Shown here: positions 1 to 64,000 of the stretch, one piece after another
Numbering within the stretch: position 1 is the stretch's first letter
Layout of the letters: the number at the start of each line of letters is the position of its first letter
Source: Singulisphaera sp. Ch08
Lineage (GTDB): Bacteria; Planctomycetota; Planctomycetia; Isosphaerales; Isosphaeraceae
Assembly (NCBI RefSeq): GCF_045290345.1
Contig: NZ_CP155447.1
Coordinates: 693,078 to 757,077 of the forward strand
Reading direction: 5' to 3'
Length of the DNA: 64,000 nt
Translations under genes and position numbers: made by a program
Notes under the pieces: generated by a model
What the model was told of the DNA's origin: nothing
The model's database searches: none
The model's input: only the letters and a program-made list of their open reading frames with translations

Positions 1-1068
1 GGTCGCGAGACCACGCCAGACGGCGGGCTGGAGACTGTCGCGAACGAACTGCACGTGCCCATCTCCAAACAGCACGTTCACACCCCCGGGATGTTGGCTC
101 GACGCTTTGAAGAAACCGATGCCGTTGGTTGAACAGTCGGGGAACCTGGCATTGGGGGGTCGCCAGGCATCGAAACAGGCCTTGGGAGTCTGTCCCCAAA
201 TCCAGGAGATGCCGCGGTCTCCGCTCCACGACGAGGCACTCGAGCAGAGAGATTCCGACAGCACGGGTGTACTCCCCGGCACGCCTGAGAGGACCTTGAC
301 GGTTCCCGAAAGCCCGGCCGATTGTCGCTTGCCATCGACCGGCGTCGGACCAGTCGTCGTGGACCCATGCCCGAGCAAAGACTCAGACATCAGCATGGTT
401 ATTGAAGTCCCGTCGCGCAATTCGGCGAGCCGGACACCGGAGTCGCTCCAGAACAGGCCGTCGGTCGGGAAGCGTGAGTCGTAGTAGAGCCGCGTGGGGT
501 CCCCCGACCCGGTAGACGCCATGTAGTTCGTCCCAGCGAACGTCGCCGAGTTATAGCCCGTGAAGACCGGCGAACGCCCGTCGCTCGGACAAAGGAACAG
601 ACCAACCACGATGGCTGCGGCCGTCTGCTGGGCTGGATTGAGAGTCGATGTCCCCGTGAACGTGAATAGATCTTGCTCCAACACAAACGCTTGCTGGAGG
701 TTCGCCTGCTCAATAAAGGGCAAAAGCCGGGCCTGGATCGAGTACCAGCGCCGTCCCGCCCCCATGCCCGGGAAGGAATTCAGCGTGCTCTCATAATGAT
801 GCATCGCCAGCCCGAGTTGCTTCAGATTGTTGGTGCACTGCATCCGACGGGCGGCCTCCCGCGCCGCCTGGACGGCCGGCAAGAGCAGACCGATCAAAAC
901 GGCGATGATGGCGATCACCACCAGTAACTCGATCAGGGTGAAACCCTGTCCCCCCCTCGGTTGCATGCCCCCCACCATCTCACCGGGCGCACCCCCGGCC
1001 GGCCTATCCAAACGGCACACGCCGGCACGCGGCCCTTCGCCTCCTCCGAGCTTCGCCCGGATTCTCAT
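1..1068 (-). CDS. DUF1559 / prepilin-type N-terminal cleavage-methylation domain protein (Planctomycete pseudopilin-like). The 3' part runs off the window start. An alternative shorter start lies at 966.
   Basis: The reverse-strand translation reads ...[55 protein letters not shown]... and the C-terminal part reads [20 protein letters not shown]. An in-frame upstream ATG at 1066-1068 is preceded by TAAGGAGAG. An ATG at 964-966 would give the more typical short leader [15 protein letters not shown]. The gene is missed by the ORF track because it runs off the window edge. Confidence 0.8.
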
Positions 1069-1708
1069 GGTCTCTCCTTACTTGAAACGCCCCAACTTGC
1101 CGCCACACCAAAACTCAAGATTCGGGATTCTAACTTTACGATTTCGTGGCGCCAATAGCCAATTTTCGGTTAACCTAAAACATGATTGGCGTCGCTCCAA
1201 CTTGGCGATGTTGGCTTGAATTGCGGCGCAGCTCACATCAGTGCGAGCCCGTCTGTGCCTGGATCGGCGGACTGAGTCGGCTGTGGAGCCTCGCCGGGAG
1301 GTGAAGGCGTGGAAGGAGGAACGCAATGAAGTGAATGGTGGAGGTGAGGTGGCCGTTCACTCCTGCTATCGGCCGGATCAAGTAACACCGGCGCGATCCG
1401 TCAACTCAAAAGTGGTGGACGACCAGGGGCCAACATCCTTCGGATTCGTGGCAGAGGACGATGCCACATTTGAAACCACCAACACGCATCAGTCCACGAG
1501 AACCAATTCGAAGCCACTCGCAACGACATTCAACCACGCCAGCGTGGACGCAATCCATGAAACACAGCAAATCCACTCAACTCTTTACTTTCACATCAAT
1601 ATACACTTTTTTAATTTTAACACATTTTATTTAATTTTGCGCAACTTCATCACATCCTACACAATACACCCCAACCTTAAAAACAACTGAGATCCTCTGC
1701 ATATTACA

Positions 1709-1910
1709 GAGTTTTCCGCAAGAAAACCGGGCCGTCTGTCTGCTCCGGAGGCCGAAATCCGCGGGAGCAACTCGTTCCCACGCTCTGCGTGGGAATGCCG
1801 TCCTGGCCGCTCTGCGGCCCTACCCGCCGGCGAAGACGACGCAGAGCGTCGCATACGGCATTCCCACGCAGAGCGTAGGAACGAGATACTGGCATCCTTG
1901 CTACAATCTC
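1709..1910. repeat. REP-like interspersed repeat, family A, long variant with two hairpins.
   Basis: It shares a ~115 bp core (gagtcTGTCgCAAGgaAACCGGGCCGtCTGTCtGCtCCGGAGGCCGAAAttCGCGGGAGaAACtCGTTCCCACGCagAGCGTgGGAACGAGATcCcGGtATCCTTGCT) with the copies at 10616, 11418 and 21222. It contains the inverted repeat GTTCCCACGC...GCGTGGGAAC. Confidence 0.8.
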
Positions 1911-2094
1911 AAATTGTAGCGCCTCAGGGCCGAGCATCACCCCCCTTGCACGCAAGACATCGGCGCACCAAGTCGACACCGGGGCGCAGAGCACGAGAAA
2001 ACAGGGCACCTCAGGAGAAAACCACAAGCGATGATAACGGCTGAGCCACAGTGAGGAGCCCGCCTTGCCGCCCGGCCTCGACTCAACGCGGTTC

Positions 2095-2130
2095 GAAACG
2101 AAAAAAAGAGCCTCGAAAGAGGCCGCCGTC
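2095..2130 (-). terminator. Possible rho-independent terminator downstream of the M16 peptidase gene.
   Basis: On the minus strand a short hairpin (GCCTC GAAA GAGGC) is followed by a U-run (the plus-strand A-run 2095-2107). The stem is only 5 bp, so this is weak. Confidence 0.3.
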
Positions 2131-2184
2131 GCTGGACGACGACCTCTCCGAGGCTCATTGGCTTCACTCAACCGGCTGGTCGGT

Positions 2185-5031
2185 TTACTTCGCCCCTTCC
2201 ACGTCCCCTTGGGCGGCCGCGGGGGGAAGCGGATTCCCCTCGGGATCGAGGACGTTGATCACCTTGGCGTAGGGAAGCGACTTGAGCCCCGACTCGATCT
2301 TGGAGCGGTCGCCGACGACCAGGATCACCATGTGCTCGGGGTCGAGGTGAGTCTTGGCGACCCGCGCCACCTCAGCCTTGTCCACGGCGTCGATCTTCGA
2401 CTGGTAGGTCGCAAAGTAATCCGCCGGCAGGTTGTAGAGCACCAGGTCGGCCATCGTCCCCGCCACGCCGAACGTCGTCTCGAACTTGTTCGGGAAGCCC
2501 TTGATGATCCGATCCTTGGCGAAGGTGAGCTCCGTATCAGTGACCGGCCGGGGTCCGGTGATATCCTTCAACTCCTTGAGCAGTTCGACCAGCGCTTCCT
2601 TGGTCACCGCGGTCTGAACCGATCCGCCGGCCTCGAATGGGCCGGGGCCGATTCGGAAGGCGAAGTGCGACCGCGCTCCGTAGCTGTATCCCTTGTCCTC
2701 GCGAAGGTTCAGGTTGATCCGGCTGGAGAACTGGCCACCGAGCACCGCGTTCATGAGGGTCAGCGGGAAGTAGTCGGGGGTTCCTCGCGGCAGGCCAACC
2801 TGCCCGACGGCCAGAACCGACTGCGCGGCGGCCGGCTTATCGACCAGGAAGATCGTCACCGGCTTCTTCGAGGACGAAGGCTCGGGCAAATCCCGCTTGG
2901 GTGCTTCACCGGGCTTCCACTCCTTGATTGCCTTCTCGAGCGAAGCCGTGATCGCGTCCGGCGTCGTATCGCCCACCACGATCAGGCTGGCGTTATTGGG
3001 CAAGAACAAGGATTTATGGAATGCAACAACATCCTCACGCTTGATTGAGTCGATCGTTTTGGGAGTACCGAGATCGGGGCGGCCGTAGGGATGCTCCAGG
3101 CCGTAGAGGAGGCGAGGGAAGACGACGCCGGAGATCCCCTCCGCACTGTCGAGCCGGGCTTTGAGCATGGCCTGACGCTGGACCCGGAGCCGGTTCAATT
3201 CCTTCTCGGGGAATGACGGGTTCAGGAGTACGTCGGTGTAAAGCTCGAGGCCGCGATCCGTGTGCTTGGTCAGGGTGGTCAGCGAGAGGGTGGTCGACTC
3301 GAGTTTGCCACTGGCATCGATCGAGGCGCCGATCTCGGAGAGAGCCCCGGCCAGTTCGAGCGAGTTCCGCGTTTTCGTTCCCTCGGTCAGAAGGTCGGCG
3401 GTCAGCGAAGCGAGCCCTTCCTTCCCGTTGGGAACGAGGGCCTCGCCCCCCTTGACCACCAGGTTGAGGGTCAGGATCGGCAGTTCGTGCCGCTCGGCGA
3501 TCAGCACTTCCAGGCCGTTGGAAAGCGTGCGGCGCGTGACCGGAGGAGGGGTGTACTTGGGGGTCGGCCCCACCTCAGGCATCTTCGAGCGATCGAACTC
3601 GTCCTTGACCTCGGCGATCTTCGGACTCTCCGCCGGCGCCTGCTTCGAGCGATCGACTTCGGCCTCAGCCTTGCGGGGGGTCGGGTCGCCTGGGTTGACG
3701 TCGAGCCGGATCCGGTTGGCGGTGAGGTACTGGTTGGCCACCCGCTTCACATCTTCGGGTGTGACCTTGAAGAGCCGAACCATCTCGGCCTTATAGGCCA
3801 ACGGGTCGCCGAACTCGACGTTGTAGTTATTGAGGTAGTCGGCCTTGCGGCCCGCGGCCTGGAGGCCGACCACGAGCTGGCTCTCCTGGATGTTCTGCGC
3901 CTTGATGACTTCTTCGAGGGTCGGGCCCTCTTTCTTGAGTCGCTCGATCTCGGCGTCGGCAATCTTGACCAGGTTGTCGAGCGACTGGCCGCGCTGGGCG
4001 TAGATCGTGACAGTGAACTCACCGGCCAGGGCACTCGCCGGGTGTCCCGCGTCGACGTGCGCAGCGAGTTGGCGATCGTACATCAAGGCGCGGAAGAGCC
4101 GGTTCTCCTTGTCGATCCCGCCGAGGACCATCGAGAGGACATCAAGAGCCTGCTCGTCGGCGTCACCCCGCTGGCCGGTCGGCCAGACGAGCTCCACGCG
4201 CGGGAGCGAGACCCGGTCCGTCATCTCAATATGTTTGGGTTCAGACAGAACGGGAACGTTCGGCTGAAGCTTGGCGACCTCGGGACCGCGGGGCAGGGGG
4301 CCGAAGTACTTGGCGACCAGCCGCTTGGTTTCGGCCGGGTCGAAGTCGCCCGCGATGCAGAGGCTGGCGTTATTCGGGCTGTAGTAGGTGCGGAAGAAGG
4401 TCGAGACGTCGTCGAGGCTGGCCGCCGAGAGGTCGGCCATCGAGCCGATCACGCTGTGGTGATAGGGATGATCGGGCGGATAGAGGGCCTCGAGCAGGGT
4501 CTCGGCCGTCTGGCCGTAAGGCACGTTATCGTACCGCTGCCGCCGCTCGTTCTTGACCACATCGCGCTGATTGTCGAGCTTCGCCTGTGTCAGGGCCGGC
4601 AGCAGAAAGCCCATGCGGTCGGCTTCGAGCCAGAGTGCCAGCTCGAGGGCATTGCTCGGGACGTTCTCATAGTAGTTCGTCCGGTCGGTGCTGGTGCTCC
4701 CATTGATCTGGGCCCCCACCTTCTCGATCGGCCCGAAGTATTCGCTGTCATGGTTCTTCGACCCCTGGAACATCAGGTGCTCGAACAGGTGGGCGAACCC
4801 GGTCCGCCCCGCCTTCTCATTCTTCGAGCCGACCTTGTACCAGAGATTCACGCCCACGACCGGGGTGGTGTGATCCTCATGGAGGATGACGTCTAAACCG
4901 TTAGGCAGCGTGTACTTATCGACCTTGAGCTGAGGGATCTGAGGCGTGCGGTCGTCACCGTGCGCCGGGGGTCCGGCCGACACCAAAGCGGCCGACGCCG
5001 CGAGCAGGAGAGAAAGGATACCGCGTTTCAT
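2185..5031 (-). CDS. M16 (pitrilysin/insulinase) family zinc metallopeptidase with two tandem M16 modules, secreted.
   Basis: The translation contains the inverted zinc motif HLFEHLMFQGSKN (HxxEH) and a second M16-like half. A signal peptide MKRGILSLLLAASAALVSAG begins at the ATG at 5029-5031, with a GGAG 11 nt upstream. The long plus-strand ORFs 3262..4896 and others are shadow frames. Confidence 0.85.
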   Translation of the reverse strand: MKRGILSLLLAASAALVSAGPPAHGDDRTPQIPQLKVDKYTLPNGLDVILHEDHTTPVVGVNLWYKVGSKNEKAGRTGFAHLFEHLMFQGSKNHDSEYFGPIEKVGAQINGSTSTDRTNYYENVPSNALELALWLEADRMGFLLPALTQAKLDNQRDVVKNERRQRYDNVPYGQTAETLLEALYPPDHPYHHSVIGSMADLSAASLDDVSTFFRTYYSPNNASLCIAGDFDPAETKRLVAKYFGPLPRGPEVAKLQPNVPVLSEPKHIEMTDRVSLPRVELVWPTGQRGDADEQALDVLSMVLGGIDKENRLFRALMYDRQLAAHVDAGHPASALAGEFTVTIYAQRGQSLDNLVKIADAEIERLKKEGPTLEEVIKAQNIQESQLVVGLQAAGRKADYLNNYNVEFGDPLAYKAEMVRLFKVTPEDVKRVANQYLTANRIRLDVNPGDPTPRKAEAEVDRSKQAPAESPKIAEVKDEFDRSKMPEVGPTPKYTPPPVTRRTLSNGLEVLIAERHELPILTLNLVVKGGEALVPNGKEGLASLTADLLTEGTKTRNSLELAGALSEIGASIDASGKLESTTLSLTTLTKHTDRGLELYTDVLLNPSFPEKELNRLRVQRQAMLKARLDSAEGISGVVFPRLLYGLEHPYGRPDLGTPKTIDSIKREDVVAFHKSLFLPNNASLIVVGDTTPDAITASLEKAIKEWKPGEAPKRDLPEPSSSKKPVTIFLVDKPAAAQSVLAVGQVGLPRGTPDYFPLTLMNAVLGGQFSSRINLNLREDKGYSYGARSHFAFRIGPGPFEAGGSVQTAVTKEALVELLKELKDITGPRPVTDTELTFAKDRIIKGFPNKFETTFGVAGTMADLVLYNLPADYFATYQSKIDAVDKAEVARVAKTHLDPEHMVILVVGDRSKIESGLKSLPYAKVINVLDPEGNPLPPAAAQGDVEGAK

Positions 5032-5370
5032 CAAGGTGCTCGCTCCATGAACGTGAATAAGCTGTCTGATCTGGCTCCGTTCTAACCATTTGCAGGGGCG
5101 ATCGTCTAGAGAGAGGGGGCAGGTAACGCATCGACTGTTACAACAAAAAATGGCCGCCATTCGTTACGGGAGTTGAAACGCCCCCCATCCTCCCTGGCTC
5201 CTTAGAGATACCGAATCACCAAGCGGAAAATATTTTCGAAAAAATGTAAGCAATCACAAAAAAACCGATTGATGCACAACGAAGTTCGGTGTATCCCTAC
5301 ATCGTATCTCCTGATTCCAAGGATACGCTTTTCTCTTTGAAATTATTAATTCAATCAAGAACAGAGGTCT

Positions 5371-5580
5371 ATGATGCGATTGTGTCAAATTGCTCAGACC
5401 GTGCGTCCTTGGGCGTTTGCCTTCATTGTGCTTGCCAGCGGACCAGCGATGCCGGGCTGCGGCGGAGGAGAGGCGCAGACTACGGGCTCGGTGGTTCATG
5501 ACGACCCGGACGCGGCGCTCCGCACCAAAGAAATGGAAGATTATATGGCCAAGCAGAACGCTCCCAAGAAGAAGCGGTGA
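5371..5580 (+). CDS. Small (69 aa) putative lipoprotein, paralogous to the ORF at 60469.
   Basis: It has a signal peptide plus a lipobox-like PGCGG. Its tail GCGG..EAQTT..DDPD..R.KEM.DYMAK....KKKR aligns with GCGG..ETQAT..DEDIRKQMIEFEKSKAKSRKK of the ORF at 60469. Both lie just upstream of a DUF1559 gene. Confidence 0.45.
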   Translation: MMRLCQIAQTVRPWAFAFIVLASGPAMPGCGGGEAQTTGSVVHDDPDAALRTKEMEDYMAKQNAPKKKR

Positions 5581-6091
5581 TTGCACCTCGCACATCACTC
5601 CACCTCTCCTGCAGATTACCGTCGAACGGGCACGGATCCTGGAGGCCAAGCCGCCTGCTCGGACGACGCCTGGGTATCGTTAAAATTCTTCATCGCCGAC
5701 GATGCGTTCTAACTAAGGTCAGCCCAAGCTAATGCCCGGGGACTCGACCTTGAAAATCACAAGTCCTGACCGGACAGTCATCACGGGCCAGGCCAACACG
5801 ACCGAAACCACAGGCTGTTCGCCCGGACAAGGCCCCCCTTTCAGGGCGAAACATCACTGAGACAGGAATTCTCCCGGACTTTGCCTTGAGTCGCTCCGAT
5901 GGGGCGATAACCGGTGAGTGTGTGCGAACCTCATCGGTAAACGGATCGAGCAAAATCGACCTGATCCCACGTAACACGCCTTCTCTCAGGATTCAAGGGC
6001 CGCGATGTAGCGCCGGCTCTGATTCAAGTACGGTATTTTTTACCGTTCTGTTCTTTTGCTCTCGTATTTTCCTGTCATCGGGAGGGTCACG

Positions 6092-7159
6092 ATGAGAACT
6101 CGTTCGAGAACCGCGTTCACACTCATTGAATTGTTGGTCGTAATCGCAATCATCGCCGTTCTCATTGCCTTGTTGCTGCCCGCGGTGCAAGCAGCGCGTG
6201 AGGCTGCCCGGCGGTCACAGTGTGTCAACAACATGAAGCAGATTGGACTCGCGCTGCACAACTACCACTCTACGAACAATGCTTTCCCGCTCGGCGCCAC
6301 CTGGCAACCCTTCGAAACGACAGGCTGGTCATTCACCGCCACCGGCGGCTTGACCGGCGCTAGTCAAGACAACTGGTCATGCTGGAGTATCCAGGCGCAA
6401 ATGCTCCCGAGTATGGAGCAGATGGCGATCTACAACAGCATCAACTTCAACTTTTCGTGCTATCGTGGGACGGCCGGACCGGTCAACTCGACGGCGTTCA
6501 CCACGAGGATTGCCTCATTCCTCTGCCCATCCGACGGCAATGCGGGCAATACAAACACGAACAACTACCACGGCAGCATCGGAACATCGCTCTACAGCAC
6601 AAACAATGCCGACAGCACCGGCATTTTTAACTATCAGCAAAAGTACACGGTCGCCGACATCAAAGACGGCACGTCAAACACAATCGCCTTCTCCGAGGCT
6701 CTCGTGGGTGAGCGGAGCAGTGGGACGTTCGGACGAGGCAACTCGACCGGAAACGTCGCCTCGGCTGGATTTGGCACAGGGCAACCGTACGATGTCAGCG
6801 GGAGATTGAGCGACATCAAGGCTGACATCCAGGCCTGCATCGGCGCCTTCAAGTCGAGCACCTCAACGAACCCGCGGAATGACCGCGGTTTCCGATGGGG
6901 CCAAGGCGCCATGGGCTTGACGCTCTTCAATACCGTGATCACCCCCAACGGCGCCCAATTCAATGCCTGCCGAATTGGATGCTGCACCCAGGCGAGCCAC
7001 GCTCACTATCAGGTCGCGACAAGCAACCACTCCGGCGGTGTCAACGCTCTGCTCGGCGACGGCAGCGTCAAGTTCATCAAAGACTCGATCGCCTACCCGA
7101 CCTGGTGGGCCCTCGGCACCCGCGGCTTCGGCGAAGTCATCAGCGCCGACTCCTACTGA
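6092..7159 (+). CDS. DUF1559 / prepilin-type N-terminal cleavage-methylation domain protein.
   Basis: The translation starts [60 protein letters not shown] and ends HSGGVNALLGDGSVKFIKDSI...WWALGTRGFGEVISADSY. A GGGAGGG lies 6 nt upstream of the ATG. Confidence 0.9.
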   Translation: MRTRSRTAFTLIELLVVIAIIAVLIALLLPAVQAAREAARRSQCVNNMKQIGLALHNYHSTNNAFPLGATWQPFETTGWSFTATGGLTGASQDNWSCWSIQAQMLPSMEQMAIYNSINFNFSCYRGTAGPVNSTAFTTRIASFLCPSDGNAGNTNTNNYHGSIGTSLYSTNNADSTGIFNYQQKYTVADIKDGTSNTIAFSEALVGERSSGTFGRGNSTGNVASAGFGTGQPYDVSGRLSDIKADIQACIGAFKSSTSTNPRNDRGFRWGQGAMGLTLFNTVITPNGAQFNACRIGCCTQASHAHYQVATSNHSGGVNALLGDGSVKFIKDSIAYPTWWALGTRGFGEVISADSY

Positions 7160-7305
7160 GTTGTTTGCCGCTCAGACCTTCGTCCCCAACGTTGGTCCGG
7201 GCCCATGCCTGGCATCACCGAGAACGAGATCAAGGGGGCCGGGACGAACGTCGTCCCGGCCCCCCTTTGTTTTATATCAACGATCCGCGACTGGGCGAGA
7301 AGCTT

Positions 7306-7412
7306 GAGGGATTTCCGGCCCGGCCGTGCGAGGGAATTACGGCCGGGCCGGCCGTGCTACTGCAAACATCCCGTGGCGGAAACCGTAAGGATCATCGGTT
7401 CTTTTGCTCTTT
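7306..7412. repeat. Interspersed repeat, family C (~105 bp).
   Basis: The core GAGGGAATTACGGCCGGGCCGGCCGtGCTACTGcAAAc...GGCGGAAACCG.AaGaATCATCgGt.CTTTcGCTC.tTCGCGGATCGTTG is shared with the copies at 15313 and 59153. It contains a GGCCGGGCCGGCC palindrome. It sits between convergent genes. Confidence 0.75.
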
Positions 7413-7474
7413 CGCGGATCGTTGTTTTGGATTCGTTGGCTTCGACCTCGTTCAGCGTGCGGCGGCGGCCGAGG

Positions 7475-9943
7475 TTATCGACGATACAGGAATTCTTTCG
7501 AGTTGATGAGGACCCAGACAAGGTCTTCCACGGCCTCGCGCCGATCTTCAAAGCCTCGCATGTGCTCCAGCATCGTGGCAAGCTCGGTCGCCGTGGGTTC
7601 GCGGGTCAAGGCGATGAGATAGACCTCCCGCGTGATTTCCTCGAGCGACTTGGAACTCTTGGCGAGTGCCGCCACACGGCCGCTGTCGTGCCGGAGCTTC
7701 TCGTTAACAGTCGCTCCCCCGATCAATTGCAGCGCCTGCGCGAGGTTCGAGTCGCTCTCTCGTTCACACTCGCAGGCGATATCACGCGCGGGGCGGCCGA
7801 AGGTTTTGAGGAAGGCATCATCGATCTTGCCATCGGGAATCTGGGTGGCTCGATAGCCTTTGGGCAGATCACCAAACTTCGTGACCGTGCTCGTCACCGT
7901 CGAGATCGCATCGAGCAAAACCTCGGCGGGCAGAAGTTTCGAGTAGGCATGAGAGAAGTACACATTATCGTCGCCATTCAAGTCATTGACTTGATCACTC
8001 AATTGGTAGGTCCGGCTCAAGAGGATGGATCGGATCAACTTTTTGAGGGAGAAACCTTGGCTGACGAACTCGGCGGTCAGATGATCGAGCAACTCGTCGT
8101 TGGAAGCGGGGTTCGAGTCCCGGAAGTCGTCCACAGGCTCGACGATGCCACGGCCAAGGAGGTGATACCAGACGCGGTTGACCAGACTCTTGGCGAAGAA
8201 TGGATTCTCGGATCCGGTCAGCCACGAGGCCAGTGCGAGGCGGCGATCGGCCGCTTTCGGGTCATCGAGGATCGGGCCGCCGAGCGCCTTCGGTTTCACG
8301 ACCTGGCCGGTTCGGGGCTGGCGGACGTCGCCCGTTCGGGTGAGGTAAACGACAACGTCGTCGGGTTGCGTTCCCTTCTTCTGGCGAACCCGGGCGAAGA
8401 AGGCGGCCAGACCATAATAATCATCCTGCGTCCAGCGCTCGAACGGATGATTATGGCATTTGGCACACTGAATGCGAACGCCCATGAAGAGTTGGGCCGT
8501 CGCCTCGACCGCGCTCTCCGGGGTCCGGCTCAGCCGGTAGTAATTGGCCGCGGGATGACTGAAGGCCGATCCGTTGGCCGTCAGAAGTTCCTGCACGAAC
8601 TGGTTCAAGGGCACGTCCCGCTCCAGATTCGATCGGATCCAGCGACTGAAGGCAATGGCCCCCTTGCTCTGAATCAGGCGACCGTTGGACCGGAGGATGT
8701 CAGCGAACTTCAAGCTCCAGAGGTCATAGAACTCCGAACGCATCAGCAACTGATCAATGACCTTGGCACGACGATCCGGGGCGGAGTCGTTCAGGAACGC
8801 CTCGACCTCATCGGGTTGGGGGAGGGTCCCAATGGTATCGAGGTAGACCCGGCGTATGAAACTCCGATCGCCGCTCGGCTCGGACGGCGAAATCTTCATC
8901 AGATTCAGCTTGGTGATCACCGCCTTGTCAATCACGCTATCTTGCGGAACGTCGACGAGCTTGAAGCCAGGGACATCCACCAGGAACGTCAGTCGGACGT
9001 TGGCGACCAGGTCGAGGTAGTGACTGATAATCGCAACCTCGCCGCGTGTTTTGAATGTCACGAGCCCTTCGGGATCGACGTCGGCGATCTCCGTATTCGA
9101 AGAGTTGTAGTAGCAGATCGGCGTCACGTCACGCGTTGACCCATCGCTCATATGAACGATCGCAACAATCTGCTGGGTCCGGAACGGATCGTTGAGAACT
9201 CGTGCGCCGGGGCGAACCTCAAGGCGAACGGCGGCGGGAGCGGTGGGGTCATCCTTGGCTCCTTCGTTGATCCACCGATAAAGAATCTCGTAGATGGTCG
9301 AATTTCGAGTAAGGCGAAGCCCCCCCTCGTGGGGCAACTCGCCGAGTGGCTTGCGAAGGATCAGGCTCGTCTCGGGGGCGATGGGATTGATCCTTCGTCC
9401 ACCGCTGCCGCGACTGAGGGTGAAATAGTCTTGATCGGGCAGATAGCCACGGAGGCTGAGCCGGAAACCGCCTTTCCCGTTCGGGGTGCCGTGACACGCC
9501 CCTGAGTTACACCCGGCCTGGCTGATCGCCGGAATCACCTCGTAACGAAAACTCGCCGGCACCGACTTCTCCATTCCCTCAACCGTGACAACCGCGCTGG
9601 CCTCAACGCTCCCTGCCCGCGCCACGATCACCGCCGACCCGTTTCCGCGCGGCTCCACTCTCCCCTTGGCAGTGACCGTGGCGATATTCGGGTTCAGGCT
9701 GACCCACTTCAAGGCATGGGTCAGGTCGCGGACGGTCCGATCCGCGTACGTTGCCGAAACGATCAGTTGCTGCGTCGCGTGCGCGCCTCTCAACAGCGAT
9801 CCCTGGGGCTCCACCGCCACCGACGTCGGAGATCCGACCGCCGCCGGCGGGACCTCGGCGCCACGAGTGGGGTGCGTCGGCAAGACCAGGAACGACAAGA
9901 CCGCCAGTGCCCGCAACCGTTTTGTTCGTCCAGCGATCATCAA
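7475..9943 (-). CDS. Planctomycete cytochrome-C / DUF1549 / DUF1553 (PSCyt2-PSD) protein with N-terminal Ig-like domains, secreted.
   Basis: The translation has a signal peptide, a DUF1549-like block FIRRVYLDTIGTLPQPDEVEAFLND...LMRSEFYDLWSLKFADIL, the PSCyt2 motif CAKCHNHPFERWTQDDYYGLAAFF, and a DUF1553-like C-terminus. The plus-strand ORF 7205..9139 is a shadow. Confidence 0.85.
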   Translation of the reverse strand: MMIAGRTKRLRALAVLSFLVLPTHPTRGAEVPPAAVGSPTSVAVEPQGSLLRGAHATQQLIVSATYADRTVRDLTHALKWVSLNPNIATVTAKGRVEPRGNGSAVIVARAGSVEASAVVTVEGMEKSVPASFRYEVIPAISQAGCNSGACHGTPNGKGGFRLSLRGYLPDQDYFTLSRGSGGRRINPIAPETSLILRKPLGELPHEGGLRLTRNSTIYEILYRWINEGAKDDPTAPAAVRLEVRPGARVLNDPFRTQQIVAIVHMSDGSTRDVTPICYYNSSNTEIADVDPEGLVTFKTRGEVAIISHYLDLVANVRLTFLVDVPGFKLVDVPQDSVIDKAVITKLNLMKISPSEPSGDRSFIRRVYLDTIGTLPQPDEVEAFLNDSAPDRRAKVIDQLLMRSEFYDLWSLKFADILRSNGRLIQSKGAIAFSRWIRSNLERDVPLNQFVQELLTANGSAFSHPAANYYRLSRTPESAVEATAQLFMGVRIQCAKCHNHPFERWTQDDYYGLAAFFARVRQKKGTQPDDVVVYLTRTGDVRQPRTGQVVKPKALGGPILDDPKAADRRLALASWLTGSENPFFAKSLVNRVWYHLLGRGIVEPVDDFRDSNPASNDELLDHLTAEFVSQGFSLKKLIRSILLSRTYQLSDQVNDLNGDDNVYFSHAYSKLLPAEVLLDAISTVTSTVTKFGDLPKGYRATQIPDGKIDDAFLKTFGRPARDIACECERESDSNLAQALQLIGGATVNEKLRHDSGRVAALAKSSKSLEEITREVYLIALTREPTATELATMLEHMRGFEDRREAVEDLVWVLINSKEFLYRR

Positions 9944-10012
9944 TCACTCCTGGTTGTTTGATAGAAGAAACCAACGGGCCGCCTCAAAAGTTCGCCGAGT
10001 GCTCCACGATCA

Positions 10013-10573
10013 TTATTGGCGATCAGGAACTGCGGTTTCGTTGCTTGGAGCCACGGGCATCCCCGTAGACTCCGGCTCATGTTCATTTTTTGCGATCGTT
10101 GCATTGAGATCAAAGTTGATGGAGCCTCCTTGGGGTTCAACCTTGGCTCTCAGCCGCGTGCGTCCCAGGTCGGAATACTCGGCTGGCAACCGTTCCGTGG
10201 CCGACTTCAAGCCGGGCGACCCCGCATAGGGGTCGCGGGCACTCCGGCCCTGGGGATCGCCCTCAGCCGAGACCAGGTAACTGATGGCCACCTTGTAGTC
10301 GCCAGGCAAGGCGCCGGGAAAATACTGGGATCTCAACGTAAAGCGGCCATTCTCATCGGTTTCGCCCACACACGGACTGCCGCTCTCGGGAAGAAACGTC
10401 ACGACCGCCTTGGCCATCATCGGTTTCCCATGGAGTGTCACCACCCCATTCACGGGAACCAGCTTTCCGGGATCGACACCGGACTGAGGAACGCCCTCGG
10501 ATCCTCTGCAACCCATGGCGCCGACGATCGACACGCTTCCCAATAGCCAACACCAGATGGCACGTTTCTTCAT
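10013..10573 (-). CDS. Lipoprotein with a carboxypeptidase-regulatory-like beta-sandwich domain. This type is commonly found beside DUF1559 genes.
   Basis: The translation starts MKKRAIWCWLLGSVSIVGAMGC (signal plus lipobox) and continues ...LVPVNGVVTLHGKPMMAKAVVTFLPESG...ENGRFTL. Confidence 0.6.
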   Translation of the reverse strand: MKKRAIWCWLLGSVSIVGAMGCRGSEGVPQSGVDPGKLVPVNGVVTLHGKPMMAKAVVTFLPESGSPCVGETDENGRFTLRSQYFPGALPGDYKVAISYLVSAEGDPQGRSARDPYAGSPGLKSATERLPAEYSDLGRTRLRAKVEPQGGSINFDLNATIAKNEHEPESTGMPVAPSNETAVPDRQ

Positions 10574-10615
10574 GCGGATCTCATTTCTAATTCAGTAAGC
10601 AATGGTGCGAAATTC

Positions 10616-10790
10616 GAGTCTGTCACAAGCAAACCGGGCCCTCTGTCCGCCCCGTAGGCCGAAATTCGCGGGAGAAACTCGTTCCCACGCTCGACGTGGG
10701 AATGCCGTCCTGGCCGCTCTGCGGCCCTACCCGCCGGGGAAGACGACGCGGAGCGTGGGAACGAGATCCCGGTATCCTTGCTGCAGTCTC
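10616..10790. repeat. REP-like repeat, family A, long variant.
   Basis: It has the same core as 1709-1910, including the extra GTGGGAATGCCGTCCTGGCCGCTCTGCGGCCCTACCCGCCGG module. Confidence 0.8.
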
Positions 10791-10881
10791 CAAAATTCGG
10801 AACGTTGCGGGTCGTCAGAATGAAATACACGGCGATGTCGGATCGAGTTCGAAGCTCGACCGGCGAAACAACCAACGCTCG

Positions 10882-11358
10882 TCACGACTTCGTCTTGGCT
10901 CGGGAAGGCGCCTTGACGTCGAAGTCGTAGTCGCCTTTCTCCTCCGTGACCTGGATGCTGAACTCGTTCTTCATTTCAGCGGTTTGCGAAGGGACCTTCG
11001 AACCGGCGACGCCGATTCCAGCCGCGAGCTGTGCCTGGTAGGGGTCGTCCTCGAACCCCTCGGGAATCTTGAACCCGGGCGGCAACTCGACCTCGGGCGT
11101 AACCACCACCAGGTACTTGCCAAAGGACAGGCCGAGTCCGCTTTCCTGCTTCGCTTGATAATTCCCTTCCGGTCCGGACTCAGCGGTTCCCGGGGTCTGG
11201 TGGGCGTTGCTTGGATCGGGAATAAAAACCATGGACGCGTTGGCCAGCGGCTTACCGTTCTTCGTGACGATCCCCGAGATGGGGACGACCTTGACGCCCG
11301 AACCGCAGCCGAGCAAGCCGACCAGAACCAGCGGTAAAATCGATCGCAATCGTGTCAT
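10882..11358 (-). CDS. Lipoprotein with a carboxypeptidase-regulatory-like domain, paralogue of 10013..10573.
   Basis: Translation of the chosen start gives MTRLRSILPLVLVGLLGCGSG (lipobox) followed by ...VVPISGIVTKNGKPLANASMVFIPD... The chosen ATG is at 11356-11358. The ORF track extends to 11409. Confidence 0.6.
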   Translation of the reverse strand: MTRLRSILPLVLVGLLGCGSGVKVVPISGIVTKNGKPLANASMVFIPDPSNAHQTPGTAESGPEGNYQAKQESGLGLSFGKYLVVVTPEVELPPGFKIPEGFEDDPYQAQLAAGIGVAGSKVPSQTAEMKNEFSIQVTEEKGDYDFDVKAPSRAKTKS

Positions 11359-11417
11359 TGCCAAGGCTCCCCGTAAGGTTGACATCGAGATCGCCCGGAC
11401 GAAATCCACCTATTCCT

Positions 11418-11531
11418 GAGTCTGTCGCAAGGAAACCGGGCCGTCTGTCTGCCCCGGAGGCCGAAAATTCGCGGGAGAAACTCGTTCCCACGCAGAGCGT
11501 GTGAACGAGATCCCGGTATCCTTGCTCCAGC
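11418..11531. repeat. REP-like repeat, family A, short variant.
   Basis: It has the core GAGTCTGTCGCAAGGAAACCGGGCCGTCTGTCTGCCCCGGAGGCCGAAAATTCGCGGGAGAAACTCGTTCCCACGCAGAGCGTGTGAACGAGATCCCGGTATCCTTGCT. Confidence 0.8.
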
Positions 11532-11695
11532 CCTTATTCCTTCACTTACAGCGATTTACCCTCGCGTCGCTTACATCGTTGTAACCGGGGTCTGTGACCC
11601 CGGGGCGAATGCCAAGACCGGGGTCACAGACCCCAGCGACAAAAGGGTTTCGGTCGCCATGATCCGCGAGCGACCCGATGGTAAACCGCGTTAGG

Positions 11696-11874
11696 TTAGA
11701 GCGGTTTACGATCGCATTGCGCACGGTGGAGGAAAACGGGGACTGGCTCCCGGCCCGCTCCATGCTCGGCTTTTCCGGACGACCTGGCGGCCGGGTGCCT
11801 GTCCCCATTTTCCGCACGTGCTCCTGAGTCTTGAGACCAACCACCGTGCGCAACGCATCCGCAAACCGCTCTAA
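11696..11874. mobile_element. MITE-like element, family B, with ~33 bp terminal inverted repeats.
   Basis: The left end is TAGAGCGGTTTACGATCGCATTGCGCACGGTGG and the right end is CACCGTGCGCAACGCATCCGCAAACCGCTCTAAG, which are reverse complements. A second copy lies at 22877-23130. Confidence 0.7.
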
Positions 11875-11917
11875 GCACGTGGACCTGGTCTTTCTTTGCA
11901 TTGAATCATGTGCAAAT

Positions 11918-12005
11918 CATGGGTGCCACGGGTTGTACTCAACCCGTGAGCCAAAAACCCGGGCAATCGTTCACGGGTTGAGTACAACCCGTGGCACCCG
12001 ACGGC
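11918..12005. repeat. Long perfect inverted repeat (hairpin, ~29 bp arms).
   Basis: GGGTGCCACGGGTTGTACTCAACCCGTGA ... TCACGGGTTGAGTACAACCCGTGGCACCC. Confidence 0.7.
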
Positions 12006-12060
12006 GATTGCAGCACCTCGGTCACCTATCAGAAAATCAAAGAAAACTGAGACCAACGGC

Positions 12061-13128
12061 TTAGAAGGAGTCAGAACTGATCACCTCGTTCCCCGCGATC
12101 GTCGCAAGGCTCCACCACGAGTAGACGTTGATCGAGTCCTTGATCCAGCGAACGCCGCCGTCCGCCATCAACATACTGACCCCGCCGGGGTGCCTGCTGC
12201 TAAACACCTGACCGTACGGCTTGACGGCCTGGTTGGGGGGATACTGATTCGGCTTGTAATTCCGGCTCGACGGGGCGTTGGGGGTAAAGACAAGCACCTT
12301 CGCGTGGGTCGGGGGAAAGATCGTCCCATGTGTTGACGTGTGCGTGCCCGAGCCCCAGTAGGGGCCCATCGACACCTGAAATTTGTCCTTGACCGATTCA
12401 CCGCCCAGGAAAGTGTTGCTCATTCCATCCTGGATGTCGGAATCCTTCGTGGAGAGGTCGTTAAAGAAGGCTCCTCGAAGACTCGGGTTGGGCATGCCCG
12501 TCCCGCGAACCCCTGGGCAGTTATACTCGTTATACTGACATGAAGAGACCATATAATTGCTTCGCACCGCACTCTGTCGCGAATACGAGGATTTATCGCC
12601 GGAAGCCGAACTAATCCTTTCATCGGTTGCCGTATCAGACGGGCAGGCGAAAACCGACACGATCGAGCCCACCACGGTGGTGTTGACGACCGCATCCCCG
12701 AGTAGGGTGGTATTCGGTGGACCATTGTCATAGATCGTCGTGGACCACGCGGAGTTGCTCGACGGCTGGCTGAAGTTGTAAGCATTGTGAAGCGTGGACA
12801 ACTCAAGATAATTCAAGATCATCGTGAACACGGTTGTGTTCAGCACCAGACCCTGGCCGCCATTCGAATACTGGCATGACCCCGAGAAGATTTTCGCGGG
12901 GGGCAGACCCGTGTTCGAGGAGAGATAGTTGTGCATCGCCAAGCCGATCTGCTTCAGGTTGTTCGTACACTGAGACCGGCGGGCCGCCTCCCTCGCGGCC
13001 TGGACGGCCGGTAACAGCAGCGCAATGAGCACGGCAATGATCGAAATCACAACCAACAGTTCAATGAGCGTGAATCCCTGAATCCTCCGAGGACGCAGAG
13101 ACAGAGCCTCTCGCTGAGAAGGTCGCAT
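12061..13128 (-). CDS. DUF1559 / prepilin-type N-terminal cleavage-methylation domain protein.
   Basis: The translation starts [71 protein letters not shown] and has the C-terminus [27 protein letters not shown]. An AAGGAGAG lies 6 nt upstream of the ATG at 13126-13128. The ORF track extends to 13311. Confidence 0.9.
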
Positions 13129-13485
13129 GTTACTCTCCTTCACGATCGGACAAGGAATGGATGTCGCGTCGGAGGTAATGAAAGATCCGACGCCGGCTGG
13201 ACTTTCCATCGGGAGAACGACATCGAGAGCCGATACCCGCAGCCGAGAATCAACCCCAACTCGGCGCGGCGATGGCTCGGAAGCTTCGGCCGTGTCAGCA
13301 TGCATAACCACAAGCCTATTCGTTCACAAAACCCATCCGGGCCTCAAGCGGTGGGGGGGACCATTCAGGCACACGTCGATCCTCACGGGCTGTCTCAAGT
13401 CGGATCGCCTGATTTGCTTCAAAACAAGGATGCCAGGCGAGTCAGTGTCGATCTCTGATCGATTGACGAGGAGAACCATCCGGGC

Positions 13486-14880
13486 TCAGAAGAGAGCGGC
13501 GATCGATTCGCCCTCACAGACGCGGAACGGCCGGCCCTGTCGGTCGCGAATTTCGAGGTCGGTCCGGATGCCCAGGGCATGATAGATCGTCGCGGCGATG
13601 TCCTGGGGTGAGACGGGGTGGTCTCGCGGATAGGCCGCATGCTGGTCGGAGGAGCCGTAGAGTTGCCCCCCCTGGATCCCACCGCCGGCCAGCACGGCCG
13701 TCTGACACGATCCCCAGTGGTCGCGTCCGCCGAACTTGTTGAGTTTGGGCGTGCGTCCGAACTCCCCGTACATGGCCACGATCGTCTCGTCGAGCAATCC
13801 GCGTTGCGACAGGTCTTCCAGGAGAGCGGAATAGGCAAGGTCTAGCGGCGGCAGCAAGTAGTCCTTCTTGAGCATGCCGCAACAACTCAAATTGGGTCCA
13901 CCATGAGCGTCCCAAATATTCATCACGTTTCCATTGGGCTGGATGTAATGCCAGACGACGGAAACGAGCCTCACACCCGCCTCGACGAGACGACGGGCCA
14001 GCAAGAAGCTTTCGCCGTATTCGTTCCGTCCGTAGCGATCCCGGAGTCTCGGATCTTCCCTCTCGAGGTCGAAGGCGTGCTTGGCCTCGGGGCTCGTGAG
14101 CATTCGCACCGCTTGCTGGCGGAAGATGTCGAGGCCGAGAGGGGAATCGGGCCTGACCTGGTCGAGCCGTCGATCAAGGTTTTCGATCCGCTGGAGGATG
14201 CTGTACCGGTTTCGAAGTCGCCGATCGCTCAATCCGTCGGGAAGTTCCAGGCTATGGGGGGGCGGCCCCTCGACCTCCCCCGGCGGCTTGAGTTCAAGCG
14301 GGTCGTATTGAGGACCGAGGAACCCCGCATGGGTCCCCGAGTAGGTCACGCCGTCATGACCGACCGGACGCGGAATCGTCACGGTCGCGGGAAGGTTGCC
14401 CGGTGGCGAGAAGCGGGCGACGACCGAACCGACCATCGGAAAATCCGAACGACGCCTCTGTCGTGGAGCCCCCGCAAGAGTCGGGTCGATCGTGCCGGTC
14501 AGTGTGTGGTAGACGCTCGGGACGTGGTCGTTGCTCTTGTGGGTGAGTGAGCGAACGATGGCCATCTTGTCGCTATGCTGCGCCATGAGAGGCAAGTGGT
14601 CACAGAAGTCGATGCCGGGAGTCACGGTCGCCACCGGAGAGAATTCGCTCCGAATCCCCTCGGGAGCGTTGGGCTTCATATCCCACAGGTCCTGCTGTGG
14701 CGGGCCGCCCCAGAGGTAGAGCAGGATGCAAGACTTGGCGCGTCCGCCGCCGCGAACCTTGCTTCCCTCCAACGACTTCAGGGACTCGGCGTGAAGCAGA
14801 CCCGGTAGAGTGACCACTCCGGCCCCGATCTGCCCGAGCCGGAGCATGAGATCACGGCGAGAGAGATTCGAGTCGTTCAT
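13486..14880 (-). CDS. DUF1501 domain protein (sulfatase-like fold) with a twin-arginine signal.
   Basis: The Tat-like N-terminus reads MNDSNLSRRDLMLRLGQIGAGVVTLPGLLHA. Family-typical blocks include ...GGGRAKSCILLYLWGGPPQQDLWDMKP... and HWGSCQTAVLAGGGIQGGQLYGSSD. Confidence 0.85.
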   Translation of the reverse strand: MNDSNLSRRDLMLRLGQIGAGVVTLPGLLHAESLKSLEGSKVRGGGRAKSCILLYLWGGPPQQDLWDMKPNAPEGIRSEFSPVATVTPGIDFCDHLPLMAQHSDKMAIVRSLTHKSNDHVPSVYHTLTGTIDPTLAGAPRQRRRSDFPMVGSVVARFSPPGNLPATVTIPRPVGHDGVTYSGTHAGFLGPQYDPLELKPPGEVEGPPPHSLELPDGLSDRRLRNRYSILQRIENLDRRLDQVRPDSPLGLDIFRQQAVRMLTSPEAKHAFDLEREDPRLRDRYGRNEYGESFLLARRLVEAGVRLVSVVWHYIQPNGNVMNIWDAHGGPNLSCCGMLKKDYLLPPLDLAYSALLEDLSQRGLLDETIVAMYGEFGRTPKLNKFGGRDHWGSCQTAVLAGGGIQGGQLYGSSDQHAAYPRDHPVSPQDIAATIYHALGIRTDLEIRDRQGRPFRVCEGESIAALF

Positions 14881-15312
14881 GTGTTCCTTCTCAGTGGGGA
14901 GACCTTGTGACGGTCAAAGCAACGTTTGCTAGCGGCGAAAGCGGAAGGCCCAGCTAACTCTCTACAAGACACCAGCAATCCACACAATTCACACGTTGCA
15001 AAAGGTGGTTATGACCACGTGCAATCTCTCTTCCAATCCGTCAAAAACACCAGCCGTGTCATACGGCCGAGTCTTCATCGTTCGCCTCCCGATTTCGATT
15101 TCACCTAATGATTTCCTTACTAATGATTCCTGCCAGCTCAACGACTCAACTCCCATTGATTTTTCCACACATTTACACACTCAGTATTCAATCAAGCAGT
15201 CTCAAAAGCTCGCCAAACCAAGGGTGAGCACTTGAAGAGCAAGCTGGGCGGCTCGGCTCCGATCAGTCGTATCGATCCCATCGCTTACCAACACAATCCG
15301 CTGAAGACGCGT

Positions 15313-15415
15313 GCCGACCCCGAGGGAATTACGGCCGGGCCGGCCGGGCTACTGCAAACCAATCCGGTGCGGGAACCGCATGAATCATCGGGTCTTTCGC
15401 TCTTTCGCGGATCGT
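15313..15415. repeat. Interspersed repeat, family C.
   Basis: The sequence is GACCCCGAGGGAATTACGGCCGGGCCGGCCGGGCTACTGCAAACC...TCTTTCGCTCTTTCGCGGATCGTTG. It sits in the divergent intergenic region next to an AT-rich patch. Confidence 0.75.
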
Positions 15416-15843
15416 TGAAAAGGAACCCGTACCGAGCGTAGAGAACGCGAACCATCAAAACGCGATCCAGGTCAGCATGCCACCCGATCCAAACCGGGCT
15501 GGTCTCCACACCCGGGAAAGGCGCCGCGCTGGTCGCGGGTTGGATCGAGGTAGCATACGGCGACGAAGGGTCTTATCACCGTTGATAAATTGAAAATGCC
15601 GCTTAAGAGCGGATTAAACTCTCAAACCAAACTCTCTTTCATGACGGCGCTCGCAAACACTCGATACGTCCCACTCTGCAAGGTCTGGGAAGGTCGGCGT
15701 CGCTTCATCGGACCGTACCTTTCAAGCTCTGAAGACACCCCGATCACAACTTCGCCAATCCTTTGTGTGCTTGACGGAAACCTTGCAGGTGCTTCAATAG
15801 GGCGAATCTCGCTCGATCTTGAGTCCAAGTTCCGAGACGATTC

Positions 15844-17043
15844 ATGTTCAACTTGGAATTGTTGGGGATTGAACCCATCATCAACGCTTCCGGCGCGGTA
15901 ACGCGACTCGGAGGTGCTCCCATGCCGGAAGCGGCCCTGGATGCGTACTGCGCCGCGGCGCGGACGTCGATCCCTCTGGACCATTTGCAGGGAGTGGCGT
16001 GTCGCGTGATCGCGGAGGTCACCGGCGCGGAAGCCGGCCTGGTCACGTCGGGCGCAGCGGCTGCGCTCACCCTCGGGGCCGCGGCCATTCTGACGGGTTT
16101 CGACCTGAATAAGATGGAGCGGCTCCCCCATTGCGAGGGGTTTCCTCATGAGTTCGTCATGGCCCGCGAGCAACGCAACGGCTACGACCACGCCGTCCGT
16201 GCGGCGGGTGCCCGCCTGGTGGAGGTCGGCTTCCACGAACCGGTTGCCGGATCGGGTGTGCGACGGGTTGAAACCTGGGAATATTCTAGTGCCTTTGGCC
16301 CTTCAACGGCCGGCGTCCTTTATGTCTATGGCTCGCGGTCGCGACCTCCCTTGGTGGAAGTGGTCGAGGCCGCGCACGACCATGGTTTGAGCGTGCTGGT
16401 TGACGCAGCGGGCGAATTGCCGCCACGTGCCAACCTGCACGACCTCATCGCCAGTGGCGCGGATCTCGTGGCGTTTAGCGGTGGAAAGGCGATTCGAGGC
16501 CCGCAGGCCACGGGGATCCTCTGCGGCCGGCGTGAGCTCGTCGGCGCCGCAGCCTTGCAAATGCTCGACATGGACGACCACTTCGAGCTCTGGGAGCCGC
16601 CGGCAAACCTGATCGACAAGGCACGACTCCCCGGACTTCCTCGCCACGGGATCGGCCGCGGAATGAAGGTTTCCAAGGAACAGATCGTCGCCCTGCTCGC
16701 GGCCCTACGTCTCTTCACCGAGGGGAGATACGACCAAGACCTGGGCGGTATGCAAGCCAATCTCGAGCGGGTGGCATCGGCGTTGGAAGCTTCGACAGTA
16801 CACTGCTCGCTGATCGTGCCGGCCGACGCCCAGAGCCTTCCGACACTCGAGATCCTCCTGGGCGAAGCGGAACTCGGCCGTTCCGCCTTCGAGGTCTGCC
16901 GTCGACTCCGTCACGGCAAGCCTCCGATCTATGTGGGCCACAGCTTGCTCGACGAAGGCAAGCTTCTGATCAATCCCCTGCACTTGAATGAGCATCGAAC
17001 CACGGTCCTGGCGAAGCGTCTCCGGGAGGAATTGTGCCGATGA
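15844..17043 (+). CDS. SelA-like PLP-dependent enzyme (L-seryl-tRNA(Sec) selenium transferase / DgaE-like family).
   Basis: The translation starts MFNLELLGIEPIINASGAVTRLGGAPMPEAALDAYCAAA... and has a PLP-lysine block FSGGKAIRGPQATGILCGRRELV of the kind found in SelA-family proteins. The stop overlaps the next gene's start. Confidence 0.6.
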   Translation: MFNLELLGIEPIINASGAVTRLGGAPMPEAALDAYCAAARTSIPLDHLQGVACRVIAEVTGAEAGLVTSGAAAALTLGAAAILTGFDLNKMERLPHCEGFPHEFVMAREQRNGYDHAVRAAGARLVEVGFHEPVAGSGVRRVETWEYSSAFGPSTAGVLYVYGSRSRPPLVEVVEAAHDHGLSVLVDAAGELPPRANLHDLIASGADLVAFSGGKAIRGPQATGILCGRRELVGAAALQMLDMDDHFELWEPPANLIDKARLPGLPRHGIGRGMKVSKEQIVALLAALRLFTEGRYDQDLGGMQANLERVASALEASTVHCSLIVPADAQSLPTLEILLGEAELGRSAFEVCRRLRHGKPPIYVGHSLLDEGKLLINPLHLNEHRTTVLAKRLREELCR

Positions 17044-19421
17044 ACGTGTTCACAAACGAAGAAATGCTCCTTCGGCTCGGGAAAGGCGAACCGATCGCAT
17101 CGGTTTGTTCCGCCGCCGGATTGACTCGCGAGGAGTTCGGCAGTTGGTGGAGAAACGAGTGTCGCCGACGAGTACCGGCCGATCGGGGCCGTCGACACTT
17201 CGGAAGCCTCGCACACAACGTCGAGATTCGCCGCGATCGATGGGGCATCCCCCATGTGAAGGCCGGCAACGATGCCGATCTGTTCTTCGGATTCGGCTAC
17301 GCCACTGCGCAGGACCGGCTGTTCCAGCTCGAGTACCTCCGTCGCAAGGCGCGAGGAACCTTGGCCGAAATCCTGGGCCCGCGGGCGACGGAATCTGACA
17401 CTCTCTACCGCACCATCGGACTCGCCGCCATTGCCGACGCCGAATGGGCCAGCCTGCCGCAAGAGACCCGGTTGTTACTGACAGCCTACAGCGACGGAAT
17501 CAATGCATTAATCGCGGAAAGCCTGGACAATCTCCCGGTTGAATTCTCACTCCTCGACTATCAGCCCGACCGCTGGGCCCCCACCGATTCTCTCGTGATC
17601 ACAGGCGAGTTTCGCTGGTATCTCACAGGCCGATTTCCGATCATCATGATTCCGGAGCTGGCCAAGCGCCACCTCGGCGACGGACCTCTTTACAACGCCT
17701 ATCTTCAAGGCGAAGCCGACGAGGAAAGCATCCTTCCCCGAAACCCCGCTTCCTCAGCCACCCGGAGCTCGGACCGGGTCGGAAGCACCGTGAGCGATCC
17801 TGGTGAGGGGCATGGCAGCAACAACTGGGTCGTGTCGAGCGCCCGGAGTGCCACCGGCAAGCCTTTACTCGCGAGCGATCCTCACGTCCCGTTCGGCGCT
17901 GTCTCGATCTGGCAGGAGATTCATCTCCAAGGAGGCTCCTTCAACGTGGTCGGAGCGGCCTTAGCGGGAATGCCGGCCATCATGGTCGGCCGAAATCCGC
18001 AAGTGGCGTGGGGGATCACCAACAACATCTGCTCGCAACGCGACCTCTACCTCGAACGGATTGATTCCGCCCAGCCGGACTGTTTTCTCTTCGATGGCGA
18101 GTGGGAGCCCGCATCCCGTCGTGAAGAAGTCATCAATATTCACGGGGCGGACAGTCAGGTGATGACCGTCCGATCCTCAAGGAATGGGCCGATCATCGAC
18201 CACCTCCTCCCCCCGAAGGCAACCGAAGCCGGCCCCGTCTCGGTCCGCTGGCTGGGAAAAGAAGCGTGCGGCTGGATTCCGGCCCTACTCGACATGGATC
18301 GTGCTCGCTCCTGCGAAGAGTTCCGCACGGCCACGAAGCCCTGGCTGGTGCCGACGTTCAACCTCGTCTTCGCGGATAGCGAGGGGCATATCGGCCACCA
18401 GACCACGGGCAGGATCCCCCTGCGTGAGGTCGCGACGAGGGGATATCGGCCGGGCTGGGATCCCCGGCACCAATGGAAGGGGCTGACTTCCTGGGACGAT
18501 CTGCCAAGCATGACCAACCCGAGCGGCGGCCTGATCGTGACGGCCAACAATCGGCTCGCGCCCGATGATTATCCCATCCCCCTTTCAGGAACATGGTCGA
18601 GCGGCTACCGAGCCCGGCGAATCCGGAGGCAACTGACCGACCAAACCGGATTGACGCTCAAACGCTTCCAACGCCTCCAACAAGACGTCTTCTCCGAACG
18701 AGCGGAAGATCACCTGCCGCATTTGCTCCGGCTGCTCGATGGCGAAACCGATCCCCGCGTCATCGAAGCCATCGACGTCCTCAAGGCATGGGATTGCCGG
18801 TCCGACTCAAATTCAGTCGCAGCCACACTCTTCAACGTCTTCTTCGAGGAGTGGTGTCGAACCGTCATGGCCGAACGTGTCCCCTCCGAAGACGTCGAGC
18901 TGCTCGCGGCCGGTGCGGGCGGCCTATCCGCCGCGCTCCTCATCGAGGATCAAGTCGGTTGGTTTTCCCTTCATCAACGCCAAGCGGCCGTAAGAAAGTC
19001 ATTCCACGCGGCGATTGATCGCCTGAGCAAGCGATTCGGCCCCGCCATTGGGGAATGGACATGGGGCCGGTTGCACACCTTGGTTCAAAAGCACTTCTTG
19101 TCGGGACACGGTGATCTTGGAGTTCTCTTGGATCGCAGTGGTCTCGCCATGAGCGGCGACGGCCACACCGTCTCCAGCTCGACGCCGGACGCGAACTTCG
19201 GGGCATGGCTTGGAGCAGGCTACCGCATGGTCGCGGACCTGGCCGACCCGAGACAAGGGATCTACGCCGTGGAGATCGGGTCCACCTCCGGACACCCCGG
19301 CAGCCCCCACTACGACGATCAACTGGCCCTCTGGTCGGATGGCGGTTACCACTACCTGGCCCTGCAAAACCCGGAAGAATCGGATTGGGCCGTACTTCAC
19401 TTGCAGCCGGAGGCCCCTTGA
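17040..19421 (+). CDS. Penicillin amidase / acyl-homoserine-lactone acylase family Ntn-hydrolase (S45), with no signal peptide.
   Basis: Blocks include ...VEIRRDRWGIPHVKAGNDADLFFGFGYATAQDRLFQLEYLRR... and the beta-subunit nucleophile block GSNNWVVSSARSATGKPLLASDPH. There is an ATGA overlap with the upstream gene. A GTG at 17034 is an alternative start. Confidence 0.8.
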   Translation: MNVFTNEEMLLRLGKGEPIASVCSAAGLTREEFGSWWRNECRRRVPADRGRRHFGSLAHNVEIRRDRWGIPHVKAGNDADLFFGFGYATAQDRLFQLEYLRRKARGTLAEILGPRATESDTLYRTIGLAAIADAEWASLPQETRLLLTAYSDGINALIAESLDNLPVEFSLLDYQPDRWAPTDSLVITGEFRWYLTGRFPIIMIPELAKRHLGDGPLYNAYLQGEADEESILPRNPASSATRSSDRVGSTVSDPGEGHGSNNWVVSSARSATGKPLLASDPHVPFGAVSIWQEIHLQGGSFNVVGAALAGMPAIMVGRNPQVAWGITNNICSQRDLYLERIDSAQPDCFLFDGEWEPASRREEVINIHGADSQVMTVRSSRNGPIIDHLLPPKATEAGPVSVRWLGKEACGWIPALLDMDRARSCEEFRTATKPWLVPTFNLVFADSEGHIGHQTTGRIPLREVATRGYRPGWDPRHQWKGLTSWDDLPSMTNPSGGLIVTANNRLAPDDYPIPLSGTWSSGYRARRIRRQLTDQTGLTLKRFQRLQQDVFSERAEDHLPHLLRLLDGETDPRVIEAIDVLKAWDCRSDSNSVAATLFNVFFEEWCRTVMAERVPSEDVELLAAGAGGLSAALLIEDQVGWFSLHQRQAAVRKSFHAAIDRLSKRFGPAIGEWTWGRLHTLVQKHFLSGHGDLGVLLDRSGLAMSGDGHTVSSSTPDANFGAWLGAGYRMVADLADPRQGIYAVEIGSTSGHPGSPHYDDQLALWSDGGYHYLALQNPEESDWAVLHLQPEAP

Positions 19422-21007
19422 TGTTGATCGGATACGTGAGCGACGAGCAATATTCCGCCTTGCCCGACGTCTTGCTGGAGTTCGTCAAGGAAGGCGAATC
19501 ATGGGAGGCTCGTTCTCGTGCCAGTGGCGCCGTGCACGGCGACATCCCACCCGGTAACTACCTGGTCACCGTGGCCAAGCCGGGATTCGGCTCGAAACGG
19601 ATTGCCCTGTCCTTCCCCCGGAGTAAACCGTACCAGTTCCGCCTGCTCTCCGACGCCCTGCTGGGCTATGCCTGGCCAAAGTCCGTTCGAGGCGGCATGA
19701 GCGGCGAATTTCGCGTCCATTCCACCGAGCCGTATCAGCTCGAATTATGGCGTTACGGCCTGGAGAAGGAACACGTTTTATCCCTGGGGTGGCACGACGA
19801 GCATGCCCCGAGATCAGTCGTCCAGACAATACCCGATGGTGATTTCACCCAAGTCGGCGCAGGTTGGAATGGGGTGGGATACCAGAGTGCTCATCACTGG
19901 CAAAAGGTGGTGGCGCCTGACCGGTCAGGACTCTACTATTTCCACGCGTCCACCCCTTCCGGACAGTCGTTTACCTTTCCATGGGTCGTCGCACCGTCAA
20001 GGCCGCGGTCGCCGATCGCGGTCCTCGCCTCGGACATCACATGGAATTCCTACAACTCATTCGGCGGGCGCAGCAACTACATTCATGCGGACGCGCTTCC
20101 CACCACTCCGACGGTCTGCTCGCGAACCGAGCTGGCTCGTTATCTCGATGAAGAGTACCTGGGCTGGAATTGCCGATCTTATGCCCCGCTGTCATTCGAT
20201 CGCCCGGAGCCATTCAATCACGTCGATCTGAAAACAAGAGTCACTGATCCGATTTCCGGTCGAGCGGCCTGCCACCTCGCCCCCGCGGAGTGGAGGCTCC
20301 TGGGGTGGCTCGAGCGTGAAAAGTTCGCACACGACCTGTACAGCGAAACCCAACTCCACCACGGCGAGGTCGATCTGTCCGCCTACCGAGTCCTCATCCT
20401 GGGCGCGCATCCTGAGTATTGGACGCGGACGATGTACGACCGCGTGAAGTCCTGGGTCTTCAATGAGGGCGGACAACTCATGTACCTCGGCGGCAACGGA
20501 TTGAACTGCGAGGTCGAGTTGCGCGACGACCAGACGATGGTGGCCAACAACGGCCAAATTCGCAGCCTCTGGCCCGCGGGGATCGGCGCGGAGAGCCGCT
20601 TTGCCGTCCGCCACGAATCCGAAGCGCGATTGCTGGGAGTCGTCTTCGACCCCGCCGGCATCATGACGGCCGCCCCCTACCGAGTCATCTCGGCAGACCA
20701 CTGGGTTTTCGCCGGGACCGGCCTCGGCGAAGGCGACCTCTTCGGCGTGAACAGCCTGCATGAGCGATGCCCTGGAGGTGCCTCGGGACACGAGACCGAT
20801 AAGATTTCGCCGAATTCCCCGTCGAATGTCAAACTGCTGGCCAAGGGGCTCAACCCCGACGAGGGGGGCGCGGAGATGGCCATATTTGAAACCCCGTCCG
20901 GAGGATCCGTGTTCTCGGTCGGCTCAATCACCTACATCAGCTCACTGCTCTGCGACAGCGGTGTCTCACAGGTCACCGCCAATGTCGTGCGGCGATTCCT
21001 GGAATAG
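19421..21007 (+). CDS. Putative amidohydrolase resembling N,N-dimethylformamidase beta-subunit-like (DmfA2-like) proteins, with an N-terminal beta-sandwich.
   Basis: It overlaps the acylase stop in a TGATG arrangement. The N-terminus MLIGYVSDEQY...PGNYLVTVAKPGFG resembles a carboxypeptidase-regulatory-like domain. The block AVLASDITWNSYNSFGGRSNYIH resembles the conserved xxTxTWQAYN block of that family. The family assignment comes from memory and was not checked. Confidence 0.35.
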   Translation: MLIGYVSDEQYSALPDVLLEFVKEGESWEARSRASGAVHGDIPPGNYLVTVAKPGFGSKRIALSFPRSKPYQFRLLSDALLGYAWPKSVRGGMSGEFRVHSTEPYQLELWRYGLEKEHVLSLGWHDEHAPRSVVQTIPDGDFTQVGAGWNGVGYQSAHHWQKVVAPDRSGLYYFHASTPSGQSFTFPWVVAPSRPRSPIAVLASDITWNSYNSFGGRSNYIHADALPTTPTVCSRTELARYLDEEYLGWNCRSYAPLSFDRPEPFNHVDLKTRVTDPISGRAACHLAPAEWRLLGWLEREKFAHDLYSETQLHHGEVDLSAYRVLILGAHPEYWTRTMYDRVKSWVFNEGGQLMYLGGNGLNCEVELRDDQTMVANNGQIRSLWPAGIGAESRFAVRHESEARLLGVVFDPAGIMTAAPYRVISADHWVFAGTGLGEGDLFGVNSLHERCPGGASGHETDKISPNSPSNVKLLAKGLNPDEGGAEMAIFETPSGGSVFSVGSITYISSLLCDSGVSQVTANVVRRFLE

Positions 21008-21221
21008 CCGAATCCTCCGACAAAAAATTGCTCTCCACGCGGCCTTCCCTTGGACCGTTTCCGAGCTCAGCGTCACGAGCCGCTCGGCACTCCGATTTGG
21101 TTGGAATCCTTCGAACGGCTCGGTTTCACCTGGCTCGACGCCGTGACGTGATCGACAACAACAGCCCATCCGGCATCGACGGCTTACATCTTGTACGATT
21201 TTGAATAAGCTTCACCTCATG

Positions 21222-21340
21222 GAGTCTGTCGCAAGGGAACCGGGCCGCCTGTCTGCTCCGGAGGCCGAAATTCGCGGGAGAAACGCGTTCCCACGCAGAG
21301 CGTTGGAACGAGATCCCGGTATCCTTGCTACAATCTCACC
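21222..21340. repeat. REP-like repeat, family A, short variant.
   Basis: The sequence is GAGTCTGTCGCAAGGGAACCGGGCCGCCTGTCTGCTCCGGAGGCCGAAATTCGCGGGAGAAACGCGTTCCCACGCAGAGCGTTGGAACGAGATCCCGGTATCCTTGCTACAATCTC. Confidence 0.8.
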
Positions 21341-21834
21341 TCATGCCGGGAAATCATCGCATGACCAAGGGATTGCGACGTGACCATGAAGGACGGCTTC
21401 TCAGGACCAGGATATTGCTCACCCGATCCGGTCGTTCTATGATGATGACTTGCCTTGGCAAAACGAGTAATGAGCAGGGAAATACCCTGACCACTATTGC
21501 ATAACCACGTTATCTCCTAATCGAATTAAAGAGACCGATGCAGCCGATTCAGGGACGACAGTGTAACTCGCCAGATGTTCATCCCAATCCAATTGCCCAG
21601 CGGCAAGACACTCCGCATTGACAATGTGCCCGGAGCGTTCGACCGGTTGGTCATACCCGGCATCATTGACTACACGATTCGACGATAATCCGAGCGTGAT
21701 GATCGCGATAACGAGGGAAAGCGATGGTTGCGAACCAACCGTCATGAACGCCTCGCAAACGATCAAGGCCCGATGGCTCAAAACCCACTCGCGTTCCTGG
21801 GACTCCAGGAGTGATGGAAACAAATCGGGGACAC

Positions 21835-22773
21835 ATGAGGAACAGCATTCGCTACAAGGATCTCCAACTGGCGACGCTTCGGAGCTTCTGTGAGGTTGCG
21901 ACCCACGGCAATTTCACCGAGGCCAGTCGGCGGCTTCACCTTTCGGCCCCGACCGTCTGGCAGCAGGTGCGATCCTTGGAGCGCAAGCTGCAAGTGACGC
22001 TCGTGCGCCGTCAGGGGCGGACCGTCGTGCTCTCGGCCGAAGGCAAGCTGCTCTATGACTTGGTCCATTCTCATGTAGCCGGCCTGGATTCGCTGGTCCG
22101 ACTGTTCGAAGCCGGCCGAAGCGAATTGCCACAGCAGGTCACAATTGCCGCCACCCCCTATTTCGTCACGTATCATCTCCCTCAGGCGATCCAAGCCTTC
22201 GTCACCCGTTATCCAGCCGCTTGTTTAAATTTTATCATTTGCAGCTTTACCCAGGAGATCTTTCGGTCGGTGGAACGCGGCGAGGCCGACATCGGCATGA
22301 CGGTTCTCGATCACGATGACTCGCTTCCGGCTTCATTGAACTACGAGGAGCTCTTTTCACTCTCGTTGACGCTCCTGACGGTCCCACGGCATCCCCTGGC
22401 GCGAAAGCGAACCCTGACCCCTCTCGACCTGGTCAACTTTCCAATCATCATGCCTCCGACCGGGGGCGTCGATGCCCCCGCGATCGAAAGGCTCCTGCGG
22501 CGGCACAATCTTACCGACAAGATCCAGGTTGTCATGTGCACGAAAAATTTCGACATTATCATACGTTATGTCGGCCTGAACGTCGGAATTGCGCTCTGCC
22601 ACGTCGGCCCGAAGGCCTCAATGTGGATGCAAGGAGTCCATCTTCGTGAATTTGATCCCGCACTGCCTAAACTCCCGGCGGTCCTGGTGACCCGCAAGGG
22701 CGCTCACTCGCCTCCCCAGGTTCAGGAATGCCTCAACACGTTGAGACAGCTTTCCTCGTCGGCCGTGCCCTGA
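21835..22773 (+). CDS. LysR-family transcriptional regulator.
   Basis: The N-terminal HTH reads MRNSIRYKDLQLATLRSFCEVATHGNFTEASRRLHLSAPTVWQQVRSLERKL, followed by an LysR substrate-binding-like region. Confidence 0.85.
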   Translation: MRNSIRYKDLQLATLRSFCEVATHGNFTEASRRLHLSAPTVWQQVRSLERKLQVTLVRRQGRTVVLSAEGKLLYDLVHSHVAGLDSLVRLFEAGRSELPQQVTIAATPYFVTYHLPQAIQAFVTRYPAACLNFIICSFTQEIFRSVERGEADIGMTVLDHDDSLPASLNYEELFSLSLTLLTVPRHPLARKRTLTPLDLVNFPIIMPPTGGVDAPAIERLLRRHNLTDKIQVVMCTKNFDIIIRYVGLNVGIALCHVGPKASMWMQGVHLREFDPALPKLPAVLVTRKGAHSPPQVQECLNTLRQLSSSAVP

Positions 22774-22876
22774 ATTGCCCACGCCCCCCCTCCGACCGGG
22801 GGAGCGAGTTTCGTAAGGCTTCGCCGATCCCGTTTTTCCCTACGTCAACGCGATCGGTAATGGCATCATCATCGGC

Positions 22877-23130
22877 CTAGAGCGGTTTGCGGATGCGTTG
22901 CGCACGGTGGTTGGTCTCAAGACTCAGGAGCACGTGCGGAAACGGGGACTGGCTCCGGAGCGCAGCGGAGGTGCCTGTCCCCCTTTCCGCCGAGGCCGCC
23001 CGTGACGGCCCGGAAAATGGGGACAGGCACCCGGCCGCCAGGTCGTCCGGAAAAGCCGAGCATGGAGCGGGCCGGGAGCCAGTCCCCGTTTTCCTCCACC
23101 GTGCGCAATGCGATCGTAAACTGCTCTAAC
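22877..23130. mobile_element. MITE-like element, family B, copy 2, inserted inside a family-D repeat.
   Basis: Its terminal inverted repeats are CTAGAGCGGTTTGCGGATGCGTTGCGCACGGTGG ... CACCGTGCGCAATGCGATCGTAAACTGCTCTAAC. The internal segment is a palindromic rearrangement of the internal segment of the 11696 copy. Its flanks are contiguous in the uninterrupted D copy at 30541-30760. Confidence 0.7.
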
Positions 23131-23290
23131 CATTCCCGTAGGGTGGGCACGGCCCACCATCTTAAACTTCGCTTCGGCAAGGAGATAGGGATGGTGGGCC
23201 GTGCCCACCCTACGGGAAAAATCGGATTCTGGCCGCTAATCAATCATGAATCATTGATCAATTCATAACGGGTTAGGCGAAGCTTTACCC
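23131..23290. repeat. Family D palindromic repeat, 3' part. The 5' part is at 22825-22876, split by the MITE.
   Basis: It contains CCCGTAGGGTGGGCACGGCCCACCATC ... GATGGTGGGCCGTGCCCACCCTACGGG (perfect ~27 bp arms) and the tail GGCCGCTAATCAATCATGAATCATTGATCAATTCATAACGGGTTAGGCGAAGCTTTACCC. It matches 30541-30760. Confidence 0.75.
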
Positions 23291-23333
23291 TTTTTCTCTG
23301 GTTTCCTCCGTAGCGCATCATGCAACGGGCCAC

Positions 23334-26300
23334 TCACCGCGAGGCGGCCGGAACGCCCGCCGGCTTGAGCCGGGCCCCGTTGATCCAGTCGAGCAGCGTC
23401 TGGTACTCGGGCGAGCTCTTGGCCTCGAACCGGACGCCGCCGGAGTGGGCTTTTTTGGTCGGGTCGTTCTGGGCCTCGGCTTCCTCGGCGGCCTCCCAGG
23501 TTGGTTTGCCGAGGAGGAGGCTGTCGGCCGGGCTCGGGAGGTTGACGACCCGGAGCGCGGCCCGGAAGTTGGCGCGCACCGCCTGCGGTGACCACTTGCC
23601 GTCCTTGCCTGGGGCAACCATTTTGAGGATCGTGTGCGAGCGATGGCAACCGACGCAGCTTTGCCCGTCCTCACCCGCCGCGTTGAAGATCGGCAGGACC
23701 TTGGCCTCGAAGTAGGCCAGGTCGAGCAGATCGGCCGAGGCCCCCGCGCCACTCGATCGGCCGCCTGACTTCAGGAGCGCCGAGGCGATCTCCTTCTGGC
23801 GCTGGTTGTCGGTGCCCGTCAGCTCGCGCAGGCTCGCTTCGATGGCCGGGTTGGCCACCAGCTTCGGGTGCGTCTGAATCACCTCGAGCGCCTTCTCGCG
23901 GACACCGCTGTTCTCATCGACCACCCCGTTGCTGATCACTCCGATCAGTCGGAGGTCGGAGACATCCGCGTTCTTGGGAGAAACCGAGTTGAGCAGGCCG
24001 ATCCGATGCTGGGGCGAAGGGTCTTCCAGGGACTTACGCAACGCGGAGTCGGACACCTTGATCTTCGAGCCGAGTACGAGCCGGATCGCCGACACCCGCG
24101 CATCGACATCGGCATCGGCCAGGGCCTCGGCCACCTGGCTCCGGACCGAGCGGTCCGCCAGCAGTTTTGGGAACGCGGGCAAGGCCTTGAGCGCGGCGGC
24201 TCGGACCGTGGGGGCCTGGTCGTCCAGACGGTCCACCACGGCGTCCGACCGATCCGCCTCGGCCACGGGGCCCAGCCGGCTCAGAATGGCCAGGGCCGCC
24301 GCTTGCGCCTGGGGGGTCTGATTCTTCAACAGATCGTCAAGCAACGCCACCAGTTGAGCATCAGCCTGGCCCGGCTTGACCTTGAGCGGGAACTTCTCCG
24401 CCATCGTGCCGGCCCACTCGCGAACCGAGGTGTCGACATCTCCTTGCCGGGCAGTCACGGCCAGGGCCAGGGCCGGGGCACGATCGTCCCGAAGCGCCAC
24501 CAAGGCCTGAAGCGCCAGGCGGCGAATTGTGGGGTCGGGATCGGCCATCTGGCCGATCAGGGCTGCCGAAAACCGCGATTGGGCCTCGCCGTAGACAAGC
24601 ATCGGCTCCAGGTCGTTGCCGATCCGCCCGCCAAGAACCGGGCGTTCGTGGAACTCGGAGATGGCACGGAGAACCCCCTCGCGCTGGAGGGCATTGCCGT
24701 GGCCCAGGACCGCGACATACTTGTCCCCCAGGCGGTTCGACGTCGCGTGCTGCGCCTCGGTCGCGGTGTCTCGCCGCTCCTGGGTCGCCAGCGAAGGGAC
24801 CCAGTTGGTGTAGAGGTAACGAATATTCTCATCACCGATGATATAGAGAGCTTCAATCAAGTTGCGGCGAACCCAGGGGTGCCTGGGCTCGCTGAGCCTG
24901 GCGATGAGTTGATCCTCGATCCGGTTGCGCAAGGCGGAGTCAGCCTGCCAGTACCACCAGCGCCAGGCCCCTTTGATCGCCTGCAACTGGACCACCGGGT
25001 CGGAGTCATCCAGTCGCTCGAGCAGGGCATCGGCCAGCGAAAGCTCCTGCGAGAGGTCACGGAAGTGGGCCGCGAAGACGCGGGTGGCCCCGCGGCGAGT
25101 CCGGTCGTCGGGTGACCCGAGTGCCTCCTTCAAGGCCGAGACGAACCGGGTCTGTGCGATCGTCTCGCCCGGCTTGCGATTCGCGTTCAGACGATTGCCG
25201 ATCGAGCGGAGCGCTTCGGCCGAAGCGCGTTGCACAGCCTTGCTCTCATCGCCGAGCCGCGCGATCAGACCCGGGATCGCCGAGTCATCGCCGACCCGCC
25301 CCAGCGCCTCGCAAGTCGCGAGCCGGACCAGCGGACGCTCATCGCCCAGCCAAGCGAACAGGGCTTCACGCAGGGCAAGGGGAGGGGACTCCCAGATCTG
25401 CTCGAGGTCCCGGAGCGTGTGTGAAGGCGAGTCGGCCCGAAGGGTCTCGGGCTGAGGGCCGAGCGGGCCGTTCCATCCCTTGGTCCCGCCGGCTCCTGGG
25501 TAAATCCGTGAGAGCGAAAGCAAGGCCCACTGGGTCTCGCGGAACGGGGTCTGAAACTGTTCATAGGGGCTGATGTCGAGCCAGCCGCCGAAGTTCTTCT
25601 GCCTGAGCAAGAGCGCCACGACTCCCTTGCGGACGGCCGGGTGATCGGCGGGCAATCCGGCCAGCGAGAGAGCGTACAGGCTCTCGCCGGTCTGCATCTC
25701 GGTGATCGCATAATTGGGGTCGAACTTCACCGACCAGTGGCCGTTGTCTCGCTGAAGCGCGAGGAGCCGGTCGACGTTCGCCTTGATCTTGTCCGCGAAC
25801 TTCGCGGGATCAACCTGACAGAGCCCGATCGTCTGGGCGGCGAGGTCACGAGTGTTCGCCGGCTCACTGGTGGGAAGGAGCGTCGCGATCAGGTCACGGG
25901 TCTTGGCATAACGAGCGTCCCCCGTTCGGCGAACGAGCTCGTCGAGTTGTCGCCAGCTATCGGTGGCGACCTTGTATCGGCTGACCGGGTTGTTCCCATT
26001 CGACTCGTCAGGAGGTAAGTCCTTGCGGTCGTCGTAATAGAGTTTGAGAAACTCGGCGATGCCCCGATGCGTATTGTCTCGAGGGGGGCCGGCGATCAGA
26101 TTTTCCGAGTCCATCACGATCGTCGAGAGCCGCCCGAGTACGTTCGCGGGAGCGGGGATCATCCGCGCCCAGAGCGCCTCAGGGTGCCCATGGAACGGAA
26201 CCGGATTGTTCGAGAGCCGATCGAGCAGGAACCGGAGCGCAAACGGCTGCTCGATCTTGTAGCCTGAGCGTACCGCCCCCATCGCCGACTGGGTCGTGAA

Positions 26301-27317
26301 GTGGGTCGGGTGGCAGGCGATGCAGGTCGACGTCTCGTGGTGGGCGTTGGCGACTCGGTCCATCGGATGCCCCTTGCGGGGCGTGTTGGCGTGCCAGCTA
26401 TCGCCGGCGAGAAGCTGGAAGTCGAGCGCTGTCTTGACCGCTCTACGTGCCGACTCGGCGACCTTTCCAGGGTCGGCGGCGTCCTTCTGATCGAGGTAGG
26501 GGGGGACGTCGAACAGCTTGGTCCGAAGCCGATAATCGGGCTGGCAGGCGTCGACCATGACGTAGTACGTTCCCCGGGTCAGCATCCGGGTGGTGAATTT
26601 ATTCGCCCCAGGGCGCGGGGGCTTCTCGCGTTGGAGGCTCTGAGGATCGATCCCCGCCGTGTATTCGACCGGCTTCCCATCCTTGATCTGGTAGATCCGC
26701 ACGTCGGGGGGGACGTCTCGATCGATGAAGTCGAGCGCAAAGAAGGCGAGTTTGGGGGTCTCGGACGAATACGTGAAGGTGAACCAGTCCTGCCCGACGG
26801 CATTCTCGGCCTCAGTCGGCTGCTCACCAACCGGGAAATAAGGGCGATCGTCGGCCAGGCCGTGGACCGTCTGACCGAGGACCAAGGGGTTGGCCTGCTC
26901 GGGCCGGTCGTTGGGCTCGGCCTCGAAGCTCGCCCCGTCCTCGGCCGGTTCGCCGAGGTCGGCGACCCGAACTGCGAAGGGGACCGGCCTCGCCTCTGCC
27001 TCGGAAGCCTCGATCGTGATCCGGGCAGACGTCTGCGCCGGCTGGAGAATCGTCCAGACGATATCAGGATCGCCCAGGTGAAGCGTCTTGTTGAGCGTGG
27101 TCTCGCCGAAGGCCACCTTCACCGCAATCGGCGCGGTAGGGGCCAAGCGACCCGGCACTTTCAGCGCGATCGAGACCGAAAGTGTCCGGGGGGTCGGGGA
27201 CGCGGGGATCTCAACCGAGGCCGGACGGCCCGCCTGGATGTCGGCCTCAAGGGTGGGAAGCCCACTGGGATGAGCCCCCAAGACGACCGCGACCCAGCAT
27301 GCGAGGTTCACAAGCAT
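23334..27317 (-). CDS. Giant (1327 aa) secreted multidomain protein with a CxxCH site, a prenyltransferase/terpene-cyclase-like repeat region, a ~10-repeat HEAT (PBS-lyase-like) array and a C-terminal Planctomycete cytochrome-C (PSCyt1) domain.
   Basis: It has a signal-like N-terminus and CIACHPTHF. The repeat region reads VDRLLALQRDNGHWSV...FGGWLD. HEAT-like repeats include LVRLATCEALGRVGDDSAIPGLIARLGDESKAVQRASAEALRSIG. The C-terminus reads FEAKVLPIFNAAGEDGQSCVGCHRSHT...GGVRFEAKSSPEYQTLLDWI. The plus-strand ORFs 23868..25115 and 26301..27392 are shadows. Confidence 0.6.
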   Translation of the reverse strand: MLVNLACWVAVVLGAHPSGLPTLEADIQAGRPASVEIPASPTPRTLSVSIALKVPGRLAPTAPIAVKVAFGETTLNKTLHLGDPDIVWTILQPAQTSARITIEASEAEARPVPFAVRVADLGEPAEDGASFEAEPNDRPEQANPLVLGQTVHGLADDRPYFPVGEQPTEAENAVGQDWFTFTYSSETPKLAFFALDFIDRDVPPDVRIYQIKDGKPVEYTAGIDPQSLQREKPPRPGANKFTTRMLTRGTYYVMVDACQPDYRLRTKLFDVPPYLDQKDAADPGKVAESARRAVKTALDFQLLAGDSWHANTPRKGHPMDRVANAHHETSTCIACHPTHFTTQSAMGAVRSGYKIEQPFALRFLLDRLSNNPVPFHGHPEALWARMIPAPANVLGRLSTIVMDSENLIAGPPRDNTHRGIAEFLKLYYDDRKDLPPDESNGNNPVSRYKVATDSWRQLDELVRRTGDARYAKTRDLIATLLPTSEPANTRDLAAQTIGLCQVDPAKFADKIKANVDRLLALQRDNGHWSVKFDPNYAITEMQTGESLYALSLAGLPADHPAVRKGVVALLLRQKNFGGWLDISPYEQFQTPFRETQWALLSLSRIYPGAGGTKGWNGPLGPQPETLRADSPSHTLRDLEQIWESPPLALREALFAWLGDERPLVRLATCEALGRVGDDSAIPGLIARLGDESKAVQRASAEALRSIGNRLNANRKPGETIAQTRFVSALKEALGSPDDRTRRGATRVFAAHFRDLSQELSLADALLERLDDSDPVVQLQAIKGAWRWWYWQADSALRNRIEDQLIARLSEPRHPWVRRNLIEALYIIGDENIRYLYTNWVPSLATQERRDTATEAQHATSNRLGDKYVAVLGHGNALQREGVLRAISEFHERPVLGGRIGNDLEPMLVYGEAQSRFSAALIGQMADPDPTIRRLALQALVALRDDRAPALALAVTARQGDVDTSVREWAGTMAEKFPLKVKPGQADAQLVALLDDLLKNQTPQAQAAALAILSRLGPVAEADRSDAVVDRLDDQAPTVRAAALKALPAFPKLLADRSVRSQVAEALADADVDARVSAIRLVLGSKIKVSDSALRKSLEDPSPQHRIGLLNSVSPKNADVSDLRLIGVISNGVVDENSGVREKALEVIQTHPKLVANPAIEASLRELTGTDNQRQKEIASALLKSGGRSSGAGASADLLDLAYFEAKVLPIFNAAGEDGQSCVGCHRSHTILKMVAPGKDGKWSPQAVRANFRAALRVVNLPSPADSLLLGKPTWEAAEEAEAQNDPTKKAHSGGVRFEAKSSPEYQTLLDWINGARLKPAGVPAASR

Positions 27318-27439
27318 CGTAGACAGCTCCTGGTTAAATCACGACCCGATTCTATAGAATACGAGATTCTCCTGCTCGACTCAATCGCGTGATTCGTGAT
27401 CGCTGCGTTGAGCTCCTCGACACAGGGGCATCGGGCGGC

Positions 27440-28045
27440 TCAGCACTGGCGAACCTGGTCTTTGAGCTCCTCGATCTGCCGGCTCAACTGGTTGAGCTTT
27501 GCCATGAGCTCGTGGTGGTGGAGATCGACCTGCCTCGGATTCTTGCCCTCGACGGAGATCGAGCCGCCCGGTTCGAGCACACACCGATTGACTTCGCTCA
27601 GGCTGGTGAAACTCTGGCGGTGGAGGATCGTCATCAGTTCGGATTCGGTCACAAGTTCCTTGGCGAGCGCTTCGCGGACGATGCTTCCGTTCTCGATGAG
27701 GACGGTCGGTTCCCCTTGGATCAACTGGTCAAGGCGGCGATGTCCGAAGAGGAAACGAACCACCAGGTAGTTGGCCAGGAGCAGTGCCAACGCACCGATC
27801 AGGCCGCCGGCTACCGAGTTGTCGTTCCCGATAATGGCGTTCTGCACCGTGTTGGAGAGCGAGATCAAGACGACGAAGTCAAACGGGTTAAGTTGCACCA
27901 GTTCACGCTTGCCGAATACGCGGAGGCCGATGACCAGGAAGGCATAAACAATGACAGGGCGGAGCACTTTCTCGGCCAACGAGATCCCCGTCAACCACCA
28001 CATGTTGCGCCAGAGATCTTGCGACCAGAACCAGTGGAATGACAT
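27440..28045 (-). CDS. DUF421 (YetF-like) membrane protein.
   Basis: The translation reads ...LRPVIVYAFLVIGLRVFGKRELVQLNPFDFVVLISLSNTVQNAIIGNDNSVAGGLIGALALLLANYLVVRF..., matching the conserved YetF N-terminal pattern. Confidence 0.75.
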   Translation of the reverse strand: MSFHWFWSQDLWRNMWWLTGISLAEKVLRPVIVYAFLVIGLRVFGKRELVQLNPFDFVVLISLSNTVQNAIIGNDNSVAGGLIGALALLLANYLVVRFLFGHRRLDQLIQGEPTVLIENGSIVREALAKELVTESELMTILHRQSFTSLSEVNRCVLEPGGSISVEGKNPRQVDLHHHELMAKLNQLSRQIEELKDQVRQC

Positions 28046-28348
28046 TGCGAGAGCGCCCCGATCCCGAGAGGGTGAAAACTCGAACGTGGACGCTGACCGG
28101 CAGGGTCGACGCCAGATTGAAAGTACACGCCGGGTCGGTGGCCGTCGAGTTCGCCGCCCTGCTCATCATGAGGATTGTCTCCTCTTCCTCAGCCGCGACC
28201 TGAGAGCTTCACTCGCTTCCTCATTTCCCGTTCCCACACGAATTCTCAAGCGGGGACGATACCCATGAACGGGGACGAGCTATAGAATGTTAATGAGACG
28301 GGCAGCGAGTGCATTGCTTCAGGGGATCACGCCAAGCAGGAGGACATC

Positions 28349-28869
28349 ATGATTCGCTCAATCGGCTGCCTGACATTGTTCGTGCTCGTGGGATCGCCCC
28401 TTTGGGCGGGCGAACTTGACGCCGAGTATGGGGCGAAGTCGCCGAGCCAGCCGCCGGCGGTCACCCTCGCAAGCGTGGCGATGGTTCCCAACCCCGTCGA
28501 CCCGCCGGGAGTGGTCGGAAAGGGAAGTGAACTCGACTCCGAGCGGGCCACGCAGGCCTGGCGGCGTTTCGGTGGATTCGGCGGTTGGGGCCGTGGCTGG
28601 GGCGGCGGTTGGGGCCGTGGCATCGGCTGGGGCGGCGGCTGGGGCCGTGGCATTGGCTGGGCGGCGGCTGGGGCCGTGGCATCGGCTGGGGCGGCGGTTG
28701 GAACCGCATTGGCTGGGGTGGCGGCTGGGGTGGTGGCTGGGGCTGGGGCGGCGGCTGGGGCGGCGGCTGGGGCGGCGGCTGGGGCTACAGCTATGTCCCC
28801 GTGACTTACTCTTACTTGAGTGTCGGCGGTCTCGGATTCGGTGGTGGTTACGGCCTGGGGTGCTGGTAA
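28349..28869 (+). CDS. Secreted Gly-Trp tandem-repeat protein with a -1 frameshift at ~28660 inside a G-tract. The upstream frame is 28349..28804 and the downstream frame ends at 28869.
   Basis: An AGGAGG lies 7 nt upstream of the ATG. The translation starts with the signal peptide MIRSIGCLTLFVLVGSPLWAGE and has ~9 units of WGRGIGWGGG or WGGG. The reading frame of the repeat switches where one unit has GGG instead of GGGG (28659-28661). The downstream frame ends ...GYSYVPVTYSYLSVGGLGFGGGYGLGCW*. Confidence 0.5.
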
Positions 28870-28937
28870 AAGCAAATTCATCGTAAGGCGATTGCGAACT
28901 CAAATCGCCGGCTTGGCCCCCGCGCCGGAGATTTTCG

Positions 28938-30443
28938 ATGCCTTGGAGAGCGATCGCCGGCCTGCTCCTTCTCGTCCCCTTCGGCCAACCGGCGAGGGCG
29001 CAAGCCGACCGACTCGACGCGGGGGTCGCCTCTCCGGGCCAGCGACCGGTCGTGGCGCGAATGGCGGATGCCCAAGCCGTCCGAAATCGGCTTGGGCTCA
29101 CCGCGGAATATGACAGGATCGTTGGCCTCGATTCCGTAAAAGTCGCCGTGCTGGACTACGGCTTCGCCGGCCTCGGCCAAGGTCGTCCCTATCTACCGGC
29201 CAGCGCGGAGGTCGTCGAGCATTACGACCCGGCGTTCGTCCGCCGCTTCGGGCTGGGCGACCCAGACTTCCGCACCCCCTTCGACCCGTTGAACCGACAT
29301 GGCCGGGTCATGGCGCAAGTCATCTGGTCGGTGACCGGCTCGCACCCCAACGGGCCCAAGTTCTATCTCCTCAACGCCAGCGGACCGACCATGCTACGGC
29401 GGGCGGTCCGGTTCGCGATCGAGCACAAGGTGGATCTGATCCTGTTCAGCGGCTCGTTTGAGGGGGGCGGCAACGGTGACGGTCGCGGGCCGATCAACCG
29501 GGTCGTCGCCGAGGCCACCGCGGCAGGGATCCCCTGGATCAACGCCGCGGGCAACTCCGGGCGCAAGGTCTACAATGGGCCCGTACGCGTGCTCAAGGAC
29601 GGCTATCTCCGGCTCCGCGACGGCTCGGACGTGGCCGCCTTGCGGTTCCGCAACCGCGTGGACGAGAACAGGGTCAGCGTCACTCTCACCTGGAACGACT
29701 ACCGCGAGGAGGAGGACGCAGGGACCGACAAGGACCTCGACCTCTACATCGAGGACCCAGCCGGCCGGCCCGTCGGGGCAGGGGAGAAGCGTCAGGTCTC
29801 CGGATCTCAAGTGCCCGGCCCGGACGAGACCCGCAACCCTCGCGAGCGTGTGGTCCTGACCGCCCTCCCGGCCAGTCCCGAGGTCCTCACCGACCCCGAC
29901 TATTGCTACCGGATCCGGATCCGGGCGAAACGAGGCCGGTTCCTCCCGACCGATCGCCTGCGCGTCCTGGTGACCGCGAGCCGCGAAGCCTACATTCCCC
30001 CCGGCGGCGACTCCCCGCGCGAGGCGCTCGAGTTCCTCGACGCCTCGGGCGAAGGCGAGCTCTACCCGCCGGCCGACAACCCGCTCGTGCTGACAGTCGG
30101 TGATTCCGACTTGTCCTCATCCATCGGCCCGACCACCGACCGCCGGATTAAGCCGGACGTCATCCTGGCCGACTCGCGGGCCTTCTTCACCGACGGCGAA
30201 GTCTCGGCCGGCTCCTCGAACGCCGCCGCCTACGTCGCGGGCGTCGTCACCGTTTTGAAAGCCGCCGTGCCCGGCCTGCGTCCCAGCCACCTGCTCCGGA
30301 TCGCCCAACAAGGCCCGGTCGTTCCCTACTCCGCCCTCCGAGGCCGTCCCACCCGCCCTGCGAGCTCTCCCCCGCCCGGATTCCACTACTGGCAGACCCC
30401 GACCCGGGCCAAGCTCATTGATCTCGTGCGGAGGAGCCAATGA
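28938..30443 (+). CDS. Secreted S8 (subtilisin-like) serine peptidase, divergent.
   Basis: It has a signal peptide MPWRAIAGLLLLVPFGQPARAQA. The Asp block is VKVAVLDYGFAG, the His block is NRHGRVMAQVI, the oxyanion block is NAAGNSG, and the Ser block is GSSNAAAYVAGVV. It lies 69 bp downstream of the GW-repeat gene. Confidence 0.7.
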   Translation: MPWRAIAGLLLLVPFGQPARAQADRLDAGVASPGQRPVVARMADAQAVRNRLGLTAEYDRIVGLDSVKVAVLDYGFAGLGQGRPYLPASAEVVEHYDPAFVRRFGLGDPDFRTPFDPLNRHGRVMAQVIWSVTGSHPNGPKFYLLNASGPTMLRRAVRFAIEHKVDLILFSGSFEGGGNGDGRGPINRVVAEATAAGIPWINAAGNSGRKVYNGPVRVLKDGYLRLRDGSDVAALRFRNRVDENRVSVTLTWNDYREEEDAGTDKDLDLYIEDPAGRPVGAGEKRQVSGSQVPGPDETRNPRERVVLTALPASPEVLTDPDYCYRIRIRAKRGRFLPTDRLRVLVTASREAYIPPGGDSPREALEFLDASGEGELYPPADNPLVLTVGDSDLSSSIGPTTDRRIKPDVILADSRAFFTDGEVSAGSSNAAAYVAGVVTVLKAAVPGLRPSHLLRIAQQGPVVPYSALRGRPTRPASSPPPGFHYWQTPTRAKLIDLVRRSQ

Positions 30444-30540
30444 GCAGCCTGGAAAGCCCATGTCGTCAGGCTTGACGCCATGCTCTCCGTCTTGAGGAAC
30501 GAGGTCGAGAAATACCGGAATTAGTAACGCTTCGCCAAAT

Positions 30541-30760
30541 CCGTTTCTCCTACGTCAACGCGATCGGCAATGGCATCATCGTCGACCAAGCAATTCCCGT
30601 AGGGTGGGCACGGCGCACCAATCTAACCTTTGCTTTGCCAAGGAGATAGGGATGGCGACCCGTGTCCACCCGACGAAAAAAAACGGATACTGGCCGCTAA
30701 TCCATCGTAAATCGTTGATCAATCCCTCACGGGTTCGGCGAAGCTTTACTTCAATTCAGC
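30541..30760. repeat. Family D palindromic repeat, uninterrupted copy.
   Basis: The sequence is CCGTTTCTCCTACGTCAACGCGATCGGCAATGGCATCATCGTCGACCAAGCAATTCCCGTAGGGTGGGCACGGCGCACC...GGATGGCGACCCGTGTCCACCCGACG...GGCCGCTAATCCATCGTAAATCGTTGATCAATCCCTCACGGGTTCGGCGAAGCTTTAC. Confidence 0.75.
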
Positions 30761-30856
30761 GAGTCTGATCGAGCCTAAAATGAACACCGGGGCGGCCTCC
30801 TTCCGAAATCGAGGCCACCCCGGCGCATTCATTTCAAGGCCGCAGACGAAGGCTGG

Positions 30857-33145
30857 TCAACTCGCGCCGGGCTTGGGGTTCGTCACACCGTTGGGAGTTG
30901 CCGCGGGGGGAGGGACGGCCATCGCTTCACGAGTCATCTTGTCGGCGTACTCCTCGAGCGACTTGGCCCCTTCAGCTTCGGCCAGGCCGAAGCCCGATTT
31001 CTCGGCGACCATCAGGCTGATGAGGAGCCCGAACAGGCCCTGCGCGGAATTGTCCGAGCCATGATGGGAATCGCCATTGGAGGAAGCGCCGGTGGTCCCG
31101 GACATGAAGACGCGTTGGGGGACCAACGGCTGGCTACTGTTGGCGAGTTGGTTGGCGACCTGGGTGAGCGCGTACAGCCTCGGATCGGAGAAGGACTGGA
31201 CCTTACGAAGCAGGACCGACGCTTCCGACAGGCCGATTTGGGCGATTTTCGAGGCTTCGCCCTTACCGGCAAGAGTGCGTTGCTCCGCCTCGGCCTGGGC
31301 GAGGATCACCATCTGCTCAGCCTGTTTGCGCGAGCGATCGAGTTCGGCCTGGGCCGTCACGACCATCTGCTCGGCCATTTTTTTAGCGCGGGCAAGGTCG
31401 GCCTCGGCGGCCTTGCGGGTCTTGGCCAGTTCGGCCTCTCCCTGGTTTTCGACGATCTGGATCTGCACTTTGGAGTTCGTCAGGCTCGTCTGCATGGTCG
31501 CTTGCGCCTGGGCGTCGTTGAGCGTCTGAAGGGTCTCGGCGGCGGCCCGTTGGCGCTGGTAGGTTTCGATCTGTTCGACCGAGAGCTGGCGCTGGCGCAA
31601 CTGCTCCAGCAAGGTTTCGATCTTGCCTCCCGCCTCGGCCGTATCCGGCTTGCCGATCAGGACGTCCACACACTCGATGTCGAACTGGCCGAACCGGGCC
31701 GAGAGGGTTTCTCGCGCCTCGCGCTGAATGTCGTCGCGGTCCTGCAAGAGCTGGAGCATGGTGCGCTTGTGGGCCACGTCGCGAAAGAAGGCGGAAAGCA
31801 TCGGGTCAAGGGTTTGCGTGATCAACTTCTTGACGTCGCCGAACCGCTGGATGACGTTCGGGGCCTTCTGATAGTCGATATGGACGACGACCGAGAGCGG
31901 CAACGTCGGCTCGTACGCATCCTTGGTGACGAGGTCGATCGAGCGCAGACTCTCGTCGTAGCGGTGGGTCTCGGTCCGGCCGGTGACCCAGTGCAAGACG
32001 AAGTTCGTCGTCGGGACCATCACAATACTGCCGGCATACGGGTTGAACCCGTACTTGCCAGGGCCGAGCGGCCGCTCCAAGACTCCGCGTTCCCCCTCGG
32101 CGACCCGCTCGCCGTGACGAAACCCGGCGCCCGAGACGTCCTGGCCGGTGCGCCCGTAATAGCTCACCACCACGCCCACAAAGCCGATCGGCACAACCGT
32201 CTTGGGTACCACCTCGACCGAGGCGAACCAGCGATTGATGAAATAGGTGCCGTCGGTCAGCGGCACGTACTGCCGCCCTCGATGGCCTCCCGCGGCGAGG
32301 AACGCCTCAGGGTCCTGGTAGTTATTGTGAAAATGCTTATCTTCGCGCCGAGTGCCGACCGCAGGCGCGATGATCTCGCCAGGGCCAAGGCTCGGTCCGT
32401 CCTGCACCGTCACAATCCCGAGACTATCGACGGTGATCTGCCGCTCGGGATGGATCGGGTCAGGCGCCAGGATTGGCGCACCGATCACGACGGGGTTGAA
32501 CCCATTCGACGCCTTCAGCTCGTTCTGCCAGCCGACGATCGTCTCCAGCTCGCGTCGCCCTTGAAATTCCAGCCGATAGGCCGCATCTTCGGTGATCACC
32601 ACGAACAAGGCGAGGTTGATCGCATAAACCCCCTCGCGAAGGATCATCCGCTGCCGACCGCGCTGGCCCAGGGGAAGGGCTTCCTCGCCCGGCGCCGTGA
32701 CCACATCGCCGATCAGGAACGCGCGTGCATCCTGAAAGTTGTTGCACCCCGCAACTCGCCCCAAAGTCTGGCTTGGCTCCAGAGGCTCGCCGTCACGAGC
32801 GTAGACATAGCCGATCTTCCCTTGAGGCACCGTCACCAGATTGACCCGATGGATCCGGTACTGCCACGCCCACAAGCCAAAATGCACGCCACCCCGAAGG
32901 AGGTCGGCCTGAAAACCCGCCTCACCCATCAGCGCCATCATCCGCCCCTCAGGGACCGATCCCTTGGGCGACCACAGCGTTTCCACGATCCCCACGCGGT
33001 TGTTCGGGATGTATCTCATCCCCGAAAACACCACCGTGGCGAACACGACCCCAAAGAACCCGACCACCAAGAACACGAACCAGTCCCCAGGAAAGAGTTG
33101 GGCCCAAAGCATTGGCCTCAGCCACATCCCTATTGCCGCGAACAT
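30857..33145 (-). CDS. Large flotillin-like protein with tandem SPFH/band-7 domains and a coiled-coil EA-rich region. It has an N-terminal transmembrane segment.
   Basis: The SPFH block reads ...RFGDVKKLITQTLDPMLSAFFRDVAHKRTMLQLLQDRDDIQREARETLSARFGQFDIECVDVLIG... and is followed by the flotillin-type coiled coil ...AELAKTRKAAEADLARAKKMAEQMVVTAQAELDRSRKQAEQ.... The transmembrane segment is MFAAIGMWLRPMLWAQLFPGDWFVFLVVGFFGVVFATVVF. An alternative start lies at 33196. The plus-strand ORF 31061..33280 is a shadow. Confidence 0.7.
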   Translation of the reverse strand: MFAAIGMWLRPMLWAQLFPGDWFVFLVVGFFGVVFATVVFSGMRYIPNNRVGIVETLWSPKGSVPEGRMMALMGEAGFQADLLRGGVHFGLWAWQYRIHRVNLVTVPQGKIGYVYARDGEPLEPSQTLGRVAGCNNFQDARAFLIGDVVTAPGEEALPLGQRGRQRMILREGVYAINLALFVVITEDAAYRLEFQGRRELETIVGWQNELKASNGFNPVVIGAPILAPDPIHPERQITVDSLGIVTVQDGPSLGPGEIIAPAVGTRREDKHFHNNYQDPEAFLAAGGHRGRQYVPLTDGTYFINRWFASVEVVPKTVVPIGFVGVVVSYYGRTGQDVSGAGFRHGERVAEGERGVLERPLGPGKYGFNPYAGSIVMVPTTNFVLHWVTGRTETHRYDESLRSIDLVTKDAYEPTLPLSVVVHIDYQKAPNVIQRFGDVKKLITQTLDPMLSAFFRDVAHKRTMLQLLQDRDDIQREARETLSARFGQFDIECVDVLIGKPDTAEAGGKIETLLEQLRQRQLSVEQIETYQRQRAAAETLQTLNDAQAQATMQTSLTNSKVQIQIVENQGEAELAKTRKAAEADLARAKKMAEQMVVTAQAELDRSRKQAEQMVILAQAEAEQRTLAGKGEASKIAQIGLSEASVLLRKVQSFSDPRLYALTQVANQLANSSQPLVPQRVFMSGTTGASSNGDSHHGSDNSAQGLFGLLISLMVAEKSGFGLAEAEGAKSLEEYADKMTREAMAVPPPAATPNGVTNPKPGAS

Positions 33146-33403
33146 GTTGCGATCTCGTCTGGCCCCGGCGTCATCGACGGGAAGATGCTGCCGCAAAGTT
33201 TTCCCAGTCCCCGCATCACCCCTAACTGCAACACGAAGGACTTGAGCCCGTTGGGGAGCATTCGTCCGACATCCCCATGATATTTACGAATATTTCCCGA
33301 ATAAGTGATCTTAGGTTTTTAGGAGGGACACCGCGGGTTGATCTGAAACCGAGGCGTCCCACCGGACCAAATCGCCAAATGACAACCGCGAAGGGTCCTT
33401 GGC

Positions 33404-34573
33404 TCAGACGATCACCTGCAACTTCCTGAGCCGCTCGATGGCCGCATCAAGCGTTGAGTCTTGCTTGCAGAAGCAGAAGCGGATGTATTGCCGCCCCAGC
33501 GCTTTGTCGTGGAAGAAGCTGGAGCCGGGGACGGTGGCCACGCCCAGGTCGCGGACCAAATGTCGCGCGAAGGCGACGTCGTCGGTGGCGCCGAAGGCTT
33601 CGATGTTGGCCATGACATAGTAGGCCCCTTGAGGGGGGATGAGGTCGAATCCGACGTCGAGTAAGGCCGAGCAGAGCCGATCGCGCCGAGCCTGGTAGTC
33701 GGCCGAGAGCTTGGCGTAGTACTCGCGGGGCATCCGATAGGCGAAGGCGCCGGCCTCCTGGAGCGGGGCCGCCGCGCCAATCGAGACGTAGTCGTGGACC
33801 TGGCGGAATGCATGGGTCAGCGGCGCCGGGGCGATCATGGTACCGACCCGCCAACCGGTCACCGAATAGGTCTTCGACATCCCGCCGATCGTCACCGAGC
33901 GTTCGCGCATCCCGTCGAGCGAGGCGAGGGCCACGTGAGGGCGGCCGTCGTAGACGATGTGCTCGTAGATCTCGTCGGTGATCGCAATGACGTCCCACTT
34001 GCGGCAGAGCGCGGCGACTTGCTCGAGTTCGCCACGCGAGAAGACGGTGCCGGTCGGATTGTTCGGATTACAGAGAACGATCGCCTTGGTGCGGTCGTTG
34101 AAGGCCGCGGCCAGTTCGTCGGGGTCGAACGTCCAGTCAGGGGCGCGCATCGGGAAGAACCGAGGGATCGCGCCGGCCAGCACGCAGTCGGGCCAGTAGT
34201 TTTCGTAGAAGGGCTGCGAGAGGATGACCTCGTCCCCCGGGTTGATCAGCGAAAGCATGGCCACGAGCATGGCCTCGGTGCTGCCGCAAGTGACGGTGAT
34301 CTCGGTCTCCGGGTCGACTGTCAGCCCGAGGTGCCAGCCGGCGTGCTCGGCGATCGCCGCGCGAAGGCCCCGCGCGCCCCAGGTGACGGCGTACTGGTTG
34401 ATGTCCGACTCGATGGCGCGACAGGCGGCCGCTTTCAGTTCGGGTGGGGCAGGGAAGTCGGGCATTCCCTGGGCCAGGTTGACCGCCTTGTGTTTCGTCG
34501 CCTCGATCGACATCCCGCGGATCACGCTCTCGGTGAACCGCGTGGCCTTCTGCGAGAGCAGTGGGTGTTGCAT
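33404..34573 (-). CDS. PLP-dependent aminotransferase, class I/II (kynurenine/methionine/aspartate aminotransferase-like).
   Basis: The translation reads ...AVNLAQGMPDFPAPPELKAAACRAIESDINQYAVTWGARGLRAAIAEH...AIVLCNPNNPTGTVFS...GGMSKTYSVTGWRVG (PLP lysine)... Confidence 0.85.
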   Translation of the reverse strand: MQHPLLSQKATRFTESVIRGMSIEATKHKAVNLAQGMPDFPAPPELKAAACRAIESDINQYAVTWGARGLRAAIAEHAGWHLGLTVDPETEITVTCGSTEAMLVAMLSLINPGDEVILSQPFYENYWPDCVLAGAIPRFFPMRAPDWTFDPDELAAAFNDRTKAIVLCNPNNPTGTVFSRGELEQVAALCRKWDVIAITDEIYEHIVYDGRPHVALASLDGMRERSVTIGGMSKTYSVTGWRVGTMIAPAPLTHAFRQVHDYVSIGAAAPLQEAGAFAYRMPREYYAKLSADYQARRDRLCSALLDVGFDLIPPQGAYYVMANIEAFGATDDVAFARHLVRDLGVATVPGSSFFHDKALGRQYIRFCFCKQDSTLDAAIERLRKLQVIV

Positions 34574-34964
34574 CAGTCTTGATTGAATGAGGATGACGCC
34601 CAGCGTGGGGGCCACGCCAGGTTGAGGGTGAAGGTCGGCGTGTTCTCGATACGCCGGCAAGGAGTTTCGGCTCCGAGAGCGCTCGCGGAGCCACGCGACC
34701 ATTGTGGCCCAGTAGGCTCATGCCCCGCAACGCCCAACCAATCAGCACGACCACATCAAGCGGCCAATCCGTCACCACACGCGCCAGACGAACCACAAGG
34801 GGGAGCAAGTGGCCGATTCGGCATTGAAGGACAAAGCGGCGCGCCGATACAGAGGGCCAGACAATGGTGCTTTGACGCGCCCAATTCCCTGGGCAACCAC
34901 CGAGACAGTCGTCTCGTTGCCCGAGGGGGGGGTGTCTTCAGGATCTGATCAAGGAGGATCTCAG

Positions 34965-36272
34965 ATGTCGGTTGATCGCAAGGAGGGCCGCCGGACGAAC
35001 CATCGCGCGTTTCGGCCGACGCTGGAGCATGAGACGCTCGAAACACGCGTGCTGATGTCGGGGAAGACGTCAAAGTTGCCGGGAGCCGTCTTCCTGAGAA
35101 ATCCCAAGCCGGGAATCGCGTTCCAGAACAATAACCCCGAGTTCCTCTCGGCGGGCGCTCCTCGGTTCCCCGTCGCCCAGTACCCGCGGGGCAACAAGAT
35201 CGCGACCCAAACCGCCCACGGCGGTCAGAGTGTGATCGTCGCGGCTCCCGACGGCAGCCACTTCCGGATCAGCCTGACGCAGTTCATCCCCCCCGCCGGA
35301 CAAGGACAGTCGCAGACCGCATCGGGATCCACCGTCCCAGGCACCCAGAACCCGATCCAGGGGCAGGTCCCCGGAGCGGGCCCGGTCCAGCCGATCGGCA
35401 CGGTTCGCGCCTATGCCATGTCACGGGGACGAGTCGGCCTGATCATCGACGGCACGACCACCCAGTCCGAGCTCAACATCAGCCCTCAGCCGTTCCCCCA
35501 GCGCAAGGGCTACGCGCACAGCTTCGCCTATGGCCAGGCGAACCAGTCGAAGGTTCTCAACATCGGCCAGATCACCGTCAACAGCGGCCAGATCGGGGCG
35601 ATCCTCGGCTTTCACACCGCCGATCTGTCCGGCCCCTTGGTCTCCGTGGGCACAACCGCCATCGATCGGATCGCCTTCAACAACCTGCTGCCGGGCGCAT
35701 CGATTCAGACGAATGGCGACTTGAACACGCTTGATGTGCTCAACAACGTCAAGCTCGACCGCGGGCCAGGGATCGTCATCGGCCGCGACCTCAACCTGTT
35801 CAACGTCGGACAGGATGCAACCTTCCTCAACGGGGCGTCGCTCAACGTCGGCCGATTCCTCGGCGCGACCCCTCAACCCCCCAAGGGAACCGGCACGGGG
35901 TCGAACTTCCTGGCGCTCAACCAGGCGTTGCTCGGTACGGGTACGAGCACGTCCCTCCCCTCGCTCTCGGGATACATCCAGGGCGACCTCACGCTCGGTA
36001 GCGGCAGCATCTTCACAGCCGCCGCCGGGATCGCCAACAGCTCCATCATATCGATCAACGGTGTTCCATCGTCGACTCCCGCCGCGTTCCTGGTGAACGG
36101 CTTCGTCAACGCCCCTGATGCCGACCAGATTGCCATCCCCAACCTTCCAAGCGGGATTTTCAGCAACGTATTCAGTATCTCCCCCGAAGGCCAACTCACG
36201 GTCAACTTCAACATCGTGGTTCGGAACGGCTCAAATAACCCGAAGTTCGTCGACCTCAATCCCAATGCCTGA
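34965..36272 (+). CDS. Secreted repetitive G/S/T/N/Q-rich protein of unknown function.
   Basis: A strong SD AAGGAGG lies 8 nt upstream of the ATG. The N-terminus reads MSVDRKEGRRTNHRAFRPTLEHETLETRVLMSG (an RR...LExLExRxLxS motif). The remainder is low complexity and beta-rich. The minus-strand ORF 35421..36194 is a shadow. Confidence 0.5.
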   Translation: MSVDRKEGRRTNHRAFRPTLEHETLETRVLMSGKTSKLPGAVFLRNPKPGIAFQNNNPEFLSAGAPRFPVAQYPRGNKIATQTAHGGQSVIVAAPDGSHFRISLTQFIPPAGQGQSQTASGSTVPGTQNPIQGQVPGAGPVQPIGTVRAYAMSRGRVGLIIDGTTTQSELNISPQPFPQRKGYAHSFAYGQANQSKVLNIGQITVNSGQIGAILGFHTADLSGPLVSVGTTAIDRIAFNNLLPGASIQTNGDLNTLDVLNNVKLDRGPGIVIGRDLNLFNVGQDATFLNGASLNVGRFLGATPQPPKGTGTGSNFLALNQALLGTGTSTSLPSLSGYIQGDLTLGSGSIFTAAAGIANSSIISINGVPSSTPAAFLVNGFVNAPDADQIAIPNLPSGIFSNVFSISPEGQLTVNFNIVVRNGSNNPKFVDLNPNA

Positions 36273-36295
36273 GACCTCACGGCCTCAACGCATCA

Positions 36296-36348
36296 AAACC
36301 TCGGCCGCGGGCGACTGGACGCCCGCGGCCGAGGTTTCTTTTTTTTCG
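36296..36348. terminator. Bidirectional rho-independent terminator between convergent genes.
   Basis: The sequence AAAACCTCGGCCGCGGGCG actggac GCCCGCGGCCGAGGTTT is followed by CTTTTTTTTCG. It has an A-run on the 5' side, so it is functional on both strands. Confidence 0.8.
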
Positions 36349-36397
36349 TTTCGACTGAGCCTCGGCAACGGCCGAGATCCCCGGTTCACCGCAGGAA

Positions 36398-37324
<927 letters not shown>

Positions 37325-37525
37325 GGAGCCTGCTCTCTCATCTCGATGGAGTGCCTGGGAAGCACGCCGTGGGCCAACCGGGTTGCAACGTATGGCACAC
37401 GCCCTGAAACGTCTTGGGGGGCAGCCCCAGTGGGGCTGCGACATCCGAACTTGGCTTTTTTCTCACGACCTCTGTGTTCGATCGTCGGGCAGGCCTGCAA
37501 GCTGACCCAGGGGGGCCAGCCCCGC

Positions 37526-39823
37526 TCATTTCTTTGGCCCGGTCGTGTTGAGCGGCAAGATCACGCGAAGCATCGTGGTCTGATCGACTTGCGGTGTGCT
37601 GGGGGCATTCTCTAGCGCCAGCCGCGAGGAAGCCCGGTCGATCCGCGCCACGAGCATCGGCCGATCCAACTGGAGCAGGCCGGTCAGGTCGAGGTAGTTG
37701 AGGGTGTTGCTGGCCATCGCGGATTCCGTCGCCGAGGCCGCCACGGCTTCGTGGAACATCAGGCCGAGCAACAGGTCGGGCCGATTGATGGAGGCTCCAT
37801 TGTTGTTGTCGTAAAAGGGCTGCTTGGGGAGATAGTTATTGATCTTATCCCGGATGTGGCCCGACAACTGGCGGTCCTGGCTCAGCGCGACCCGAACGGT
37901 GGCCCCCGGCTCGACCTCCCCGAGCAGATAGATCTGCCGGTTGTAGGCGAGAATGGCGTCGTGCAGCGCGACTCCCACTCGGTTGGTAACGGCCCCCTCC
38001 AGCCGGTCAGGGCCGGCCGGCCGCAGGTCGGACTCGATCAGTGGGGTCGCGGGGCCAGGTCCGAACCAACGGGCCGTGAGACACTTGGTGCTCCAGATCG
38101 GGATGCGAACTCCTTCGAGTTTCTCGGCTCCGCCCGCGGGGAGATACTCGTAACCACCGCTGGAGAAGCTCATCTGCGTGCGGTTGCCCATCCCGCCGAA
38201 GCCGGCCTCGGGGACGCCGAACCAGCTCAACGTCACGTCGGTGCCGACCGGCAGGCGAGCGGGGGCGTCGTCCGGGCTCGCGGGTGAGTCGCGATCGAGC
38301 GGCAACGGAATCACCGACGCGTTGTAGTCGCGGTTCTGCGGGCTAAAGATATCGAGATACGTACTCCCCCGAATCAGGCCCGAAGCCGGGACGGCATTCT
38401 CGGGGCCAGGCCCCTGGATAACGTCGACGATATCGACCTTGTTGACTCGCAGCACGTTCCCTTTGACGACGTAGGCCGCGTAGTAGGCGAGCAGACTCAC
38501 CGTCACCACGATCAAGGGGAAGGTGATCCAGGTCAGCTCCATCCGCTTGACCACCTTCTTGAGAAAGAGGTAGTCTCCCGGCCCGATCAGCAAGATATAG
38601 AGGAAGATGAAGAAGGCGACCCAGCCGAACGAGATCAGCTTGACCCCCTGGAACTGCTCGAGCGACTCGCGCAGCTTGGTGGAGAGGTCATGCACTCCCG
38701 ACTGGTAGATTCTCCCGGTCCCGCCCATCACCACCGCATTGGAAGTGCTGGTGTCAACGTTCATCCGACGCAGGCCGATCGCCCGGACCCAGAAGAGGCC
38801 CCGGTCCTCCCAGCTCGAGAACGGTTTCTGATCGACGTCCAAGGCAATGAGCGTGACCCGGCCAAAGCCGTGCGAGCCGCGGACGACCAGCGGAGCGCCC
38901 ACCGCCCGGCTGAGGACCTTGCCTCCCCGCTCTTCGATCTCCTCCAGCTTCGCGACCATCACCGCCGCGCCGCTCGGGGCAATCGGCTTGGTCGAGCCGC
39001 TGGCGAAGGACTCGATTGCCCCCAGGTCGTTGATCCGTTGCTGGCCGGTGGGCAAGGCGGGAAGGATCGGCGTGAGCACACTGTCGCGCACGGCCTGCCA
39101 GTTGGCCCCGACCGCCAACACGAGGTGCCCCCCCCGACGGACCCAGTCGACCAAGGCCCGGCCCCGGAGGGCGTCGAGCGAGGCCATGACCGCGCGATCG
39201 TTCGTGTCGAGCACCACCGCGCGGGCGGCGTCGTAACCATACCACCGCCCCGGCAGATATCCCCCCGCCGCATCCAACCGGGCAATGACGGTGCCCCGGT
39301 CGGGCGTGGACTGATCGACGCTAAACCCAGGGAGGGTCGGGATCAGGTCGACCCCTTGCGGCTTCCCCAGGGTCAGCACCAGCGTTTCGTCCGCATGGAT
39401 CGCGTCGAACTTCGCCAGCGACGTCCCCGCGATCCGAGGCATCCGCAGCTTCTGATTCGGATCCGAGAGCCGGATGTCAAAGTCGGGATCAACCGTCCCG
39501 GGACGGGTGTAGGTCGTGAACCGCTGACTCTCTCCCGGCCCCAGGTCAATCGCCTGATGGACCGTGGTCGGCGTGTCGTTGTCGTCGGGAACGACCAACT
39601 CCATCGACCCCGTGAACCGCTGGTCGCCCGCCTTGAGCTGGACCCAGACCGGGGTCCACGATCCCACCTTGAACAGGTTATTCGAGGTGCCCGTGGTGAA
39701 CCCGACGCGCAAGTTTTCCACCTCGATCGGTGGCCGCTTTGGCGCTCCCCACCCGTTGGCGGGCAAGAGGCCAGCCAACGCCACGACCGCCGCCAACGGC
39801 CAACGTCCCAGACGAGGTTGCAT
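37526..39823 (-). CDS. Hypothetical 765-aa exported protein with two central transmembrane helices, possibly an ABC-transporter-associated (GldG-like) protein.
   Basis: It has a signal peptide MQPRLGRWPLAAVVALAGLLPANGWG and a central hydrophobic stretch LISFGWVAFFIFLYILLIGPG...LTWITFPLIVVTVSLLAYYAAYVV. It is codirectional with and upstream of the ABC ATPase. No catalytic motifs were recognised. The plus-strand ORF 38690..39907 is a shadow. Confidence 0.45.
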   Translation of the reverse strand: MQPRLGRWPLAAVVALAGLLPANGWGAPKRPPIEVENLRVGFTTGTSNNLFKVGSWTPVWVQLKAGDQRFTGSMELVVPDDNDTPTTVHQAIDLGPGESQRFTTYTRPGTVDPDFDIRLSDPNQKLRMPRIAGTSLAKFDAIHADETLVLTLGKPQGVDLIPTLPGFSVDQSTPDRGTVIARLDAAGGYLPGRWYGYDAARAVVLDTNDRAVMASLDALRGRALVDWVRRGGHLVLAVGANWQAVRDSVLTPILPALPTGQQRINDLGAIESFASGSTKPIAPSGAAVMVAKLEEIEERGGKVLSRAVGAPLVVRGSHGFGRVTLIALDVDQKPFSSWEDRGLFWVRAIGLRRMNVDTSTSNAVVMGGTGRIYQSGVHDLSTKLRESLEQFQGVKLISFGWVAFFIFLYILLIGPGDYLFLKKVVKRMELTWITFPLIVVTVSLLAYYAAYVVKGNVLRVNKVDIVDVIQGPGPENAVPASGLIRGSTYLDIFSPQNRDYNASVIPLPLDRDSPASPDDAPARLPVGTDVTLSWFGVPEAGFGGMGNRTQMSFSSGGYEYLPAGGAEKLEGVRIPIWSTKCLTARWFGPGPATPLIESDLRPAGPDRLEGAVTNRVGVALHDAILAYNRQIYLLGEVEPGATVRVALSQDRQLSGHIRDKINNYLPKQPFYDNNNGASINRPDLLLGLMFHEAVAASATESAMASNTLNYLDLTGLLQLDRPMLVARIDRASSRLALENAPSTPQVDQTTMLRVILPLNTTGPKK

Positions 39824-39939
39824 GATGCGCGTTCCTTGAAAATCGAGTCGAGACGAGACGAGCGGTCGCCAAAACGTCTCGTAGGCGGGATCCGGTCCAC
39901 CAGTTGAGAGCCTGGTAGACCGAGGTCTCCCCTACGGGA

Positions 39940-40266
39940 TCAAGGTTTCTCAGACGGGTCGCAAACGCAAGGCAAGGCGCGACACCCCGGACAGGCCGTC
40001 CCATACTTCTTCTGGACCGCCGCCTCGAGGTCGACCCCCCGGATATTGGCCAAAGTCACCAGCCACGCCAGAACGTCAGCCATCTCCAGGGCGAGTTCCT
40101 CGGTCGTGCCCGACCGCAACGCGGTCGCCAGCTCGCCGAATTCCTCGGTCAACCAGAGGAACGTGGCCGCATCCCCCCGCGCCTCGTCCTTCGCGCCATA
40201 CATCTCGCGGATCAGCCGCTGCAAGCTGCCGATCGTCAAACCACCTGCCGGTTGTTCGTTCATCAC
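39940..40266 (-). CDS. MazG-like nucleotide pyrophosphohydrolase domain protein.
   Basis: The translation reads ...IREMYGAKDEARGDAATFLWLTEEFGELATALRSGTTEELALEMADVLAWLVTLANIRGVDLEAAVQKKY..., the MazG EExxE...D pattern. Confidence 0.75.
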   Translation of the reverse strand: MMNEQPAGGLTIGSLQRLIREMYGAKDEARGDAATFLWLTEEFGELATALRSGTTEELALEMADVLAWLVTLANIRGVDLEAAVQKKYGTACPGCRALPCVCDPSEKP

Positions 40267-40564
40267 ACCTAGATCTTACAAAAGTCCTTAGCCCAAATGC
40301 AAATCCCAAACGATGCGCCTGGCCTGGCCCCCCCCTGTGACAAGCGAAGGGAAAAGAGCAGGCGCATTCTGTAGGCTTCGCTTCGGCCAACGACTTTGTT
40401 CAAATGTCCCGGCCAATCTTCCGGGCCGAATCGAGCCGATCGACGCGAACACGATGTCGCTGTAGAGTTTACGTATCGACTTCATCGGCCGCAAGAGCCG
40501 AGCCAGCCCCCAGAGGCAGAGGAATCCGTTCCTCATCGCGAACGATGGGGGCGAGGCCGGAGCG

Positions 40565-41944
40565 TCAGTTTTGCGGCCAGAGTGAATTGATGAGCTCCAC
40601 GGTGCGATCCACGAGGACTTGCCCCCCTTCCGGTCCGACAAGATTGCTCTCGGGGATGGCACTATAACCTCCGCCATGGACGGCGTGCTCGGTCGGCAGG
40701 TAGGAGCCTGGCCCAGCCAGCTGAATGAGGAAGGTTTGGATCGCTGGACTGCGGGCCTTCATCTGGATCCCGTACTCGGTGAACAGTTCGAAGACGTTCG
40801 TGGCGATGGCCACGTCGCCGAGCCGGATGACGTGGAGTTCCATGAGGAACGGGTCGATGGGGCCGGCCTTTTGCTGTTCGAAGCGGTCCACCACTTTCTG
40901 GTGCCAGCCCACCGTGCGCTGATTTTTCGGGTCTTTGGAGAGTTTTTCGACATTCGCCCTGGCCGCGGCGGCTTCCGACTCGGTGATAATTCGAGGGGGG
41001 AGCTTGATCGTCTCGACTTTATGGACCAGGGGGACGCCGGCGTTCTGTTCTTTACGGGCCCCCTCGTAGGCCTCATCCCAGGCCGCGACGATCCGTCGTG
41101 ACAACTCTTGCAGGCGGGTCAGGCCGCGGAGTGTTCGCATCCGTTCCTCGGCGAGTTTCCGATACATCAGGTGCGGCGACTGATCGCCCGCCGCGCCGGT
41201 CCAGGCCAGAACCAGCAGATCCTTGCCATGTTTCGCTCGCAAGGATTCGCGGACTTCGTGCCAGAAGTCGGCGGTCACAACCGAGAGTGATTCAACCTCC
41301 TGGGCCGGGCAGGCGATATTGATCGCCGTTGCGAGCAGTTTTCCTTCCGGATTCCAGAAGAAGAGGACTTCGACACCTTGATCTTCCGACCCTTCGATGC
41401 CCCGAAAGTCGGCCCGATTCGTGAGGCCATACATTTGGGCGTGGCCATCGGCATAGATCGCTCGCCGATTCTGGGCCACCACCGCATGCCCCAGCCCCCA
41501 GCCCGCGCGTGCTGGTTGGCGTGATTCCCAGGCCTTCACGGCCGCGTCGACGACCTGGCTCGCGAGAAACTCCGCGTACTCGGCCGGTTGCATCACGCCA
41601 TCCTTGGGGATGGCGTACTGCCCTTCCTTCATGACGGGCGCGGTGTGCGTGTGCGTGGCGTTGAGCACCAGTTTCTGACTATCGAGGTCGGGGAGCCGTT
41701 CCTTGACTCGCCGACGAACCTGTTCAAAGACGGCCGCGTCAATCGAGACCAGATCACAAGAGACCAGGACCGCCTGGTCGAGAACCTTGTCGCCATCCCT
41801 GGATTCCAAGGCCAGGGCCGTCGCCGTCACCGGACTCTCAACGTCCCGGGCGATCCGGGTCCGCATCTGCCCCGCAGCGCCACCGGTCGATCGGGTGTGA
41901 TGCTGACGGTCGCCCCTCCAACACGGAGTTCGGCAGACTGGCAT
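40565..41944 (-). CDS. Hypothetical hydrolase resembling neutral/alkaline ceramidase N-terminal-domain proteins. Its signal peptide and first strand lie in a different frame (41827..42039), so it may be a frameshifted gene.
   Basis: The main frame reads ...TATALALESRDGDKVLDQAVLVSCDLVSID...LNATHTHTAPV.... The adjacent frame encodes MLIANLSLPSFFARTVAAVVLVSSVTVGGG...LRVGGATVSITPDRPVAL, a typical family N-terminus. Confidence 0.4.
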   Translation of the reverse strand: MPVCRTPCWRGDRQHHTRSTGGAAGQMRTRIARDVESPVTATALALESRDGDKVLDQAVLVSCDLVSIDAAVFEQVRRRVKERLPDLDSQKLVLNATHTHTAPVMKEGQYAIPKDGVMQPAEYAEFLASQVVDAAVKAWESRQPARAGWGLGHAVVAQNRRAIYADGHAQMYGLTNRADFRGIEGSEDQGVEVLFFWNPEGKLLATAINIACPAQEVESLSVVTADFWHEVRESLRAKHGKDLLVLAWTGAAGDQSPHLMYRKLAEERMRTLRGLTRLQELSRRIVAAWDEAYEGARKEQNAGVPLVHKVETIKLPPRIITESEAAAARANVEKLSKDPKNQRTVGWHQKVVDRFEQQKAGPIDPFLMELHVIRLGDVAIATNVFELFTEYGIQMKARSPAIQTFLIQLAGPGSYLPTEHAVHGGGYSAIPESNLVGPEGGQVLVDRTVELINSLWPQN

Positions 41945-42153
41945 TCACCACCTCCCCCGACCGTAACGCTGGAAACCAGCACGACGGCGGCGACAGTCCG
42001 GGCGAAAAACGATGGCAGACTCAGATTCGCAATCAACATTCATGAGCCCTCACGAAGATAACTCTTCAGAACATCATTGAAAGTTTTCGAGATGAGACTG
42101 AGCGAGCCCAGCCAGGCCAAGCCCGCTCGCCGGGAGGCCTCTCCACAAGAGGT

Positions 42154-42480
42154 TCATGCCGGCTTGGCGGGCATGCTTCCTTCATCGGTTGGGAGCTTGG
42201 TCTTCACCGCGGCGGTGGGGCTGTGGCCGTTGGCGGCCACTTTTTCGGAGTCGGCGGCGGTGTCGACCATCTTGCCGAAGAAGTCGGGCATCTTGACGCC
42301 GCCGATATTCTCCATGATCTGGAGCACGGGGGGGAGTGTCTTGGCCATATTCTGGAGGAAACCGGCGGTGGCGCCCGTGCCGTTGGAGCCACCGTTCTCC
42401 CAGACGATGACCTTGTCGAACTTGATGTTCGAGATCGCCTGCGAGAGCGTTCGGAAGCGGAATGGTGGCCAGGCACTTAA
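42154..42480 (-). pseudogene. Duplicated 3' fragment of the flotillin gene (C-terminal ~100 codons plus stop region).
   Basis: The DNA at 42165-42475 is near-identical to 44785-45095. It encodes ...AAQAISNIKFDKVIVWENGGSNGTGATAGFLQNMAKTLPPVLQIMENIGGVKMPDFFGKMVDTAADSEKVAANGHSPTA, then a tail AVKTKLPTDEGSMPAKPA* that differs from the intact gene's tail. Confidence 0.75.
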
Positions 42481-42586
42481 AGAAGGCAAAGCGAGGAACC
42501 TGGACAATTCGTCGAGGTCAGCAGCCGACCATCCATTTTCGCTGAAACTCCCCGAGGCCCCAATTGAAGTGCCTGGCCACTCAATT
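42468..42586. repeat. E-family MITE-like repeat, copy 1 (~120 bp, 14 bp terminal inverted repeats).
   Basis: The sequence is AATGGTGGCCAGGCACTTAAAGAAGG...CCATCCATTTTCGCTGAAACTCCCCGAGGCCCCAATTGAAGTGCCTGGCCACTCAAT. The ends GTGGCCAGGCACTT and AAGTGCCTGGCCAC are reverse complements. Confidence 0.8.
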
Positions 42587-42708
42587 CGCTCCTCTTCTTG
42601 AAGGTGCAACGAATGGCAAGGGGATTCGCGGAAACCCACCGGGGAATGACCTCTTGGCCCTCCTCACATCTTCGGTACTCAACGGCTCGCCAGGAAGACT
42701 GCTCTGCA

Positions 42709-43131
42709 TCACCCCTGTGAAGAGGTTCTCCCACTCGACCGGCTCGATTCTTCTCTCGGGCTAGCCTTTGCTGGTCGAGTCGAGCTCGCAGATCCGTCGG
42801 AAGCCCGCTTCGGCTTCGTCGCCGCCTCGCCGATCGGCAGGAACCTGACCTCGACACGTTGTCCCAGCGCGGCCGCAACGCGCCGGAGCATCGAGAGCGA
42901 GTGCCCATCGTAGTCCGCTTGCTCAATCCTTGAGATCACCGAGGCTTGGGTGCCAACCTTTTGAGCGAGTGCACGGGTCGAGAGCCCGGCTTCAGTACGC
43001 AGTCGATTCAGCTCGACTCCGATTTCCAAATCGGCACACGTCCTATCGAACGACGCGGCCCGCTCGGGGTCACCACCGATGTACCCGTCGATCAGGGCTT
43101 GCAGGCCTTTGGACTTTGCTCGCGATGGCAT
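42709..43131 (-). CDS. HTH XRE-family antitoxin (HigA-like).
   Basis: The translation reads MPSRAKSKGLQALIDGY...LNRLRTEAGLSTRALAQKVGTQASVISRIEQADYDGHSLSMLRRVAAALGQRVEVRF (helix-turn-helix). The start codon lies 4 nt after the toxin stop. Confidence 0.7.
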   Translation of the reverse strand: MPSRAKSKGLQALIDGYIGGDPERAASFDRTCADLEIGVELNRLRTEAGLSTRALAQKVGTQASVISRIEQADYDGHSLSMLRRVAAALGQRVEVRFLPIGEAATKPKRASDGSASSTRPAKASPREESSRSSGRTSSQG

Positions 43132-43135
43132 CGGG

Positions 43136-43507
43136 TTACTCCTCCGGTTGGAACGTGTGCCGCTCGGGATCGGTGATAAACTTCGCGACACGGGCTTTGG
43201 CCAGAGCGATTTCCTTGGGTGGGATGATTCGTTCCTTGGCGAAACCGTGGGTCACGACGACAGCTTCCTGCCCGTGGAAGGCATAAAGTAATCGGAGGTT
43301 CACCCGACCGGATTTGACCCGCAACTCATAAATATCGTCACCTAAGTTTTCGACATACGGCCGGCGCAGTTCGTGACCATGATTGCCAAGAATGACCAAG
43401 GCCGCGAGGCAACGCTCTTGCGATTTCCGATCGAGAGAGTTCAGCCACAACCACAAGGGAACCGAGCCATCTTCCTCCTGATAGATTCTGACTTCGGTTT
43501 GCGGCAT
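43136..43507 (-). CDS. HigB-like / RelE-ParE superfamily toxin (phage Gp49-like killer protein family).
   Basis: The translation starts MPQTEVRIYQEEDGSVPLWLWLNSL, with the family pattern ...GHELRRPYVENLGDDIYELRVKSGRVNLRLLYAFHGQEAVVVTHGFAKE.... The toxin lies upstream of the antitoxin, as in higBA. Confidence 0.7.
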   Translation of the reverse strand: MPQTEVRIYQEEDGSVPLWLWLNSLDRKSQERCLAALVILGNHGHELRRPYVENLGDDIYELRVKSGRVNLRLLYAFHGQEAVVVTHGFAKERIIPPKEIALAKARVAKFITDPERHTFQPEE

Positions 43508-43613
43508 CGGCCCGATTCCCCAACTCCTTCTTTCAACTCACAAATTGTACGCAATATTGCGATCAAGCCAAGGAACCCGGGGGCCATTTCTTCTTTGCTA
43601 CTGCGAACCATGC

Positions 43614-43740
43614 GGAATAGTGGCCAGGCACTTAAAGAAGGTAAAGTGGGAAACCTGCATCAATCATCAAGGGCGGCAACCGACCATCCATTTTCGCTGA
43701 AACTCCCCGAGGCCCCAATTGAAGTGCCTGGCCACTCAAT
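43614..43740. repeat. E-family MITE-like repeat, copy 2.
   Basis: The sequence is AATAGTGGCCAGGCACTTAAAGAAGGTAAAGTGGGAAACCTGCATCAATCATCAAGGGCGGCAACCGACCATCCATTTTCGCTGAAACTCCCCGAGGCCCCAATTGAAGTGCCTGGCCACTCAAT. Confidence 0.8.
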
Positions 43741-43892
43741 ACCGCCCCGGTGCACCTCGCCAGGCGAGCCTGGCAGGCCTGCAAACCTTCTCGGAGGCGG
43801 TCGTCATCGTGAGCCCTGTTCGGGCTTGGCAATCCCAACGAGAAGCGAGAAGTGACCTATCCTGAGGAAACTCAAACAAGAGAGATCGCACA

Positions 43893-44414
43893 ATGGCCGG
43901 TCCGGTTCGCAAGATGTCCGAGGTCATGCTGAAAATGGCGGAACACATCCTCCGTAAGTCCGCCGAGGACACCTCGGACGAGGCGGCACATGCCGCGCTC
44001 TTCTTCGCCAACATCGCCTGGAACGAGTGCGTCGGGATCGACAATCCCCGGAATCACCACCGCAAAATCTGGGAAACGTTCGAAGCCTCGAACCCCTCAT
44101 TCTGGAACGAGTTGAAGTCAAACAACACGGACGCCCTGATCGACGATCTCGTCCGTTACAAACAGGCCCACTACCCCGAGGATCGACGCCGTATTCTCAT
44201 ATGCGGCATGATGCCAAACGGGAACATTCGGGTCGAATGGTTGCCCACGGCCGCTCCCGGGGTCGATCCCAAGTGGGAATTGCAGTTGTACGGGCTGGTG
44301 AGGACCGGCGACCAACCGGGGGCCATCCGCTTCCTGCGAAAGACGCGGGGCCTGTCCCGCAACGAGGCGATGAAGCAAGTGGCGGCAGTCGCCACCGGGC
44401 TGGGGATCAAGTAG
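43893..44414 (+). CDS. Hypothetical protein (173 aa), cargo ORF of the micro-island.
   Basis: It is an intact ORF between E2 and E3 with no recognisable motifs. The translation reads MAGPVRKMSEVMLKMAEHILRKSAEDTSDEAAHAALFFANIAWNECVGIDNP.... Confidence 0.4.
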   Translation: MAGPVRKMSEVMLKMAEHILRKSAEDTSDEAAHAALFFANIAWNECVGIDNPRNHHRKIWETFEASNPSFWNELKSNNTDALIDDLVRYKQAHYPEDRRRILICGMMPNGNIRVEWLPTAAPGVDPKWELQLYGLVRTGDQPGAIRFLRKTRGLSRNEAMKQVAAVATGLGIK

Positions 44415-44592
44415 AATCAGGCATTCAGGACCGTGAGCGCGGAAGGGAACGGCGGTGGGACGACGGCGACAGCGACGCGGCAAATCCAAGGGCAGGTTCT
44501 TCCTGGAACGCGGCGGGGTCGAACTGCAACTCTATACCCTGAATATGTTCTTGCTCAGCGGCCTGTTCAGCGAAAGCTACGCCAGGAGCCGG

Positions 44593-44749
44593 AATGGTGG
44601 CCAGGCACCTAAAGAAGGTAAGAGGGAAACCTGGACAAGTCGTCAAGGCCGGCAGCCGACTATCCATTTTCGCTGAATCTCCCAGAGACCCCAATTGAAG
44701 TGCCTGGCCACTCAATCTGAATCCCAATTGAAGTGCCTGGCCACTCAAT
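44593..44749. repeat. E-family repeat, copy 3, with a tandem duplication of the terminal 26-mer.
   Basis: The sequence GGAATGGTGGCCAGGCACCTAAAGAAGG... ends ...CCCAATTGAAGTGCCTGGCCACTCAATCTGAATCCCAATTGAAGTGCCTGGCCACTCAAT. It abuts the flotillin stop at 44768. Confidence 0.8.
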
Positions 44750-44767
44750 CGAGTCTCTCCCGATGGT

Positions 44768-46465
44768 TCAGGACGGCTTGGCGGGCCGGCTCCCCGCATC
44801 GGCGGCGAACTTGGGTTTGGAGTCGGGGGCCGGGACCGGGGCGCCAGCCCTCGCGGTGGGGCTGTGGCCGTTGGCGGCCACTTTCTCGGAGTCGGCGGCG
44901 GTGTCGACCATCTTGCCGAAGAAGTCGGGCATCTTGACGCCGCCGATATTCTCCATGATCTGGAGCACGGGGGGGAGTGTCTTGGCCATATTCTGGAGGA
45001 AACCGGCGGTGGCGCCCGTGCCGTTGGAGCCACCGTTCTCCCAGACGATGACCTTGTCGAACTTGATGTTCGAGATCGCCTGCGCGGCGGTCTGCGAGAG
45101 CGTGTCGATGTGTTCGAGCATCAGCAGTTGGAAGGCTTCCTGCGAGCCGCCGCAAGCGGAGACGATCTCACGGAGTCCCTCTGCCTTCTTGGCAAGGATC
45201 TCGTAATTGCCACGGGCCTCGGCTTCGAGCTTGGCGAAGATCGCCTTGGCGTCGCCCTCGGCCTCGATCCGCCGGCGCTCGGCCGCGGCCTCGGCTTCGA
45301 CGATCACCTGCGCCTTCTTGGCCTTGGCGACGGCTTCGAGTAGGGCCCGCTGTTCGGCCTCGATCTTCTCGGCCTGGGCCAGCGCGGCCTTGGTCTGGGC
45401 ACGGAAGGCGGCCTCCTCGACGCCGGCATCAGCCTCGCGCCGCTTGGTCTCGCCGATCTGGAACGCCTCGGCCTGCTTGAAGGCGAGGTCGGCATTCGAG
45501 GCGGCGATCTTCGCCTTGGCCTCGTTCTCACCGCTGATCGCCTGGGCGTCCGCTTCGGCGAGTTTGATCCGCATCGCGCGCTCGGCGAGCTTAACGCTGG
45601 CCTGCTGCTCGAATGCGGCCGTCTCAACGCCGATCTTTTCTTCCTTCAGCAACTCGGCGACCTGGACGGCCCGCTCACGCTCGGCCCCCTTGGTCCCGAT
45701 CTCGCGGAGCTTCTCGGCGTTCGCGACCTCGATGGCCTGCAACTGCTTCGCCTTGGCCACGCCGATCGACCCATATTTCTGCTGCTCGGCGACATCGATC
45801 TCGGCCTGATGAATCGCGGTGCTGGCCGCCTTACGGCCGATCGCCTCGATGTACCCCGAGTCGTCGGTCAAGTCGGTGATGTTGACGTTGATCAGCACCA
45901 GCCCGATCTTCCGCAGTTCCAGCTCCAGCGAGTTCTGGATGTTCTCCAGGAACTTCTCACGATCGCGGTTGATCTCGTCGATCGACATCGACGCGATCAC
46001 CTGGCGAAGCTGACCGAAGATCAGGTCGGCCGCCTGGGCGCTGACCTGATCGCGACTCAGGTTCAAGAGCCGGATCGCGGCGTTCTGCATCACCTCGGGC
46101 TCGGTGCCAATGGCGACGGTAAAGACGCTCGGAACATTCACCCGGATATTCTCGACCGAAAGCGCCCCACGCAGCGGGATCTCGATCTGGATCGGCTCCA
46201 GCGCCAGGTAGTCATAGTCCTGGAAAATCGGAAAGACGAGCGTTCCACCGCCGTGAACGCAAGTGGCCGACTTCGCCCCTGTCCCCACGCCCCACTTGAC
46301 CAGCACCTTGTTGGAGGGACAACGCTTGTAGCAACGCAGAGCCGTGGTGACGACCCCGAAGACGGCCACCGCGAACAACGCGGCGCCGACCACCGGCCAC
46401 CAACCTGAGCTATGCGTCTGATTGACCAGATTTAACTCAGCAACGACAAACGAGAGCATAATCAT
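44768..46465 (-). CDS. Flotillin (FloT/YuaG-like SPFH/band-7 protein).
   Basis: It has an N-terminal transmembrane segment (MIMLSFVVAELNLV...GWWPVVGAALFAVAVFGVV), an SPFH block (...LVFPIFQDYDYLALEPIQIEIPLRGALSVENIRVNVPSVFTVAIG...) and long EA-rich coiled coils. The plus-strand ORFs 45207..45809 and 45809..46408 are shadows. Confidence 0.85.
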   Translation of the reverse strand: MIMLSFVVAELNLVNQTHSSGWWPVVGAALFAVAVFGVVTTALRCYKRCPSNKVLVKWGVGTGAKSATCVHGGGTLVFPIFQDYDYLALEPIQIEIPLRGALSVENIRVNVPSVFTVAIGTEPEVMQNAAIRLLNLSRDQVSAQAADLIFGQLRQVIASMSIDEINRDREKFLENIQNSLELELRKIGLVLINVNITDLTDDSGYIEAIGRKAASTAIHQAEIDVAEQQKYGSIGVAKAKQLQAIEVANAEKLREIGTKGAERERAVQVAELLKEEKIGVETAAFEQQASVKLAERAMRIKLAEADAQAISGENEAKAKIAASNADLAFKQAEAFQIGETKRREADAGVEEAAFRAQTKAALAQAEKIEAEQRALLEAVAKAKKAQVIVEAEAAAERRRIEAEGDAKAIFAKLEAEARGNYEILAKKAEGLREIVSACGGSQEAFQLLMLEHIDTLSQTAAQAISNIKFDKVIVWENGGSNGTGATAGFLQNMAKTLPPVLQIMENIGGVKMPDFFGKMVDTAADSEKVAANGHSPTARAGAPVPAPDSKPKFAADAGSRPAKPS

Positions 46466-46498
46466 AACAACTTCACTCGTTATAAAATTCGATCGGGC

Positions 46499-47140
46499 TT
46501 ATTCAGGAAAAGGGGCCGGCTTGAAGATCGCATCCTGCGGGGCGACCACCTCCACAATCTGTTCGTCGATGACCCGGCTGACGACGACCGGATCGCCCGT
46601 GCGAAGCGAGGGGCCGGGTGTGCGAGCGAGAACCTCGATCGTTCGCCCTTGAATCGGCAGCGTGATCTTCCCCTCGCCGCCGCCATTGGCCGGGATCCGA
46701 AGGTAGACCGTCGCCCCCAGCCCGACCGATTGCGCGATCCGCACCGTGCCATCGGAATTGAGTTTACGAAGCAACCGCAGGGCATACCCCAGTAGCGAGA
46801 CGGTCACGACGCCGGTCGCCGTGCCGACGAGCACCGCCACGGTCGCGTTCGGCTTCGCCTCCAGCGCCGTGAGCCCGCCGATCCCAAAGAAGGCCAGGAA
46901 CGAGACGATCGCCTGAAAGGTGAAGATCCGCCCAAGTTCCAGGTGGTGGCCGTGGTCGTACCCACCCTCGATTGAGTCGGCAGAAGCGTCTTCGGGCAAA
47001 TCTGCGTCGAACTCGGCGTCCCCCAGGTCGCCGATGATGCCGCCGAGACCTTCGGACCCGAGCCCCACCAACGACAGAGCCAGGCGCAAGAGAAGAATGG
47101 TCCCGCCGATCGTCGCGCAGATCAGAAAGAACTGATACAT
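46499..47140 (-). CDS. NfeD-like (YuaF/YqiJ) membrane protein, flotillin partner.
   Basis: The translation starts MYQFFLICATIGGTILLLRLALSLVG (TM), followed by a C-terminal OB-fold-like region ...VYLRIPANGGGEGKITLPIQGRTIEVLARTPGPSLRTGDPVVVSRVIDEQIVEVV. It lies 33 bp upstream of the flotillin start, the classic nfeD-floT operon. A GGGAGGG lies 5 nt upstream of the ATG at 47138-47140. Confidence 0.75.
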   Translation of the reverse strand: MYQFFLICATIGGTILLLRLALSLVGLGSEGLGGIIGDLGDAEFDADLPEDASADSIEGGYDHGHHLELGRIFTFQAIVSFLAFFGIGGLTALEAKPNATVAVLVGTATGVVTVSLLGYALRLLRKLNSDGTVRIAQSVGLGATVYLRIPANGGGEGKITLPIQGRTIEVLARTPGPSLRTGDPVVVSRVIDEQIVEVVAPQDAIFKPAPFPE

Positions 47141-47548
47141 AATTCCCTCCCAAAGGGTCTGCGAACTCATCGGCCGCGGATCACCGACAGGATTCACACT
47201 CTCTCATCCTACACGACAGCCGGCCGGCTTCAACAAGTTGTTCCAGCGGCAACACTAACACAACAATTCACAACCAATAATTAATACGTTGTTCCATCAA
47301 TTCACAGAATCGGCTTGATCCTGCCACCATCCCGAGCTTTGGCAGGCTGGACTCGACCCGCCCTCAGTTCTATTCGCCGGCTTTCACCAAAAATTGGTGA
47401 GCCCTCCTGTTGCAGACGCGGTCGCCAACACCAGGGGATCAAGGCGAAACCGCCACTCAGGACCGTGGACCAAGAAGGGGAACGATTGACCAGCGCCCCC
47501 GAAGTGGCCACAATAACAAACCAACCGTCCTGTTTTGTGAGAGCGCCG

Positions 47549-48175
47549 ATGAAGGAAGTCACTCAACCGCGCGCGCTGGAAACCCGAGCGAAGATCCTCC
47601 AGGCGGCGGCCCGCCTGTTCGCCCTCAAAGGGTATCACGACTCGAAGTTGGAAGAGGTCCTGGCCTCCGCACAGGTGTCGAAGGGCGCGTTCTTCCACCA
47701 ATTCCGTGACCGGGAGGACCTGGGCTTCGCGGTCCTGGACTGGCACATGGAGCAACGCCGACAACTGCTCGATGCAATCGAACAAGAATTGCCGCTCGCC
47801 AAGCAGGCTGATCCGCTTCAGCGAGTCTTCCGGCGGCTGGACGCCATTCAGGAAATGGTCCGTCGCCGGGAAGGCTGCAAAGGGGGGTGCATCATCGGCA
47901 ACATGAGCACGGCCCTGAGCGATTGTCACGACGGATTTCGCAAACGTCTGGCCGAGTGCTTCGACGAGATGGCGAAGGAGTTCCTCCCCTACCTGGAGGC
48001 GAAGGCACGGCAGGGGCGCGCGGGGCGGCAGACGAATACCAGCGAGTTGGCCCGCTACATCGTCACGGTCATAGAAGGGGCGATCATGCAGGCTCGCACA
48101 CTCGGCGACGCGGAGCTGCTCCCTCGGCAATTGGCGTACCTGAAAGAGCACCTCAAGCAATGCCTGGGACCGTGA
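47549..48175 (+). CDS. TetR/AcrR-family transcriptional regulator.
   Basis: The translation starts MKEVTQPRALETRAKILQAAARLFALKGYHDSKLEEVLASAQVSKGAFFHQFRDREDLGFAVLDW (HTH). It is divergent from the nfeD-floT operon. Confidence 0.85.
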   Translation: MKEVTQPRALETRAKILQAAARLFALKGYHDSKLEEVLASAQVSKGAFFHQFRDREDLGFAVLDWHMEQRRQLLDAIEQELPLAKQADPLQRVFRRLDAIQEMVRRREGCKGGCIIGNMSTALSDCHDGFRKRLAECFDEMAKEFLPYLEAKARQGRAGRQTNTSELARYIVTVIEGAIMQARTLGDAELLPRQLAYLKEHLKQCLGP

Positions 48176-48864
48176 AACCTGGCGGTTTTTTTTCGGGTAT
48201 AAGCAGACAGACCGGTTGGTTTGTTTTTCCCGAGGAGCCTCACCGAAACGGTAGTCCCCTGGATTTCGCTCGCCTGAAAGGCGAGCGGGGAGCGTAAGCG
48301 CCCTGTCTTTGGGCCTTCGCATGAGCTGGCTCGTTTGACACCGTGGCAACGTCGCAGGGTTGACGGACCCGGGCGAAAAACCCGGTGACGTGACGACAGA
48401 GTCACTTCCACAGGAAGAAAAATGACCGACACGTCATCCATTGCATAAAGCGATGAGGAAGGCCCGCGGACGCGGAGTGCTTCCTCTGGTCCCACGGCGG
48501 CCACCAATCATTGTGTGATTGAACTCTGCCCACAAAGCACCAGTTCACTCCGACTTCAATCAAAGCATCAACATTACCGAGCATTTTACAATTCGTCTAT
48601 TCGTTATTGAAGTCATGGCGATGCTGCTTGCCAGTTCTGCGTCGGGACAGAACTCGAAGCAACCGGCGACTTCCGATGCCGTAAAGGCGGAGAACGAGAC
48701 AAGGTATCTGGCCTTCCCGAGCTTCAGCTACTACCGCCTCGATTCGGAAGTCGCCGCTCTTGTTGAGCAGCGGGTCGAAAGTTCCTGAAGGGCGACCCGC
48801 TGATCGAAGCGAAAACGGTGGCGTCCCTCGTCCATCACCCCCGATCGCAAAAGGAAAGAGAACC

Positions 48865-49527
48865 ATGCAAAAACGGAAAGTTGGTGTCGGTGCGTTGGTG
48901 CTCCTCGGCCTCGTGTGCGCACAGGCTTCCGCCCAGGACATCCCCGAGGAGGCGCGCAAGGAAATCGCGCGAAACCTGCACGGCCCCTTCACGGTGTTCC
49001 GCGACGCCGTGCAGGAGGAACTGAAGCTGACCGACGAGCAGAAGGAAAAGGTGGAGGAACACCTCCGGGAACGGCTTCCGGACATCATGGAGTTCTTCCA
49101 ATCGCTCGAGGGCCTGAACGGGCAGGAACGCGAGAAAAAGCACCAGGCCTTCCGGCAGAAGGAGCAAGAGAAACTGACCTCGGTGCTGAAGGCAACGCTC
49201 AAGGAAGACCAGAGCAAGCGTCTGCACCAACTGGTGTTGCAGCAGGAGGGGGCGTTGGCCTTGTTCCACGGTGGGCCGGAGATTGCGAGAGACCTGAAGA
49301 TCACGGACGAACAACGGAAGCAATTCATGGCGGTCGTCCAGGAACTGCATAAAAAGGTCGCACCCCTCATCAAAGAGGCCGAGTCGGGTGGTAATCCCGA
49401 GGAAATCCGGCCCAAAGTGATGAAGATCCGCAAGGAACAGGAGGGCAAAATCGAGGCCCTTCTCACGGACGCGCAGAAGAAGCAATGGAAAGAGATGCTC
49501 GGGAAGCCATTGGCTCTCGACGAGTGA
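48865..49527 (+). CDS. Periplasmic LTXXQ-motif protein (Spy/CpxP-like).
   Basis: It has a signal peptide MQKRKVGVGALVLLGLVCAQASAQ and repeated LTDEQKEKV, ITDEQRKQF and LTDAQKKQW motifs. It is very K/E-rich. The minus-strand ORFs 48597..49706 and 48835..49809 are shadows. Confidence 0.55.
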   Translation: MQKRKVGVGALVLLGLVCAQASAQDIPEEARKEIARNLHGPFTVFRDAVQEELKLTDEQKEKVEEHLRERLPDIMEFFQSLEGLNGQEREKKHQAFRQKEQEKLTSVLKATLKEDQSKRLHQLVLQQEGALALFHGGPEIARDLKITDEQRKQFMAVVQELHKKVAPLIKEAESGGNPEEIRPKVMKIRKEQEGKIEALLTDAQKKQWKEMLGKPLALDE

Positions 49528-49603
49528 CAAGGCCACCGCCGGGGCGCCTGCCGAACGCGCCCCGGCTTTCCGCTCGCTGTCTCCCACAGAGTTTCCTGCC
49601 ACG

Positions 49604-51067
<1,464 letters not shown>

Positions 51068-51124
51068 CATCCTGACGACGCGGCGAGCGACACGCGAGAC
51101 ATTCCGAGGTGAAGGAGGAATCCC

Positions 51125-53956
51125 GTGCGAAGATCGTACCGGAGCCATGCGAGTTGGCTCCTGCTGACGCTGTGGTTGGTTGCCGGTACGTCTCCCGTGC
51201 TCCGCGCGGCTCCGCCTGCTGGTAGTGACGCCAAGGGCGTCGAGTTCTTTGAAACTCAGATTCGCCCGCTCTTGGCAAACCAGTGTTATCAGTGCCATAG
51301 CCAAGAAAGCAAGAAGGCCAGGGGGGGGCTGCTGCTCGACAGCCAGGAGGGGCTACTCAAAGGAGGCGATTCTGGCCCATTTTTTGTGGCCGGCGACCCC
51401 GAGAAAAGCCTGCTGATTAAGGCCGTGCGCTACAAGGAGGAAGACCTGCGCATGCCGCCTGACGGCAAAAGGCTGACCGAGACGCAGGTCGCCGATCTCG
51501 AAGCGTGGGTGAGAATGGGAGCGCCGCTGCCGCGAGCGGGCGTTCAGGAGGATAAGATCAGGGCGAGTGCGCGCACGCACTGGGCCTTCCAACCGGTGAA
51601 GCGACCCGCACTTCCAACGGTCAAGAATCAACGCTGGGGGCAATCAGCGGTTGATGCGTTCATTCTCGCAAAACTCGAACCCGCTGGAATGCAGCCGGCG
51701 CGACCAGCGAACAAACGAACCTTGATCCGGCGGGCGACTTATGACCTGATCGGGTTGCCGCCGACACCGGAGGAAGTCGCGGCCTTCGTGGCGGACACGT
51801 CCCCCAACGCGTTCGCAACAGTCGTGGATCGTTTGCTCGCCTCGCCCCATTACGGCGAACGCTGGGGCCGTCACTGGCTGGATGTGGCCCGATACGCCAC
51901 GACCGACAGTCCCTACGCCTTCACATATCGCGATTACGTGATTCGCGCGTTCAACGACGATCTGCCTTACGATGAATTCCTTCTCCAACAATTTGCGGCG
52001 GATCAACTGGGCCTCGGCGAGAACAAACGAGCGCTGGCCGGTCTTGGGTTCCTGACCCTAGGCCGGCAGTTCGAGAACTTCCACGATACGATCGACGACC
52101 GGATCGACGTCGTCACGCGCGGCACGATGGCGCTGTCGGTCAGTTGCGCGCGGTGCCACGATCACAAGTACGATCCGATCCCCACCCGCGATTATTACGC
52201 CCTCCACGGCGTCTTCGCCAGTTCCGTCGCGCCGGACGAACTGCCCCTCCTCGGCATCGCACTCGATCCGAAAGCGTACGCGGAGTATGTGCCAAAACGC
52301 GAGTCACTCCAGGCGAAGCTGGATAACTTCATCCGCAAGCAGGAGGCGGAAGTCCTCAAGCAGCACCGCCGGCAAACAGCCAAGTGCCTGCTCTTAAGCC
52401 GGGAACCGGCCAAATTGGCCGAACTGATCAAGGAAAACTTTGGGTTGAGCGACCGGAAGATCCTCCAGGCCGGGGCCACGCGTTGGCTGAGGGCATTGGA
52501 AAAAATGAACCGGGAGTCCGATCCGATCTTCGCTCCGTGGTTCGCCTTTGCGGCACTGCCGAGTTCGGAATTCGCCGACCGGGCCAAAACACTGTCGGCC
52601 AACATCGCGGCCAACTCTTTCGTCCATCCCGTGAACTCTCTGGTGGCCCAGGCTTTTGCAGGCGAACCACCGACCTCTTTGAAGGATGTGGCGGAGCGCT
52701 ACGACAAGCTGTTCGAGGACGCGGACAAGCGATGGCAAGAGACACAGAGCGAGGCCGATCGGGAGACCAACTCAGCCTCCCCCCAGACACTGCCTGACGC
52801 CGAGCAGGAAGCGCTGCGCCAGGTCTTTTACGGCAAGGACAGCCCCGGCAACTTGCCAACCGAGTTGATGCGGCAGTTATTTAGCACGACGGCGCTCATG
52901 CAGTTGGGACCACTCCAGGCAGAAATCAATCGACTTGAGGCCAATCATCCGGGCGCTCCCCTGCGAGCCATGGCGCTCGTGGACAGTCCGCGACCGGCGA
53001 ACAGCAGGGTGTTCATCCGTGGGAACCCGGACCGGCTGGGCGAGGAGGCTCCCCGCATGTTTCTGGCAATTCTGTCGGGAGACGTACGGGAGCCGTTCAG
53101 CCGCGGCAGCGGCCGACTGGAACTGGCCCGAGCCATCGCCAGCCGAGAGAATCCCCTCACGGCCCGCGTCATGGTGAACCGCCTCTGGCTCCATCATTTT
53201 GGTGCCGGTCTGGTGGCGACTCCCGACGACTTTGGGTTACGCTCCGATCCACCGAGCCATCCCGAACTGCTGGACTACCTTGCCTGGCGGTTCATCGAGG
53301 ATGGTTGGTCGCTCAAGAAACTACACCGTGTGCTGATGCTGTCAAGCGTTTACCAGCAACAGAGCGATAACAACCTGCGCTACGAGACGTTGGACCCAGA
53401 TAACCGGCTGCTTTCGAGAATGAACCGCCGGCGACTCGACTTCGAATCGATCAGGGACACGCTCCTGTTGGTTGCGGGCAATCTGGACCATTCCCAGGGG
53501 GGACGTCCGGTTGATCTGCTCAAGCAGCGGGAAGGCCGCTTCACCAATCGCCGCACGGTGTATGGAACCATTGATCGCAATGACTTGCTTGCGCTCTACC
53601 GGGTCTTCGATTTTGCCAACCCGGATCTGTCCACGGCCCAGCGTGACGCCACCACCGTGCCGCAACAATCGCTCTTTTTTCTGAACAGCCCCTTTGTCAT
53701 GGAACAAGCGTGCAGGATGGTGGACCGGCCCTCCTTCCAACGGCTCAACGACAAAGCAGAGCGGGTTCGCGACCTCTATCAACGTGTCTATCAACGCGAT
53801 CCCTCCGCGGAAGAAATCCAAAGGGGGCTGCGTTTCCTCCAAGGCACGTCGGCTTCAACGGGCACCGAGGAGACGCCCCAGAAGCAGCCGCTGACTCCCC
53901 AGGAACGCTATGCCCAGGTCTTGCTGATGACGAACGAGCTAATGTTTGTTGACTGA
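51125..53956 (+). CDS. PSCyt1-PSCyt2-DUF1549/DUF1553 protein (Planctomycete cytochrome-C plus PSD). It is the partner of the upstream DUF1501.
   Basis: It has a signal peptide, CYQCHSQESKKARGGLLLDS (PSCyt1), DUF1549-like ...DAFILAKLEPAGMQPARPANKRTLIRRATYDLIGLPPTPEEVAAF..., CARCHDHKYDPIPTRDYYALHGVFASS (PSCyt2), and a DUF1553-like C-terminus. It uses a GTG start. Confidence 0.85.
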   Translation: MRRSYRSHASWLLLTLWLVAGTSPVLRAAPPAGSDAKGVEFFETQIRPLLANQCYQCHSQESKKARGGLLLDSQEGLLKGGDSGPFFVAGDPEKSLLIKAVRYKEEDLRMPPDGKRLTETQVADLEAWVRMGAPLPRAGVQEDKIRASARTHWAFQPVKRPALPTVKNQRWGQSAVDAFILAKLEPAGMQPARPANKRTLIRRATYDLIGLPPTPEEVAAFVADTSPNAFATVVDRLLASPHYGERWGRHWLDVARYATTDSPYAFTYRDYVIRAFNDDLPYDEFLLQQFAADQLGLGENKRALAGLGFLTLGRQFENFHDTIDDRIDVVTRGTMALSVSCARCHDHKYDPIPTRDYYALHGVFASSVAPDELPLLGIALDPKAYAEYVPKRESLQAKLDNFIRKQEAEVLKQHRRQTAKCLLLSREPAKLAELIKENFGLSDRKILQAGATRWLRALEKMNRESDPIFAPWFAFAALPSSEFADRAKTLSANIAANSFVHPVNSLVAQAFAGEPPTSLKDVAERYDKLFEDADKRWQETQSEADRETNSASPQTLPDAEQEALRQVFYGKDSPGNLPTELMRQLFSTTALMQLGPLQAEINRLEANHPGAPLRAMALVDSPRPANSRVFIRGNPDRLGEEAPRMFLAILSGDVREPFSRGSGRLELARAIASRENPLTARVMVNRLWLHHFGAGLVATPDDFGLRSDPPSHPELLDYLAWRFIEDGWSLKKLHRVLMLSSVYQQQSDNNLRYETLDPDNRLLSRMNRRRLDFESIRDTLLLVAGNLDHSQGGRPVDLLKQREGRFTNRRTVYGTIDRNDLLALYRVFDFANPDLSTAQRDATTVPQQSLFFLNSPFVMEQACRMVDRPSFQRLNDKAERVRDLYQRVYQRDPSAEEIQRGLRFLQGTSASTGTEETPQKQPLTPQERYAQVLLMTNELMFVD

Positions 53957-54006
53957 AGTCTCTTTGAATGAATAGGTGTTATGCATCAGCAGTCGAAGGG
54001 CGTGGA

Positions 54007-54789
54007 ATGATGGCCGTTTGCATCCAGGAAATGGCTCGGCATATGCTGGCGGATTACGACGCCAGGACACCGGGCCGGGGCGTTGACAAACCGCTCGACA
54101 TGACGACCGTCCAGGCATACGCTCTTCAGGCGGAGATCGCCCGGCTGCGTGAGCAACGCGGGGAAAGAGTCATCGGCTACAAGGTCGGCTGCACGAGCAG
54201 AGCAATCCAGCTGCAGTTGGGCGTCGAGGAGCCGATCTTCGGCAGGCTTTTCGCCACGGGATGTCATTCGAATGGCGTGCATCTCTCGTCCACGCGCTAT
54301 GCCAACCTGGCCGTGGAGGGGGAGCTGGCGGTGCGGCTATCCAAGGACTTGCCCAGACAGGCCCCGTCAGCGGAGGAGTGTCGAGAGGCTATCGCCGATC
54401 TGTTTCCGGTGATCGAGTTGCACCACTTTGTCCTTCCCGCCACCTGGGCTCCCGGTCATTGGTTGATCGCGAGCGGCGGCATGCACGCGGGATTCGTGCT
54501 AGCAGAAACGGAGACAAGCCACCCGAGGTTGCAGCCCTTTGCGAGCAGCCTTCGCGTCCGAATCAACGAGGTGGTCGTCGGGTCAGTGGACGATGCCGCG
54601 TGGTCTCACTGCCCGATCGAATCGCTGCGTTGGCTGGCCGGCCGGCTCGCGCAGTTCGGACTACAGCTTTGCAAGGGCCAGGTGATCCTGACCGGTTCGC
54701 CCATGAGATTGTTTCCGGTTGCCCCTGGCAGCCGCATCGTCGTCGAAACGCCGCCCTTGGGAGCGAGTTGCGTCAAGATCGATCCCTAG
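54007..54789 (+). CDS. 2-keto-4-pentenoate hydratase / 2-oxohepta-3-ene-1,7-dioate hydratase family protein (MhpD/HpcG-like).
   Basis: The translation reads ...DMTTVQAYALQAEIARLREQRGERVIGYKVGCTSRAIQLQLGVEEPIFGRLF..., the family signature region. An alternative start lies at 53968. Confidence 0.6.
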   Translation: MMAVCIQEMARHMLADYDARTPGRGVDKPLDMTTVQAYALQAEIARLREQRGERVIGYKVGCTSRAIQLQLGVEEPIFGRLFATGCHSNGVHLSSTRYANLAVEGELAVRLSKDLPRQAPSAEECREAIADLFPVIELHHFVLPATWAPGHWLIASGGMHAGFVLAETETSHPRLQPFASSLRVRINEVVVGSVDDAAWSHCPIESLRWLAGRLAQFGLQLCKGQVILTGSPMRLFPVAPGSRIVVETPPLGASCVKIDP

Positions 54790-54815
54790 TTCCACAAACG
54801 ACCGGAGTCCAGGAA

Positions 54816-55169
54816 ATGGGGTACGACGGCACATTGGTGTTGGATTTCCTAGCGAAGACGCACCAGACGTCACTGCTGACCGATCGGGAGAAGCACCTCG
54901 TGGGACTGGCCGTGACCATGACTCGCGGCTGCCAGGTCTGTACTCGGAGCCGAATCGAGAAAGCACGGGAGGCCGGCATCGGGGACGACCTGCTGAATGC
55001 CTTGGTTGCGATCGTGTCCGCCGTCAACGCCGGGGTCGCCGCGGCCACGGCGCGGGAGGGCTTCCGCATCGCCGACGCAGCTTCGGCCGAGGAATGTGGT
55101 CCCCTCTGTTCGGCTGAGCAACCGCCGGCCGCCGAGAGGGAGACCACAGCACGGAGGGGAGAGGGATGA
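54816..55169 (+). CDS. Carboxymuconolactone decarboxylase (AhpD-like) family protein.
   Basis: The translation reads MGYDGTLVLDFLAKTHQTSLLTDREKHLVGLAVTMTRGCQVCTRSRIEKAREAGIGDDLL, the CMD core with its Cys motif. The minus-strand ORF 54773..55714 is a shadow. Confidence 0.6.
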   Translation: MGYDGTLVLDFLAKTHQTSLLTDREKHLVGLAVTMTRGCQVCTRSRIEKAREAGIGDDLLNALVAIVSAVNAGVAAATAREGFRIADAASAEECGPLCSAEQPPAAERETTARRGEG

Positions 55170-55269
55170 AGACTACCCCGAGCTTTGGCAGGCGGAACTC
55201 GACCAAACCTCATACGTCTGCGGTCCCAAGGTGGAGCAATCCACGCATAAACCGCTGTAAAGTCTGCGC

Positions 55270-58092
55270 TCAGTCGCCGATTTCCTTCCGCAGCTCCTTG
55301 GCCTCGGGGTGGTCGGGGTCGTCCTTGAGCAAGGTGTCGAGGGTTGCCTTGGCCGCATTGCGGTTGCCGAGGCCGAGTTGGGCCTTGGCGAGCCGGACTT
55401 TCAGGTCGTTGGGTCGCTTGGCTTTCAGGTCGATCGCGGTCTGGTATTCCTCGATGGCCGGGGCGAACTTCTTCTGAGCGGCCAGGGCATCGGCCAGGAA
55501 GGTGTGACAGGCGGGGTCGTAGACGTTGACGTAGAGGCACTCCATCGCCCATTTCTCGGCCTGGTCGGGCTGCTTGGCGGCCAGGTGTCGCTCGGCCAGC
55601 GCCTTGCGGACGTCGAGGTCGTCGGCGTCGTTGTCGGCGATCATGGCCAGGTCGGTCAGGAACTTGGCGTCGTTCTTCTGCCGCAGGTGAACCCGGGCCA
55701 GGCCGGCGATCCACTTGGTGTGGACCGGGTCGTCACGGCGGGCGATCTCGTAGAGTCGCTCAGCCTCGTCGAGCTTCCCTGCCTTCATTTGGAGCTCGGC
55801 CAGGAGGTCGATCACCCGCTCGTTGGGCTTGTCCGGGTCGAGGGCCGGCTCGAGAACCGCCAGCGCCGCGTCTTCGTCACCGATCGTGACGAGCAGGCGC
55901 GCCTTGACGTAGCTGGCCAGGGGTTGGTGGGGCACGGCTTTGAGCGCTTTTTCGGCGAACGGGCGGGCCTCTTTGAGGTCGCGTCGGGCAAAGTGCTCGT
56001 AGGCCATCCGAGCGTTCAGGTCGGCGTCGTCCGGCTTGTCCTTGAGCATCCGCTCAAGCTGTGAGAACTTGATCGGCTTCTCGTCGTTGACCCGGGTCCG
56101 GATCGTCTTGACCACCTCGTCGAGCGAGGTCAGGTACTCGGCCTCGAAGTCGGCCTTCTCGACATTGAAGCAGGCGGCGATCGCCCGGTCGGTCGTCAGG
56201 CCGCGGCGGTAGGCGCCGAGCATTTTGATCAAGGCGTCGGAGCCAAATCGCTTGAGCATGTATTGCGCGTAGAGTTGAGCCTGGCAATACGCCATCTGGC
56301 GGTCGTCGGGTTCCTTGGGGCGGATGAAGCCAAGGTTGATCGTGTCGAGGTTGAGGAGCTTCGATCGGCTCGGCACCCGCTCCAGGAGGAGTTTGTTCCA
56401 CTCCTGAGGGCGAGGGAACCCTTCGCTCTCGACGGCCAGGGCCTCGGTGTACCAGTGCGGAATGTTGAAGTCGGTCTGCTGCAAGGTGATGACGTGAACG
56501 AGTTCGTGTTTGAGCACTCGAGCCCAGTTGAATGGCTTGCCGGTGGCGCGAGGGCTGGCCAGGGCGACCACCTTGCCCGTGCAGGCGCCGACGGTCGGGA
56601 TGAACGGCAGGCCGATCGTCCGGCCGCTGAACCACGTGTGATCCTTCAAGATCTCGATCTGGGTCAGCTCGGGCGGGGAATAGCCGAATCGGGTGGTCAG
56701 CTCGCCGTGGATCGACTCGAGGTAGCGCCCCATGTACTTGCCCAGGAGCTCGTCCTGCTTGGGGTCGACCAGGACGCTGTAATGCTCGGTGAGGATCGGC
56801 TTATACGAGGCCATGTGCTTGAGCACGAGCATCTGGTTATTGGCGCGGACGTTGAACGGGTCCGCGGCGAAGGCGGCCTGAAAGAGGTCGCGAGCCTCGC
56901 TCTCACGGCCGATCTGCATATAGAGCATTCCGAGACCGATCGGAGCCTCAGCACGCCTGGGGTCGGCGGCCGCGGCGAGCAGGAAGGCGCGTTCGGCCGA
57001 GTGGTACTTGCGACGGTCAGCCAAGCGCTCGCCGAGGGCGGCGTAGAAGGTGGCCGGTCTGGGGTTATCGGCCAGGGCGATCGCCTCGACGACCGCAGCG
57101 CCGACCGGATCGACCAGCAAGCGGGACGAGGCGGCGAGTCGGGCCAGGGCGTCCTGATCGTGTCGGTTCTCGGCGACCGCCTTCTGAGCGGCGGCCAGGG
57201 CGTCGGAAAAGCGCTCGTCGGAAATGTTCAGGTCGGCCAGCAAGATGTGTGCAGGGGCATACCGCGGGTTGATCGCCAGGGCCCTTTCGACCTTGGCTCG
57301 ACCGGCGGCCAGCTTGTATCCTTGGAGATCGGCGTTGCCGAGTGTGACCAGGATTTCGGCGGCCAGCGGATTGATCTCCAAGGCCCGGGCGAGTTCCTTC
57401 GCCGCCGCGGCCTCGTTGTAGCCGGAGAGGAACAAGCGACCCTCGAGCCAGGGGGCCTGCCAGCAGCGGGGGTCGGCACTGAGCGCGGCTTCGTAGATCT
57501 GGTTGATCACATCGTTGAGCGACTCGCTCAGCTCGTCCCCGCGCGCCATAGCCCGAAAATAACGCTCGGAGGCCTGGCCGACGATCAGGAGCGCCTCGGC
57601 GTCCTTGACGATGTCGGCCTGGCGTTCGTTGTACCGGTCGACGAACCACTTCCAGGCGTCAACCGCTCGATCAAGTTCGCCCCGGGCCTCCAGGAGGCGG
57701 GCTTCGACCCAACGCGCGGCGATGTGGTTGGGATCGGCCTTGAGCGCTTGTTGCGCTGCCGCAACGGCCGCTTCCCAGTCGCCGCGCCCGAAGTGCAAGT
57801 CGGCCACCCGGGCGGCGAGATCGGCGTTTTGGGGCTGTTGCGCGGCAAGGTCGGTCAAGACAGCGACGGCCTTCTCAACCTCTCCCTGGCTGGCCAGACA
57901 GTCGGCCTGGCCGAGCACGGCCTTGGCGCGAGCGGGCGCGGGGAGGTCGGCCTCCTTGAGAATCGCCTCGTACGCCTCCTGAGCCTCGGCGTAGTGGCCA
58001 GTCTGCAAAAGCCGGCGGGCCTCATCGAGCCCGTCGGCTCCGGCCACCATCGTCACGAGCAAAGTCAGTAGAATTTCGCCGAGCATACCCAC
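55270..58092 (-). CDS. TPR-repeat protein with an embedded gluzincin-type HExxH metallopeptidase-like domain.
   Basis: Numerous TPR-like AxxA repeats flank the zinc motif WARVLKHELVHVITLQQTDFNIPHWYTEALAVESEG (HExxH plus a downstream E). The plus-strand ORF 56263..58071 is a shadow. Confidence 0.6.
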   Translation of the reverse strand: MGMLGEILLTLLVTMVAGADGLDEARRLLQTGHYAEAQEAYEAILKEADLPAPARAKAVLGQADCLASQGEVEKAVAVLTDLAAQQPQNADLAARVADLHFGRGDWEAAVAAAQQALKADPNHIAARWVEARLLEARGELDRAVDAWKWFVDRYNERQADIVKDAEALLIVGQASERYFRAMARGDELSESLNDVINQIYEAALSADPRCWQAPWLEGRLFLSGYNEAAAAKELARALEINPLAAEILVTLGNADLQGYKLAAGRAKVERALAINPRYAPAHILLADLNISDERFSDALAAAQKAVAENRHDQDALARLAASSRLLVDPVGAAVVEAIALADNPRPATFYAALGERLADRRKYHSAERAFLLAAAADPRRAEAPIGLGMLYMQIGRESEARDLFQAAFAADPFNVRANNQMLVLKHMASYKPILTEHYSVLVDPKQDELLGKYMGRYLESIHGELTTRFGYSPPELTQIEILKDHTWFSGRTIGLPFIPTVGACTGKVVALASPRATGKPFNWARVLKHELVHVITLQQTDFNIPHWYTEALAVESEGFPRPQEWNKLLLERVPSRSKLLNLDTINLGFIRPKEPDDRQMAYCQAQLYAQYMLKRFGSDALIKMLGAYRRGLTTDRAIAACFNVEKADFEAEYLTSLDEVVKTIRTRVNDEKPIKFSQLERMLKDKPDDADLNARMAYEHFARRDLKEARPFAEKALKAVPHQPLASYVKARLLVTIGDEDAALAVLEPALDPDKPNERVIDLLAELQMKAGKLDEAERLYEIARRDDPVHTKWIAGLARVHLRQKNDAKFLTDLAMIADNDADDLDVRKALAERHLAAKQPDQAEKWAMECLYVNVYDPACHTFLADALAAQKKFAPAIEEYQTAIDLKAKRPNDLKVRLAKAQLGLGNRNAAKATLDTLLKDDPDHPEAKELRKEIGD

Positions 58093-58181
58093 CTCCTGTT
58101 CCTTTCCACGCTAACATAGGGGACGGAGGAAATGAACCACCGAATCGCATGCGGCGACACGGATCAAGGCGAGGTCGAACC

Positions 58182-59012
58182 ATGGCCAACACGAAACCCA
58201 TGTACCGTCTGGTGGTTTTCGAGGAAGTGGATGACCCTCAGGGGGTCCGTGACCTCTTTTGCAAGGTGACGGGCATTCACCCCACCGACGCCATGCAATG
58301 GATTGCGCGGGCCCCTGGGGTCTGGCCCAAGCCGCTGACCGAGGCCGAGACGCGATCCCTGCTCGACGGTCTGTTCGAGTATGGCGTGCCGGCCGAGGCG
58401 TGGCGTGTCGACCAGTTCCCCGACATCGTCCCCCCTCGCAAGATCCACACCGCCGCCTGTCTGCCGGAAGGCTTCCGAGTCCAAGGACTCCACGGCGAAG
58501 CGACTCATTGGGTTCCCTGGGATCGAATCGAACTGATCAGTGCCGGGCGGATCGACACGGAGGACGTCTTCCGCAAGGCCAGCCCACCGACATGGTCCGC
58601 CGCACTGGCCGTGGGGCTCCGGGCCATCACGCTCCGGGTCGGCAAGCCGCCCGACCGCAGCAAACGAGCGAGCCGAGTCCTTCGCGACCCGGTCGGCGAG
58701 GCGATCATCGTCCGACGCGACCCTCTGATCGCTTTTCGAATCATCGAAAACCAGATGAACTACGCCTACCTGGGGGACCGCCTGAGCCCCAAAGCCTCGG
58801 AAAACTTCCCCGTGTTCCTGGCCGACCTCTGCGCCCGAGCCGAGCAAGCCGACGTTACTCCGCTCACTCAGTCGATCGTGGAGCACAAAGACCCGGCCGA
58901 GTCGGCCTTTCCGAGCTCACAAGCCCTCCTGGATTACTCAACTCACCGGCTCCTCTGGTGCTGGTATCGCCGCGCCCGCGACAAGCAACGTCTCGAAGAG
59001 ACGGGCTTTTGA
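58182..59012 (+). CDS. Hypothetical protein.
   Basis: It is an intact 277-aa ORF (MANTKPMYRLVVFEEVDDPQGVRDLF...) divergent from the TPR gene. No motif was recognised. The overlapping minus-strand and plus-strand ORFs are Arg/Pro-rich shadows. Confidence 0.4.
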   Translation: MANTKPMYRLVVFEEVDDPQGVRDLFCKVTGIHPTDAMQWIARAPGVWPKPLTEAETRSLLDGLFEYGVPAEAWRVDQFPDIVPPRKIHTAACLPEGFRVQGLHGEATHWVPWDRIELISAGRIDTEDVFRKASPPTWSAALAVGLRAITLRVGKPPDRSKRASRVLRDPVGEAIIVRRDPLIAFRIIENQMNYAYLGDRLSPKASENFPVFLADLCARAEQADVTPLTQSIVEHKDPAESAFPSSQALLDYSTHRLLWCWYRRARDKQRLEETGF

Positions 59013-59152
59013 GCAGACGTTCACGGATTTCCTTATGCTTCTTCTACGATCCGTGACCGAGCGCGAACCTCGATAGATTTCCGGCTCGGTCGAATCCGTC
59101 GTACGGCCGGCCCGGCCGTATCCCCCTCGGTCCAGGGCCATTCCTCGGACTC

Positions 59153-59260
59153 GCGCCGACCCCGAGGGAATTACGGCCGGGCCGGCCGTGCTACTGAAAA
59201 CCAACCTGTGGCGGAAACCGCAAGAATCATCAGTGCTTTCGCTCCGTCGCGGATCGTTGA
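59153..59260. repeat. Interspersed repeat, family C.
   Basis: The sequence is GACCCCGAGGGAATTACGGCCGGGCCGGCCGTGCTACTGAAAACCAACCTGTGGCGGAAACCGCAAGAATCATCAGTGCTTTCGCTCCGTCGCGGATCGTTG. An inverted partial copy CGTACGGCCGGCCCGGCCGTA lies just upstream at 59103-59122. Confidence 0.75.
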
Positions 59261-59334
59261 TTTTTATTTCGTAAAGCCTCGCTGAAACCGTCAAAAAGTC
59301 ATCATCAACTCGCAAATCGGTTCGCGGCAAGGCT

Positions 59335-59480
59335 CGAATCCCTCCCGTAATGCGGGCACGGTCCATCATCCCGATCTCCTTGCCCCAAGGGTGGTTAAGA
59401 TGGTGGGCCGTGCCCACCCTACGGGAATTATTAGGCCGACGATGATGCCAAGGCCAGCCGCGTTGACGTTAGGGAGAAAC
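59335..59480. repeat. Family D palindromic repeat, reverse orientation and rearranged.
   Basis: It contains GATGGTGGGCCGTGCCCACCCTACGGGAATTATTAGGCCGACGATGATGCCA...CGTTGACGTTAGGGAGAAACGGGTTCGGCGAAGCGTTAC. Confidence 0.65.
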
Positions 59481-60468
59481 GGGTTCGGCGAAGCGTTACT
59501 CGGTTCGAGCCTGAGCGACTGGGTCGTGCACACGGTTCACGCCGGCCCCTGCGCCCTGGTTGAACGAGGCGGCCTTGATGAGCCGAGGCCTCGGGCAAAC
59601 GTTATCGAGAACGTCGCCAGCCGTCCCTCGGCGTCTCCTGGCCGGAGTCCCACCGACGGTACGCCCACCTGGTCGAATGGGCATCGAGCACTGATAAGTT
59701 GAGGCGATGGTTCGCCGACCACGTCGCTTTGAATCTCTATCCAATGATCCGCAACAGGGCGAAAAGCAGGCCGACAATTGGCAAGGCCGGCCAAGGTGGC
59801 TCCGACAAGTGCCCTTGGCCCTCTGACAATTGCTTGAACTCGCCTGGAATAACAGCCGGGCCGGCCGAACGACTGAATTTCGTCGAAAACCCCTTGCGCC
59901 AATGGACAGAAATAGCGTGACAGGCTCCTCGCCCCCTCACAACCGGCCGCACGTTCAAGACAGACAATCACAGACCTGAGAACAATCGAATCCCTGCAGG
60001 TTTCAAAAAATTTCAAGTAATTCTACACTCACAACGACAACGTCTCAGGTCATTGTCTATTCAAGCTTTATGTTCCAAAAAGTCCCCCTCACCCCACTTC
60101 TCAGGCGTGGGTTGGCTCGACAAAGCCATGGAAGAAATTGCCTGATCCGTGTATGATTTCCATGATCCATGCACTCGGGACGTGCATCCTGACTCGCTCG
60201 GTCTTCTCATGAACCACTCCGCAGAATCGGAGCTCACGTGAGAAGTGCGAGACCAGCGAGAACTTAAAAAAAATGGATTTTCCCCTGGGGACTGCTCCAC
60301 CAAAGCCTGGTGATTCCTCCCTGAGACGGCTCACCCGCTTTACCTGAATCGCGATCTCTCAAGAGGTCGAAAAAAATCAAACTACATCCTCATCAGTTAA
60401 TGTCCTTTTTAATCAGGGCATGACTGACGCGGGCCGGATCGCTCCCGGTCTGTTTCTTTCGTTATTTC

Positions 60469-60684
60469 TTGCAAGAGGTTATCCCCATCGTGCGTTCTCT
60501 TCGAATCCTTTTGATCAGCTATTGCGCCTACCTGACACTCCCGCTTCTCACAATGTCACTGACCGGTTGCGGCGGAGCCAGCAGCGAGACGCAAGCCACA
60601 CCGGGGCCCACGCCGCAGGACGAGGACATTCGCAAGCAGATGATCGAGTTCGAGAAATCGAAAGCGAAATCCCGCAAAAAGTAG
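60469..60684 (+). CDS. Small (71 aa) putative lipoprotein, paralogue of 5371..5580.
   Basis: It has the signal/lipobox LTLPLLTMSLTGCGG and the tail ASSETQATPGPTPQDEDIRKQMIEFEKSKAKSRKK. It lies 200 bp upstream of a DUF1559 gene. Confidence 0.5.
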   Translation: MQEVIPIVRSLRILLISYCAYLTLPLLTMSLTGCGGASSETQATPGPTPQDEDIRKQMIEFEKSKAKSRKK

Positions 60685-60886
60685 GCCCTCACACCAAACC
60701 AGGCACACGGTCACCCCTCGACCGCCCGCTTCCGGCTCGCTTCTGTTCCCGGACAGGACAGGTTCCACGTCCGAAGGTCCTGCCATGGCCTTTGAGGATT
60801 CAGGGCAGGCGGCCCGCCGAAGGGCCAGCTTGGCGATCAATTGATCGTCGAGATGTTCATCTTTCCTAATTTGCTGAGGATCGAGC

Positions 60887-61927
60887 ATGACAAGTCGAAG
60901 CATTAAGCGGGGATTCACGCTGATCGAGCTCTTGGTGGTGATCGCCATCATCGCCGTCCTGATCGCGTTGCTGTTGCCGGCCGTGCAGGCGGCACGTGAA
61001 GCGGCCCGTCGTTCGCAGTGCACGAACAACCTCAAGCAGCTTGGGTTGGCGATGCACAATTATTTGTCTTCCAACAACGTCTTCCCGCTGGGGGCGTCGC
61101 TGGCGGCCGATAGCCCGACGACCCAGGCCTCTTGGAACAATTGGGGGGCTCAGGCCCTGATGCTGCCCGCGATGGAGCAGACGGCCCTCTACAACGCGAT
61201 CAACTTCAACTACGGTTGCCGAAACGCCAGTGGGACCACCGCCGGGCCGATCAACTCCACGGCGGCCAACTCCAAGGTCGCTGCGTTTCTTTGCCCCTCC
61301 GACAGCAACGCGGGCCAGACCAACCTCAACAGCTACCACGGCTCGATGGGCACGACCCCCGCGAACAACCGGACGGGCAGCTCGGGGATGTTCACCTTCC
61401 GAATGGCCTACGGGATCGAGAGCCTCACGGATGGGAGCAGCAACACCATCGCCTTCTCCGAAGCCCTGGCCAGCGACTATGCCAGTGGCGCGATCCGCAA
61501 GCCGGCGAATGGAGTCGGCAACGCCGGCGGCGACACCTCGACGATCCAGCAAATGATCAGCGCCGGCACGAACCCGGCCGCGATCCAGGCGGCGCTGACC
61601 GCTTGTAACACCGCCTGGCAGGCCGGCTCGAACATCGGGATCGATCGCGGCCGTTACTGGGCGAACGGGATCGAGGGATACACGATGTTCAATACCATCG
61701 TCACCCCCAACTCTAAGCAGAACGGCTGGAATTACTGCCGGTTGGATTGCTGCAGCACGGCCGGCAACGCGCACTTCACCAAGGCGTCGAGCAACCACTC
61801 CGGCGGTGTCAATACCCTGCTGGGCGACGGCAGCGTCCGGTTCATCAAAGACTCGATCTCGCAGGTGACCTGGTGGGCGCTCGGCACCCGCGACGGCGGC
61901 GAAACGATCAGCTCCGACTCGTACTGA
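60887..61927 (+). CDS. DUF1559 / prepilin-type N-terminal cleavage-methylation domain protein.
   Basis: The translation starts [62 protein letters not shown] and ends ...[43 protein letters not shown]. The minus-strand ORF 60866..61798 is a shadow. Confidence 0.9.
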
Positions 61928-61992
61928 GCTGCCGCCTCATTGCGCGGATGCGAAGGAACCCGGAATCGATCGAAAGCAAAAAAAGAAGAAAA

Positions 61993-62035
61993 AAGGGGGG
62001 GGGAGCCGTCTGGCTTCCCCCCTTTCTCAATTTCC
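61993..62035 (+). terminator. Probable intrinsic terminator after the DUF1559 gene.
   Basis: The hairpin AAGGGGGGGGGAGCC gtct GGCTTCCCCCCTT is followed by TCTCAATTTCC. The U-tract is imperfect. Confidence 0.5.
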
Positions 62036-62286
62036 AATGGATCAACGCTGCAAATCAGTGCTCCTCCCTCACGTCTCGATGCCGAAGCCAGCTTTGGTGA
62101 AGAGTCGCACCAAGAATCGCCCCGCAAAACCAGATCATCCGGGCCACCTTTACATAATCCCCATGCCCCTGATAGACTTATCACGCAAACGCCCTTGGCA
62201 GGGGACGCCAGGATCTCCAGGCGGAGGACGCCAACCAACCCACCGCCCCCATTCCACCAATCAGAGGTTGCAGGAGAGACATTTCC

Positions 62287-63468
62287 GTGCCCCAACAAGA
62301 CCGTTATCTGTTCACGAGCGAGTCGGTCTCGATGGGCCATCCTGATAAGATGGCCGATCAGATCTCCGACGGCATCCTCGACGCGATCTTCAAGCAGGAT
62401 CCGAAAGCGCGGGTGGCGTGCGAGACTTTGCTGACGACCGGGCTGGTGGTTGTGGCGGGTGAGATCACGACCACGGCGTCTGTCGACTACGCCAGCGTGG
62501 TCCGGCAAGTTGTCGAAGAGGTGGGCTACACCTCCAGCGAGATGGGCTTCGACGCCAAGACCTGTGCGGTGATGGTGGCTCTGGGCAAGCAATCGCCCGA
62601 CATCGCCCAAGGGGTCAACGACGACGCCGAGAAGGGCAAAGACATCGGGGCCGGCGACCAGGGCCTGATGTTCGGCTACGCCGCCAACGAAACGCCCGAA
62701 CTGATGCCGATGCCGATTGCCCTGGCGCATCGAATCATCAACCGAATCACCGAACTCCGCAAGAACGGCACGATCAAGTGGCTCCGCCCTGACAGCAAGA
62801 GCCAGGTCACCGTCGAATACGTCGACGGCAAGCCGGTCCGGATCGACGCGGTGGTCGTCTCGACCCAGACCGATGAGACGCCGATCGAAGAGATCCGCAA
62901 GGTCATCAAGGAGCAGGTGATCCTGCCCGTGCTGCCCAAGGACATGGTCGACGCCGAGACCAAGTACTACATCAACCCGACCGGCCGGTTCGTCGTGGGT
63001 GGCCCCTGCGGTGACGCTGGCCTGACGGGCCGCAAGATCATCGTCGACACCTACGGAGGCGCGGGTCGCCACGGCGGTGGGGCGTTCAGCGGCAAGGATC
63101 CCACAAAGGTTGACCGCTCGGCCGCCTACATGGCCCGCTACGTCGCCAAGAACGTGGTGGCGGCCGGCCTGGCCGACCGCTGCGAAATCCAGTTCGCCTA
63201 CGCCATCGGCGTCTCCGAACCGGTCAGCGTCCACGTCGACACCTTCGGCACCGGGCAGATCGCCGACGCCCAGATCGCCGAGTTGGTTCGCAAGACCTTC
63301 CCGCTGAACCCGTCGGGCATCATCAAGCACCTCGACCTGCGCCGCCCGATCTACCAGAAGACCGCCAGCGGCGGCCACTTCGGACGCTCGGAGCCTGAGT
63401 TCACCTGGGAGCGCACCGACAAGGCCGATGCCCTCCGCAAGGCGATCGGCAGCCTGGCGACCGCCTGA
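62287..63468 (+). CDS. metK: S-adenosylmethionine synthetase.
   Basis: The translation reads ...[56 protein letters not shown]...[27 protein letters not shown]... It uses a GTG start. The minus-strand ORF 61732..63378 is a shadow. Confidence 0.95.
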
Positions 63469-63504
63469 TCGAGTCGGATCGAACGGATCCTCAACATTCC
63501 CGAC

Positions 63505-63550
63505 CGAAGCCCGTTTTCTCCCGGGAAGACGGGCTTCGTTTTTTATTTCT
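63505..63550 (+). terminator. Rho-independent terminator after metK.
   Basis: The sequence CGAAGCCCGT tttctcccgggaag ACGGGCTTCG is followed by TTTTTTATTTCT. Confidence 0.7.
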
Positions 63551-63569
63551 TCCTTGACGTAGGCTTTTC

Positions 63570-64000
63570 ATGCCGTCGCCATTATCAGAGGCTGCACGCG
63601 CGGCGTATTCCAAGGCGTTTGGCCTCGAGCCGACAGTCCTGGCCCAGGCTCCCGGCCGGGTCGAACTGCTGGGCAACCACACCGACTATAATGGCGGCCT
63701 GGTCCTGGCCACGGCCATCGACCGCGGCACGGTCATTGCCGGCCGGAGCATCCCCGAGCGCGAGGGCCAAGTCCGCTCGACCGGGTTCCCGGACCCGGAC
63801 CGGTTCGACCTCGAGGCTCTCGAAACCGACGCGCCGGGGGCGTGGGGTCGTTATGTCCGAGGCGTGGTCTGGACGCTCCGAGAAGCTCACGGGCCGTTTC
63901 AAGGAGGGTTCCAGGCGGCGATCGCTGGTGACGTCCCCTTGGGAGCGGGCCTCTCCAGCTCCGCGAGCCTTCAGGCGGCCCTGGCCCTGTTCCTGCTGCA
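63570..64000 (+). CDS. galK: Galactokinase, N-terminal part. It continues beyond the window.
   Basis: It has the galactokinase signature PGRVELLGNHTDYNGG and the GHMP-kinase motif PLGAGLSSSAS. Confidence 0.85.
   Translation, partial: MPSPLSEAARAAYSKAFGLEPTVLAQAPGRVELLGNHTDYNGGLVLATAIDRGTVIAGRSIPEREGQVRSTGFPDPDRFDLEALETDAPGAWGRYVRGVVWTLREAHGPFQGGFQAAIAGDVPLGAGLSSSASLQAALALFLL

Follow-up and report, generated by a model that had tools for sequence, protein, structure and literature searches.

Three consecutive genes of the soil planctomycete Singulisphaera sp. Ch08 seem to be co-translated and to make up a catabolic module of the cytoplasm, probably under LysR control, that would act on an N-acylated α-amino-acid-like carboxylate; we favour this reading with moderate confidence. 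The genes occupy positions 15844-21007 of the window, i.e. the stretch of 64,000 nucleotides that was analysed, and encode a DgaE/SelA-like PLP enzyme (gene 1), an S45 acylase (gene 2) and a DMFA2_C amidohydrolase (gene 3). On this reading, the substrate would be a D-amino-acid-like N-acylated carboxylate, an N-acyl amino-sugar acid being one option. All three products carry catalytic hallmarks (SGGK in gene 1, GSNNW in gene 2 and Y/Y/H/E in gene 3), and all curated equivalog scores for the operon enzymes lie far under their cut-offs. A first-pass annotation had not recognised this combination as a described pathway, and our search of the literature found no description of a pathway with these three enzymes either.

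Layout of the operon and its surroundings

The first-pass annotation had reported overlapping start and stop codons at both gene junctions, and these can be read directly from the sequence. At the junction of genes 1 and 2, which reads ATGA (17040-17043), the ATG at 17040-17042 overlaps the TGA at 17041-17043, and at the junction of genes 2 and 3, which reads TGATG (19419-19423), the TGA at 19419-19421 overlaps the ATG at 19421-19423. The three ATG start codons (15844, 17040 and 19421) agree with the N-termini of the orthologues, which follow the patterns MxxxExLGxEPIINASG for gene 1, MxxxxEMLxRLGxG for gene 2 and MLIGYVSDE for gene 3. None of the three operon proteins has a signal peptide. 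The coordinates of the operon and its surrounding features are given in Table 1.

Table 1. Features of the operon region (positions in the window).
Feature	Position	Strand	Remarks
Dispersed intergenic repeat	15313..15418		in the 960-bp region 5' of the operon; copies at 59155-59260 and 7329-7424, 88% identical
Gene 1, DgaE/SelA-like PLP enzyme	15844..17043	+	399 aa
Gene 2, S45 N-terminal-nucleophile acylase	17040..19421	+	793 aa; ORF also listed from 17034
Gene 3, DMFA2_C (DUF6605) amidohydrolase	19421..21007	+	528 aa
Dispersed repeat of ~110 bp	21222..21329		hairpin core GTTCCCACGC..GCGTGGGAAC; within the 800-bp spacer between gene 3 and the LysR gene
LysR-type regulator	21835..22773	+	HTH_1 PF00126 (1.8e-18), N-terminal; LysR_substrate PF03466 (5.6e-30), C-terminal

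According to the ORF and domain listing, there are no transporter, aldolase or kinase genes near the operon within the window. An Rfam scan of positions 14800-23400 detected no riboswitch or leader, the only matches being sub-threshold miRNA-like hairpins outside the operon, and the signal in scans for sigma-70 promoters and terminators was at background. A functional role for the operon of the repeat upstream of gene 1 is probably to be discounted. The spacer preceding the LysR gene had been described as repeat-bearing, and its dispersed repeat indeed has several further copies in the window, at 11418-11526 (94%), at 10616-10690 together with 10746-10782, and at 1725-1783 together with 1861-1911.

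The regulator gene has both domains expected from its earlier assignment to the LysR type. Its ORF opens at a GTG (21811), and the alignment with orthologues begins at the ATG at 21835. LysR regulators are mostly encoded divergently from their targets; the LysR gene of the window is co-directional with the operon and lies 800 bp downstream of it. An orthologue that is 57% identical is also located downstream of, and co-directional with, the gene cluster of Planctomicrobium (locus L023, 13752-14705). We regard the LysR gene as the probable regulator of the operon.

The three enzymes

Gene 1 matches the SelA profile of Pfam (PF03841, 2.6e-10) and the DgaE-family profile TIGR01437 (3e-45; 154.5 bits, under the cut-off of 385), in agreement with its first-pass assignment to the SelA/DgaE family of PLP enzymes. 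Its best solved relatives in a profile search are 8T7J, a structure on which we found nothing in the literature, and DgaE (7LC0), which deaminates a D-configured amino-sugar acid (PMC9529869). Gene 1 and DgaE belong to the same fold-type-I SelA-like family and align over nearly their full length in two segments (profile E-values of 1e-44 to 2e-47). They share the Schiff-base lysine motif SG(G/A)K (SGGK215 in gene 1, aligned with SGAK in DgaE) and the arginine for the α-carboxylate (R229 in gene 1, R226 in DgaE), and this lysine and R229 are invariant, or nearly so, across the gene 1 family. However, gene 1 has a shorter loop (YGS....RSR) where DgaE has its strictly conserved pair His162/His163, of which His163 is the C-3 proton donor (PMC9529869). 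Moreover, the proposed 6-phosphate ligands of DgaE, Arg301, Arg332 and Arg346, align to Thr, Gly and Leu in gene 1. Because these phosphate-binding arginines are absent, the substrate of gene 1 is probably not phosphorylated. Gene 1 also differs from dgaE in that it has no PTS or DgaF context.

The possibility that gene 1 is a true DgaE was rejected, because its score against the DgaE equivalog NF047797 is 147.1 bits, short of the cut-off of 600, and the His-His pair and the phosphate Arg cluster are missing. Membership of the SelA selenocysteine synthases was judged by the TIGR00474 score and by whether the match spans the full length, with the N-terminal tRNA-binding region; it was rejected because the score is 46.1 versus 267.9 bits and only residues 141-235 align. 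Gene 1 is predicted to encode a fold-type-I PLP enzyme that carries out a deamination or an elimination on a free α-amino acid.

Residues 60-777 of the gene 2 product match the Penicil_amidase profile (PF01804, 5e-198) over positions 1-670 of its 675. The best solved match is the D-succinylase of Cupriavidus sp. P4-10-C (7EA4, 4.5e-84), followed by glutaryl-7-ACA/cephalosporin acylases; the resemblance extends over the full length of alpha chain, spacer and beta chain and includes the nucleophile Ser in its GSNNW context. Residue 1 of the beta chain of many solved acylases aligns with residue 260 of gene 2, and self-cleavage is predicted at Gly259|Ser260 (GSNNW), with Ser260 as the putative nucleophile. 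D-selective acylases are of biocatalytic interest; the relation of gene 2 to the activity of D-succinylase, the enantioselective hydrolysis of N-succinyl-D-amino acids, is one of similarity only.

Unlike D-succinylase and the cephalosporin acylases, gene 2 begins with a hydrophilic module of 45 residues and not with a signal peptide. Within its first 70 residues, the highest 12-residue Kyte-Doolittle hydropathy is 1.34, versus 2.0 or more in 97 of 138 full-length relatives. The module is kept in all full-length orthologues and is common only to the ~16 cluster representatives nearest to gene 2, in which a hydrophobic N-terminus is likewise lacking. Judged by its N-terminus, the gene 2 product is a cytoplasmic acylase, as the first-pass annotation had claimed, and differs in this respect from the usual signal-peptide-bearing S45 family; the locus marks out a clade of penicillin-acylase-type enzymes that are cytoplasmic and whose N-terminal module is novel.

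The S45 family also includes the acylases of N-acyl-homoserine lactones (AHL) and PvdQ, and the operon might serve quorum quenching or lipopeptide processing, with the acylase cutting an AHL or a lipopeptide and the other two enzymes clearing the head group. Indeed, the only NCBIfam match of gene 2 is PvdQ (NF051460, 9e-29), but this match is partial and its score of 99.9 bits falls short of the cut-off of 950, on which ground we rejected gene 2 as a PvdQ or AHL acylase. Among the solved structures, D-succinylase and the glutaryl/cephalosporin acylases are the better matches, and PvdQ aligns over a stretch of only ~120 residues. In addition, export is the rule for PvdQ and the AHL acylases characterised so far, whereas gene 2 appears to encode a cytoplasmic enzyme, and no NRPS or siderophore genes were found near the operon. 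Such a role is highly improbable in our view.

Gene 3 contains a DMFA2_C domain (PF20254, 2.4e-54; 185.7 bits versus a Pfam gathering score of 27), so that domain searches place it with the DmfA2-like amidohydrolases, as first proposed, and not in an unrelated family. There is also a weak CarboxypepD_reg match, and the N-terminal part consists of beta-sandwich domain(s). Profile matches were obtained with an N-acetyl-(R)-β-phenylalanine acylase (8HUY, 7e-22) and with DmfA2, the large subunit of the dimethylformamidase (DMFase) of Paracoccus (6LVB, 1e-17); in the literature, we found nothing on DUF6605 or on the β-phenylalanine acylase. Gene 3 has the DMFA2_C catalytic domain in common with these proteins, and the HPEY motif and the two tyrosines of the DMFase iron site align with invariant residues. 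DMFase has a 2-Tyr-1-carboxylate Fe(III) site (Y399, Y440 and E521) and an essential histidine, H519 (PMC7686228). In the profile alignment, Y399, Y440, H519 and E521 correspond to the invariant residues Y211, Y254, H330 and E332 of gene 3, the Tyr254/Tyr440 match lying in a low-confidence stretch. An AlphaFold model based on a 16-sequence alignment has a mean pLDDT of 59.8, which falls below 50 over residues 209-265, the region of the putative metal site. We predict that gene 3 encodes a mononuclear-iron enzyme with a DMFase-type Tyr-Tyr-Glu(+His) site, and this very conserved planctomycete branch of the dimethylformamidase family would then have kept its unusual iron site.

Gene 3 is also different from DmfA2. 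It encodes 528 aa instead of ~770 aa, its N-terminal domains differ, and no conserved ORF with the size of a small subunit lies beside it, the upstream neighbour being the acylase gene. The possibility of a true two-subunit dimethylformamidase was rejected for its length and the missing small-subunit ORF. To our knowledge, the sole mechanistically studied member of the dimethylformamidase family acts on a man-made solvent; as DMF is synthetic, the natural substrate of gene 3 must be a different one.

Gene neighbourhoods in other planctomycetes

Five further planctomycete loci (L005, L023, L090, L166 and L167) carry the trio with its gene order unchanged. Together with that of the window, this makes six loci, and they represent at least three orders; the first-pass proposal would have been undermined had the genes not been syntenic elsewhere. 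The trio junctions overlap or nearly abut (a few nt) in L023 and L167, and short gaps or one inserted gene are found in L090, L166 and L005. The recurrence of this gene order in five other loci indicates that the trio is a genuine module, albeit one found in a minority of cases: the families are mostly dispersed, or stand next to genes for an MFS transporter and an enolase-superfamily protein, and in most genomes, such as those of L001, L002 and L165, the three are not adjacent. Among 81 loci with a gene 3 orthologue, a DgoT-like MFS transporter gene is a neighbour in 29, mostly divergent and adjacent, and an MLE-subgroup enolase-superfamily gene lies directly downstream in 24. The other neighbours are an acylase (8 of 81), the PLP enzyme (3), Amidohydro_2 (8) and a creatininase-like protein (5).

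That each family stands alone in most genomes, and that operon structure is weak in planctomycete genomes, would fit a nitrogen-scavenging operon in which three enzymes with unrelated substrates are co-transcribed and have no pathway in common. Against this stands the conserved order in six loci. Furthermore, the SelA-like/DMFA2_C adjacency occurs independently of the acylase, with the gene 3 orthologue directly after the PLP enzyme gene in L095 and L105, and also between paralogues of both genes in L036, and a gene of the same MFS family precedes either gene 1 or gene 3 in divergent orientation. On a rough estimate, two given genes lie within 5 kb of each other by chance in ~0.002 of cases per genome, giving ~0.1-0.2 expected occurrences in 81 loci, which is below the counts observed for the PLP enzyme, the acylase and the transporter. 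An operon of unconnected enzymes is very unlikely in the light of these data. A sialic-acid-type reading was dropped, as the Kelch-repeat and DHDPS-like neighbours in L036 and L105 showed no sequence recurrence across loci.

Gene 1 has more than 6800 homologues, about 70% identical across Planctomycetota, and gene 3 orthologues (63-73% identity) are present in at least 591 species-level genomes. Both genes are unusually well conserved, the mean column identity across orders being 79%. This conservation and wide distribution, a second gene 1 paralogue (P0126) in the Singulisphaera sp. Ch08 genome and the often solitary occurrence of the genes, typical of core planctomycete genes, are what would be expected if the same chemistry had a housekeeping role in the salvage or recycling of an endogenous metabolite, e.g. 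one that the envelope releases, such as an N-acylated D-amino acid or amino-sugar acid. However, the genes are frequently paired with an importer-type MFS permease, the acylase is found in only a minority of the sampled genomes, and a LysR regulator, typical of inducible catabolism, is present. We consider a salvage role unlikely.

Proposed pathway and comparison with known systems

The first-pass annotation had suggested a catabolic or tailoring pathway for an N-acylated amino compound. The idea of an N-acylated compound is strengthened by the closest solved relatives of all three enzymes, which are D-glucosaminate-6-P ammonia-lyase for gene 1, D-succinylase for gene 2, and N-acetyl-(R)-β-phenylalanine acylase and dimethylformamidase for gene 3. 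We find catabolism more probable than tailoring in view of the neighbours in L023, which are transporter, aldolase and lactonase-type genes; the L023 block comprises genes for an MFS protein, an FmdA-like amidase, the trio, Amidohydro_2, a KdgD/DHDPS-like protein and LysR.

For the catabolic module that we favour, we infer the following order of steps. The substrate would be imported by an MFS permease of the anion:cation-symporter type, the gene for which adjoins these genes in other planctomycetes and probably lies elsewhere in the present genome. The self-processing S45 acylase (nucleophile Ser260) would then take off the N-acyl group, possibly a dicarboxylic one by analogy with D-succinylase and the glutaryl acylases. 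The DMFase-like enzyme, with its putative Tyr211/Tyr254/Glu332 iron centre, would cleave a small or hindered amide, either as a second cleavage or as an alternative one. Finally, the DgaE-like PLP enzyme would turn the freed α-amino acid, likely D-configured and with a beta leaving group, into a 2-oxo acid and ammonia. Candidate substrates are N-acyl-2-amino-2-deoxy-aldonates (GlcNAc1A-like amino-sugar acids) or N-acyl-D-Ser/Thr-like compounds.

A broader proposal, which we put forward as a doubtful one, is that N-acylated forms of amino-sugar acids or D-amino acids are processed throughout the Planctomycetota by an undescribed route consisting of the DgaE-like lyase and the iron amidohydrolase resembling DMFase, a route of which the operon of the window would be the most complete "deacylate twice, then deaminate" core. 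If true, its substrates could be, for example, GlcNAc1A-type compounds derived from oxidised chitin or the envelope, and it would show what the 2-Tyr-1-carboxylate iron amidase family does in nature, a family of which, as far as we know, only a synthetic-solvent degrader and an industrial acylase are known so far. For planctomycete physiology, the results point to an unrecognised pathway, common among species of soil and freshwater, that yields nitrogen and carbon. The reproducible neighbourhood of a carboxylate permease, an enolase-superfamily enzyme, an S45 acylase and a DgaE-like lyase makes the natural role of the dimethylformamidase family experimentally approachable.

This neighbourhood differs from the dmf operon, since the partners of gene 3 are an S45 acylase, a DgaE-like lyase, an MFS protein and an MLE-type enolase. 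A functional parallel is the catabolism of GlcNAc1A, which a deacylase and then a deaminase break down "like D-amino acids" (PMC9537276). In the ong cluster of Pseudoalteromonas, OngB is of the D-aminoacylase type and OngC is a putative D-amino acid deaminase (PMC9537276). The enzymes of the operon, i.e. the S45 acylase, the DMFA2_C amidase and the DgaE-like lyase, are not homologous to those of the ong pathway, and this would also hold for the Planctomycetota-wide route, so that the analogy is a functional one only. It would consist in the cytoplasmic deacylation of an N-acylated D-amino-acid-like sugar acid, followed by deamination to a 2-keto-3-deoxy acid, with a dedicated regulator in both systems (PMC9537276).

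Operon layout and surrounding region

The 10.8 Mb genome of Singulisphaera sp. Ch08, an Isosphaeraceae planctomycete, contains three consecutive genes that encode a SelA/DgaE-like PLP enzyme (gene 1), an S45 Ntn acylase (gene 2) and a DMFA2_C (DUF6605) amidohydrolase (gene 3), without intergenic space between them. Direct reading of the sequence showed that the gene 2 start codon, ATG at 17040-42, overlaps the gene 1 stop codon, TGA at 17041-43, and that the ATG of gene 3 (19421-23) and the TGA of gene 2 (19419-21) have one base in common. The start codons of this trio are backed by the N-termini of orthologues. The operon is flanked by DUF1501, DUF1559 and HEAT-repeat protein genes, which belong to typical, non-metabolic planctomycete families. 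The first-pass annotation had described a translationally coupled operon of these families, followed by a repeat-containing spacer and a LysR regulator; ORF reading and domain matches bear it out on every structural point (families, junctions, LysR and spacer repeat).

Features of the operon region (positions in the window)
Feature	Position	Strand	Remarks
Gene 1	15844-17043	+	ORF reading
Gene 2	17040-19421	+	ORF reading
Gene 3	19421-21007	+	ORF reading
LysR-type regulator	21811-22773	+	HTH_1 + LysR_substrate; ORF opens at 21811, orthologue alignment begins at ATG 21835
Dispersed intergenic repeat, ~110 bp	21222-21329		copies at 11418-11526, 10616-10690 + 10746-10782, 1725-1783 + 1861-1911; 88-94% identical
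Second dispersed repeat	15313-15418		copies at 59155-59260, 7329-7424; ~88% identical
Small ORF	21494-21745	-	extendable to TTG 21823; 83 aa
Rfam miRNA-precursor matches	23118-23227	-	sub-threshold, 40 bits (gathering score 94)

The spacer between gene 3 and the LysR gene is 800 bp long. The repeat noted there is a member of a dispersed family with the hairpin core GTTCCCACGC-AGAGC-GTGGGAAC, whose 3' part is duplicated in longer variants, and the family looks REP/MITE-like. A second, different repeat is located within the 960 bp preceding the operon. The small ORF (MTVGSQPSLSLVIAIITLGLSS...), which has a signal-peptide-like N-terminus, is divergent from the LysR gene, the classical position of a LysR target; L023, the related locus of Planctomicrobium sp. 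SH661, showed no counterpart. The Rfam matches point to a long hairpin where the LysR and HEAT-repeat genes converge, in the spacer between them; it is probably a terminator or a further palindromic repeat.

Relationships of the three enzymes

The gene 1 product matched Pfam SelA (2.6e-10), and its scores against DgaE-family models, 154 and 147 bits, are far under the curated cut-offs of 385 and 600. It aligns nearly full length to PDB entry 8T7J and to DgaE (7LC0), the D-glucosaminate-6-P ammonia-lyase, in which His162-His163 are strictly conserved and three arginines have been proposed to bind the 6-phosphate (PMC9529869). In the gene 1 product, K215 (the Schiff-base lysine) and R229, which holds the alpha-carboxylate and is equivalent to DgaE R226, are retained, but the His pair and the three phosphate arginines are missing. 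The protein thus falls into the DgaE-like chemistry class, and its identification as a true DgaE was rejected. Judged from these residues, its substrate is probably not phosphorylated, which fits an MFS permease, not a PTS, as the import route. A second SelA/DgaE-like paralogue (P0126), 76% identical to gene 1, is encoded elsewhere in the genome, outside the window.

Gene 2 encodes a full-length penicillin-amidase (S45) Ntn hydrolase (5e-198), whose nearest solved relative is D-succinylase (7EA4; 4.5e-84), with glutaryl/cephalosporin acylases next in line. The motif GSNNW contains Ser260, which aligned with the first residue of processed beta chains. Residues 1-45 form a hydrophilic module (EMLxRLGxGxxIAxVCxxxGxxRxEFxxWWxxECxRRVP) kept in every full-length orthologue as well as in the 16 closest cluster representatives, whereas 97 of 138 more distant full-length relatives have a hydrophobic N-terminus; the gene 2 group is therefore a distinct cytoplasmic S45 acylase clade.

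In the gene 3 product, DMFA2_C (2.4e-54) is preceded by a weak CarboxypepD_reg-like beta-sandwich domain. This family shows extreme conservation (79% mean column identity among 16 sequences from different orders), and its profile matched N-acetyl-(R)-beta-phenylalanine acylase (8HUY; 7e-22) and the large subunit of N,N-dimethylformamidase (DMFase, 6LVB; 1e-17). DMFase binds Fe(III) through Y399, Y440 and E521, and its H519 is essential (PMC7686228). The printed profile alignment places these residues at Y211 (WNxYN), Y254 (YxPLSF), E332 and H330 (HPEYW), respectively, a putative site that is invariant in the family, with the Y254 column in a weakly aligned stretch. The assignment comes from the profile alignment, the AlphaFold model being too poor for metal-site geometry. 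Unlike DMFase, the protein is ~240 residues shorter and its gene has no adjacent small-subunit gene.

Recurrence and gene neighbourhoods

A scan with gene 3, using one genome per species, yielded at least 591 relatives, of which the best 80 loci were retained; a metagenome scan with gene 1 gave 80 loci. The full trio is present in the same order in five further places: L005 (a Pirellulales MAG), L023, L090, L166 and L167. The junctions of L023 and L167 show a 4-nt ATGA between genes 1 and 2 and, before gene 3, a 7-nt overlap or a 2-nt gap. In L095 and L105, gene 1 directly precedes a gene-3 orthologue with no acylase gene between them; L036 has a paralogous DMFA2_C gene followed by a paralogous SelA-like gene; and the acylase lies ahead of gene 3, without gene 1, in L004, L006, L011, L018, L031 and L066. 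The trio is a minority arrangement, and its genes stand alone in many genomes. As the chance of a given gene pair occurring within 5 kb is roughly estimated at ~0.002 per genome, these recurrences are far above expectation, and such repeated linkage with conserved order contradicts the view that the three genes are functionally unrelated neighbours. The LysR of L023 is 57% identical to that of the window, and the shared downstream location of this gene in two orders supports it as the regulator of the cluster.

Some loci deviate in detail. In L166, a Uma2-family endonuclease gene (6713-7345) is inserted between the acylase and DMFA2_C genes, and the DMFA2_C gene of L090 (13602-15189) is split by an apparent frameshift near 14750. 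Gene-3 orthologues (64-68% identical) are also present in MAG contigs labelled Candidatus Kuenenia, Akkermansia muciniphila, Chitinophaga, Alcaligenaceae or Bacteroidales (L014, L056, L060, L040, L067, L076), which are probably planctomycete bins with wrong taxonomic labels or products of binning contamination.

Among 81 gene-3 orthologue loci, a DgoT-like (anion:cation symporter) MFS permease gene is present in 29, mostly divergent and immediately upstream; an MLE-subgroup enolase-superfamily gene lies immediately downstream in 24, and an S45 acylase gene upstream in eight. Amidohydro_2 (8/81), creatininase-like (5/81), gene 1-family PLP enzyme (3/81) and FmdA-like amidase (2/81) genes also recur. 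The DgoT-like family is likewise divergent and upstream of gene 1 in L088, L090, L091 and L118. The richest cluster, L023, encodes, in this order, MFS, FmdA-like amidase, PLP enzyme, acylase, DMFA2_C, Amidohydro_2, a KdgD/DHDPS-like enzyme and LysR. Contig L036 (981-11587) carries two sets: one of Kelch-repeat, DHDPS-like, DMFA2_C paralogue (58% identity), SelA-like paralogue (40%) and creatininase-like genes, and another of Amidohydro_2, MFS and the gene-3 orthologue, which suggests a family of related pathways. In L050, L053 and L068, the region downstream of the gene-3 orthologue (~11600-17000) contains three tandem-spaced MLE-type enolase-superfamily paralogues and, between them, a creatininase-like gene.

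Proposed function and relation to known systems

All three proteins are cytoplasmic, and the substrates of their nearest characterised relatives are D-configured or N-acylated amino acids. Partners that recur alongside them comprise a carboxylate importer, the enolase superfamily (carboxylate alpha-proton abstraction), further amidases, a lactonase/decarboxylase-type amidohydrolase and a 2-keto-3-deoxy-acid enzyme. The evidence best supports reading the trio as a catabolic module: an N-acyl alpha-amino-acid-like carboxylate would be imported and deacylated by two amidases with different mechanisms, and the free amine would then be eliminated or deaminated to a 2-oxo acid. We infer the step order, the acyl group and what each amidase does; N-acyl amino-sugar acids are an attractive but unproven substrate class. 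High conservation and frequently solitary genes would also suit housekeeping salvage of an endogenous compound, but the importer and the LysR regulator speak for inducible catabolism. Processing of AHLs or lipopeptides is opposed by the weak PvdQ score, the cytoplasmic acylase and the absence of an NRPS context.

Our literature search found no description of this combination of families, of DUF6605 or of 8T7J, and the source annotations are generic. Two leads stand out as the most valuable: what the 2-Tyr-1-carboxylate iron amidase family does in nature, and the clade of cytoplasmic S45 acylases. All parts come from known superfamilies, and the logic (deacylation, deamination and LysR control) is familiar.

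Follow-up and report, generated by a model that had tools for sequence, protein, structure and literature searches.

The described systems closest to the repeats analysed here are the IS630/Tc1-mariner insertion sequences, with the small elements derived from them, and the REP/REPIN repeats. IS630 inserts at a CTAG target with duplication of the TA. Some subgroups of the IS5 family also make 2-bp TA duplications, and HUH transposition, as in IS200/IS605, gives no target duplication. REPINs reportedly go back to Bertels and Rainey in 2011. The transposase of ISY100 is described as binding the terminal inverted repeats (TIRs) and as performing excision and integration alone (PMC2170065). The Correia/NEMIS elements are counted among the bacterial MITEs (PMC3733652). 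GTAG-tagged REPs and their RAYT transposases are the subject of Di Nocera et al. 2013 (PMC3733652), where the GTAG REP superfamily is defined by the succession of a GTAG tag and a GC-rich palindrome (PMC3733652).

A 64-kb stretch of DNA (hereafter the window) with a G+C content of 61.7% was analysed. It belongs to the chromosome of Singulisphaera sp. Ch08 (CP155447), a hybrid Nanopore/Illumina assembly (PMC11279305); repeats and transposases go unmentioned in the genome paper (PMC11279305). Analysis of the window revealed a repeat, D, that is split by a smaller element, B. The nest occupies a 560-bp spacer between two convergent genes, one for a LysR-type regulator (21811-22773, plus strand) and the other for a HEAT-repeat protein of 1327 aa that is identical to WP_406697738.1 (23334-27317, minus strand). 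DUF1559/N-methyl proteins, typical of Planctomycetota, are encoded in the window. No transposase was found among the ten neighbouring ORFs using Pfam, no Rfam family in the window at gathering thresholds, and no promoter- or terminator-like sites in a consensus scan of positions 22600-23500. Overall, our analysis suggests, with a probability of roughly 70%, that B is a MITE of the IS630/Tc1-mariner type that inserted into D, a repeat with a REPIN-like core. Within this reading, the nested and TA-duplicating insertion of B in D is highly probable.

Three copies of D were identified in the window. The copy that B splits, D1, lies at 22813-23288 on the plus strand and is colinear with the other two. 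Its left arm (22813-22877, plus strand) begins with the D terminal repeat GTAAGGCTTCGCC and aligns with D2 and D3, and its right part (23129-23288, plus strand) contains a REP doublet and ends in GGCGAAGCTTTAC. D2, uninterrupted and 226 bp long, lies at 30524-30749 on the plus strand and is 85.3% identical to D1; D3, also uninterrupted and 229 bp long, lies at 59271-59499 on the minus strand and is about 82% identical to both D1 and D2. The three copies are thus 82-85% identical to each other. A reading made earlier from the sequence only had placed two D copies at 22825-23290 and 30541-30760; these copies are present, with the limits shifted to those given above, and the third was not cited there. 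In all three copies the limits are GTAAsGCTTCGCC ... GGCGARGCTTTAC, which gives a unit of 227 bp with its own terminal inverted repeats of 13-21 bp.

At the core of D, a widespread GTAG-tagged REP, GTAGGGTGGGCACGGCCCACC, is present twice in inverted orientation. The REP sequence, GTAG-GGTGGGC-ACG-GCCCACC, consists of the GTAG tetranucleotide and then a GC-rich palindrome, as in the superfamily definition. In D1 the two arms are at 23135-23158 (plus strand) and 23193-23216 (minus strand) and are separated by a 34-nt spacer, and in the predicted fold of D2 the two REP arms pair into the hairpin expected of an inverted doublet. In the window this REP was found only inside the three D copies. D had been described from the sequence as a palindromic repeat, a description that is right as far as it goes and incomplete, since D has TIRs of its own and a GTAG-tagged REP doublet as its core.

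Comparison with metagenomes revealed the REP 21-mer GTAGGGTGGGCACGGCCCACC as an exact match in more than 120 contigs among the matches listed, with very different flanks. It often occurs there as inverted doublets or arrays, and 50 of 134 occurrences among the matches listed have an inverted partner within 150 nt. On one metagenome contig from another organism, the D-core REP brackets a gene that matches NCBIfam NF047646 with 112 bits against a cutoff of 80; this family is an equivalog for the REP-associated tyrosine transposase (RAYT). The stretch concerned (654-1354 of Ga0256868_10041893) is a REPtron in which a frameshifted RAYT gene lies between D-core GTAG REPs. The likeness of D to metagenome contigs is confined to D positions ~73-156, and the outer ~70-bp arms and the termini of D were found only in the Ch08 genome. 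This distribution argues that D is a larger unit in which a REPIN-like doublet forms the centre. As judged from its sequence, then, D is a composite 227-bp repeat in which short TIRs (GTAAsGCTTCGCC) enclose a REPIN-like GTAG REP doublet, and a RAYT would now move, or would once have moved, the core. The three diverged copies, together with Logan contigs that end within D, hint that D is itself a mobile unit. The flanks of D contain no convincing target duplication. The ends of D (GTAAsGC...) recall what we take to be IS66-type ends with an 8-bp duplication; with regard to such a duplication the flanks of D match by eye at only 12 of 24 positions, which makes this idea a lead only.

At the point of insertion D1 is interrupted after ...ATCATCGGCC, and the junction reads GGCC-TA-[GAGCGG ... 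CTGCTC]-TA-ACCATTCCC. B in D1 is flanked by a clean TA target-site duplication, with the left copy of the TA at 22878-22879 and the right copy at 23127-23128. Removal of B and one TA gives GGCCTAACCATTCCC, and D1 is then 227 bp long, compared with 226 bp for D2 and 229 bp for D3. At the same point the uninterrupted copies read GGCCTAATAATTCCC in D3 and GACCAAGCAATTCCC in D2, with no length difference; had the TA belonged to the element, with no duplication, excision would have left D 2 bp too short. D3 has an unoccupied CTAA whose TA lies exactly where B sits in D1, a comparison that is paralogous and not orthologous. The target sites of B in the window are CTAA for the long copy and TTAA for the short copy described below. 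A 4-bp duplication does not fit, as the long copy is flanked by CTAG and CTAA and the short copy by TTAG and CTAA. These results bear out the proposal of the sequence-only reading that a MITE, B, lies within D, because D1 is colinear with D2 and D3 save for the insertion. That reading had made the contiguity of the D flanks decisive, and they are contiguous once B and one TA are excised. The alignment of D and B that it proposed for finding a target-site duplication showed TA on both sides and the unoccupied TA in D3.

The long copy of B is a non-coding, TA-flanked MITE of 247 bp at 22880-23126 on the plus strand. It had been placed at 22877-23130 (254 bp), which identified the element correctly and drew its limits 1-2 bp too wide on each side. 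Its left TIR, GAGCGGTTTGCGGATGCGTTGCGCACGGTGG (22880-22910, plus strand), has no mismatch to the TIR pattern, and its right TIR, GAGCAGTTTACGATCGCATTGCGCACGGTGG on the minus strand (23096-23126), has one mismatch and an nhmmer E-value of 1e-7. The TIRs of B are 31-33 nt long (33 nt including the TA) and about 82-85% complementary; the earlier figure of ~33 bp agrees with 33 nt including the TA at 82% complementarity. Four matches to the 31-nt TIR pattern were found in the window, compared with 0.00 expected from shuffled sequence; they are the two ends at 22880-23126 and two at 11699-11871. When all six frames were compared with 5.8 billion proteins, no real protein family was found, the only protein match being an ORF of Singulisphaera rosea that extends into a B-type copy. 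B thus has the size, the TIRs and the absence of coding capacity of a MITE. Between the TIRs, four copies of a ~20-nt motif form palindromic modules at 22944-23087 in the order X, Y', Y, X': module X (GGGGACTGGCTCC) at 22944-22956, module Y' at 22970-22982, module Y (GGGGACAGGCACC) at 23019-23031 and module X' at 23075-23087. The ~20-nt motif takes the forms X = GGAAAACGGGGACTGGCTCC and Y = GGAAAATGGGGACAGGCACC, which appear nowhere in the window except inside B. A single strand of B is predicted to fold into one long hairpin with -91.7 kcal/mol (z = -10.6).

Besides two copies of B that are nearly identical, the 64-kb window contains a single diverged relative and a solo TIR. A second copy of B had been noted at 11696-11874 and is present at 11697-11873 (minus strand), inverted relative to the long copy; it comprises 173 bp plus a TA on each side and is without one X-Y' module of 74 bp. 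Apart from this single 74-bp indel the two copies are identical at 176 of 177 positions (99.4%). The indel lies between directly repeated CGGAAA(n)GGGGAC motifs, and the two-module form also occurs in Singulisphaera rosea, so the short copy is most simply taken to be a deletion derivative. Next to the short copy, with a gap of 3 bp, lies the diverged element B' (147 bp, 11547-11693), which has the ends TACAGCGATTTACCC... and ...GGTAAACCGCGTTA and a palindromic core, GGGGTCTGTGACCCC. Two convergent hits of the nhmmer TIR profile were obtained in B', at 11550-11574 (plus strand, E = 0.29) and at 11665-11689 (minus strand, E = 0.044), each of them weak alone. Judging from these features, B' is a putative member of the same TIR superfamily and older than B. 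A solo, partnerless TIR-like sequence was found at 55228-55259 (reverse complement TACAGCGGTTTATGCGTGGATTGCTCC) and may be a remnant of another family member.

The copies of B are identical at 176 of 177 positions and the copies of D at 82-85%, which indicates that B arrived recently in an old repeat and excludes B as an ancestral part of D. The mobility of B claimed in the sequence-only reading is upheld by the insertion into a pre-existing D, by the identity among B copies (99.4%) compared with that among D copies and by the occurrence of the TIR family elsewhere. We infer that B is still mobile. In the proposed mechanism, a DDE transposase supplied in trans would bind the conserved ~30-bp TIRs of B, excise the element and integrate it at 5'-YTAR-3' with duplication of the central TA. 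In one such event B would have entered D1, by then an old repeat, at the CTAA of its left arm, in the spacer between the LysR and HEAT-repeat genes.

Beyond the window, the 30-bp TIR of B, TAGAGCGGTTTACGnTCGGnTTGCGCACGG, also bounds elements of 94-349 bp with unrelated, mostly palindromic cores. A search of one-genome-per-species representatives with a relaxed TIR pattern (TAGAGCGG-N12-TTGCRCACGG) identified 47 loci, about 28 of them in assemblies of Isosphaeraceae, Singulisphaera and other Planctomycetota. The remaining loci are scattered over taxa at roughly chance level, on a rough estimate. The strict B TIR pattern gave no matches in the genome and metagenome contig collections, in which the host genome is absent. 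At the planctomycete loci the TIRs pair up and are conserved and the cores differ between elements. Related genomes have 4-9 TIR loci each, and near-identical copies are present at different loci of one genome (L012/L017/L039 and L020/L022/L024). All ends examined are flanked by TA, as expected of an NTAN target with a TA duplication. Immediately outside the terminal TA, 42 of 46 ends have a pyrimidine (C in 30, T in 12), against 40% before TA in general, and this bias indicates YTAR as the target. At 3469-3623 of locus L039, from the Isosphaeraceae MAG KM4347-34, two 127-bp MITEs lie in tandem with a single common TA (CCGCTC-TA-GAGCGG), which independently supports TA as the duplicated target. 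The cores of these L039 MITEs are GTAG REP doublets (GTAGGGTCCGCTGTGCGGACC), so that a TIR scaffold and a REPIN core are combined, as in D.

In Singulisphaera rosea (GCA_054877945.1), a B-type element at 1836-2090 of locus L003 is 79.5% identical to B over 239 nt and keeps the order X..Y'..Y..X'. About 90 N-terminal residues of the 'FAD-dependent oxidoreductase' P0001 are translated from this B-type MITE (1824-2090), and this N-terminal extension is probably due to a mis-called start codon. Many MAG contigs end exactly in a B-family TIR, and short-read Logan contigs of strain Ch08 end inside D. TIR matches at contig ends indicate that these repeats break short-read assemblies. No description of the B TIR family, of the REP string or of MITEs from Isosphaeraceae or Singulisphaera was found in the literature searched, and the B family appears to be undescribed.

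A search for the autonomous element, that is, a transposase between matching TIRs, found none in the window, the 47 genome loci, plasmids or viral contigs. A transposase with TIRs matching those of B had been set as a target by the sequence-only reading, and none turned up in any of these places. Viral contigs gave zero matches to the B TIR. PLSDB plasmids returned nothing relevant, whether the query was the entire D/B composite or a concatenation of eight TIR variants; the only match to the TIR variants, on a Cryobacterium plasmid, was rejected as a chance match. A fuzzy TIR match 1.1 kb from the MITE at locus L032 was likewise attributed to chance, as it lies inside a membrane-protein gene. 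The only long element with B-type TIRs, of 1329 bp at locus L041, was considered as an autonomous partner and rejected because it carries an unrelated IS110-family gene inserted into the MITE.

The evidence on the enzyme class of B consists of the TA duplication and the YTAR bias, and by analogy these make an IS630-type enzyme somewhat more probable than its alternatives taken together. It is rather unlikely that another DDE family, such as the PIF/Harbinger-like IS427 or ISL2 subgroups of IS5, mobilised B, in which case the insertion itself would be unchanged. The partner transposase was not found in the window or the fetched loci, which leaves the family unfixed, and the TIRs beginning GAG... 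presumably resemble IS5-family ends, a point that we counted in favour of an IS5-type enzyme. Where the flanks are C and G, a 4-bp duplication, CTAG, is an alternative reading of the junction. However, neither window copy agrees with the 4-bp reading, nor do the 12 ends at which the outer base is T; the 2-bp TA reading fits every end examined. It is much less probable that B is itself a REPIN-like element, moved as single-stranded DNA by an HUH tyrosine transposase of the RAYT or TIRYT type that would recognise the imperfect internal hairpins (X/Y' motifs) of B, the TA being incidental. The fold of B into one long hairpin is in keeping with this, as are the constant pairing of X with Y', in which identical T-T mismatches recur across several species, and the fit of the Y motif GGGGACAG to the GGGGWSAS motif of the TIRs flanking TIRYT genes (PMC3733652). 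Nevertheless, the outer 30-bp TIR is conserved and the cores are swapped for unrelated palindromes, which marks the outer TIR as the functional end; furthermore, the TA is duplicated at B and two tandem elements have one common TA.

The least probable explanation, to which we give hardly any weight, is that D1 with B represents an ancestral long form from which D2 and D3 lost B precisely, or that the nest is an assembly artefact at repeats. Recombination between the TA copies could in principle delete B precisely, and repeats confound assembly, as seen in the short-read Logan assemblies of Ch08 that break inside D. Against an ancestral long form, the copy of B at 11697-11873 lies outside D, B is also present in other genomes that have no D, and copies of B are 99.4% identical compared with 82-85% for copies of D. 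Against an artefact, a false join would not give exact TA-flanked junctions together with colinear D flanks, and the chromosome is a hybrid long-read assembly. The preferred reading remains the insertion of B, as an IS630/Tc1-mariner-type MITE, into a pre-existing D.

The sequence-only reading had further claimed that B targets other repeats, and this is not established: two insertions are visible, with p ~0.05 at n=2. One of the two lies inside D and the other 3 bp from B'. In the window, 12 of 53 intergenic YTAR sites (~23%) lie in or within 3 bp of the listed repeats, and against this background two insertions out of two near repeats give the p-value stated. Passive accumulation in permissive intergenic DNA explains the clustering equally well. 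A single nested insertion is an ordinary and expected event in a repeat-rich genome.

In Singulisphaera sp. GP187 (FSRB01000001.1, locus L041, 6639-7967), a B-type MITE is interrupted within its Y motif (GGGGACAG^GCACCC) by an IS110-family insertion sequence, whose 387-aa ORF matches PF01548 and PF02371. This locus is a second nested insertion and not the source of the B transposase, and it suggests that the IS110-family element uses the MITE motif as a specific target. A bolder reading, which we consider unlikely, is that Isosphaeraceae contain hybrid elements in which one DDE-type TIR scaffold (TAGAGCGG...TTGCGCACGG, with TA duplication) carries interchangeable palindromic cores of the REP/REPIN type. 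If this were true, D would be built alike on a different TIR scaffold, and GTAG REPs of the RAYT kind would be among the cores. The same small vehicles would then be shared and reshuffled by two unrelated transposition systems, DDE cut-and-paste and HUH single-strand, and palindromic repeats would be preferred landing pads. Such landing pads would explain B in D, B beside B', the tandem MITEs of L039 and the IS110-family element in the MITE of L041.

An orthologous empty site was sought through homologues of the HEAT-repeat protein with 83-91% identity, flanks included. Nucleotide homology between these loci and the window covers 23333-30471, and homology with the relatives stops at the stop codon beside D1 and ~50 bp before D2. 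No orthologous empty site was obtained from GP187 or the other relatives, as synteny stops at that stop codon. D, B and the REP sequence were not found at the HEAT loci of GP187 and the other relatives, where other genes lie beyond the ends of homology. This fits the presence of D and B in lineage-specific DNA at synteny breaks. The syntenic block in GP187 (locus L171, corresponding to 23333-30471) has D1 near one end and D2 near the other, each within ~50 bp, and D1 and D2 are in direct orientation relative to each other. The D copies may mark rearrangement breakpoints, or the block ends may coincide with them by chance.

Other repeats were also observed in the window. A family of ~110 bp (CGAGGGAATTACGGCCGGGCCGGCC...) is present at 7329-7433, 15306-15426 and 59148-59268; the last of these copies stops 3 bp short of D3, so that repeats abut there too. 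A family with GTTCCCACGC/GCGTGGGAAC palindromes is present at 1702-1905, 10609-10786, 11411-11530 and 21215-21362, and one of its copies precedes B' by 17 bp and the short copy of B by 167 bp. A perfect direct repeat of 232 nt occurs at 42212-42443 and 44853-45084, 2641 bp apart, and between its copies are a triplicated segment of 129 nt and a Gp49-like (DUF891) gene. At 28553-28810 a tandem repeat of the GGCTGGGGC type encodes a Gly/Trp-rich stretch.

The insertion of B in D is a clean and datable example of MITE activity in a planctomycete genome that is among the largest in its family. The B TIR signature can be used to count the family across Isosphaeraceae. B-type MITEs affect annotation, as in the Singulisphaera rosea oxidoreductase with its MITE-encoded N-terminal extension, and both the B-family TIRs and D affect assembly, because contigs end in them. 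If the combination of a TIR scaffold with a REPIN core holds genome-wide, it bears on the origin and interaction of MITEs and REPINs.

Comparison with known systems revealed likenesses and differences for both partners of the nest. The core of D resembles REP/REPIN repeats in that GTAG with a GC-rich palindrome (GTAGGGTGGGCACGGCCCACC) is present twice, in inverted orientation and with 34 nt between the copies; unlike these repeats, the D unit continues for ~70 bp past either end of the doublet and is bounded by TIRs of its own. Insertion sequences that target REPs (IS110/IS1111 family) likewise give nested mobile DNA, but B is not of that family, and its association with repeats is statistically unestablished (n=2). 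With IS630/Tc1-mariner elements such as IS630 and ISY100, B has in common the TA duplication, a CTAG-like (YTAR) target and TIRs of ~30 bp. It differs from them in that no IS630-family transposase with B-matching TIRs was found and in that the B family swaps cores between subfamilies unusually freely while the TIR stays constant. The Correia/NEMIS elements of Neisseria are, like B, small TA-flanked MITEs (~100-160 bp, with TIRs of ~26 bp); they are abundant in intergenic DNA and, like B, have no known partner transposase in their host. The Correia TIR begins TATAGTGGATTAA, which we take to resemble loosely the TAGAGCGGTTTAC of B and the TATAGCGGATCAC of the Singulisphaera rosea element. However, the two groups come from different phyla and are unalignable beyond the first ~12 nt, and the B-type elements have long GC-rich nested palindromes. 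By analogy, the behaviour of B would match that of IS630-derived bacterial MITEs such as Correia/NEMIS and RUP. Overall, B appears to be an IS630/Tc1-mariner-type MITE, an otherwise known kind of element, with a TIR family that itself appears to be new.

What the first reader, a model, noticed from the sequence alone, without database searches (positions are those of the whole stretch)
42154..45100. Integrase-less micro-island at the flotillin 3' end, flanked by a ~310 bp direct duplication of the gene end.
The last ~310 bp of the flotillin gene (44785-45095) occur again at 42165-42475 as a truncated minus-strand fragment with near-identical DNA. Only a few differences are visible, for example TTTTC versus TTCTC. 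The fragment then diverges into a different C-terminal tail (...AVKTKLPTDEGSMPAKPA versus ...ARAGAPVPAPDSKPKFAADAGSRPAKPS). Between the two copies sit a HigB/HigA-like TA pair, an orphan 173-aa ORF and three E repeats. This layout is what an element integrating into the 3' end of a gene produces when it brings a replacement gene end. The divergent tail suggests the displaced copy came from another allele or strain. No integrase or recombinase is present, so either the element is a decayed remnant or mobilisation is in trans, or it arrived by homologous recombination.
Basis: seen in the sequence. Interest (0 to 1): 0.75.

Follow-up and report, generated by a model that had tools for sequence, protein, structure and literature searches.

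The report
Duplicated flotillin gene end beside repeat-bounded array
The flotillin gene end really is duplicated around a toxin-antitoxin pair in this Singulisphaera genome, but it looks like ordinary recombination stacking two alternative downstream arrangements, not a new self-inserting island.

Summary
Window 42212-42443 equals 44853-45084 (231/232 nt). Both edges are eroded, and the 5'-truncated copy has its own diverged tail and stop codon. The source is Singulisphaera sp. Ch08.

- S. acidiphila has an empty site, but the Ch08-specific block is 4.25 kb (40512-44757). It also holds the floT fragment and a frameshifted extra ceramidase-like paralogue.
- Another organism (L104/L105) has the same array 18 nt after its floT stop: same spacer, orthologous first and last E repeats, and higBA 89% identical. 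Its middle module differs, and no floT fragment follows within 2.6 kb. The array is therefore old and shared, and the duplication is not an intrinsic feature of it.
- A third relative (L092) has a floT end directly followed by the ceramidase paralogue, collinear with window 42443..40564.
- No recombinase gene was found among the long ORFs between 23 and 58 kb.
- The "orphan" ORF has more than 800 homologues.

Best reading: two alternative floT downstream arrangements were stacked by recombination. The 232-nt core was then kept identical by gene conversion (1/232 versus 23/75 mismatches, p=9e-15). The order of events is unresolved. Interest is modest.

The parts
46499..47197 (-). nfeD-like membrane protein, first gene of the nfeD-floT pair
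   Evidence: Weak YqiJ_N hit. It precedes floT in nearly all of about 85 related loci. It is 85% aa identical to S. acidiphila.
44768..46465 (-). Full-length flotillin (floT/YqiK-type SPFH protein, 565 aa) with the 'long' C-terminal tail A
   Evidence: Band_7 E=4e-26. 94% aa identity to S. acidiphila. 92-97% nt identity along the gene, with no break at the duplication boundary.
44750..44767 (.). 18-nt spacer between the floT stop codon and the first E sequence
   Evidence: A nearly identical 18-nt spacer precedes the first E repeat in L105. The first 15 nt also resemble S. acidiphila.
44717..44749 (.). E3p: truncated extra copy of one E end (27 nt plus 6 nt)
   Evidence: Similar tandem partial E starts occur in L105 at 2079-2145. 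They are consistent with slippage at short ATTSAG repeats (inference).
44588..44716 (.). E3: ~128-nt repeat with 14-20 bp terminal inverted repeats (GTGGCCAGGCAC...GTGCCTGGCCAC)
   Evidence: It is the positional orthologue of L105 Ea.
44424..44580 (.). F: ~160-nt segment, 70% identical to a sequence upstream of nfeD in S. acidiphila
   Evidence: E=3e-10. A conserved short peptide frame is also visible. Meaning unknown.
43893..44414 (+). 173-aa conserved protein of unknown function (V5E97_02700), not an orphan
   Evidence: 803 homologues at 60-77% identity. No Pfam, NCBIfam, PADLOC or PHROG hit. AF2 pLDDT 85, with no PDB fold match. Homologues sit in variable regions, one inside a composite transposon.
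43612..43740 (.). E2 repeat, in the divergent region between higB and the 173-aa ORF
   Evidence: L105 keeps only its last ~45 nt.
43136..43507 (-). higB-type toxin (Gp49/RelE superfamily, 123 aa)
   Evidence: PF05973 E=5.5e-19. NCBI name RelE/ParE family toxin. The higBA module is 89% nt identical to L104/L105.
42709..43131 (-). higA-type antitoxin (XRE HTH, 140 aa), starting 4 nt after the higB stop
   Evidence: HTH_31. The exact 140-aa product is on record.
42458..42585 (.). E1 repeat. Its outer end, plus 4 filler bases (42454-42457), abuts the truncated floT copy.
   Evidence: It is the positional orthologue of L105 Ec.
42154..42453 (-). 5'-truncated floT 3' fragment with the 'short' tail B and its own stop codon. 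The identical core is 42212-42443.
40565..42039 (-). Extra ceramidase-like paralogue (V5E97_02680) with a 1-nt frameshift near 41875
   Evidence: Ceramidase_alk. 86% aa to L092, 83% to S. acidiphila, 81% to Ch08's own second copy, which is the true orthologue of the S. acidiphila gene. Frameshift shown.
40512..44757 (.). Whole block present in Ch08 but absent from the S. acidiphila locus
   Evidence: blastn collinearity: window 47236..44758 = L050 5222-7696, and 40511..34631 = L050 7850-13673.

Best explanation
**What it is.** Two alternative arrangements found downstream of floT in this genus are stacked one after the other in Ch08. No dedicated integrase is involved.

**Arrangement A (shown).** Full-length floT with the long tail, an 18-nt spacer, then a small recombinase-less array of modules separated by ~128-nt E repeats that carry terminal inverted repeats: E3p/E3, then F plus a 173-aa gene, then E2, then higBA, then E1. 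This array is lineage-typical. Another organism carries it at the same nucleotide position, with orthologous first and last E copies and the same higBA, but a different middle module.

**Arrangement B (shown).** A floT end followed by a ceramidase-like paralogue, as seen in relative L092. In Ch08 only its last 300 nt of floT plus the frameshifted ceramidase gene survive. They are joined 4 nt beyond the outer end of E1.

**How they were joined (inferred).** A piece of a B-type locus was joined to the distal end of the resident array. The likely route is one homologous crossover on the mazG side and one illegitimate join at E1, or a deletion running out from E1 into a second floT copy.

**What happened since (inferred).** Gene conversion from the functional gene has kept the central 232 nt of the fragment identical. 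Both edges, where flanking homology runs out, have diverged: a 12-nt deletion at one end, and a 27-nt indel with 31% mismatches at the other.

**Role of the E repeats (inferred).** Homology with the other organism breaks exactly at the end of E3 and inside E2. The E repeats therefore look like portable homology and hairpin break points where modules are swapped.

**Likely function (inferred).** higBA probably acts as an ordinary addiction or stress module. The fragment and the ceramidase copy are probably non-functional.
For: - Duplication and its anatomy.
- S. acidiphila lacks 40512-44757 while both flanks stay collinear.
- L105/L104 show the same tail type (89% identical by my count from the alignment), the same 18-nt spacer, an E at the same base and higBA at 89%. 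E3~Ea and E1~Ec. The middle module differs, and no floT sequence follows Ec in the remaining 2.6 kb.
- L092 is collinear with window 42443..40564 (82%). That shows floT-ceramidase adjacency in a relative.
- The ceramidase copy is an extra, frameshifted paralogue.
- Divergence is heterogeneous: 1/232 versus 23/75 mismatches, Fisher p=9e-15. S. acidiphila differs at 14 of the same 232 nt.
- Tail A, not tail B, shares the long form and the post-stop sequence with S. acidiphila and L105.
- No integrase or transposase domain among the long ORFs scanned between 23 and 58 kb.
Against: - The order of events is not resolved. A single-crossover (Campbell-type) insertion of [floT end A + E array] into a floT-B/ceramidase locus gives exactly the same topology.
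- Counting events on the four known loci gives about four events for either model.
- Over the last ~47-57 nt, by my count from the alignments, tail B is no further from the S. acidiphila tail (8/47) than tail A is (9/47). That does not mark B as foreign.
- A donor with ceramidase followed by mazG has not been seen.
- Gene conversion is inferred, not observed.
- Contig L092 starts within 2 nt of the truncation point of the Ch08 fragment. This is unexplained. It could mean the truncated unit is older or recurrent.
- E was found in only two organisms, so its genome-wide behaviour is unknown.
Confidence: 0.5

Rival explanations
1. A small integrase-less element [floT 3' end A + 18 nt + E array] entered a resident floT(B)-ceramidase-mazG locus. 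It did so by a single homologous crossover in the conserved floT 3' segment, or through an integrase acting in trans. It restored the gene with its own end and displaced the native end B downstream.
For: - The topology fits exactly: full gene, element, truncated copy, then downstream gene.
- floT-ceramidase adjacency exists in L092.
- floT is unusually conserved (92-97% nt versus 84.8% genome ANI), so it makes a good recombination anchor (PMC11279305).
- Over the last ~50 nt, tail B is slightly nearer to S. acidiphila than tail A is (my count).
Against: - The orthologous array in L105 has no displaced fragment in the 2.6 kb after it.
- Tail A, the spacer and the array look lineage-typical.
- The model needs an extra earlier event to put tail B and the ceramidase gene into the Ch08 lineage.
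- It also needs a circular intermediate joining E1 to floT.
- A crossover alone does not make the two copies identical, so gene conversion or a near-identical donor is still required.
- No integrase domain among the long ORFs scanned at 23-58 kb.
Confidence: 0.3
2. A purely local duplication. When the E array was first inserted, or later, a ~350-nt stretch (truncation point to stop + 18) was duplicated in place. The centre has since evolved in concert with the gene, while the unprotected edges of the non-functional copy decayed. No second allele is involved.
For: - Both edges of the repeat are eroded and the centre is pristine.
- Tail B aligns with the Singulisphaera-type tails, not with the L092 tail.
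Against: - Tail B is not closer to tail A than the S. acidiphila tail is (my count).
- Both indels are in frame and the stop codon is kept. That suggests tail B evolved inside a working gene.
- The ceramidase flank shared with L092 is then unexplained unless it is ancestral and was lost in S. acidiphila.
Confidence: 0.1
3. E repeats are sites of a dedicated cassette-exchange system, comparable to integron attC sites or pdif modules, served by an unlinked recombinase. The floT fragment plus ceramidase gene is one more captured cassette.
For: - Modules of about 1 kb are separated by ~128-nt imperfect palindromes that are 88-89% alike.
- One module is a toxin-antitoxin pair.
- The middle module differs between two organisms, with breakpoints at or inside E.
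Against: - E shows no attC core (GTTRRRY/RYYYAAC) and no 28-bp Xer-type site (read).
- Genes lie in both orientations.
- No E follows the ceramidase gene.
- No recombinase domain among the long ORFs scanned at 23-58 kb.
- E was not found in the two exact terminal-repeat-pair scans (GTDB representatives, JGI metagenomes), in the viral scan with one 20-nt E-end motif, or in the blastn of the block against PLSDB plasmids.
- Partial tandem E copies look like slippage, not precise site-specific exchange.
Confidence: 0.08
4. Assembly artefact: a collapsed or chimeric repeat in the hybrid assembly.
For: The genome is a Unicycler hybrid assembly (PMC11279305).
Against: - An independent short-read contig (L004) matches 43711-44882 exactly. 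It ends 30 nt into the repeat, as expected for a true two-copy repeat.
- The two copies have different, individually coherent flanks, each matched in other organisms.
Confidence: 0.02

Closest known systems
e14 / phage 21 integration into icd of E. coli (an element carries a replacement 3' gene end; the displaced end stays as a pseudogene)
   Same: An intact gene, then inserted DNA, then a 5'-truncated copy of the gene end with sequence differences, in direct orientation.
   Different: Those elements encode their own integrase and use a short core site. Here no recombinase was found, the array is old and shared, and the orthologous array in another organism lacks the displaced end. The e14/icd facts are from my own knowledge; papers were listed but not read.
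Orphan C-terminal modules of Rhs, CdiA and T6SS effector loci ('C-terminal displacement'; e.g. the PMC5361080 title, not read in full)
   Same: A main gene is followed by a fragment made of a piece of the conserved region plus an alternative variable end and its downstream gene. The proposed cause is recombination in the conserved segment.
   Different: floT is a membrane scaffold protein, not a polymorphic toxin. Its tail is a short, poorly conserved stretch, and there is no immunity gene logic.
MITE, ERIC or Correia-type small palindromic repeats, and MITE-bounded composite structures
   Same: ~128 nt with 14-20 bp terminal inverted repeats and a strong hairpin (z = -2.8 to -4.6), intergenic, with several copies delimiting genes.
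   Different: No target-site duplications are visible. No copies lie elsewhere in the 64-kb window or in 1.08 Mb of related loci. No matching transposase is known. The copies are positionally orthologous between organisms, so they did not transpose recently.
Integron cassette arrays without integrase (CALIN) and pdif modules
   Same: Short modules, including a toxin-antitoxin pair, separated by similar imperfect palindromes of about 120-130 nt.
   Different: The core motifs are absent, gene orientation is mixed, and partial tandem copies occur.
Type II HigBA toxin-antitoxin systems
   Same: The toxin gene comes first (Gp49/RelE-fold family), followed 4 nt later by an XRE-HTH antitoxin.
   Different: Nothing unusual. 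Activity was not tested.

Membership tests
Integrase-mediated integrative element targeting a gene 3' end | Encodes, or lies next to, a tyrosine or serine recombinase | tested here: not met
   Pfam scans of the island ORFs and of the long ORFs between 23 and 58 kb found no recombinase or transposase domain. Both flanks are syntenic with S. acidiphila.
Integrase-mediated integrative element targeting a gene 3' end | Direct repeats (attL/attR) at both ends of every integrated copy | tested here: not met
   Ch08 has the 232-nt repeat. The orthologous array in L105 has no floT sequence in the 2.6 kb after its last E.
Integrase-mediated integrative element targeting a gene 3' end | An empty site in relatives that corresponds exactly to the element | tested here: not met
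   The S. acidiphila gap spans 40512-44757. That includes the fragment and the ceramidase gene, not only the DNA between the repeats.
MITE | Terminal inverted repeats and small size | tested here: met
   A perfect 14-bp inverted repeat, extendable to about 20 bp, in a ~128-nt unit.
MITE | Target-site duplications flanking each copy | tested here: not met
   The flanks of E1, E2, E3, Ea and Ec share no duplicated bases (read).
MITE | Many dispersed copies, and a parent IS with the same ends | tested here: inconclusive
   No copies outside the locus in the 64-kb window or in the 103 loci then held (1.08 Mb). No exact hits in GTDB representatives, JGI metagenomes, viral contigs or PLSDB. The rest of the Ch08 genome could not be searched.
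Integron cassette array / CALIN | attC sites with RYYYAAC...GTTRRRY cores and an unpaired central spacer | tested here: not met
   E ends read CGGAATGGTGGCC...GGCCACTCAAT. There are no AAC/GTT cores, and the stem is a continuous 14-bp helix.
Integron cassette array / CALIN | Cassettes co-oriented relative to the sites | tested here: not met
   The 173-aa ORF is on the + strand and higBA on the - strand, while all E copies are direct.
HigBA type II toxin-antitoxin | RelE-fold HigB/Gp49 toxin gene upstream of an HTH-XRE antitoxin gene in one operon | tested here: met
   PF05973 E=5.5e-19 and HTH_31 E=2.6e-9, with a 4-nt gap between the genes.
HigBA type II toxin-antitoxin | Toxicity that the antitoxin neutralises | not testable with these tools
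   Needs expression experiments.
Flotillin (FloT/YqiK) with NfeD partner | SPFH domain protein of about 500-570 aa preceded by an nfeD-like gene | tested here: met
   Band_7 E=4e-26, plus an NCBIfam FloT model hit below its cut-off. nfeD is adjacent in nearly all related loci.

The most novel reading that the evidence does not exclude
The E repeats are recombination sites of an undescribed cassette-exchange system, served by an unlinked enzyme. It is anchored at the 3' flank of floT in Singulisphaera. It swaps about 1-kb modules (toxin-antitoxin pair, small membrane protein, the 173-aa family) and can capture neighbouring gene ends.
Probability: 0.08. Interest if true: 0.7.

Novelty: new member of a known kind. 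Interest (0 to 1): 0.3.

Why it matters
If the best reading holds, this is a clear worked example from a little-studied phylum. It shows how a very conserved gene end and short palindromic repeats let accessory modules pile up and be exchanged without any dedicated recombinase. It also shows how gene conversion can make an old gene fragment look like a fresh duplication.

There is a practical warning too: a near-identical gene-end repeat flanking a toxin-antitoxin pair is not in itself evidence of a mobile island. A new biological principle would emerge only if the E repeats proved to be true recombination sites.

Tried and rejected
- **E outside this locus.** Exact terminal-repeat-pair scans of GTDB genomes and JGI metagenomes found nothing. 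Neither did a scan of viral contigs with one 20-nt E-end motif or blastn of the 4.25-kb block against PLSDB plasmids. nhmmer with E profiles found E only in Ch08 and L104/L105.
- **Rfam.** Only sub-threshold chance hits.
- **E relic in the S. acidiphila floT-mazG spacer.** A resemblance is visible by eye, but it is not significant: 52-62 of 500 shuffles score as well for the two best-matching copies, and nhmmer finds no hit. Dropped.
- **Other truncated floT copies.** None in about 85 genome loci or in 10 metagenome contigs.
- **E ends versus nearby IS ends.** The Tn5-like IS elements next to related loci have different ends.
- **Diversity-generating retroelement.** Rejected. The locus has no reverse transcriptase, and the tail differences include indels.
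- **Look-up of the window's floT protein.** Failed, probably because the annotated start differs. The source genome was identified through the 173-aa ORF instead.
- **afdb50 fold library.** Unavailable.


Full report

Yes. Window 42212-42443 and 44853-45084 are direct repeats with 231/232 identity. The one difference is 42244 T versus 44885 C.

- Upstream (in gene orientation), homology continues to 42453 if the fragment carries a 12-nt in-frame deletion between two CTGCG repeats (read).
- Four filler bases follow, and then repeat E1.
- Downstream, the two tails are clearly homologous but diverged: 52 matches, 23 mismatches and a 27-nt in-frame indel. Each tail has its own stop codon, and about 15 similar bases follow each stop.
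- The difference in divergence between core and tail is far beyond chance (Fisher p = 9e-15).
- A Logan contig identical to the window (L004) matches 43711-44882 exactly and stops 30 nt into the repeat. That is what a k=31 assembly graph does at a genuine repeat, so this is not an assembly artefact.

**2. Source and gene content**

The 173-aa ORF and the ceramidase-like ORF are exact matches to V5E97_02700 and V5E97_02680 of Singulisphaera sp. Ch08. That genome is a 10.77-Mb chromosome described in PMC11279305.

- The full gene is a flotillin (Band_7) preceded by nfeD.
- The toxin-antitoxin pair is a typical higBA. The toxin comes first (Gp49/PF05973), followed 4 nt later by an XRE-HTH antitoxin of 140 aa.
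- The "orphan" ORF is not an orphan. It has 803 homologues at 60-77% identity, usually 172 aa.
- That ORF has no family, sequence or fold match.
- Its homologues lie in variable regions. One sits inside a composite transposon bounded by two identical 1685-bp Tn5-like IS copies.

**3. The E repeats**

- E is about 128 nt long, with a perfect 14-bp terminal inverted repeat that extends imperfectly to about 20 bp. It folds into a long hairpin (z = -2.8 to -4.6).
- There are three full copies, 88-89% alike, plus a truncated fourth copy next to E3.
- No target-site duplications are visible (read).
- E has no attC-type or Xer-type cores (read) and no Rfam match.
- No copies lie elsewhere in the window.

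**4. Comparison with relatives (the decisive part)**

(a) *S. acidiphila DSM 18658 (L050).* It is collinear with window 47236..44758 (nfeD-floT) and again with 40511..34631 (mazG-like gene, a 765-aa gene and beyond). Only 164 bp lie between these blocks. Ch08 therefore has an extra 4.25 kb, 40512-44757. That block holds the E array, the floT fragment and the ceramidase-like gene.

(b) *The ceramidase-like gene.* It is an extra paralogue.
- Ch08 has another copy (V5E97_04825) that is 87% identical to the S. acidiphila gene, which lies elsewhere next to a sulfatase gene.
- The window copy is only 83% and 81% identical to those two.
- It carries a 1-nt frameshift near 41875.

(c) *Contig L092 (SRR23595544).* It carries a floT 3' end, a spacer and the closest ceramidase paralogue (86% aa). 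It is collinear with window 42443..40564 at 82%. So "floT end followed by this ceramidase" is a natural arrangement in a relative.

(d) *Contigs L104/L105 (SRR30854914/15).* I found these through 90%-identity cluster mates of HigB and HigA. Reading along L105:
- a floT end with the long tail (89% identical to the Ch08 full-length tail, my count);
- the same 18-nt spacer, and an E repeat starting at exactly the same base;
- a 97-aa small protein with hydrophobic stretches, in place of F plus the 173-aa ORF;
- degenerate and partial E copies;
- higBA at 89% nt identity;
- a last E, itself interrupted by an unrelated ~160-nt element inserted at TTAA;
- then unrelated DNA and trpD.

No floT fragment follows in the remaining 2.6 kb. 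E3 is most like the first L105 E, and E1 most like the last. The array was therefore inherited as a unit and is older than the split between these organisms. Homology between the two arrays breaks exactly at the end of E3 and inside E2, so module exchange happens at E.

(e) *Other relatives.* None of about 85 floT loci, and none of 10 further metagenome contigs, has a second floT end. The gene after floT differs in almost every relative. One MAG has a different HigB_toxin/HTH pair there and another has a reverse transcriptase.

(f) *Recombinases.* No recombinase or transposase domain was found among the long ORFs scanned between 23 and 58 kb.

**5. What this means**

The locus combines two downstream arrangements that exist separately elsewhere:
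- floT(long tail)-E array, as in L105;
- floT end-ceramidase, as in L092.

Both lie between flanks shared with S. acidiphila.

The long tail and the post-stop spacer of the full-length gene are shared with L105. In structure they are also shared with S. acidiphila. I therefore take the full gene plus the array as resident. The fragment plus ceramidase pseudogene is then the remnant of the other arrangement, joined next to the outer end of E1.

The perfect 232-nt core needs explaining. S. acidiphila differs from Ch08 at 14 of those 232 positions. Two copies whose tails differ by about 30% cannot have a 0.4%-diverged core under a common clock. Gene conversion from the functional copy accounts for the pattern, because it fails near the edges where flanking homology ends. 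That fits the pristine centre, the 12-nt deletion at one edge and the diverged tail at the other. This step is inferred, not shown.

**6. What remains open**

In it, an integrase-less element carrying a replacement gene end enters a floT-ceramidase locus by a single homologous crossover. I rate it 0.3 against 0.5 for the stacking model.
- It needs one more prior event and a circular intermediate. It is also not reflected in the L105 array.
- On the other hand, the few substitutions in the last ~50 nt do not mark tail B as foreign.
- A purely local duplication followed by edge decay is a weaker third option.
- L092 begins within 2 nt of the point where the Ch08 fragment is truncated. By my rough estimate, chance would place a contig end within a few bases of that point well under 1% of the time. 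It may mean that sample also has a branch there. I could not test this.

**7. Novelty**

Every component is of a known kind: higBA, small palindromic repeats, a displaced gene-end fragment, and gene conversion between direct repeats. The E family and the 173-aa family are undescribed, but that is unremarkable in Planctomycetota. The one reading that would be truly new is E as the site of a cassette-exchange system, and I give it about 8%.

Noticed in passing
L092:1-30 (compared with window 42440-42453 / 45084-45107): The Logan contig carrying the floT end plus ceramidase in a relative starts within 2 nt of the point where the Ch08 floT fragment is truncated. This may reflect an assembly-graph branch at the same position in that sample.
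   Followed up: partly
window 44424-44580; L050 4889-5046: A ~160-nt segment (F) between the 173-aa ORF and E3 is 70% identical to a sequence upstream of nfeD in S. acidiphila. There it lies near a Tn5-like IS. A short conserved peptide frame (RRGKS...L.TLN..LLS..FSESY) is shared.
   Followed up: partly
window 41827-42039 and 40565-41944: The ceramidase-like gene is split by a 1-nt deletion in a G-rich run near 41875. It is either a pseudogene or a sequencing error, and it is annotated as a 459-aa protein.
   Followed up: yes
L105 2255-2413: A different ~160-nt element with 13-bp inverted ends (CCCGGATTATTCAC...) is inserted at a duplicated TTAA inside the last E repeat of the related array.
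   Followed up: no
L005 3337-9906: A homologue of the 173-aa ORF lies in a composite transposon bounded by two identical inverted 1685-bp Tn5-like IS copies. It sits with an ADP-ribosylglycohydrolase, DUF6930 and an ion-channel gene.
   Followed up: partly
L002 11982-12810; L001 4641-5993: In other relatives the gene directly after floT is a different toxin-antitoxin pair (HigB_toxin PF09907 plus HTH) followed by long hairpins, or a reverse transcriptase (RVT_1). The floT 3' flank is variable across the family.
   Followed up: partly
window 1700-1850, 6100-7430, 10600-13080, 21220-23290, 30520-30750, 59150-61930: The window holds several other families of short dispersed repeats (70-250 nt, 72-99% identity). 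One example is 11694-11814 versus 23011-23131, inverted, at 99%.
   Followed up: no
window 30857-33196 (-): A second, unrelated SPFH/Band_7 protein (779 aa) is encoded 11.6 kb downstream of floT.
   Followed up: no
window 42154-42639 (-): An open frame of 161 aa starts upstream of E1, reads through the whole repeat and continues in frame into the floT fragment. Expression is unknown, and the exact product is not in the protein collection.
   Followed up: partly
L050 2061-3599: S. acidiphila has a Tn5-like transposase and about 1 kb of non-coding DNA upstream of nfeD, where Ch08 has tetR and other genes. Both sides of nfeD-floT are therefore variable between the two species.
   Followed up: partly

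What the first reader, a model, noticed from the sequence alone, without database searches (positions are those of the whole stretch)
42468..44749. E-family ~125 bp elements with 14 bp terminal inverted repeats separating the island's cargo genes.
Three copies (42468-42586, 43614-43740, 44593-44749) begin (A)ATGGTGGCCAGGCACTTAAAGAAGG and end CCAATTGAAGTGCCTGGCCACTCAAT. The ends GTGGCCAGGCACTT and AAGTGCCTGGCCAC are inverted repeats, which is MITE-like. The arrangement is repeat-[TA]-repeat-[ORF]-repeat, a cassette-like pattern. The third copy carries a tandem duplication of its terminal 26-mer, consistent with slippage or recombination at the element end. I could not match the elements to integron attC cores.
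Basis: seen in the sequence. Interest (0 to 1): 0.6.

Follow-up and report, generated by a model that had tools for sequence, protein, structure and literature searches.

The report
Small palindromic repeats framing accessory genes
Three and a bit copies of a rare 127-base hairpin-forming repeat separate a toxin-antitoxin pair and an orphan gene in a 2.6-kb insert beside a flotillin gene of the planctomycete Singulisphaera sp. Ch08; it is a new family of an ordinary kind of selfish repeat, not an integron.

Summary
Three full copies of a ~127-nt element (42459-42585, 43614-43740, 44591-44716) and a 33-nt right-end remnant (44717-44749) lie in one orientation. Each has perfect 14-nt terminal inverted repeats, GTGGCCAGGCACTT. 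No other copy exists in the 64-kb window.

The copies frame a RelE/HigB-like toxin plus XRE antitoxin operon and a conserved 173-aa orphan gene. The block sits between a complete flotillin gene and a ~300-nt duplicate of that gene's 3' end.

The window comes from Singulisphaera sp. Ch08. The only other genome hit is a tandem pair in Singulisphaera sp. GP187, ~78% identical and in an unrelated locus. Peat metagenomes hold a few 99- and 127-nt elements with the same arms but different interiors.

- Integron attC features are absent.
- There are no target-site duplications.
- No transposase or recombinase lies within about 15 kb.
- Rfam gives no match.
- A suspected link to RAYT-type transposases did not hold up.

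Best reading: a low-copy, non-autonomous palindromic repeat (MITE/REPIN-like, no TSD) carried in, or inserted into, the intergenic spacers of an imported accessory segment.

Unexplained: partial copies reiterated at the element's ends, seen in four independent lineages.

Modest interest; a new member of a known kind.

The parts
42459..42585 (+). E1, a full 127-nt element. Left terminus GGAATGGTGGCCAGGCACTT, right terminus AAGTGCCTGGCCACTCAAT.
   Evidence: nhmmer E=1e-40; predicted hairpin -29.9 kcal/mol, z=-4.2
43614..43740 (+). E2, a full element. Its right 61 nt are identical to E1; 13 of the 14 differences from E1 fall in columns 29-66.
44591..44716 (+). E3, a full element of 126 nt. One change in the left arm gives a C:A mismatch on the + strand, or G:T on the - strand.
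44717..44749 (+). E4 remnant: CTGAAT plus the 27-nt right terminus. It is a 5'-truncated tandem copy abutting E3.
   Evidence: D3; nhmmer 44722-44749
42709..43131 (-). XRE-type HTH antitoxin, 140 aa.
   Evidence: Pfam HTH_31 1.9e-9, HTH_37, HTH_3; called as a gene in the Logan contig
43136..43507 (-). RelE/ParE-superfamily (HigB-like, Gp49/DUF891) toxin, 123 aa.
   Evidence: Pfam PF05973 5.5e-19; about 45% identity to annotated RelE/ParE toxins on cyanobacterial plasmids
43544..43571 (-). Promoter-like site of the TA operon, overlapping the palindrome 43545-43566 (a likely operator).
   Evidence: (I24); consensus match only
43893..44414 (+). Orphan gene of 173 aa, identical to V5E97_02700 of Singulisphaera sp. 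Ch08. It belongs to a conserved planctomycete family of 172-aa proteins of unknown function.
   Evidence: no family; 803 homologues; no fold match
42154..42453 (-). X': duplicate of the last ~100 codons of the flotillin gene. It has its own, different C-terminal tail, stop codon and native-looking 3' flank. It lacks 12 nt (TAAQ) present in the full gene and in all orthologues.
   Evidence: (D1, D10)
44768..46465 (-). X: complete flotillin (SPFH/Band 7) gene, 565 aa. Its stop codon lies 18 nt from the E4 remnant.
   Evidence: Pfam Band_7 4.3e-26; orthologues 71-92% identical
44853..45084 (.). Right copy of the 232-nt near-identical (231/232) direct repeat. The left copy is 42212-42443.
   Evidence: (D1)

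Best explanation
E is a small, low-copy family of non-coding ~127-nt palindromic elements of the Singulisphaera lineage. It is a non-autonomous, MITE/REPIN-like selfish repeat.

What matters in the element:
- Its functional parts are its ends: 14-nt perfect inverted arms plus asymmetric outer termini, GGAATG on the left and TCAAT on the right.
- Its centre drifts freely.

How it probably moves (inference):
- It is probably moved or copied in trans by an enzyme encoded elsewhere in the genome.
- It makes no target-site duplications, all copies point the same way, and it tends to sit head-to-tail with itself.
- The most likely class of enzyme is therefore a single-strand, HUH-type or other site-specific one, rather than a DDE transposase.

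The locus:
- Three full copies and one remnant occupy the intergenic spacers of a 2.6-kb accessory segment. The segment holds a RelE/HigB-like toxin with an XRE antitoxin, under its own promoter, and a conserved orphan gene.
- The segment, with a foreign-looking flotillin tail, was spliced into the 3' end of the flotillin gene. Splicing used homologous recombination in the gene plus an illegitimate joint at the left end of E1 (inference).
- That left the recipient's own 3' end behind as a ~300-nt fragment.

Shown versus inferred:
- Shown: the anatomy, the rarity, the absence of integron features and the non-syntenic homologue.
- Inferred: mobility in trans, the enzyme class and the order of events at the locus.
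For: Anatomy:
- Three aligned copies with perfect arms, far above chance.
- They fold as hairpins better than shuffles, z from -2.2 to -4.2.
- One stem pair covaries between species: U-A in E1 and E2, C-G in both GP187 copies, with E3 intermediate.
- Ends conserved, centre free: 13 of 14 E1/E2 differences lie in 38 central columns, and the right 61 nt are identical. My binomial estimate for this is about 1e-6.
- Non-coding: a 1-nt indel between copies, and stops in two of three minus-strand frames of E1.

Mobility or horizontal spread:
- A homologous tandem pair, 75-78% identical, lies in Singulisphaera sp. GP187 between unrelated genes. No flanking-gene homologue exists in the window.
- Flotillin orthologues at 80-92% identity carry no E downstream.
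- The same arms with other interiors occur in about 5 distinct peat or soil metagenome loci.

Other points:
- No TSD at any copy.
- No Rfam family.
- Locus history: the 232-nt repeat is 231/232 identical, but the adjoining tails are 78% identical with indels. X' keeps the native-looking 3' flank, while the complete gene's tail runs into E4 after 18 shared nt.
- The same genome and its relatives are rich in other palindromic repeat families. One has arms GGGGACAGGCAC, which differs from the E arm at 2 of 12 positions and fits the GGGGWSAS motif reported for TIRs flanking RAYT-like genes (PMC3733652).
Against: - No transposase or recombinase lies within about 15 kb, and no RAYT-like ORF in the window.
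- Close homologues of the RayT-like gene that neighbours one metagenome element are not flanked by the arms.
- Copy number is very low and the copies are clustered, unlike typical MITEs or REPINs.
- The genome-wide count in Ch08 could not be obtained.
- No empty site or transposition event was observed.
- Ends that are conserved around a variable centre, same-orientation copies and one complete gene unit between each pair are also what a cassette array would look like.
- Near-identity of the 232-nt repeat next to 78%-identical tails needs an extra assumption: gene conversion, or a very close donor.
Confidence: 0.5

Rival explanations
1. E copies are recombination sites that bound gene cassettes. 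This would be an attC-independent, integron-like or pdif-like module system. An unlinked site-specific recombinase would insert or excise single gene units (TA, orphan gene) at E|E junctions of a tandem E array.
For: - All copies share one orientation, and one complete transcription unit lies between each pair.
- E|E junctions without cargo exist: E3/E4 here and the tandem pair in GP187.
- Ends are conserved around a variable centre, as in attC sites.
- TA modules are typical cassette cargo, from established knowledge of chromosomal integrons and Acinetobacter pdif modules.
- An 80% flotillin orthologue also has a TA pair framed by hairpin repeats right after the gene.
Against: - No attC R''/R' cores and no bulged stem.
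- No integrase or recombinase in the window.
- Homologues of the orphan gene elsewhere sit in ordinary gene arrays without E.
- Module ends share no motif.
- The hairpins framing the TA pair in L014 belong to a family present in many of the intergenic spaces there, with 9 exact arm matches in 21 kb. Framing there is therefore expected by chance.
Confidence: 0.15
2. E acts at the RNA level, as a structured 3'-UTR or intergenic element. It would be an mRNA stabiliser, insulator or terminator in the manner of REP or ERIC sequences, or a small RNA gene. Its repetition would reflect selection for that role.
For: - A stable long hairpin is predicted on both strands.
- One compensatory stem change, and a G:U-compatible variant on the minus strand.
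- E3/E4 lies 18 nt after the flotillin stop. Orthologues have a terminator hairpin or another hairpin repeat at that position.
Against: - No Rfam match down to E=1.
- No U-tract, and no terminator-like call at any E.
- E2 lies between divergent promoters, not at a 3' end.
- The internal hairpin that is perfect in GP187 is broken in all three Ch08 copies.
- Inverted arms would covary equally under a protein-binding (TIR) constraint.
Confidence: 0.1
3. E is an inert local repeat. It would be an old tandem duplication of an intergenic palindrome that was later separated by insertions of unrelated DNA, with no mobility and no function.
For: - Copies occur only at this locus in 64 kb.
- Tandem abutting copies are seen here and in GP187.
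- 11-13% divergence between copies shows they are not recent.
Against: - Divergence is strongly non-uniform. The arms are perfect and the right 61 nt of E1 and E2 are identical, which needs constraint or conversion.
- A homologue lies in a different genomic context in another species.
- The same arms are attached to different interiors in metagenomes.
Confidence: 0.1
4. E is a non-autonomous rolling-circle or HUH-type element. Its missed termination (end bypass) captures the DNA between head-to-tail copies, as with ISCR/IS91 or Helitrons.
For: - No TSD, same orientation and asymmetric termini.
- 3'-anchored, 5'-truncated reiterations occur in four lineages.
- IS200-like or RayT-like HUH ORFs lie within 500 nt of the element in 2 of about 5 metagenome loci.
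Against: - No HUH gene in the window.
- Relatives of the neighbouring RayT-like gene lack the arms.
- One reiteration includes flanking bases, and GP187 has one at the other terminus. Plain slippage at a palindrome therefore suffices.
Confidence: 0.1

Closest known systems
Bacterial MITEs (e.g. Correia/NEMIS, bcr1, Chunjie; review PMC3184786)
   Same: Small (about 100-130 nt), non-coding, with terminal inverted repeats. They fold into a long hairpin, are intergenic and are patchy between related genomes.
   Different: No target-site duplications. No identifiable parent IS. Very low and clustered copy number. All copies in one orientation.
REPINs / REP doublets with RAYT transposases, and the 'TIR repeats / TIRtrons' of Di Nocera et al. 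2013 (PMC3733652)
   Same: Two inverted arms form a hairpin, with no TSD. Copies often occur as dimers or clusters. The E arm GTGGCCAG resembles the reported TIR motif GGGGWSAS at 6 of 8 positions. A sister family in the same genome, GGGGACAGGCACC, fits it fully. Planctomycetes are reported to hold many tyrosine-transposase genes with flanking repeats.
   Different: The arm is not itself a palindromic REP with a GTAG or CGTC tag. The family is not abundant. No RAYT or TIRYT gene flanked by the arms was found. The one RayT-like neighbour is not specifically associated.
Integron attC sites / CALIN arrays (e.g. Vibrio VCRs of 123-126 bp)
   Same: Similar length. Conserved ends around a variable centre. 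Same-orientation sites separate single gene units, including a TA module.
   Different: No R''/R' core sites, no unpaired central spacer or extrahelical bases, and no integrase. The cargo genes face both ways, and the TA operon has its own promoter-like site.
MITE-flanked composite units (integron mobilization units, NFM2-MITE; PMC3184786)
   Same: Cargo genes are bracketed by two copies of a small TIR element.
   Different: Those composites carry a TSD outside the pair and near-identical copies. Here there is no TSD and the copies differ by 11-13%.
REP-associated variable TA locus in E. coli (ccdO157 between folA and apaH; PMC3184786)
   Same: A chromosomal TA module lies in a variable intergenic spot that also holds palindromic repeats. 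Relatives have other inserts at the same spot.
   Different: A different repeat type and organism. Here the insertion also duplicated the 3' end of the neighbouring gene.

Membership tests
MITE | Terminal inverted repeats on a short (<~400 bp) element without a transposase gene | tested here: met
   14-nt perfect arms, 17-18 nt with one mismatch; element of 127 nt; no conserved ORF
MITE | Target-site duplications flanking each copy | tested here: not met
   Flanks of E1, E2, E3/E4 and the GP187 pair share no direct repeat. One 99-nt metagenome relative has a possible 7/8 match, AGGCATTC/AGGCATCC.
MITE | Many dispersed copies per genome | tested here: inconclusive
   Only the clustered copies in 64 kb. 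One locus in GP187, and none with intact arms in other species genomes. The full Ch08 genome was not searchable.
MITE | TIRs matching those of an autonomous IS in the same or a related genome | not testable with these tools
   No transposase in the window. Collection scans were exhausted.
Integron attC / CALIN | R'' (RYYYAAC) and R' (GTTRRRY) core sites at the ends | tested here: not met
   No such pair at 40-135 nt spacing on either strand of 42000-45200, and neither motif near any E end
Integron attC / CALIN | Bulged hairpin: R and L boxes separated by an unpaired spacer, with extrahelical bases | tested here: not met
   The terminal stem is 14 contiguous Watson-Crick pairs
Integron attC / CALIN | IntI tyrosine recombinase nearby (complete integron) | tested here: not met
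   No recombinase domain in the 20 largest neighbouring ORFs, 28.9-58.1 kb. CALINs lack one, so this alone does not exclude membership.
REPIN/RAYT system | Unit is a 20-40-nt imperfect palindrome (REP) with a conserved tag; two inverted units make the REPIN | tested here: not met
   Inverted arms are present, but the arm GTGGCCAGGCAC is not self-complementary and has no GTAG or CGTC tag
REPIN/RAYT system | A single-copy RAYT gene flanked by the repeats | tested here: inconclusive
   None in the window or in the 8-kb GP187 locus. RayT-like or IS200-like ORFs lie beside the elements in L003 and L009. Homologues 92-94% identical to the L003 ORF lack the arms.
REPIN/RAYT system | Tens to hundreds of copies per genome | tested here: inconclusive
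   As for MITE copy number. The evidence available points to low copy number.
Known structured RNA (Rfam) | Match to a curated covariance model | tested here: not met
   0 matches at E<=1 over 41000-47000
Xer/pdif modules | 28-nt XerC-spacer-XerD sites in alternating orientation around modules | tested here: not met
   By inspection, the arms are 14 nt and 88 nt apart, all elements are direct, and there is no 11-6-11 architecture. The comparison with the dif consensus comes from memory only.

The most novel reading that the evidence does not exclude
The arms GTGGCCAGGCAC mark the ends of an undescribed planctomycete gene-capture system. This would be either an attC-independent cassette array or a non-autonomous rolling-circle/HUH element.

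In this reading, head-to-tail copies pick up the DNA between them. The 3'-anchored, 5'-truncated terminal reiterations seen in four lineages would be the footprint of its polar copying mechanism.
Probability: 0.12. Interest if true: 0.7.

Novelty: new member of a known kind. Interest (0 to 1): 0.35.

Why it matters
If the main reading is right, this adds one more family to the poorly catalogued repertoire of palindromic repeats in the very large Singulisphaera genomes. It also documents a small, well-resolved case of accessory genes (a TA module and an orphan gene) being spliced into the 3' end of a housekeeping gene, with duplication of that end.

Two features could repay a specialist's attention:
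- The enzyme class is unidentified: the elements have no TSD, one orientation and asymmetric ends.
- Partial copies are reiterated at the element termini in independent lineages.

Either feature could point to a mobilisation or repair mechanism at long palindromes that has not been described for bacteria.

Tried and rejected
1. Integron attC. Rejected: no core sites, no bulged stem and no integrase.

2. RAYT/REPIN link.
- It was suggested by HUH-type ORFs next to the elements in L003 and L009.
- Two homologues 92-94% identical to the L003 ORF, on long contigs, have neither the arms nor any TIR.
- The window has no such ORF.
- Left as unproven.

3. Known RNA family: none.

4. Promoter or terminator function of E: no consensus site falls in any E.

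5. Cargo travelling with E: homologues of the orphan gene in six loci have no E-like sequence. Exact-protein look-ups of the toxin and the orphan gene return only the same organism's reads.

6. Plasmid or phage origin.
- No nucleotide match of the island, and no protein match of the orphan gene, in PLSDB.
- No arm pair in viral contigs.
- The toxin has only about 45%-identical plasmid homologues in cyanobacteria.

7. Function of the orphan gene: no Pfam or NCBIfam hit, an AlphaFold model at pLDDT 69, and no significant PDB fold match.

8. E downstream of flotillin in relatives: absent in five orthologous loci.

9. L011, from the metagenome scan, looks like a chance match: its interior is unlike the other elements.
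Full report
**Observation.** The region holds three full copies of one element.
- E1 is 42459-42585, E2 is 43614-43740 and E3 is 44591-44716.
- Gapped pairwise identity is 87-89%.
- Each copy starts GGAAT(G/A)GTGGCCAGGCAC and ends GTGCCTGGCCACTCAAT.
- The 14-mer arm, or its complement, occurs 7 times at 2 mismatches or fewer. All 7 are in these copies, against 0.43 expected; 0 of 100 shuffles reach 7.
- nhmmer with a profile of the family finds nothing else in the 64-kb window.
- Directly after E3 comes a 33-nt piece (44717-44749), made of CTGAAT plus the last 27 nt of the element. CTGAAT is E-internal sequence, so this is the 5'-truncated, internally deleted remnant of a fourth, tandem copy (E4) rather than a slipped 26-mer.
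- Unitigs assembled independently from run SRR29376112 reproduce 42556-43709 and 43711-44882 at 100%. They end where the repeats share k-mers, so the arrangement is not an assembly artefact of the window.

**Anatomy of the element.**
- As single strands, all copies fold into a long hairpin closed by the arms, better than shuffled controls (z from -2.2 to -4.2).
- The terminal stem is 14 uninterrupted pairs.
- The outer termini are asymmetric: GGAATG on the left and TCAAT on the right.
- A degenerate third, inverted copy of the left terminus lies inside the element, clearest in GP187.
- Between E1 and E2, 13 of 14 differences fall in 38 central columns, and the right 61 nt are identical. By my binomial estimate this is about 1e-6 under uniform divergence. 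The ends are therefore constrained or homogenised, and the centre is free.
- A 1-nt indel and in-frame stops rule out a conserved reading frame.
- Rfam gives no match at E<=1.

**The locus.** On the + strand the order is as follows.
- A ~300-nt duplicate of the 3' end of a flotillin gene (X', 42154-42453, minus strand).
- E1.
- An XRE-type antitoxin (42709-43131) and a Gp49/HigB-like RelE-superfamily toxin (43136-43507). Both are on the minus strand, with a promoter-like site over a palindrome at 43544-43571.
- E2.
- A 173-aa orphan gene (43893-44414, plus strand).
- E3 and E4.
- 18 nt of spacer, then the stop codon of the complete flotillin gene X (44768-46465, minus strand).
- The NfeD-like partner gene of X.

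The two flotillin ends compare as follows.
- They are 231/232 identical over 42212-42443 and 44853-45084.
- The adjoining C-terminal tails are only about 78% identical, with indels.
- X' lacks 12 nt (TAAQ) that X and all orthologues have.
- Similarity runs about 18 nt past both stop codons.
- X' continues into what looks like the native 3' flank, whereas X's tail runs into E4.

No recombinase or transposase domain occurs in the 20 main ORFs between 28.9 and 58.1 kb. Those are ordinary planctomycete genes (DUF1501, PSCyt/PSD, TPR protease and others).

**Source and distribution.**
- The orphan protein is 100% identical to V5E97_02700 of Singulisphaera sp. Ch08. That genome has a 10.77-Mb chromosome from a hybrid assembly. 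Its description does not mention repeats, mobile elements or transposases (PMC11279305).
- A scan of one genome per species for GTGGCCAGGCAC-N75-105-GTGCCTGGCCAC found one locus only. It is a tandem pair in Singulisphaera sp. GP187, a full copy followed by a copy lacking its first 10 nt.
- The GP187 copies are 75-78% identical to E along their whole length.
- They lie between unrelated genes, none of which has a homologue in the window.
- S. acidiphila and all other species genomes in the collection lack an intact arm pair.
- JGI metagenomes gave ten contigs representing about five distinct loci, from peat and soil. One (L011) looks like chance.
- These are 99-nt and 127-nt elements with the same TGGCCAGGCAC arms but other interiors. 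The 127-nt ones are weakly alignable to E.
- Viral contigs and PLSDB plasmids gave nothing.
- Flotillin orthologues at 92, 87, 87, 85 and 80% identity have no E downstream.
- That flank is variable in them too. One has a group-II-intron-type RT after the terminator. Another has an unrelated HigB/HTH pair framed by hairpin repeats of a different, locally abundant family.

**Family tests.**

Integron attC:
- No RYYYAAC...GTTRRRY pair occurs on either strand of the island.
- There is no bulged stem and no integrase.
- E is not an attC site.

MITE:
- Size, TIRs and lack of coding fit.
- No copy has a target-site duplication.
- No parent IS is known.
- Copies are few and clustered.

REPIN/RAYT:
- IS200-like or RayT-like HUH ORFs lie within 500 nt of the element in two metagenome loci. 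L009 scores Pfam Y1_Tnp 23.7 bits. Two homologues of the L003 ORF are named RayT by a source.
- Two homologues 92-94% identical to the L003 ORF, on long contigs, have neither the arms nor any TIR.
- L003 also carries an ORF that looks IS110-like by my reading of its N-terminus; Pfam gave no hit for it. L003 is therefore probably a nest of mobile DNA.
- The window has no such ORF.
- The arm is not a self-complementary REP.

Di Nocera et al. (PMC3733652) describe RAYT-like genes flanked by long TIRs with a GGGGWSAS motif, and note many such genes and repeats in a planctomycete.
- The window and its relatives carry a family with arms GGGGACAGGCACC that fits this motif.
- The E arm GTGGCCAGGCAC differs from it at two positions.
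- This is a resemblance, not a demonstrated link.

**Recurrent oddity.** In the E-like orientation, a full element is often followed directly by fragments. These all end at the outer right terminus and start at variable inner points.
- E3/E4 in this window.
- The GP187 pair.
- Five fragments of 12-18 nt in L009, plus one after a second, truncated copy.
- Three fragments in L006, L010 and L012, which are three samples of one locus.
- One of these includes 4 nt of flank, and GP187 also has a 9-nt reiteration at the left terminus. Plain slippage at the base of a long palindrome is therefore enough to explain them.
- A polar copying or self-targeted insertion mechanism is not excluded.

**How the locus most likely arose (inference).**
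- The tail next to E4 differs strongly from the tail of X', while both share the first ~18 nt after the stop. So the block E1...E4 plus that tail probably came from the flotillin locus of a related donor.
- A homologous crossover inside flotillin, plus an illegitimate joint at the left end of E1, would give exactly the observed structure: native 3' fragment, island, complete gene. The incoming DNA could have been a circle integrated Campbell-style or a linear fragment with one homologous anchor.
- The near-identity of the 232-nt repeat then needs later gene conversion or a very close donor.
- On this view the E copies may simply be the donor's intergenic repeats. Alternatively, cargo may have been inserted at E|E junctions of a tandem array. 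The data do not decide between these.

**Verdict.**
- The most probable identity is a new, rare family of non-autonomous palindromic repeats of the MITE/REPIN kind. They have no TSD and an unknown mobilising enzyme, and they frame a small imported accessory segment.
- It is neither an integron nor a known RNA.
- The cassette-system and rolling-circle readings remain open at low probability.
- The decisive computation, a search of the complete Ch08, GP187 and S. acidiphila genomes for further copies and for a gene flanked by the arms, could not be run.

Noticed in passing
window 42143-42453 and 44757-45099: A ~300-nt direct duplication of the flotillin 3' end brackets the whole E block. It is 231/232 identical over 232 nt, but the C-terminal tails are only about 78% identical, with indels. 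The left copy has a 12-nt in-frame deletion.
   Followed up: yes
window 42154-42639 (-): An open reading frame of 161 aa (GC3 0.75) runs through the whole of E1 into the flotillin fragment. Whether it is expressed is unknown.
   Followed up: no
window 22878-23128 and 11696-11874; L014 (9 exact arm hits in 21 kb); L013 1388-1428: Composite palindromic repeats with an outer TIR TAGAGCGGTTT... enclosing hairpins GGGGACTGGCTCC/GGTGCCTGTCCCC. The hairpins keep two T:T mismatches in every copy. The family is shared with relatives. Its arm fits the GGGGWSAS motif of TIRs reported around RAYT-like genes, and it differs from the E arm at 2 of 12 positions.
   Followed up: partly
window 23133-23218, 11921-11999, 1766-1890, 10678-10765, 59095-59197: Further hairpin repeat families. 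Two are perfect 29-bp stems, and one of those is also present in L014 at 6126-6212. Another is a CTCGTTCCCACGC family. The genome is rich in palindromic intergenic repeats.
   Followed up: no
L014 11665-12990; L013 3925-6000: The 3' flank of the flotillin gene is a variable spot in relatives. One has an unrelated HigB_toxin/HTH pair framed by hairpin repeats. Another has a reverse-transcriptase gene (group-II-intron type) just after the terminator hairpin.
   Followed up: partly
L009 969-1166; L006 11207-11290 (= L010, L012); L001 3793-4060: Partial copies of the element terminus are reiterated next to full copies, up to five in a row. All are anchored at the outer end and truncated inward.
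   Followed up: partly
L003 1-1439: Within 1.4 kb lie an ORF that looks IS110-like by eye (no Pfam hit), a 127-nt element with the same arms, and a RayT-like ORF. The element abuts the conserved 5' flank of the RayT-like gene. This looks like a nest of mobile DNA.
   Followed up: partly
window 43893-44414; L019-L024: The orphan gene belongs to a family of about 800 proteins, nearly all of 172 aa and 60-77% identical. It has no Pfam or NCBIfam model and no PDB fold match. Elsewhere it sits in arrays with SEC-C-motif, DUF6398 and PRiA4_ORF3 genes.
   Followed up: partly
window 43544-43571: A sigma-70-like promoter match for the TA operon overlaps the palindrome TTGTACGCAATATTGCGATCAA, a likely antitoxin operator.
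   Followed up: no
window 30857-33196 (-): A second, larger SPFH/Band 7 protein (779 aa) lies 12 kb upstream. It is unrelated in sequence to the duplicated flotillin end.
   Followed up: no
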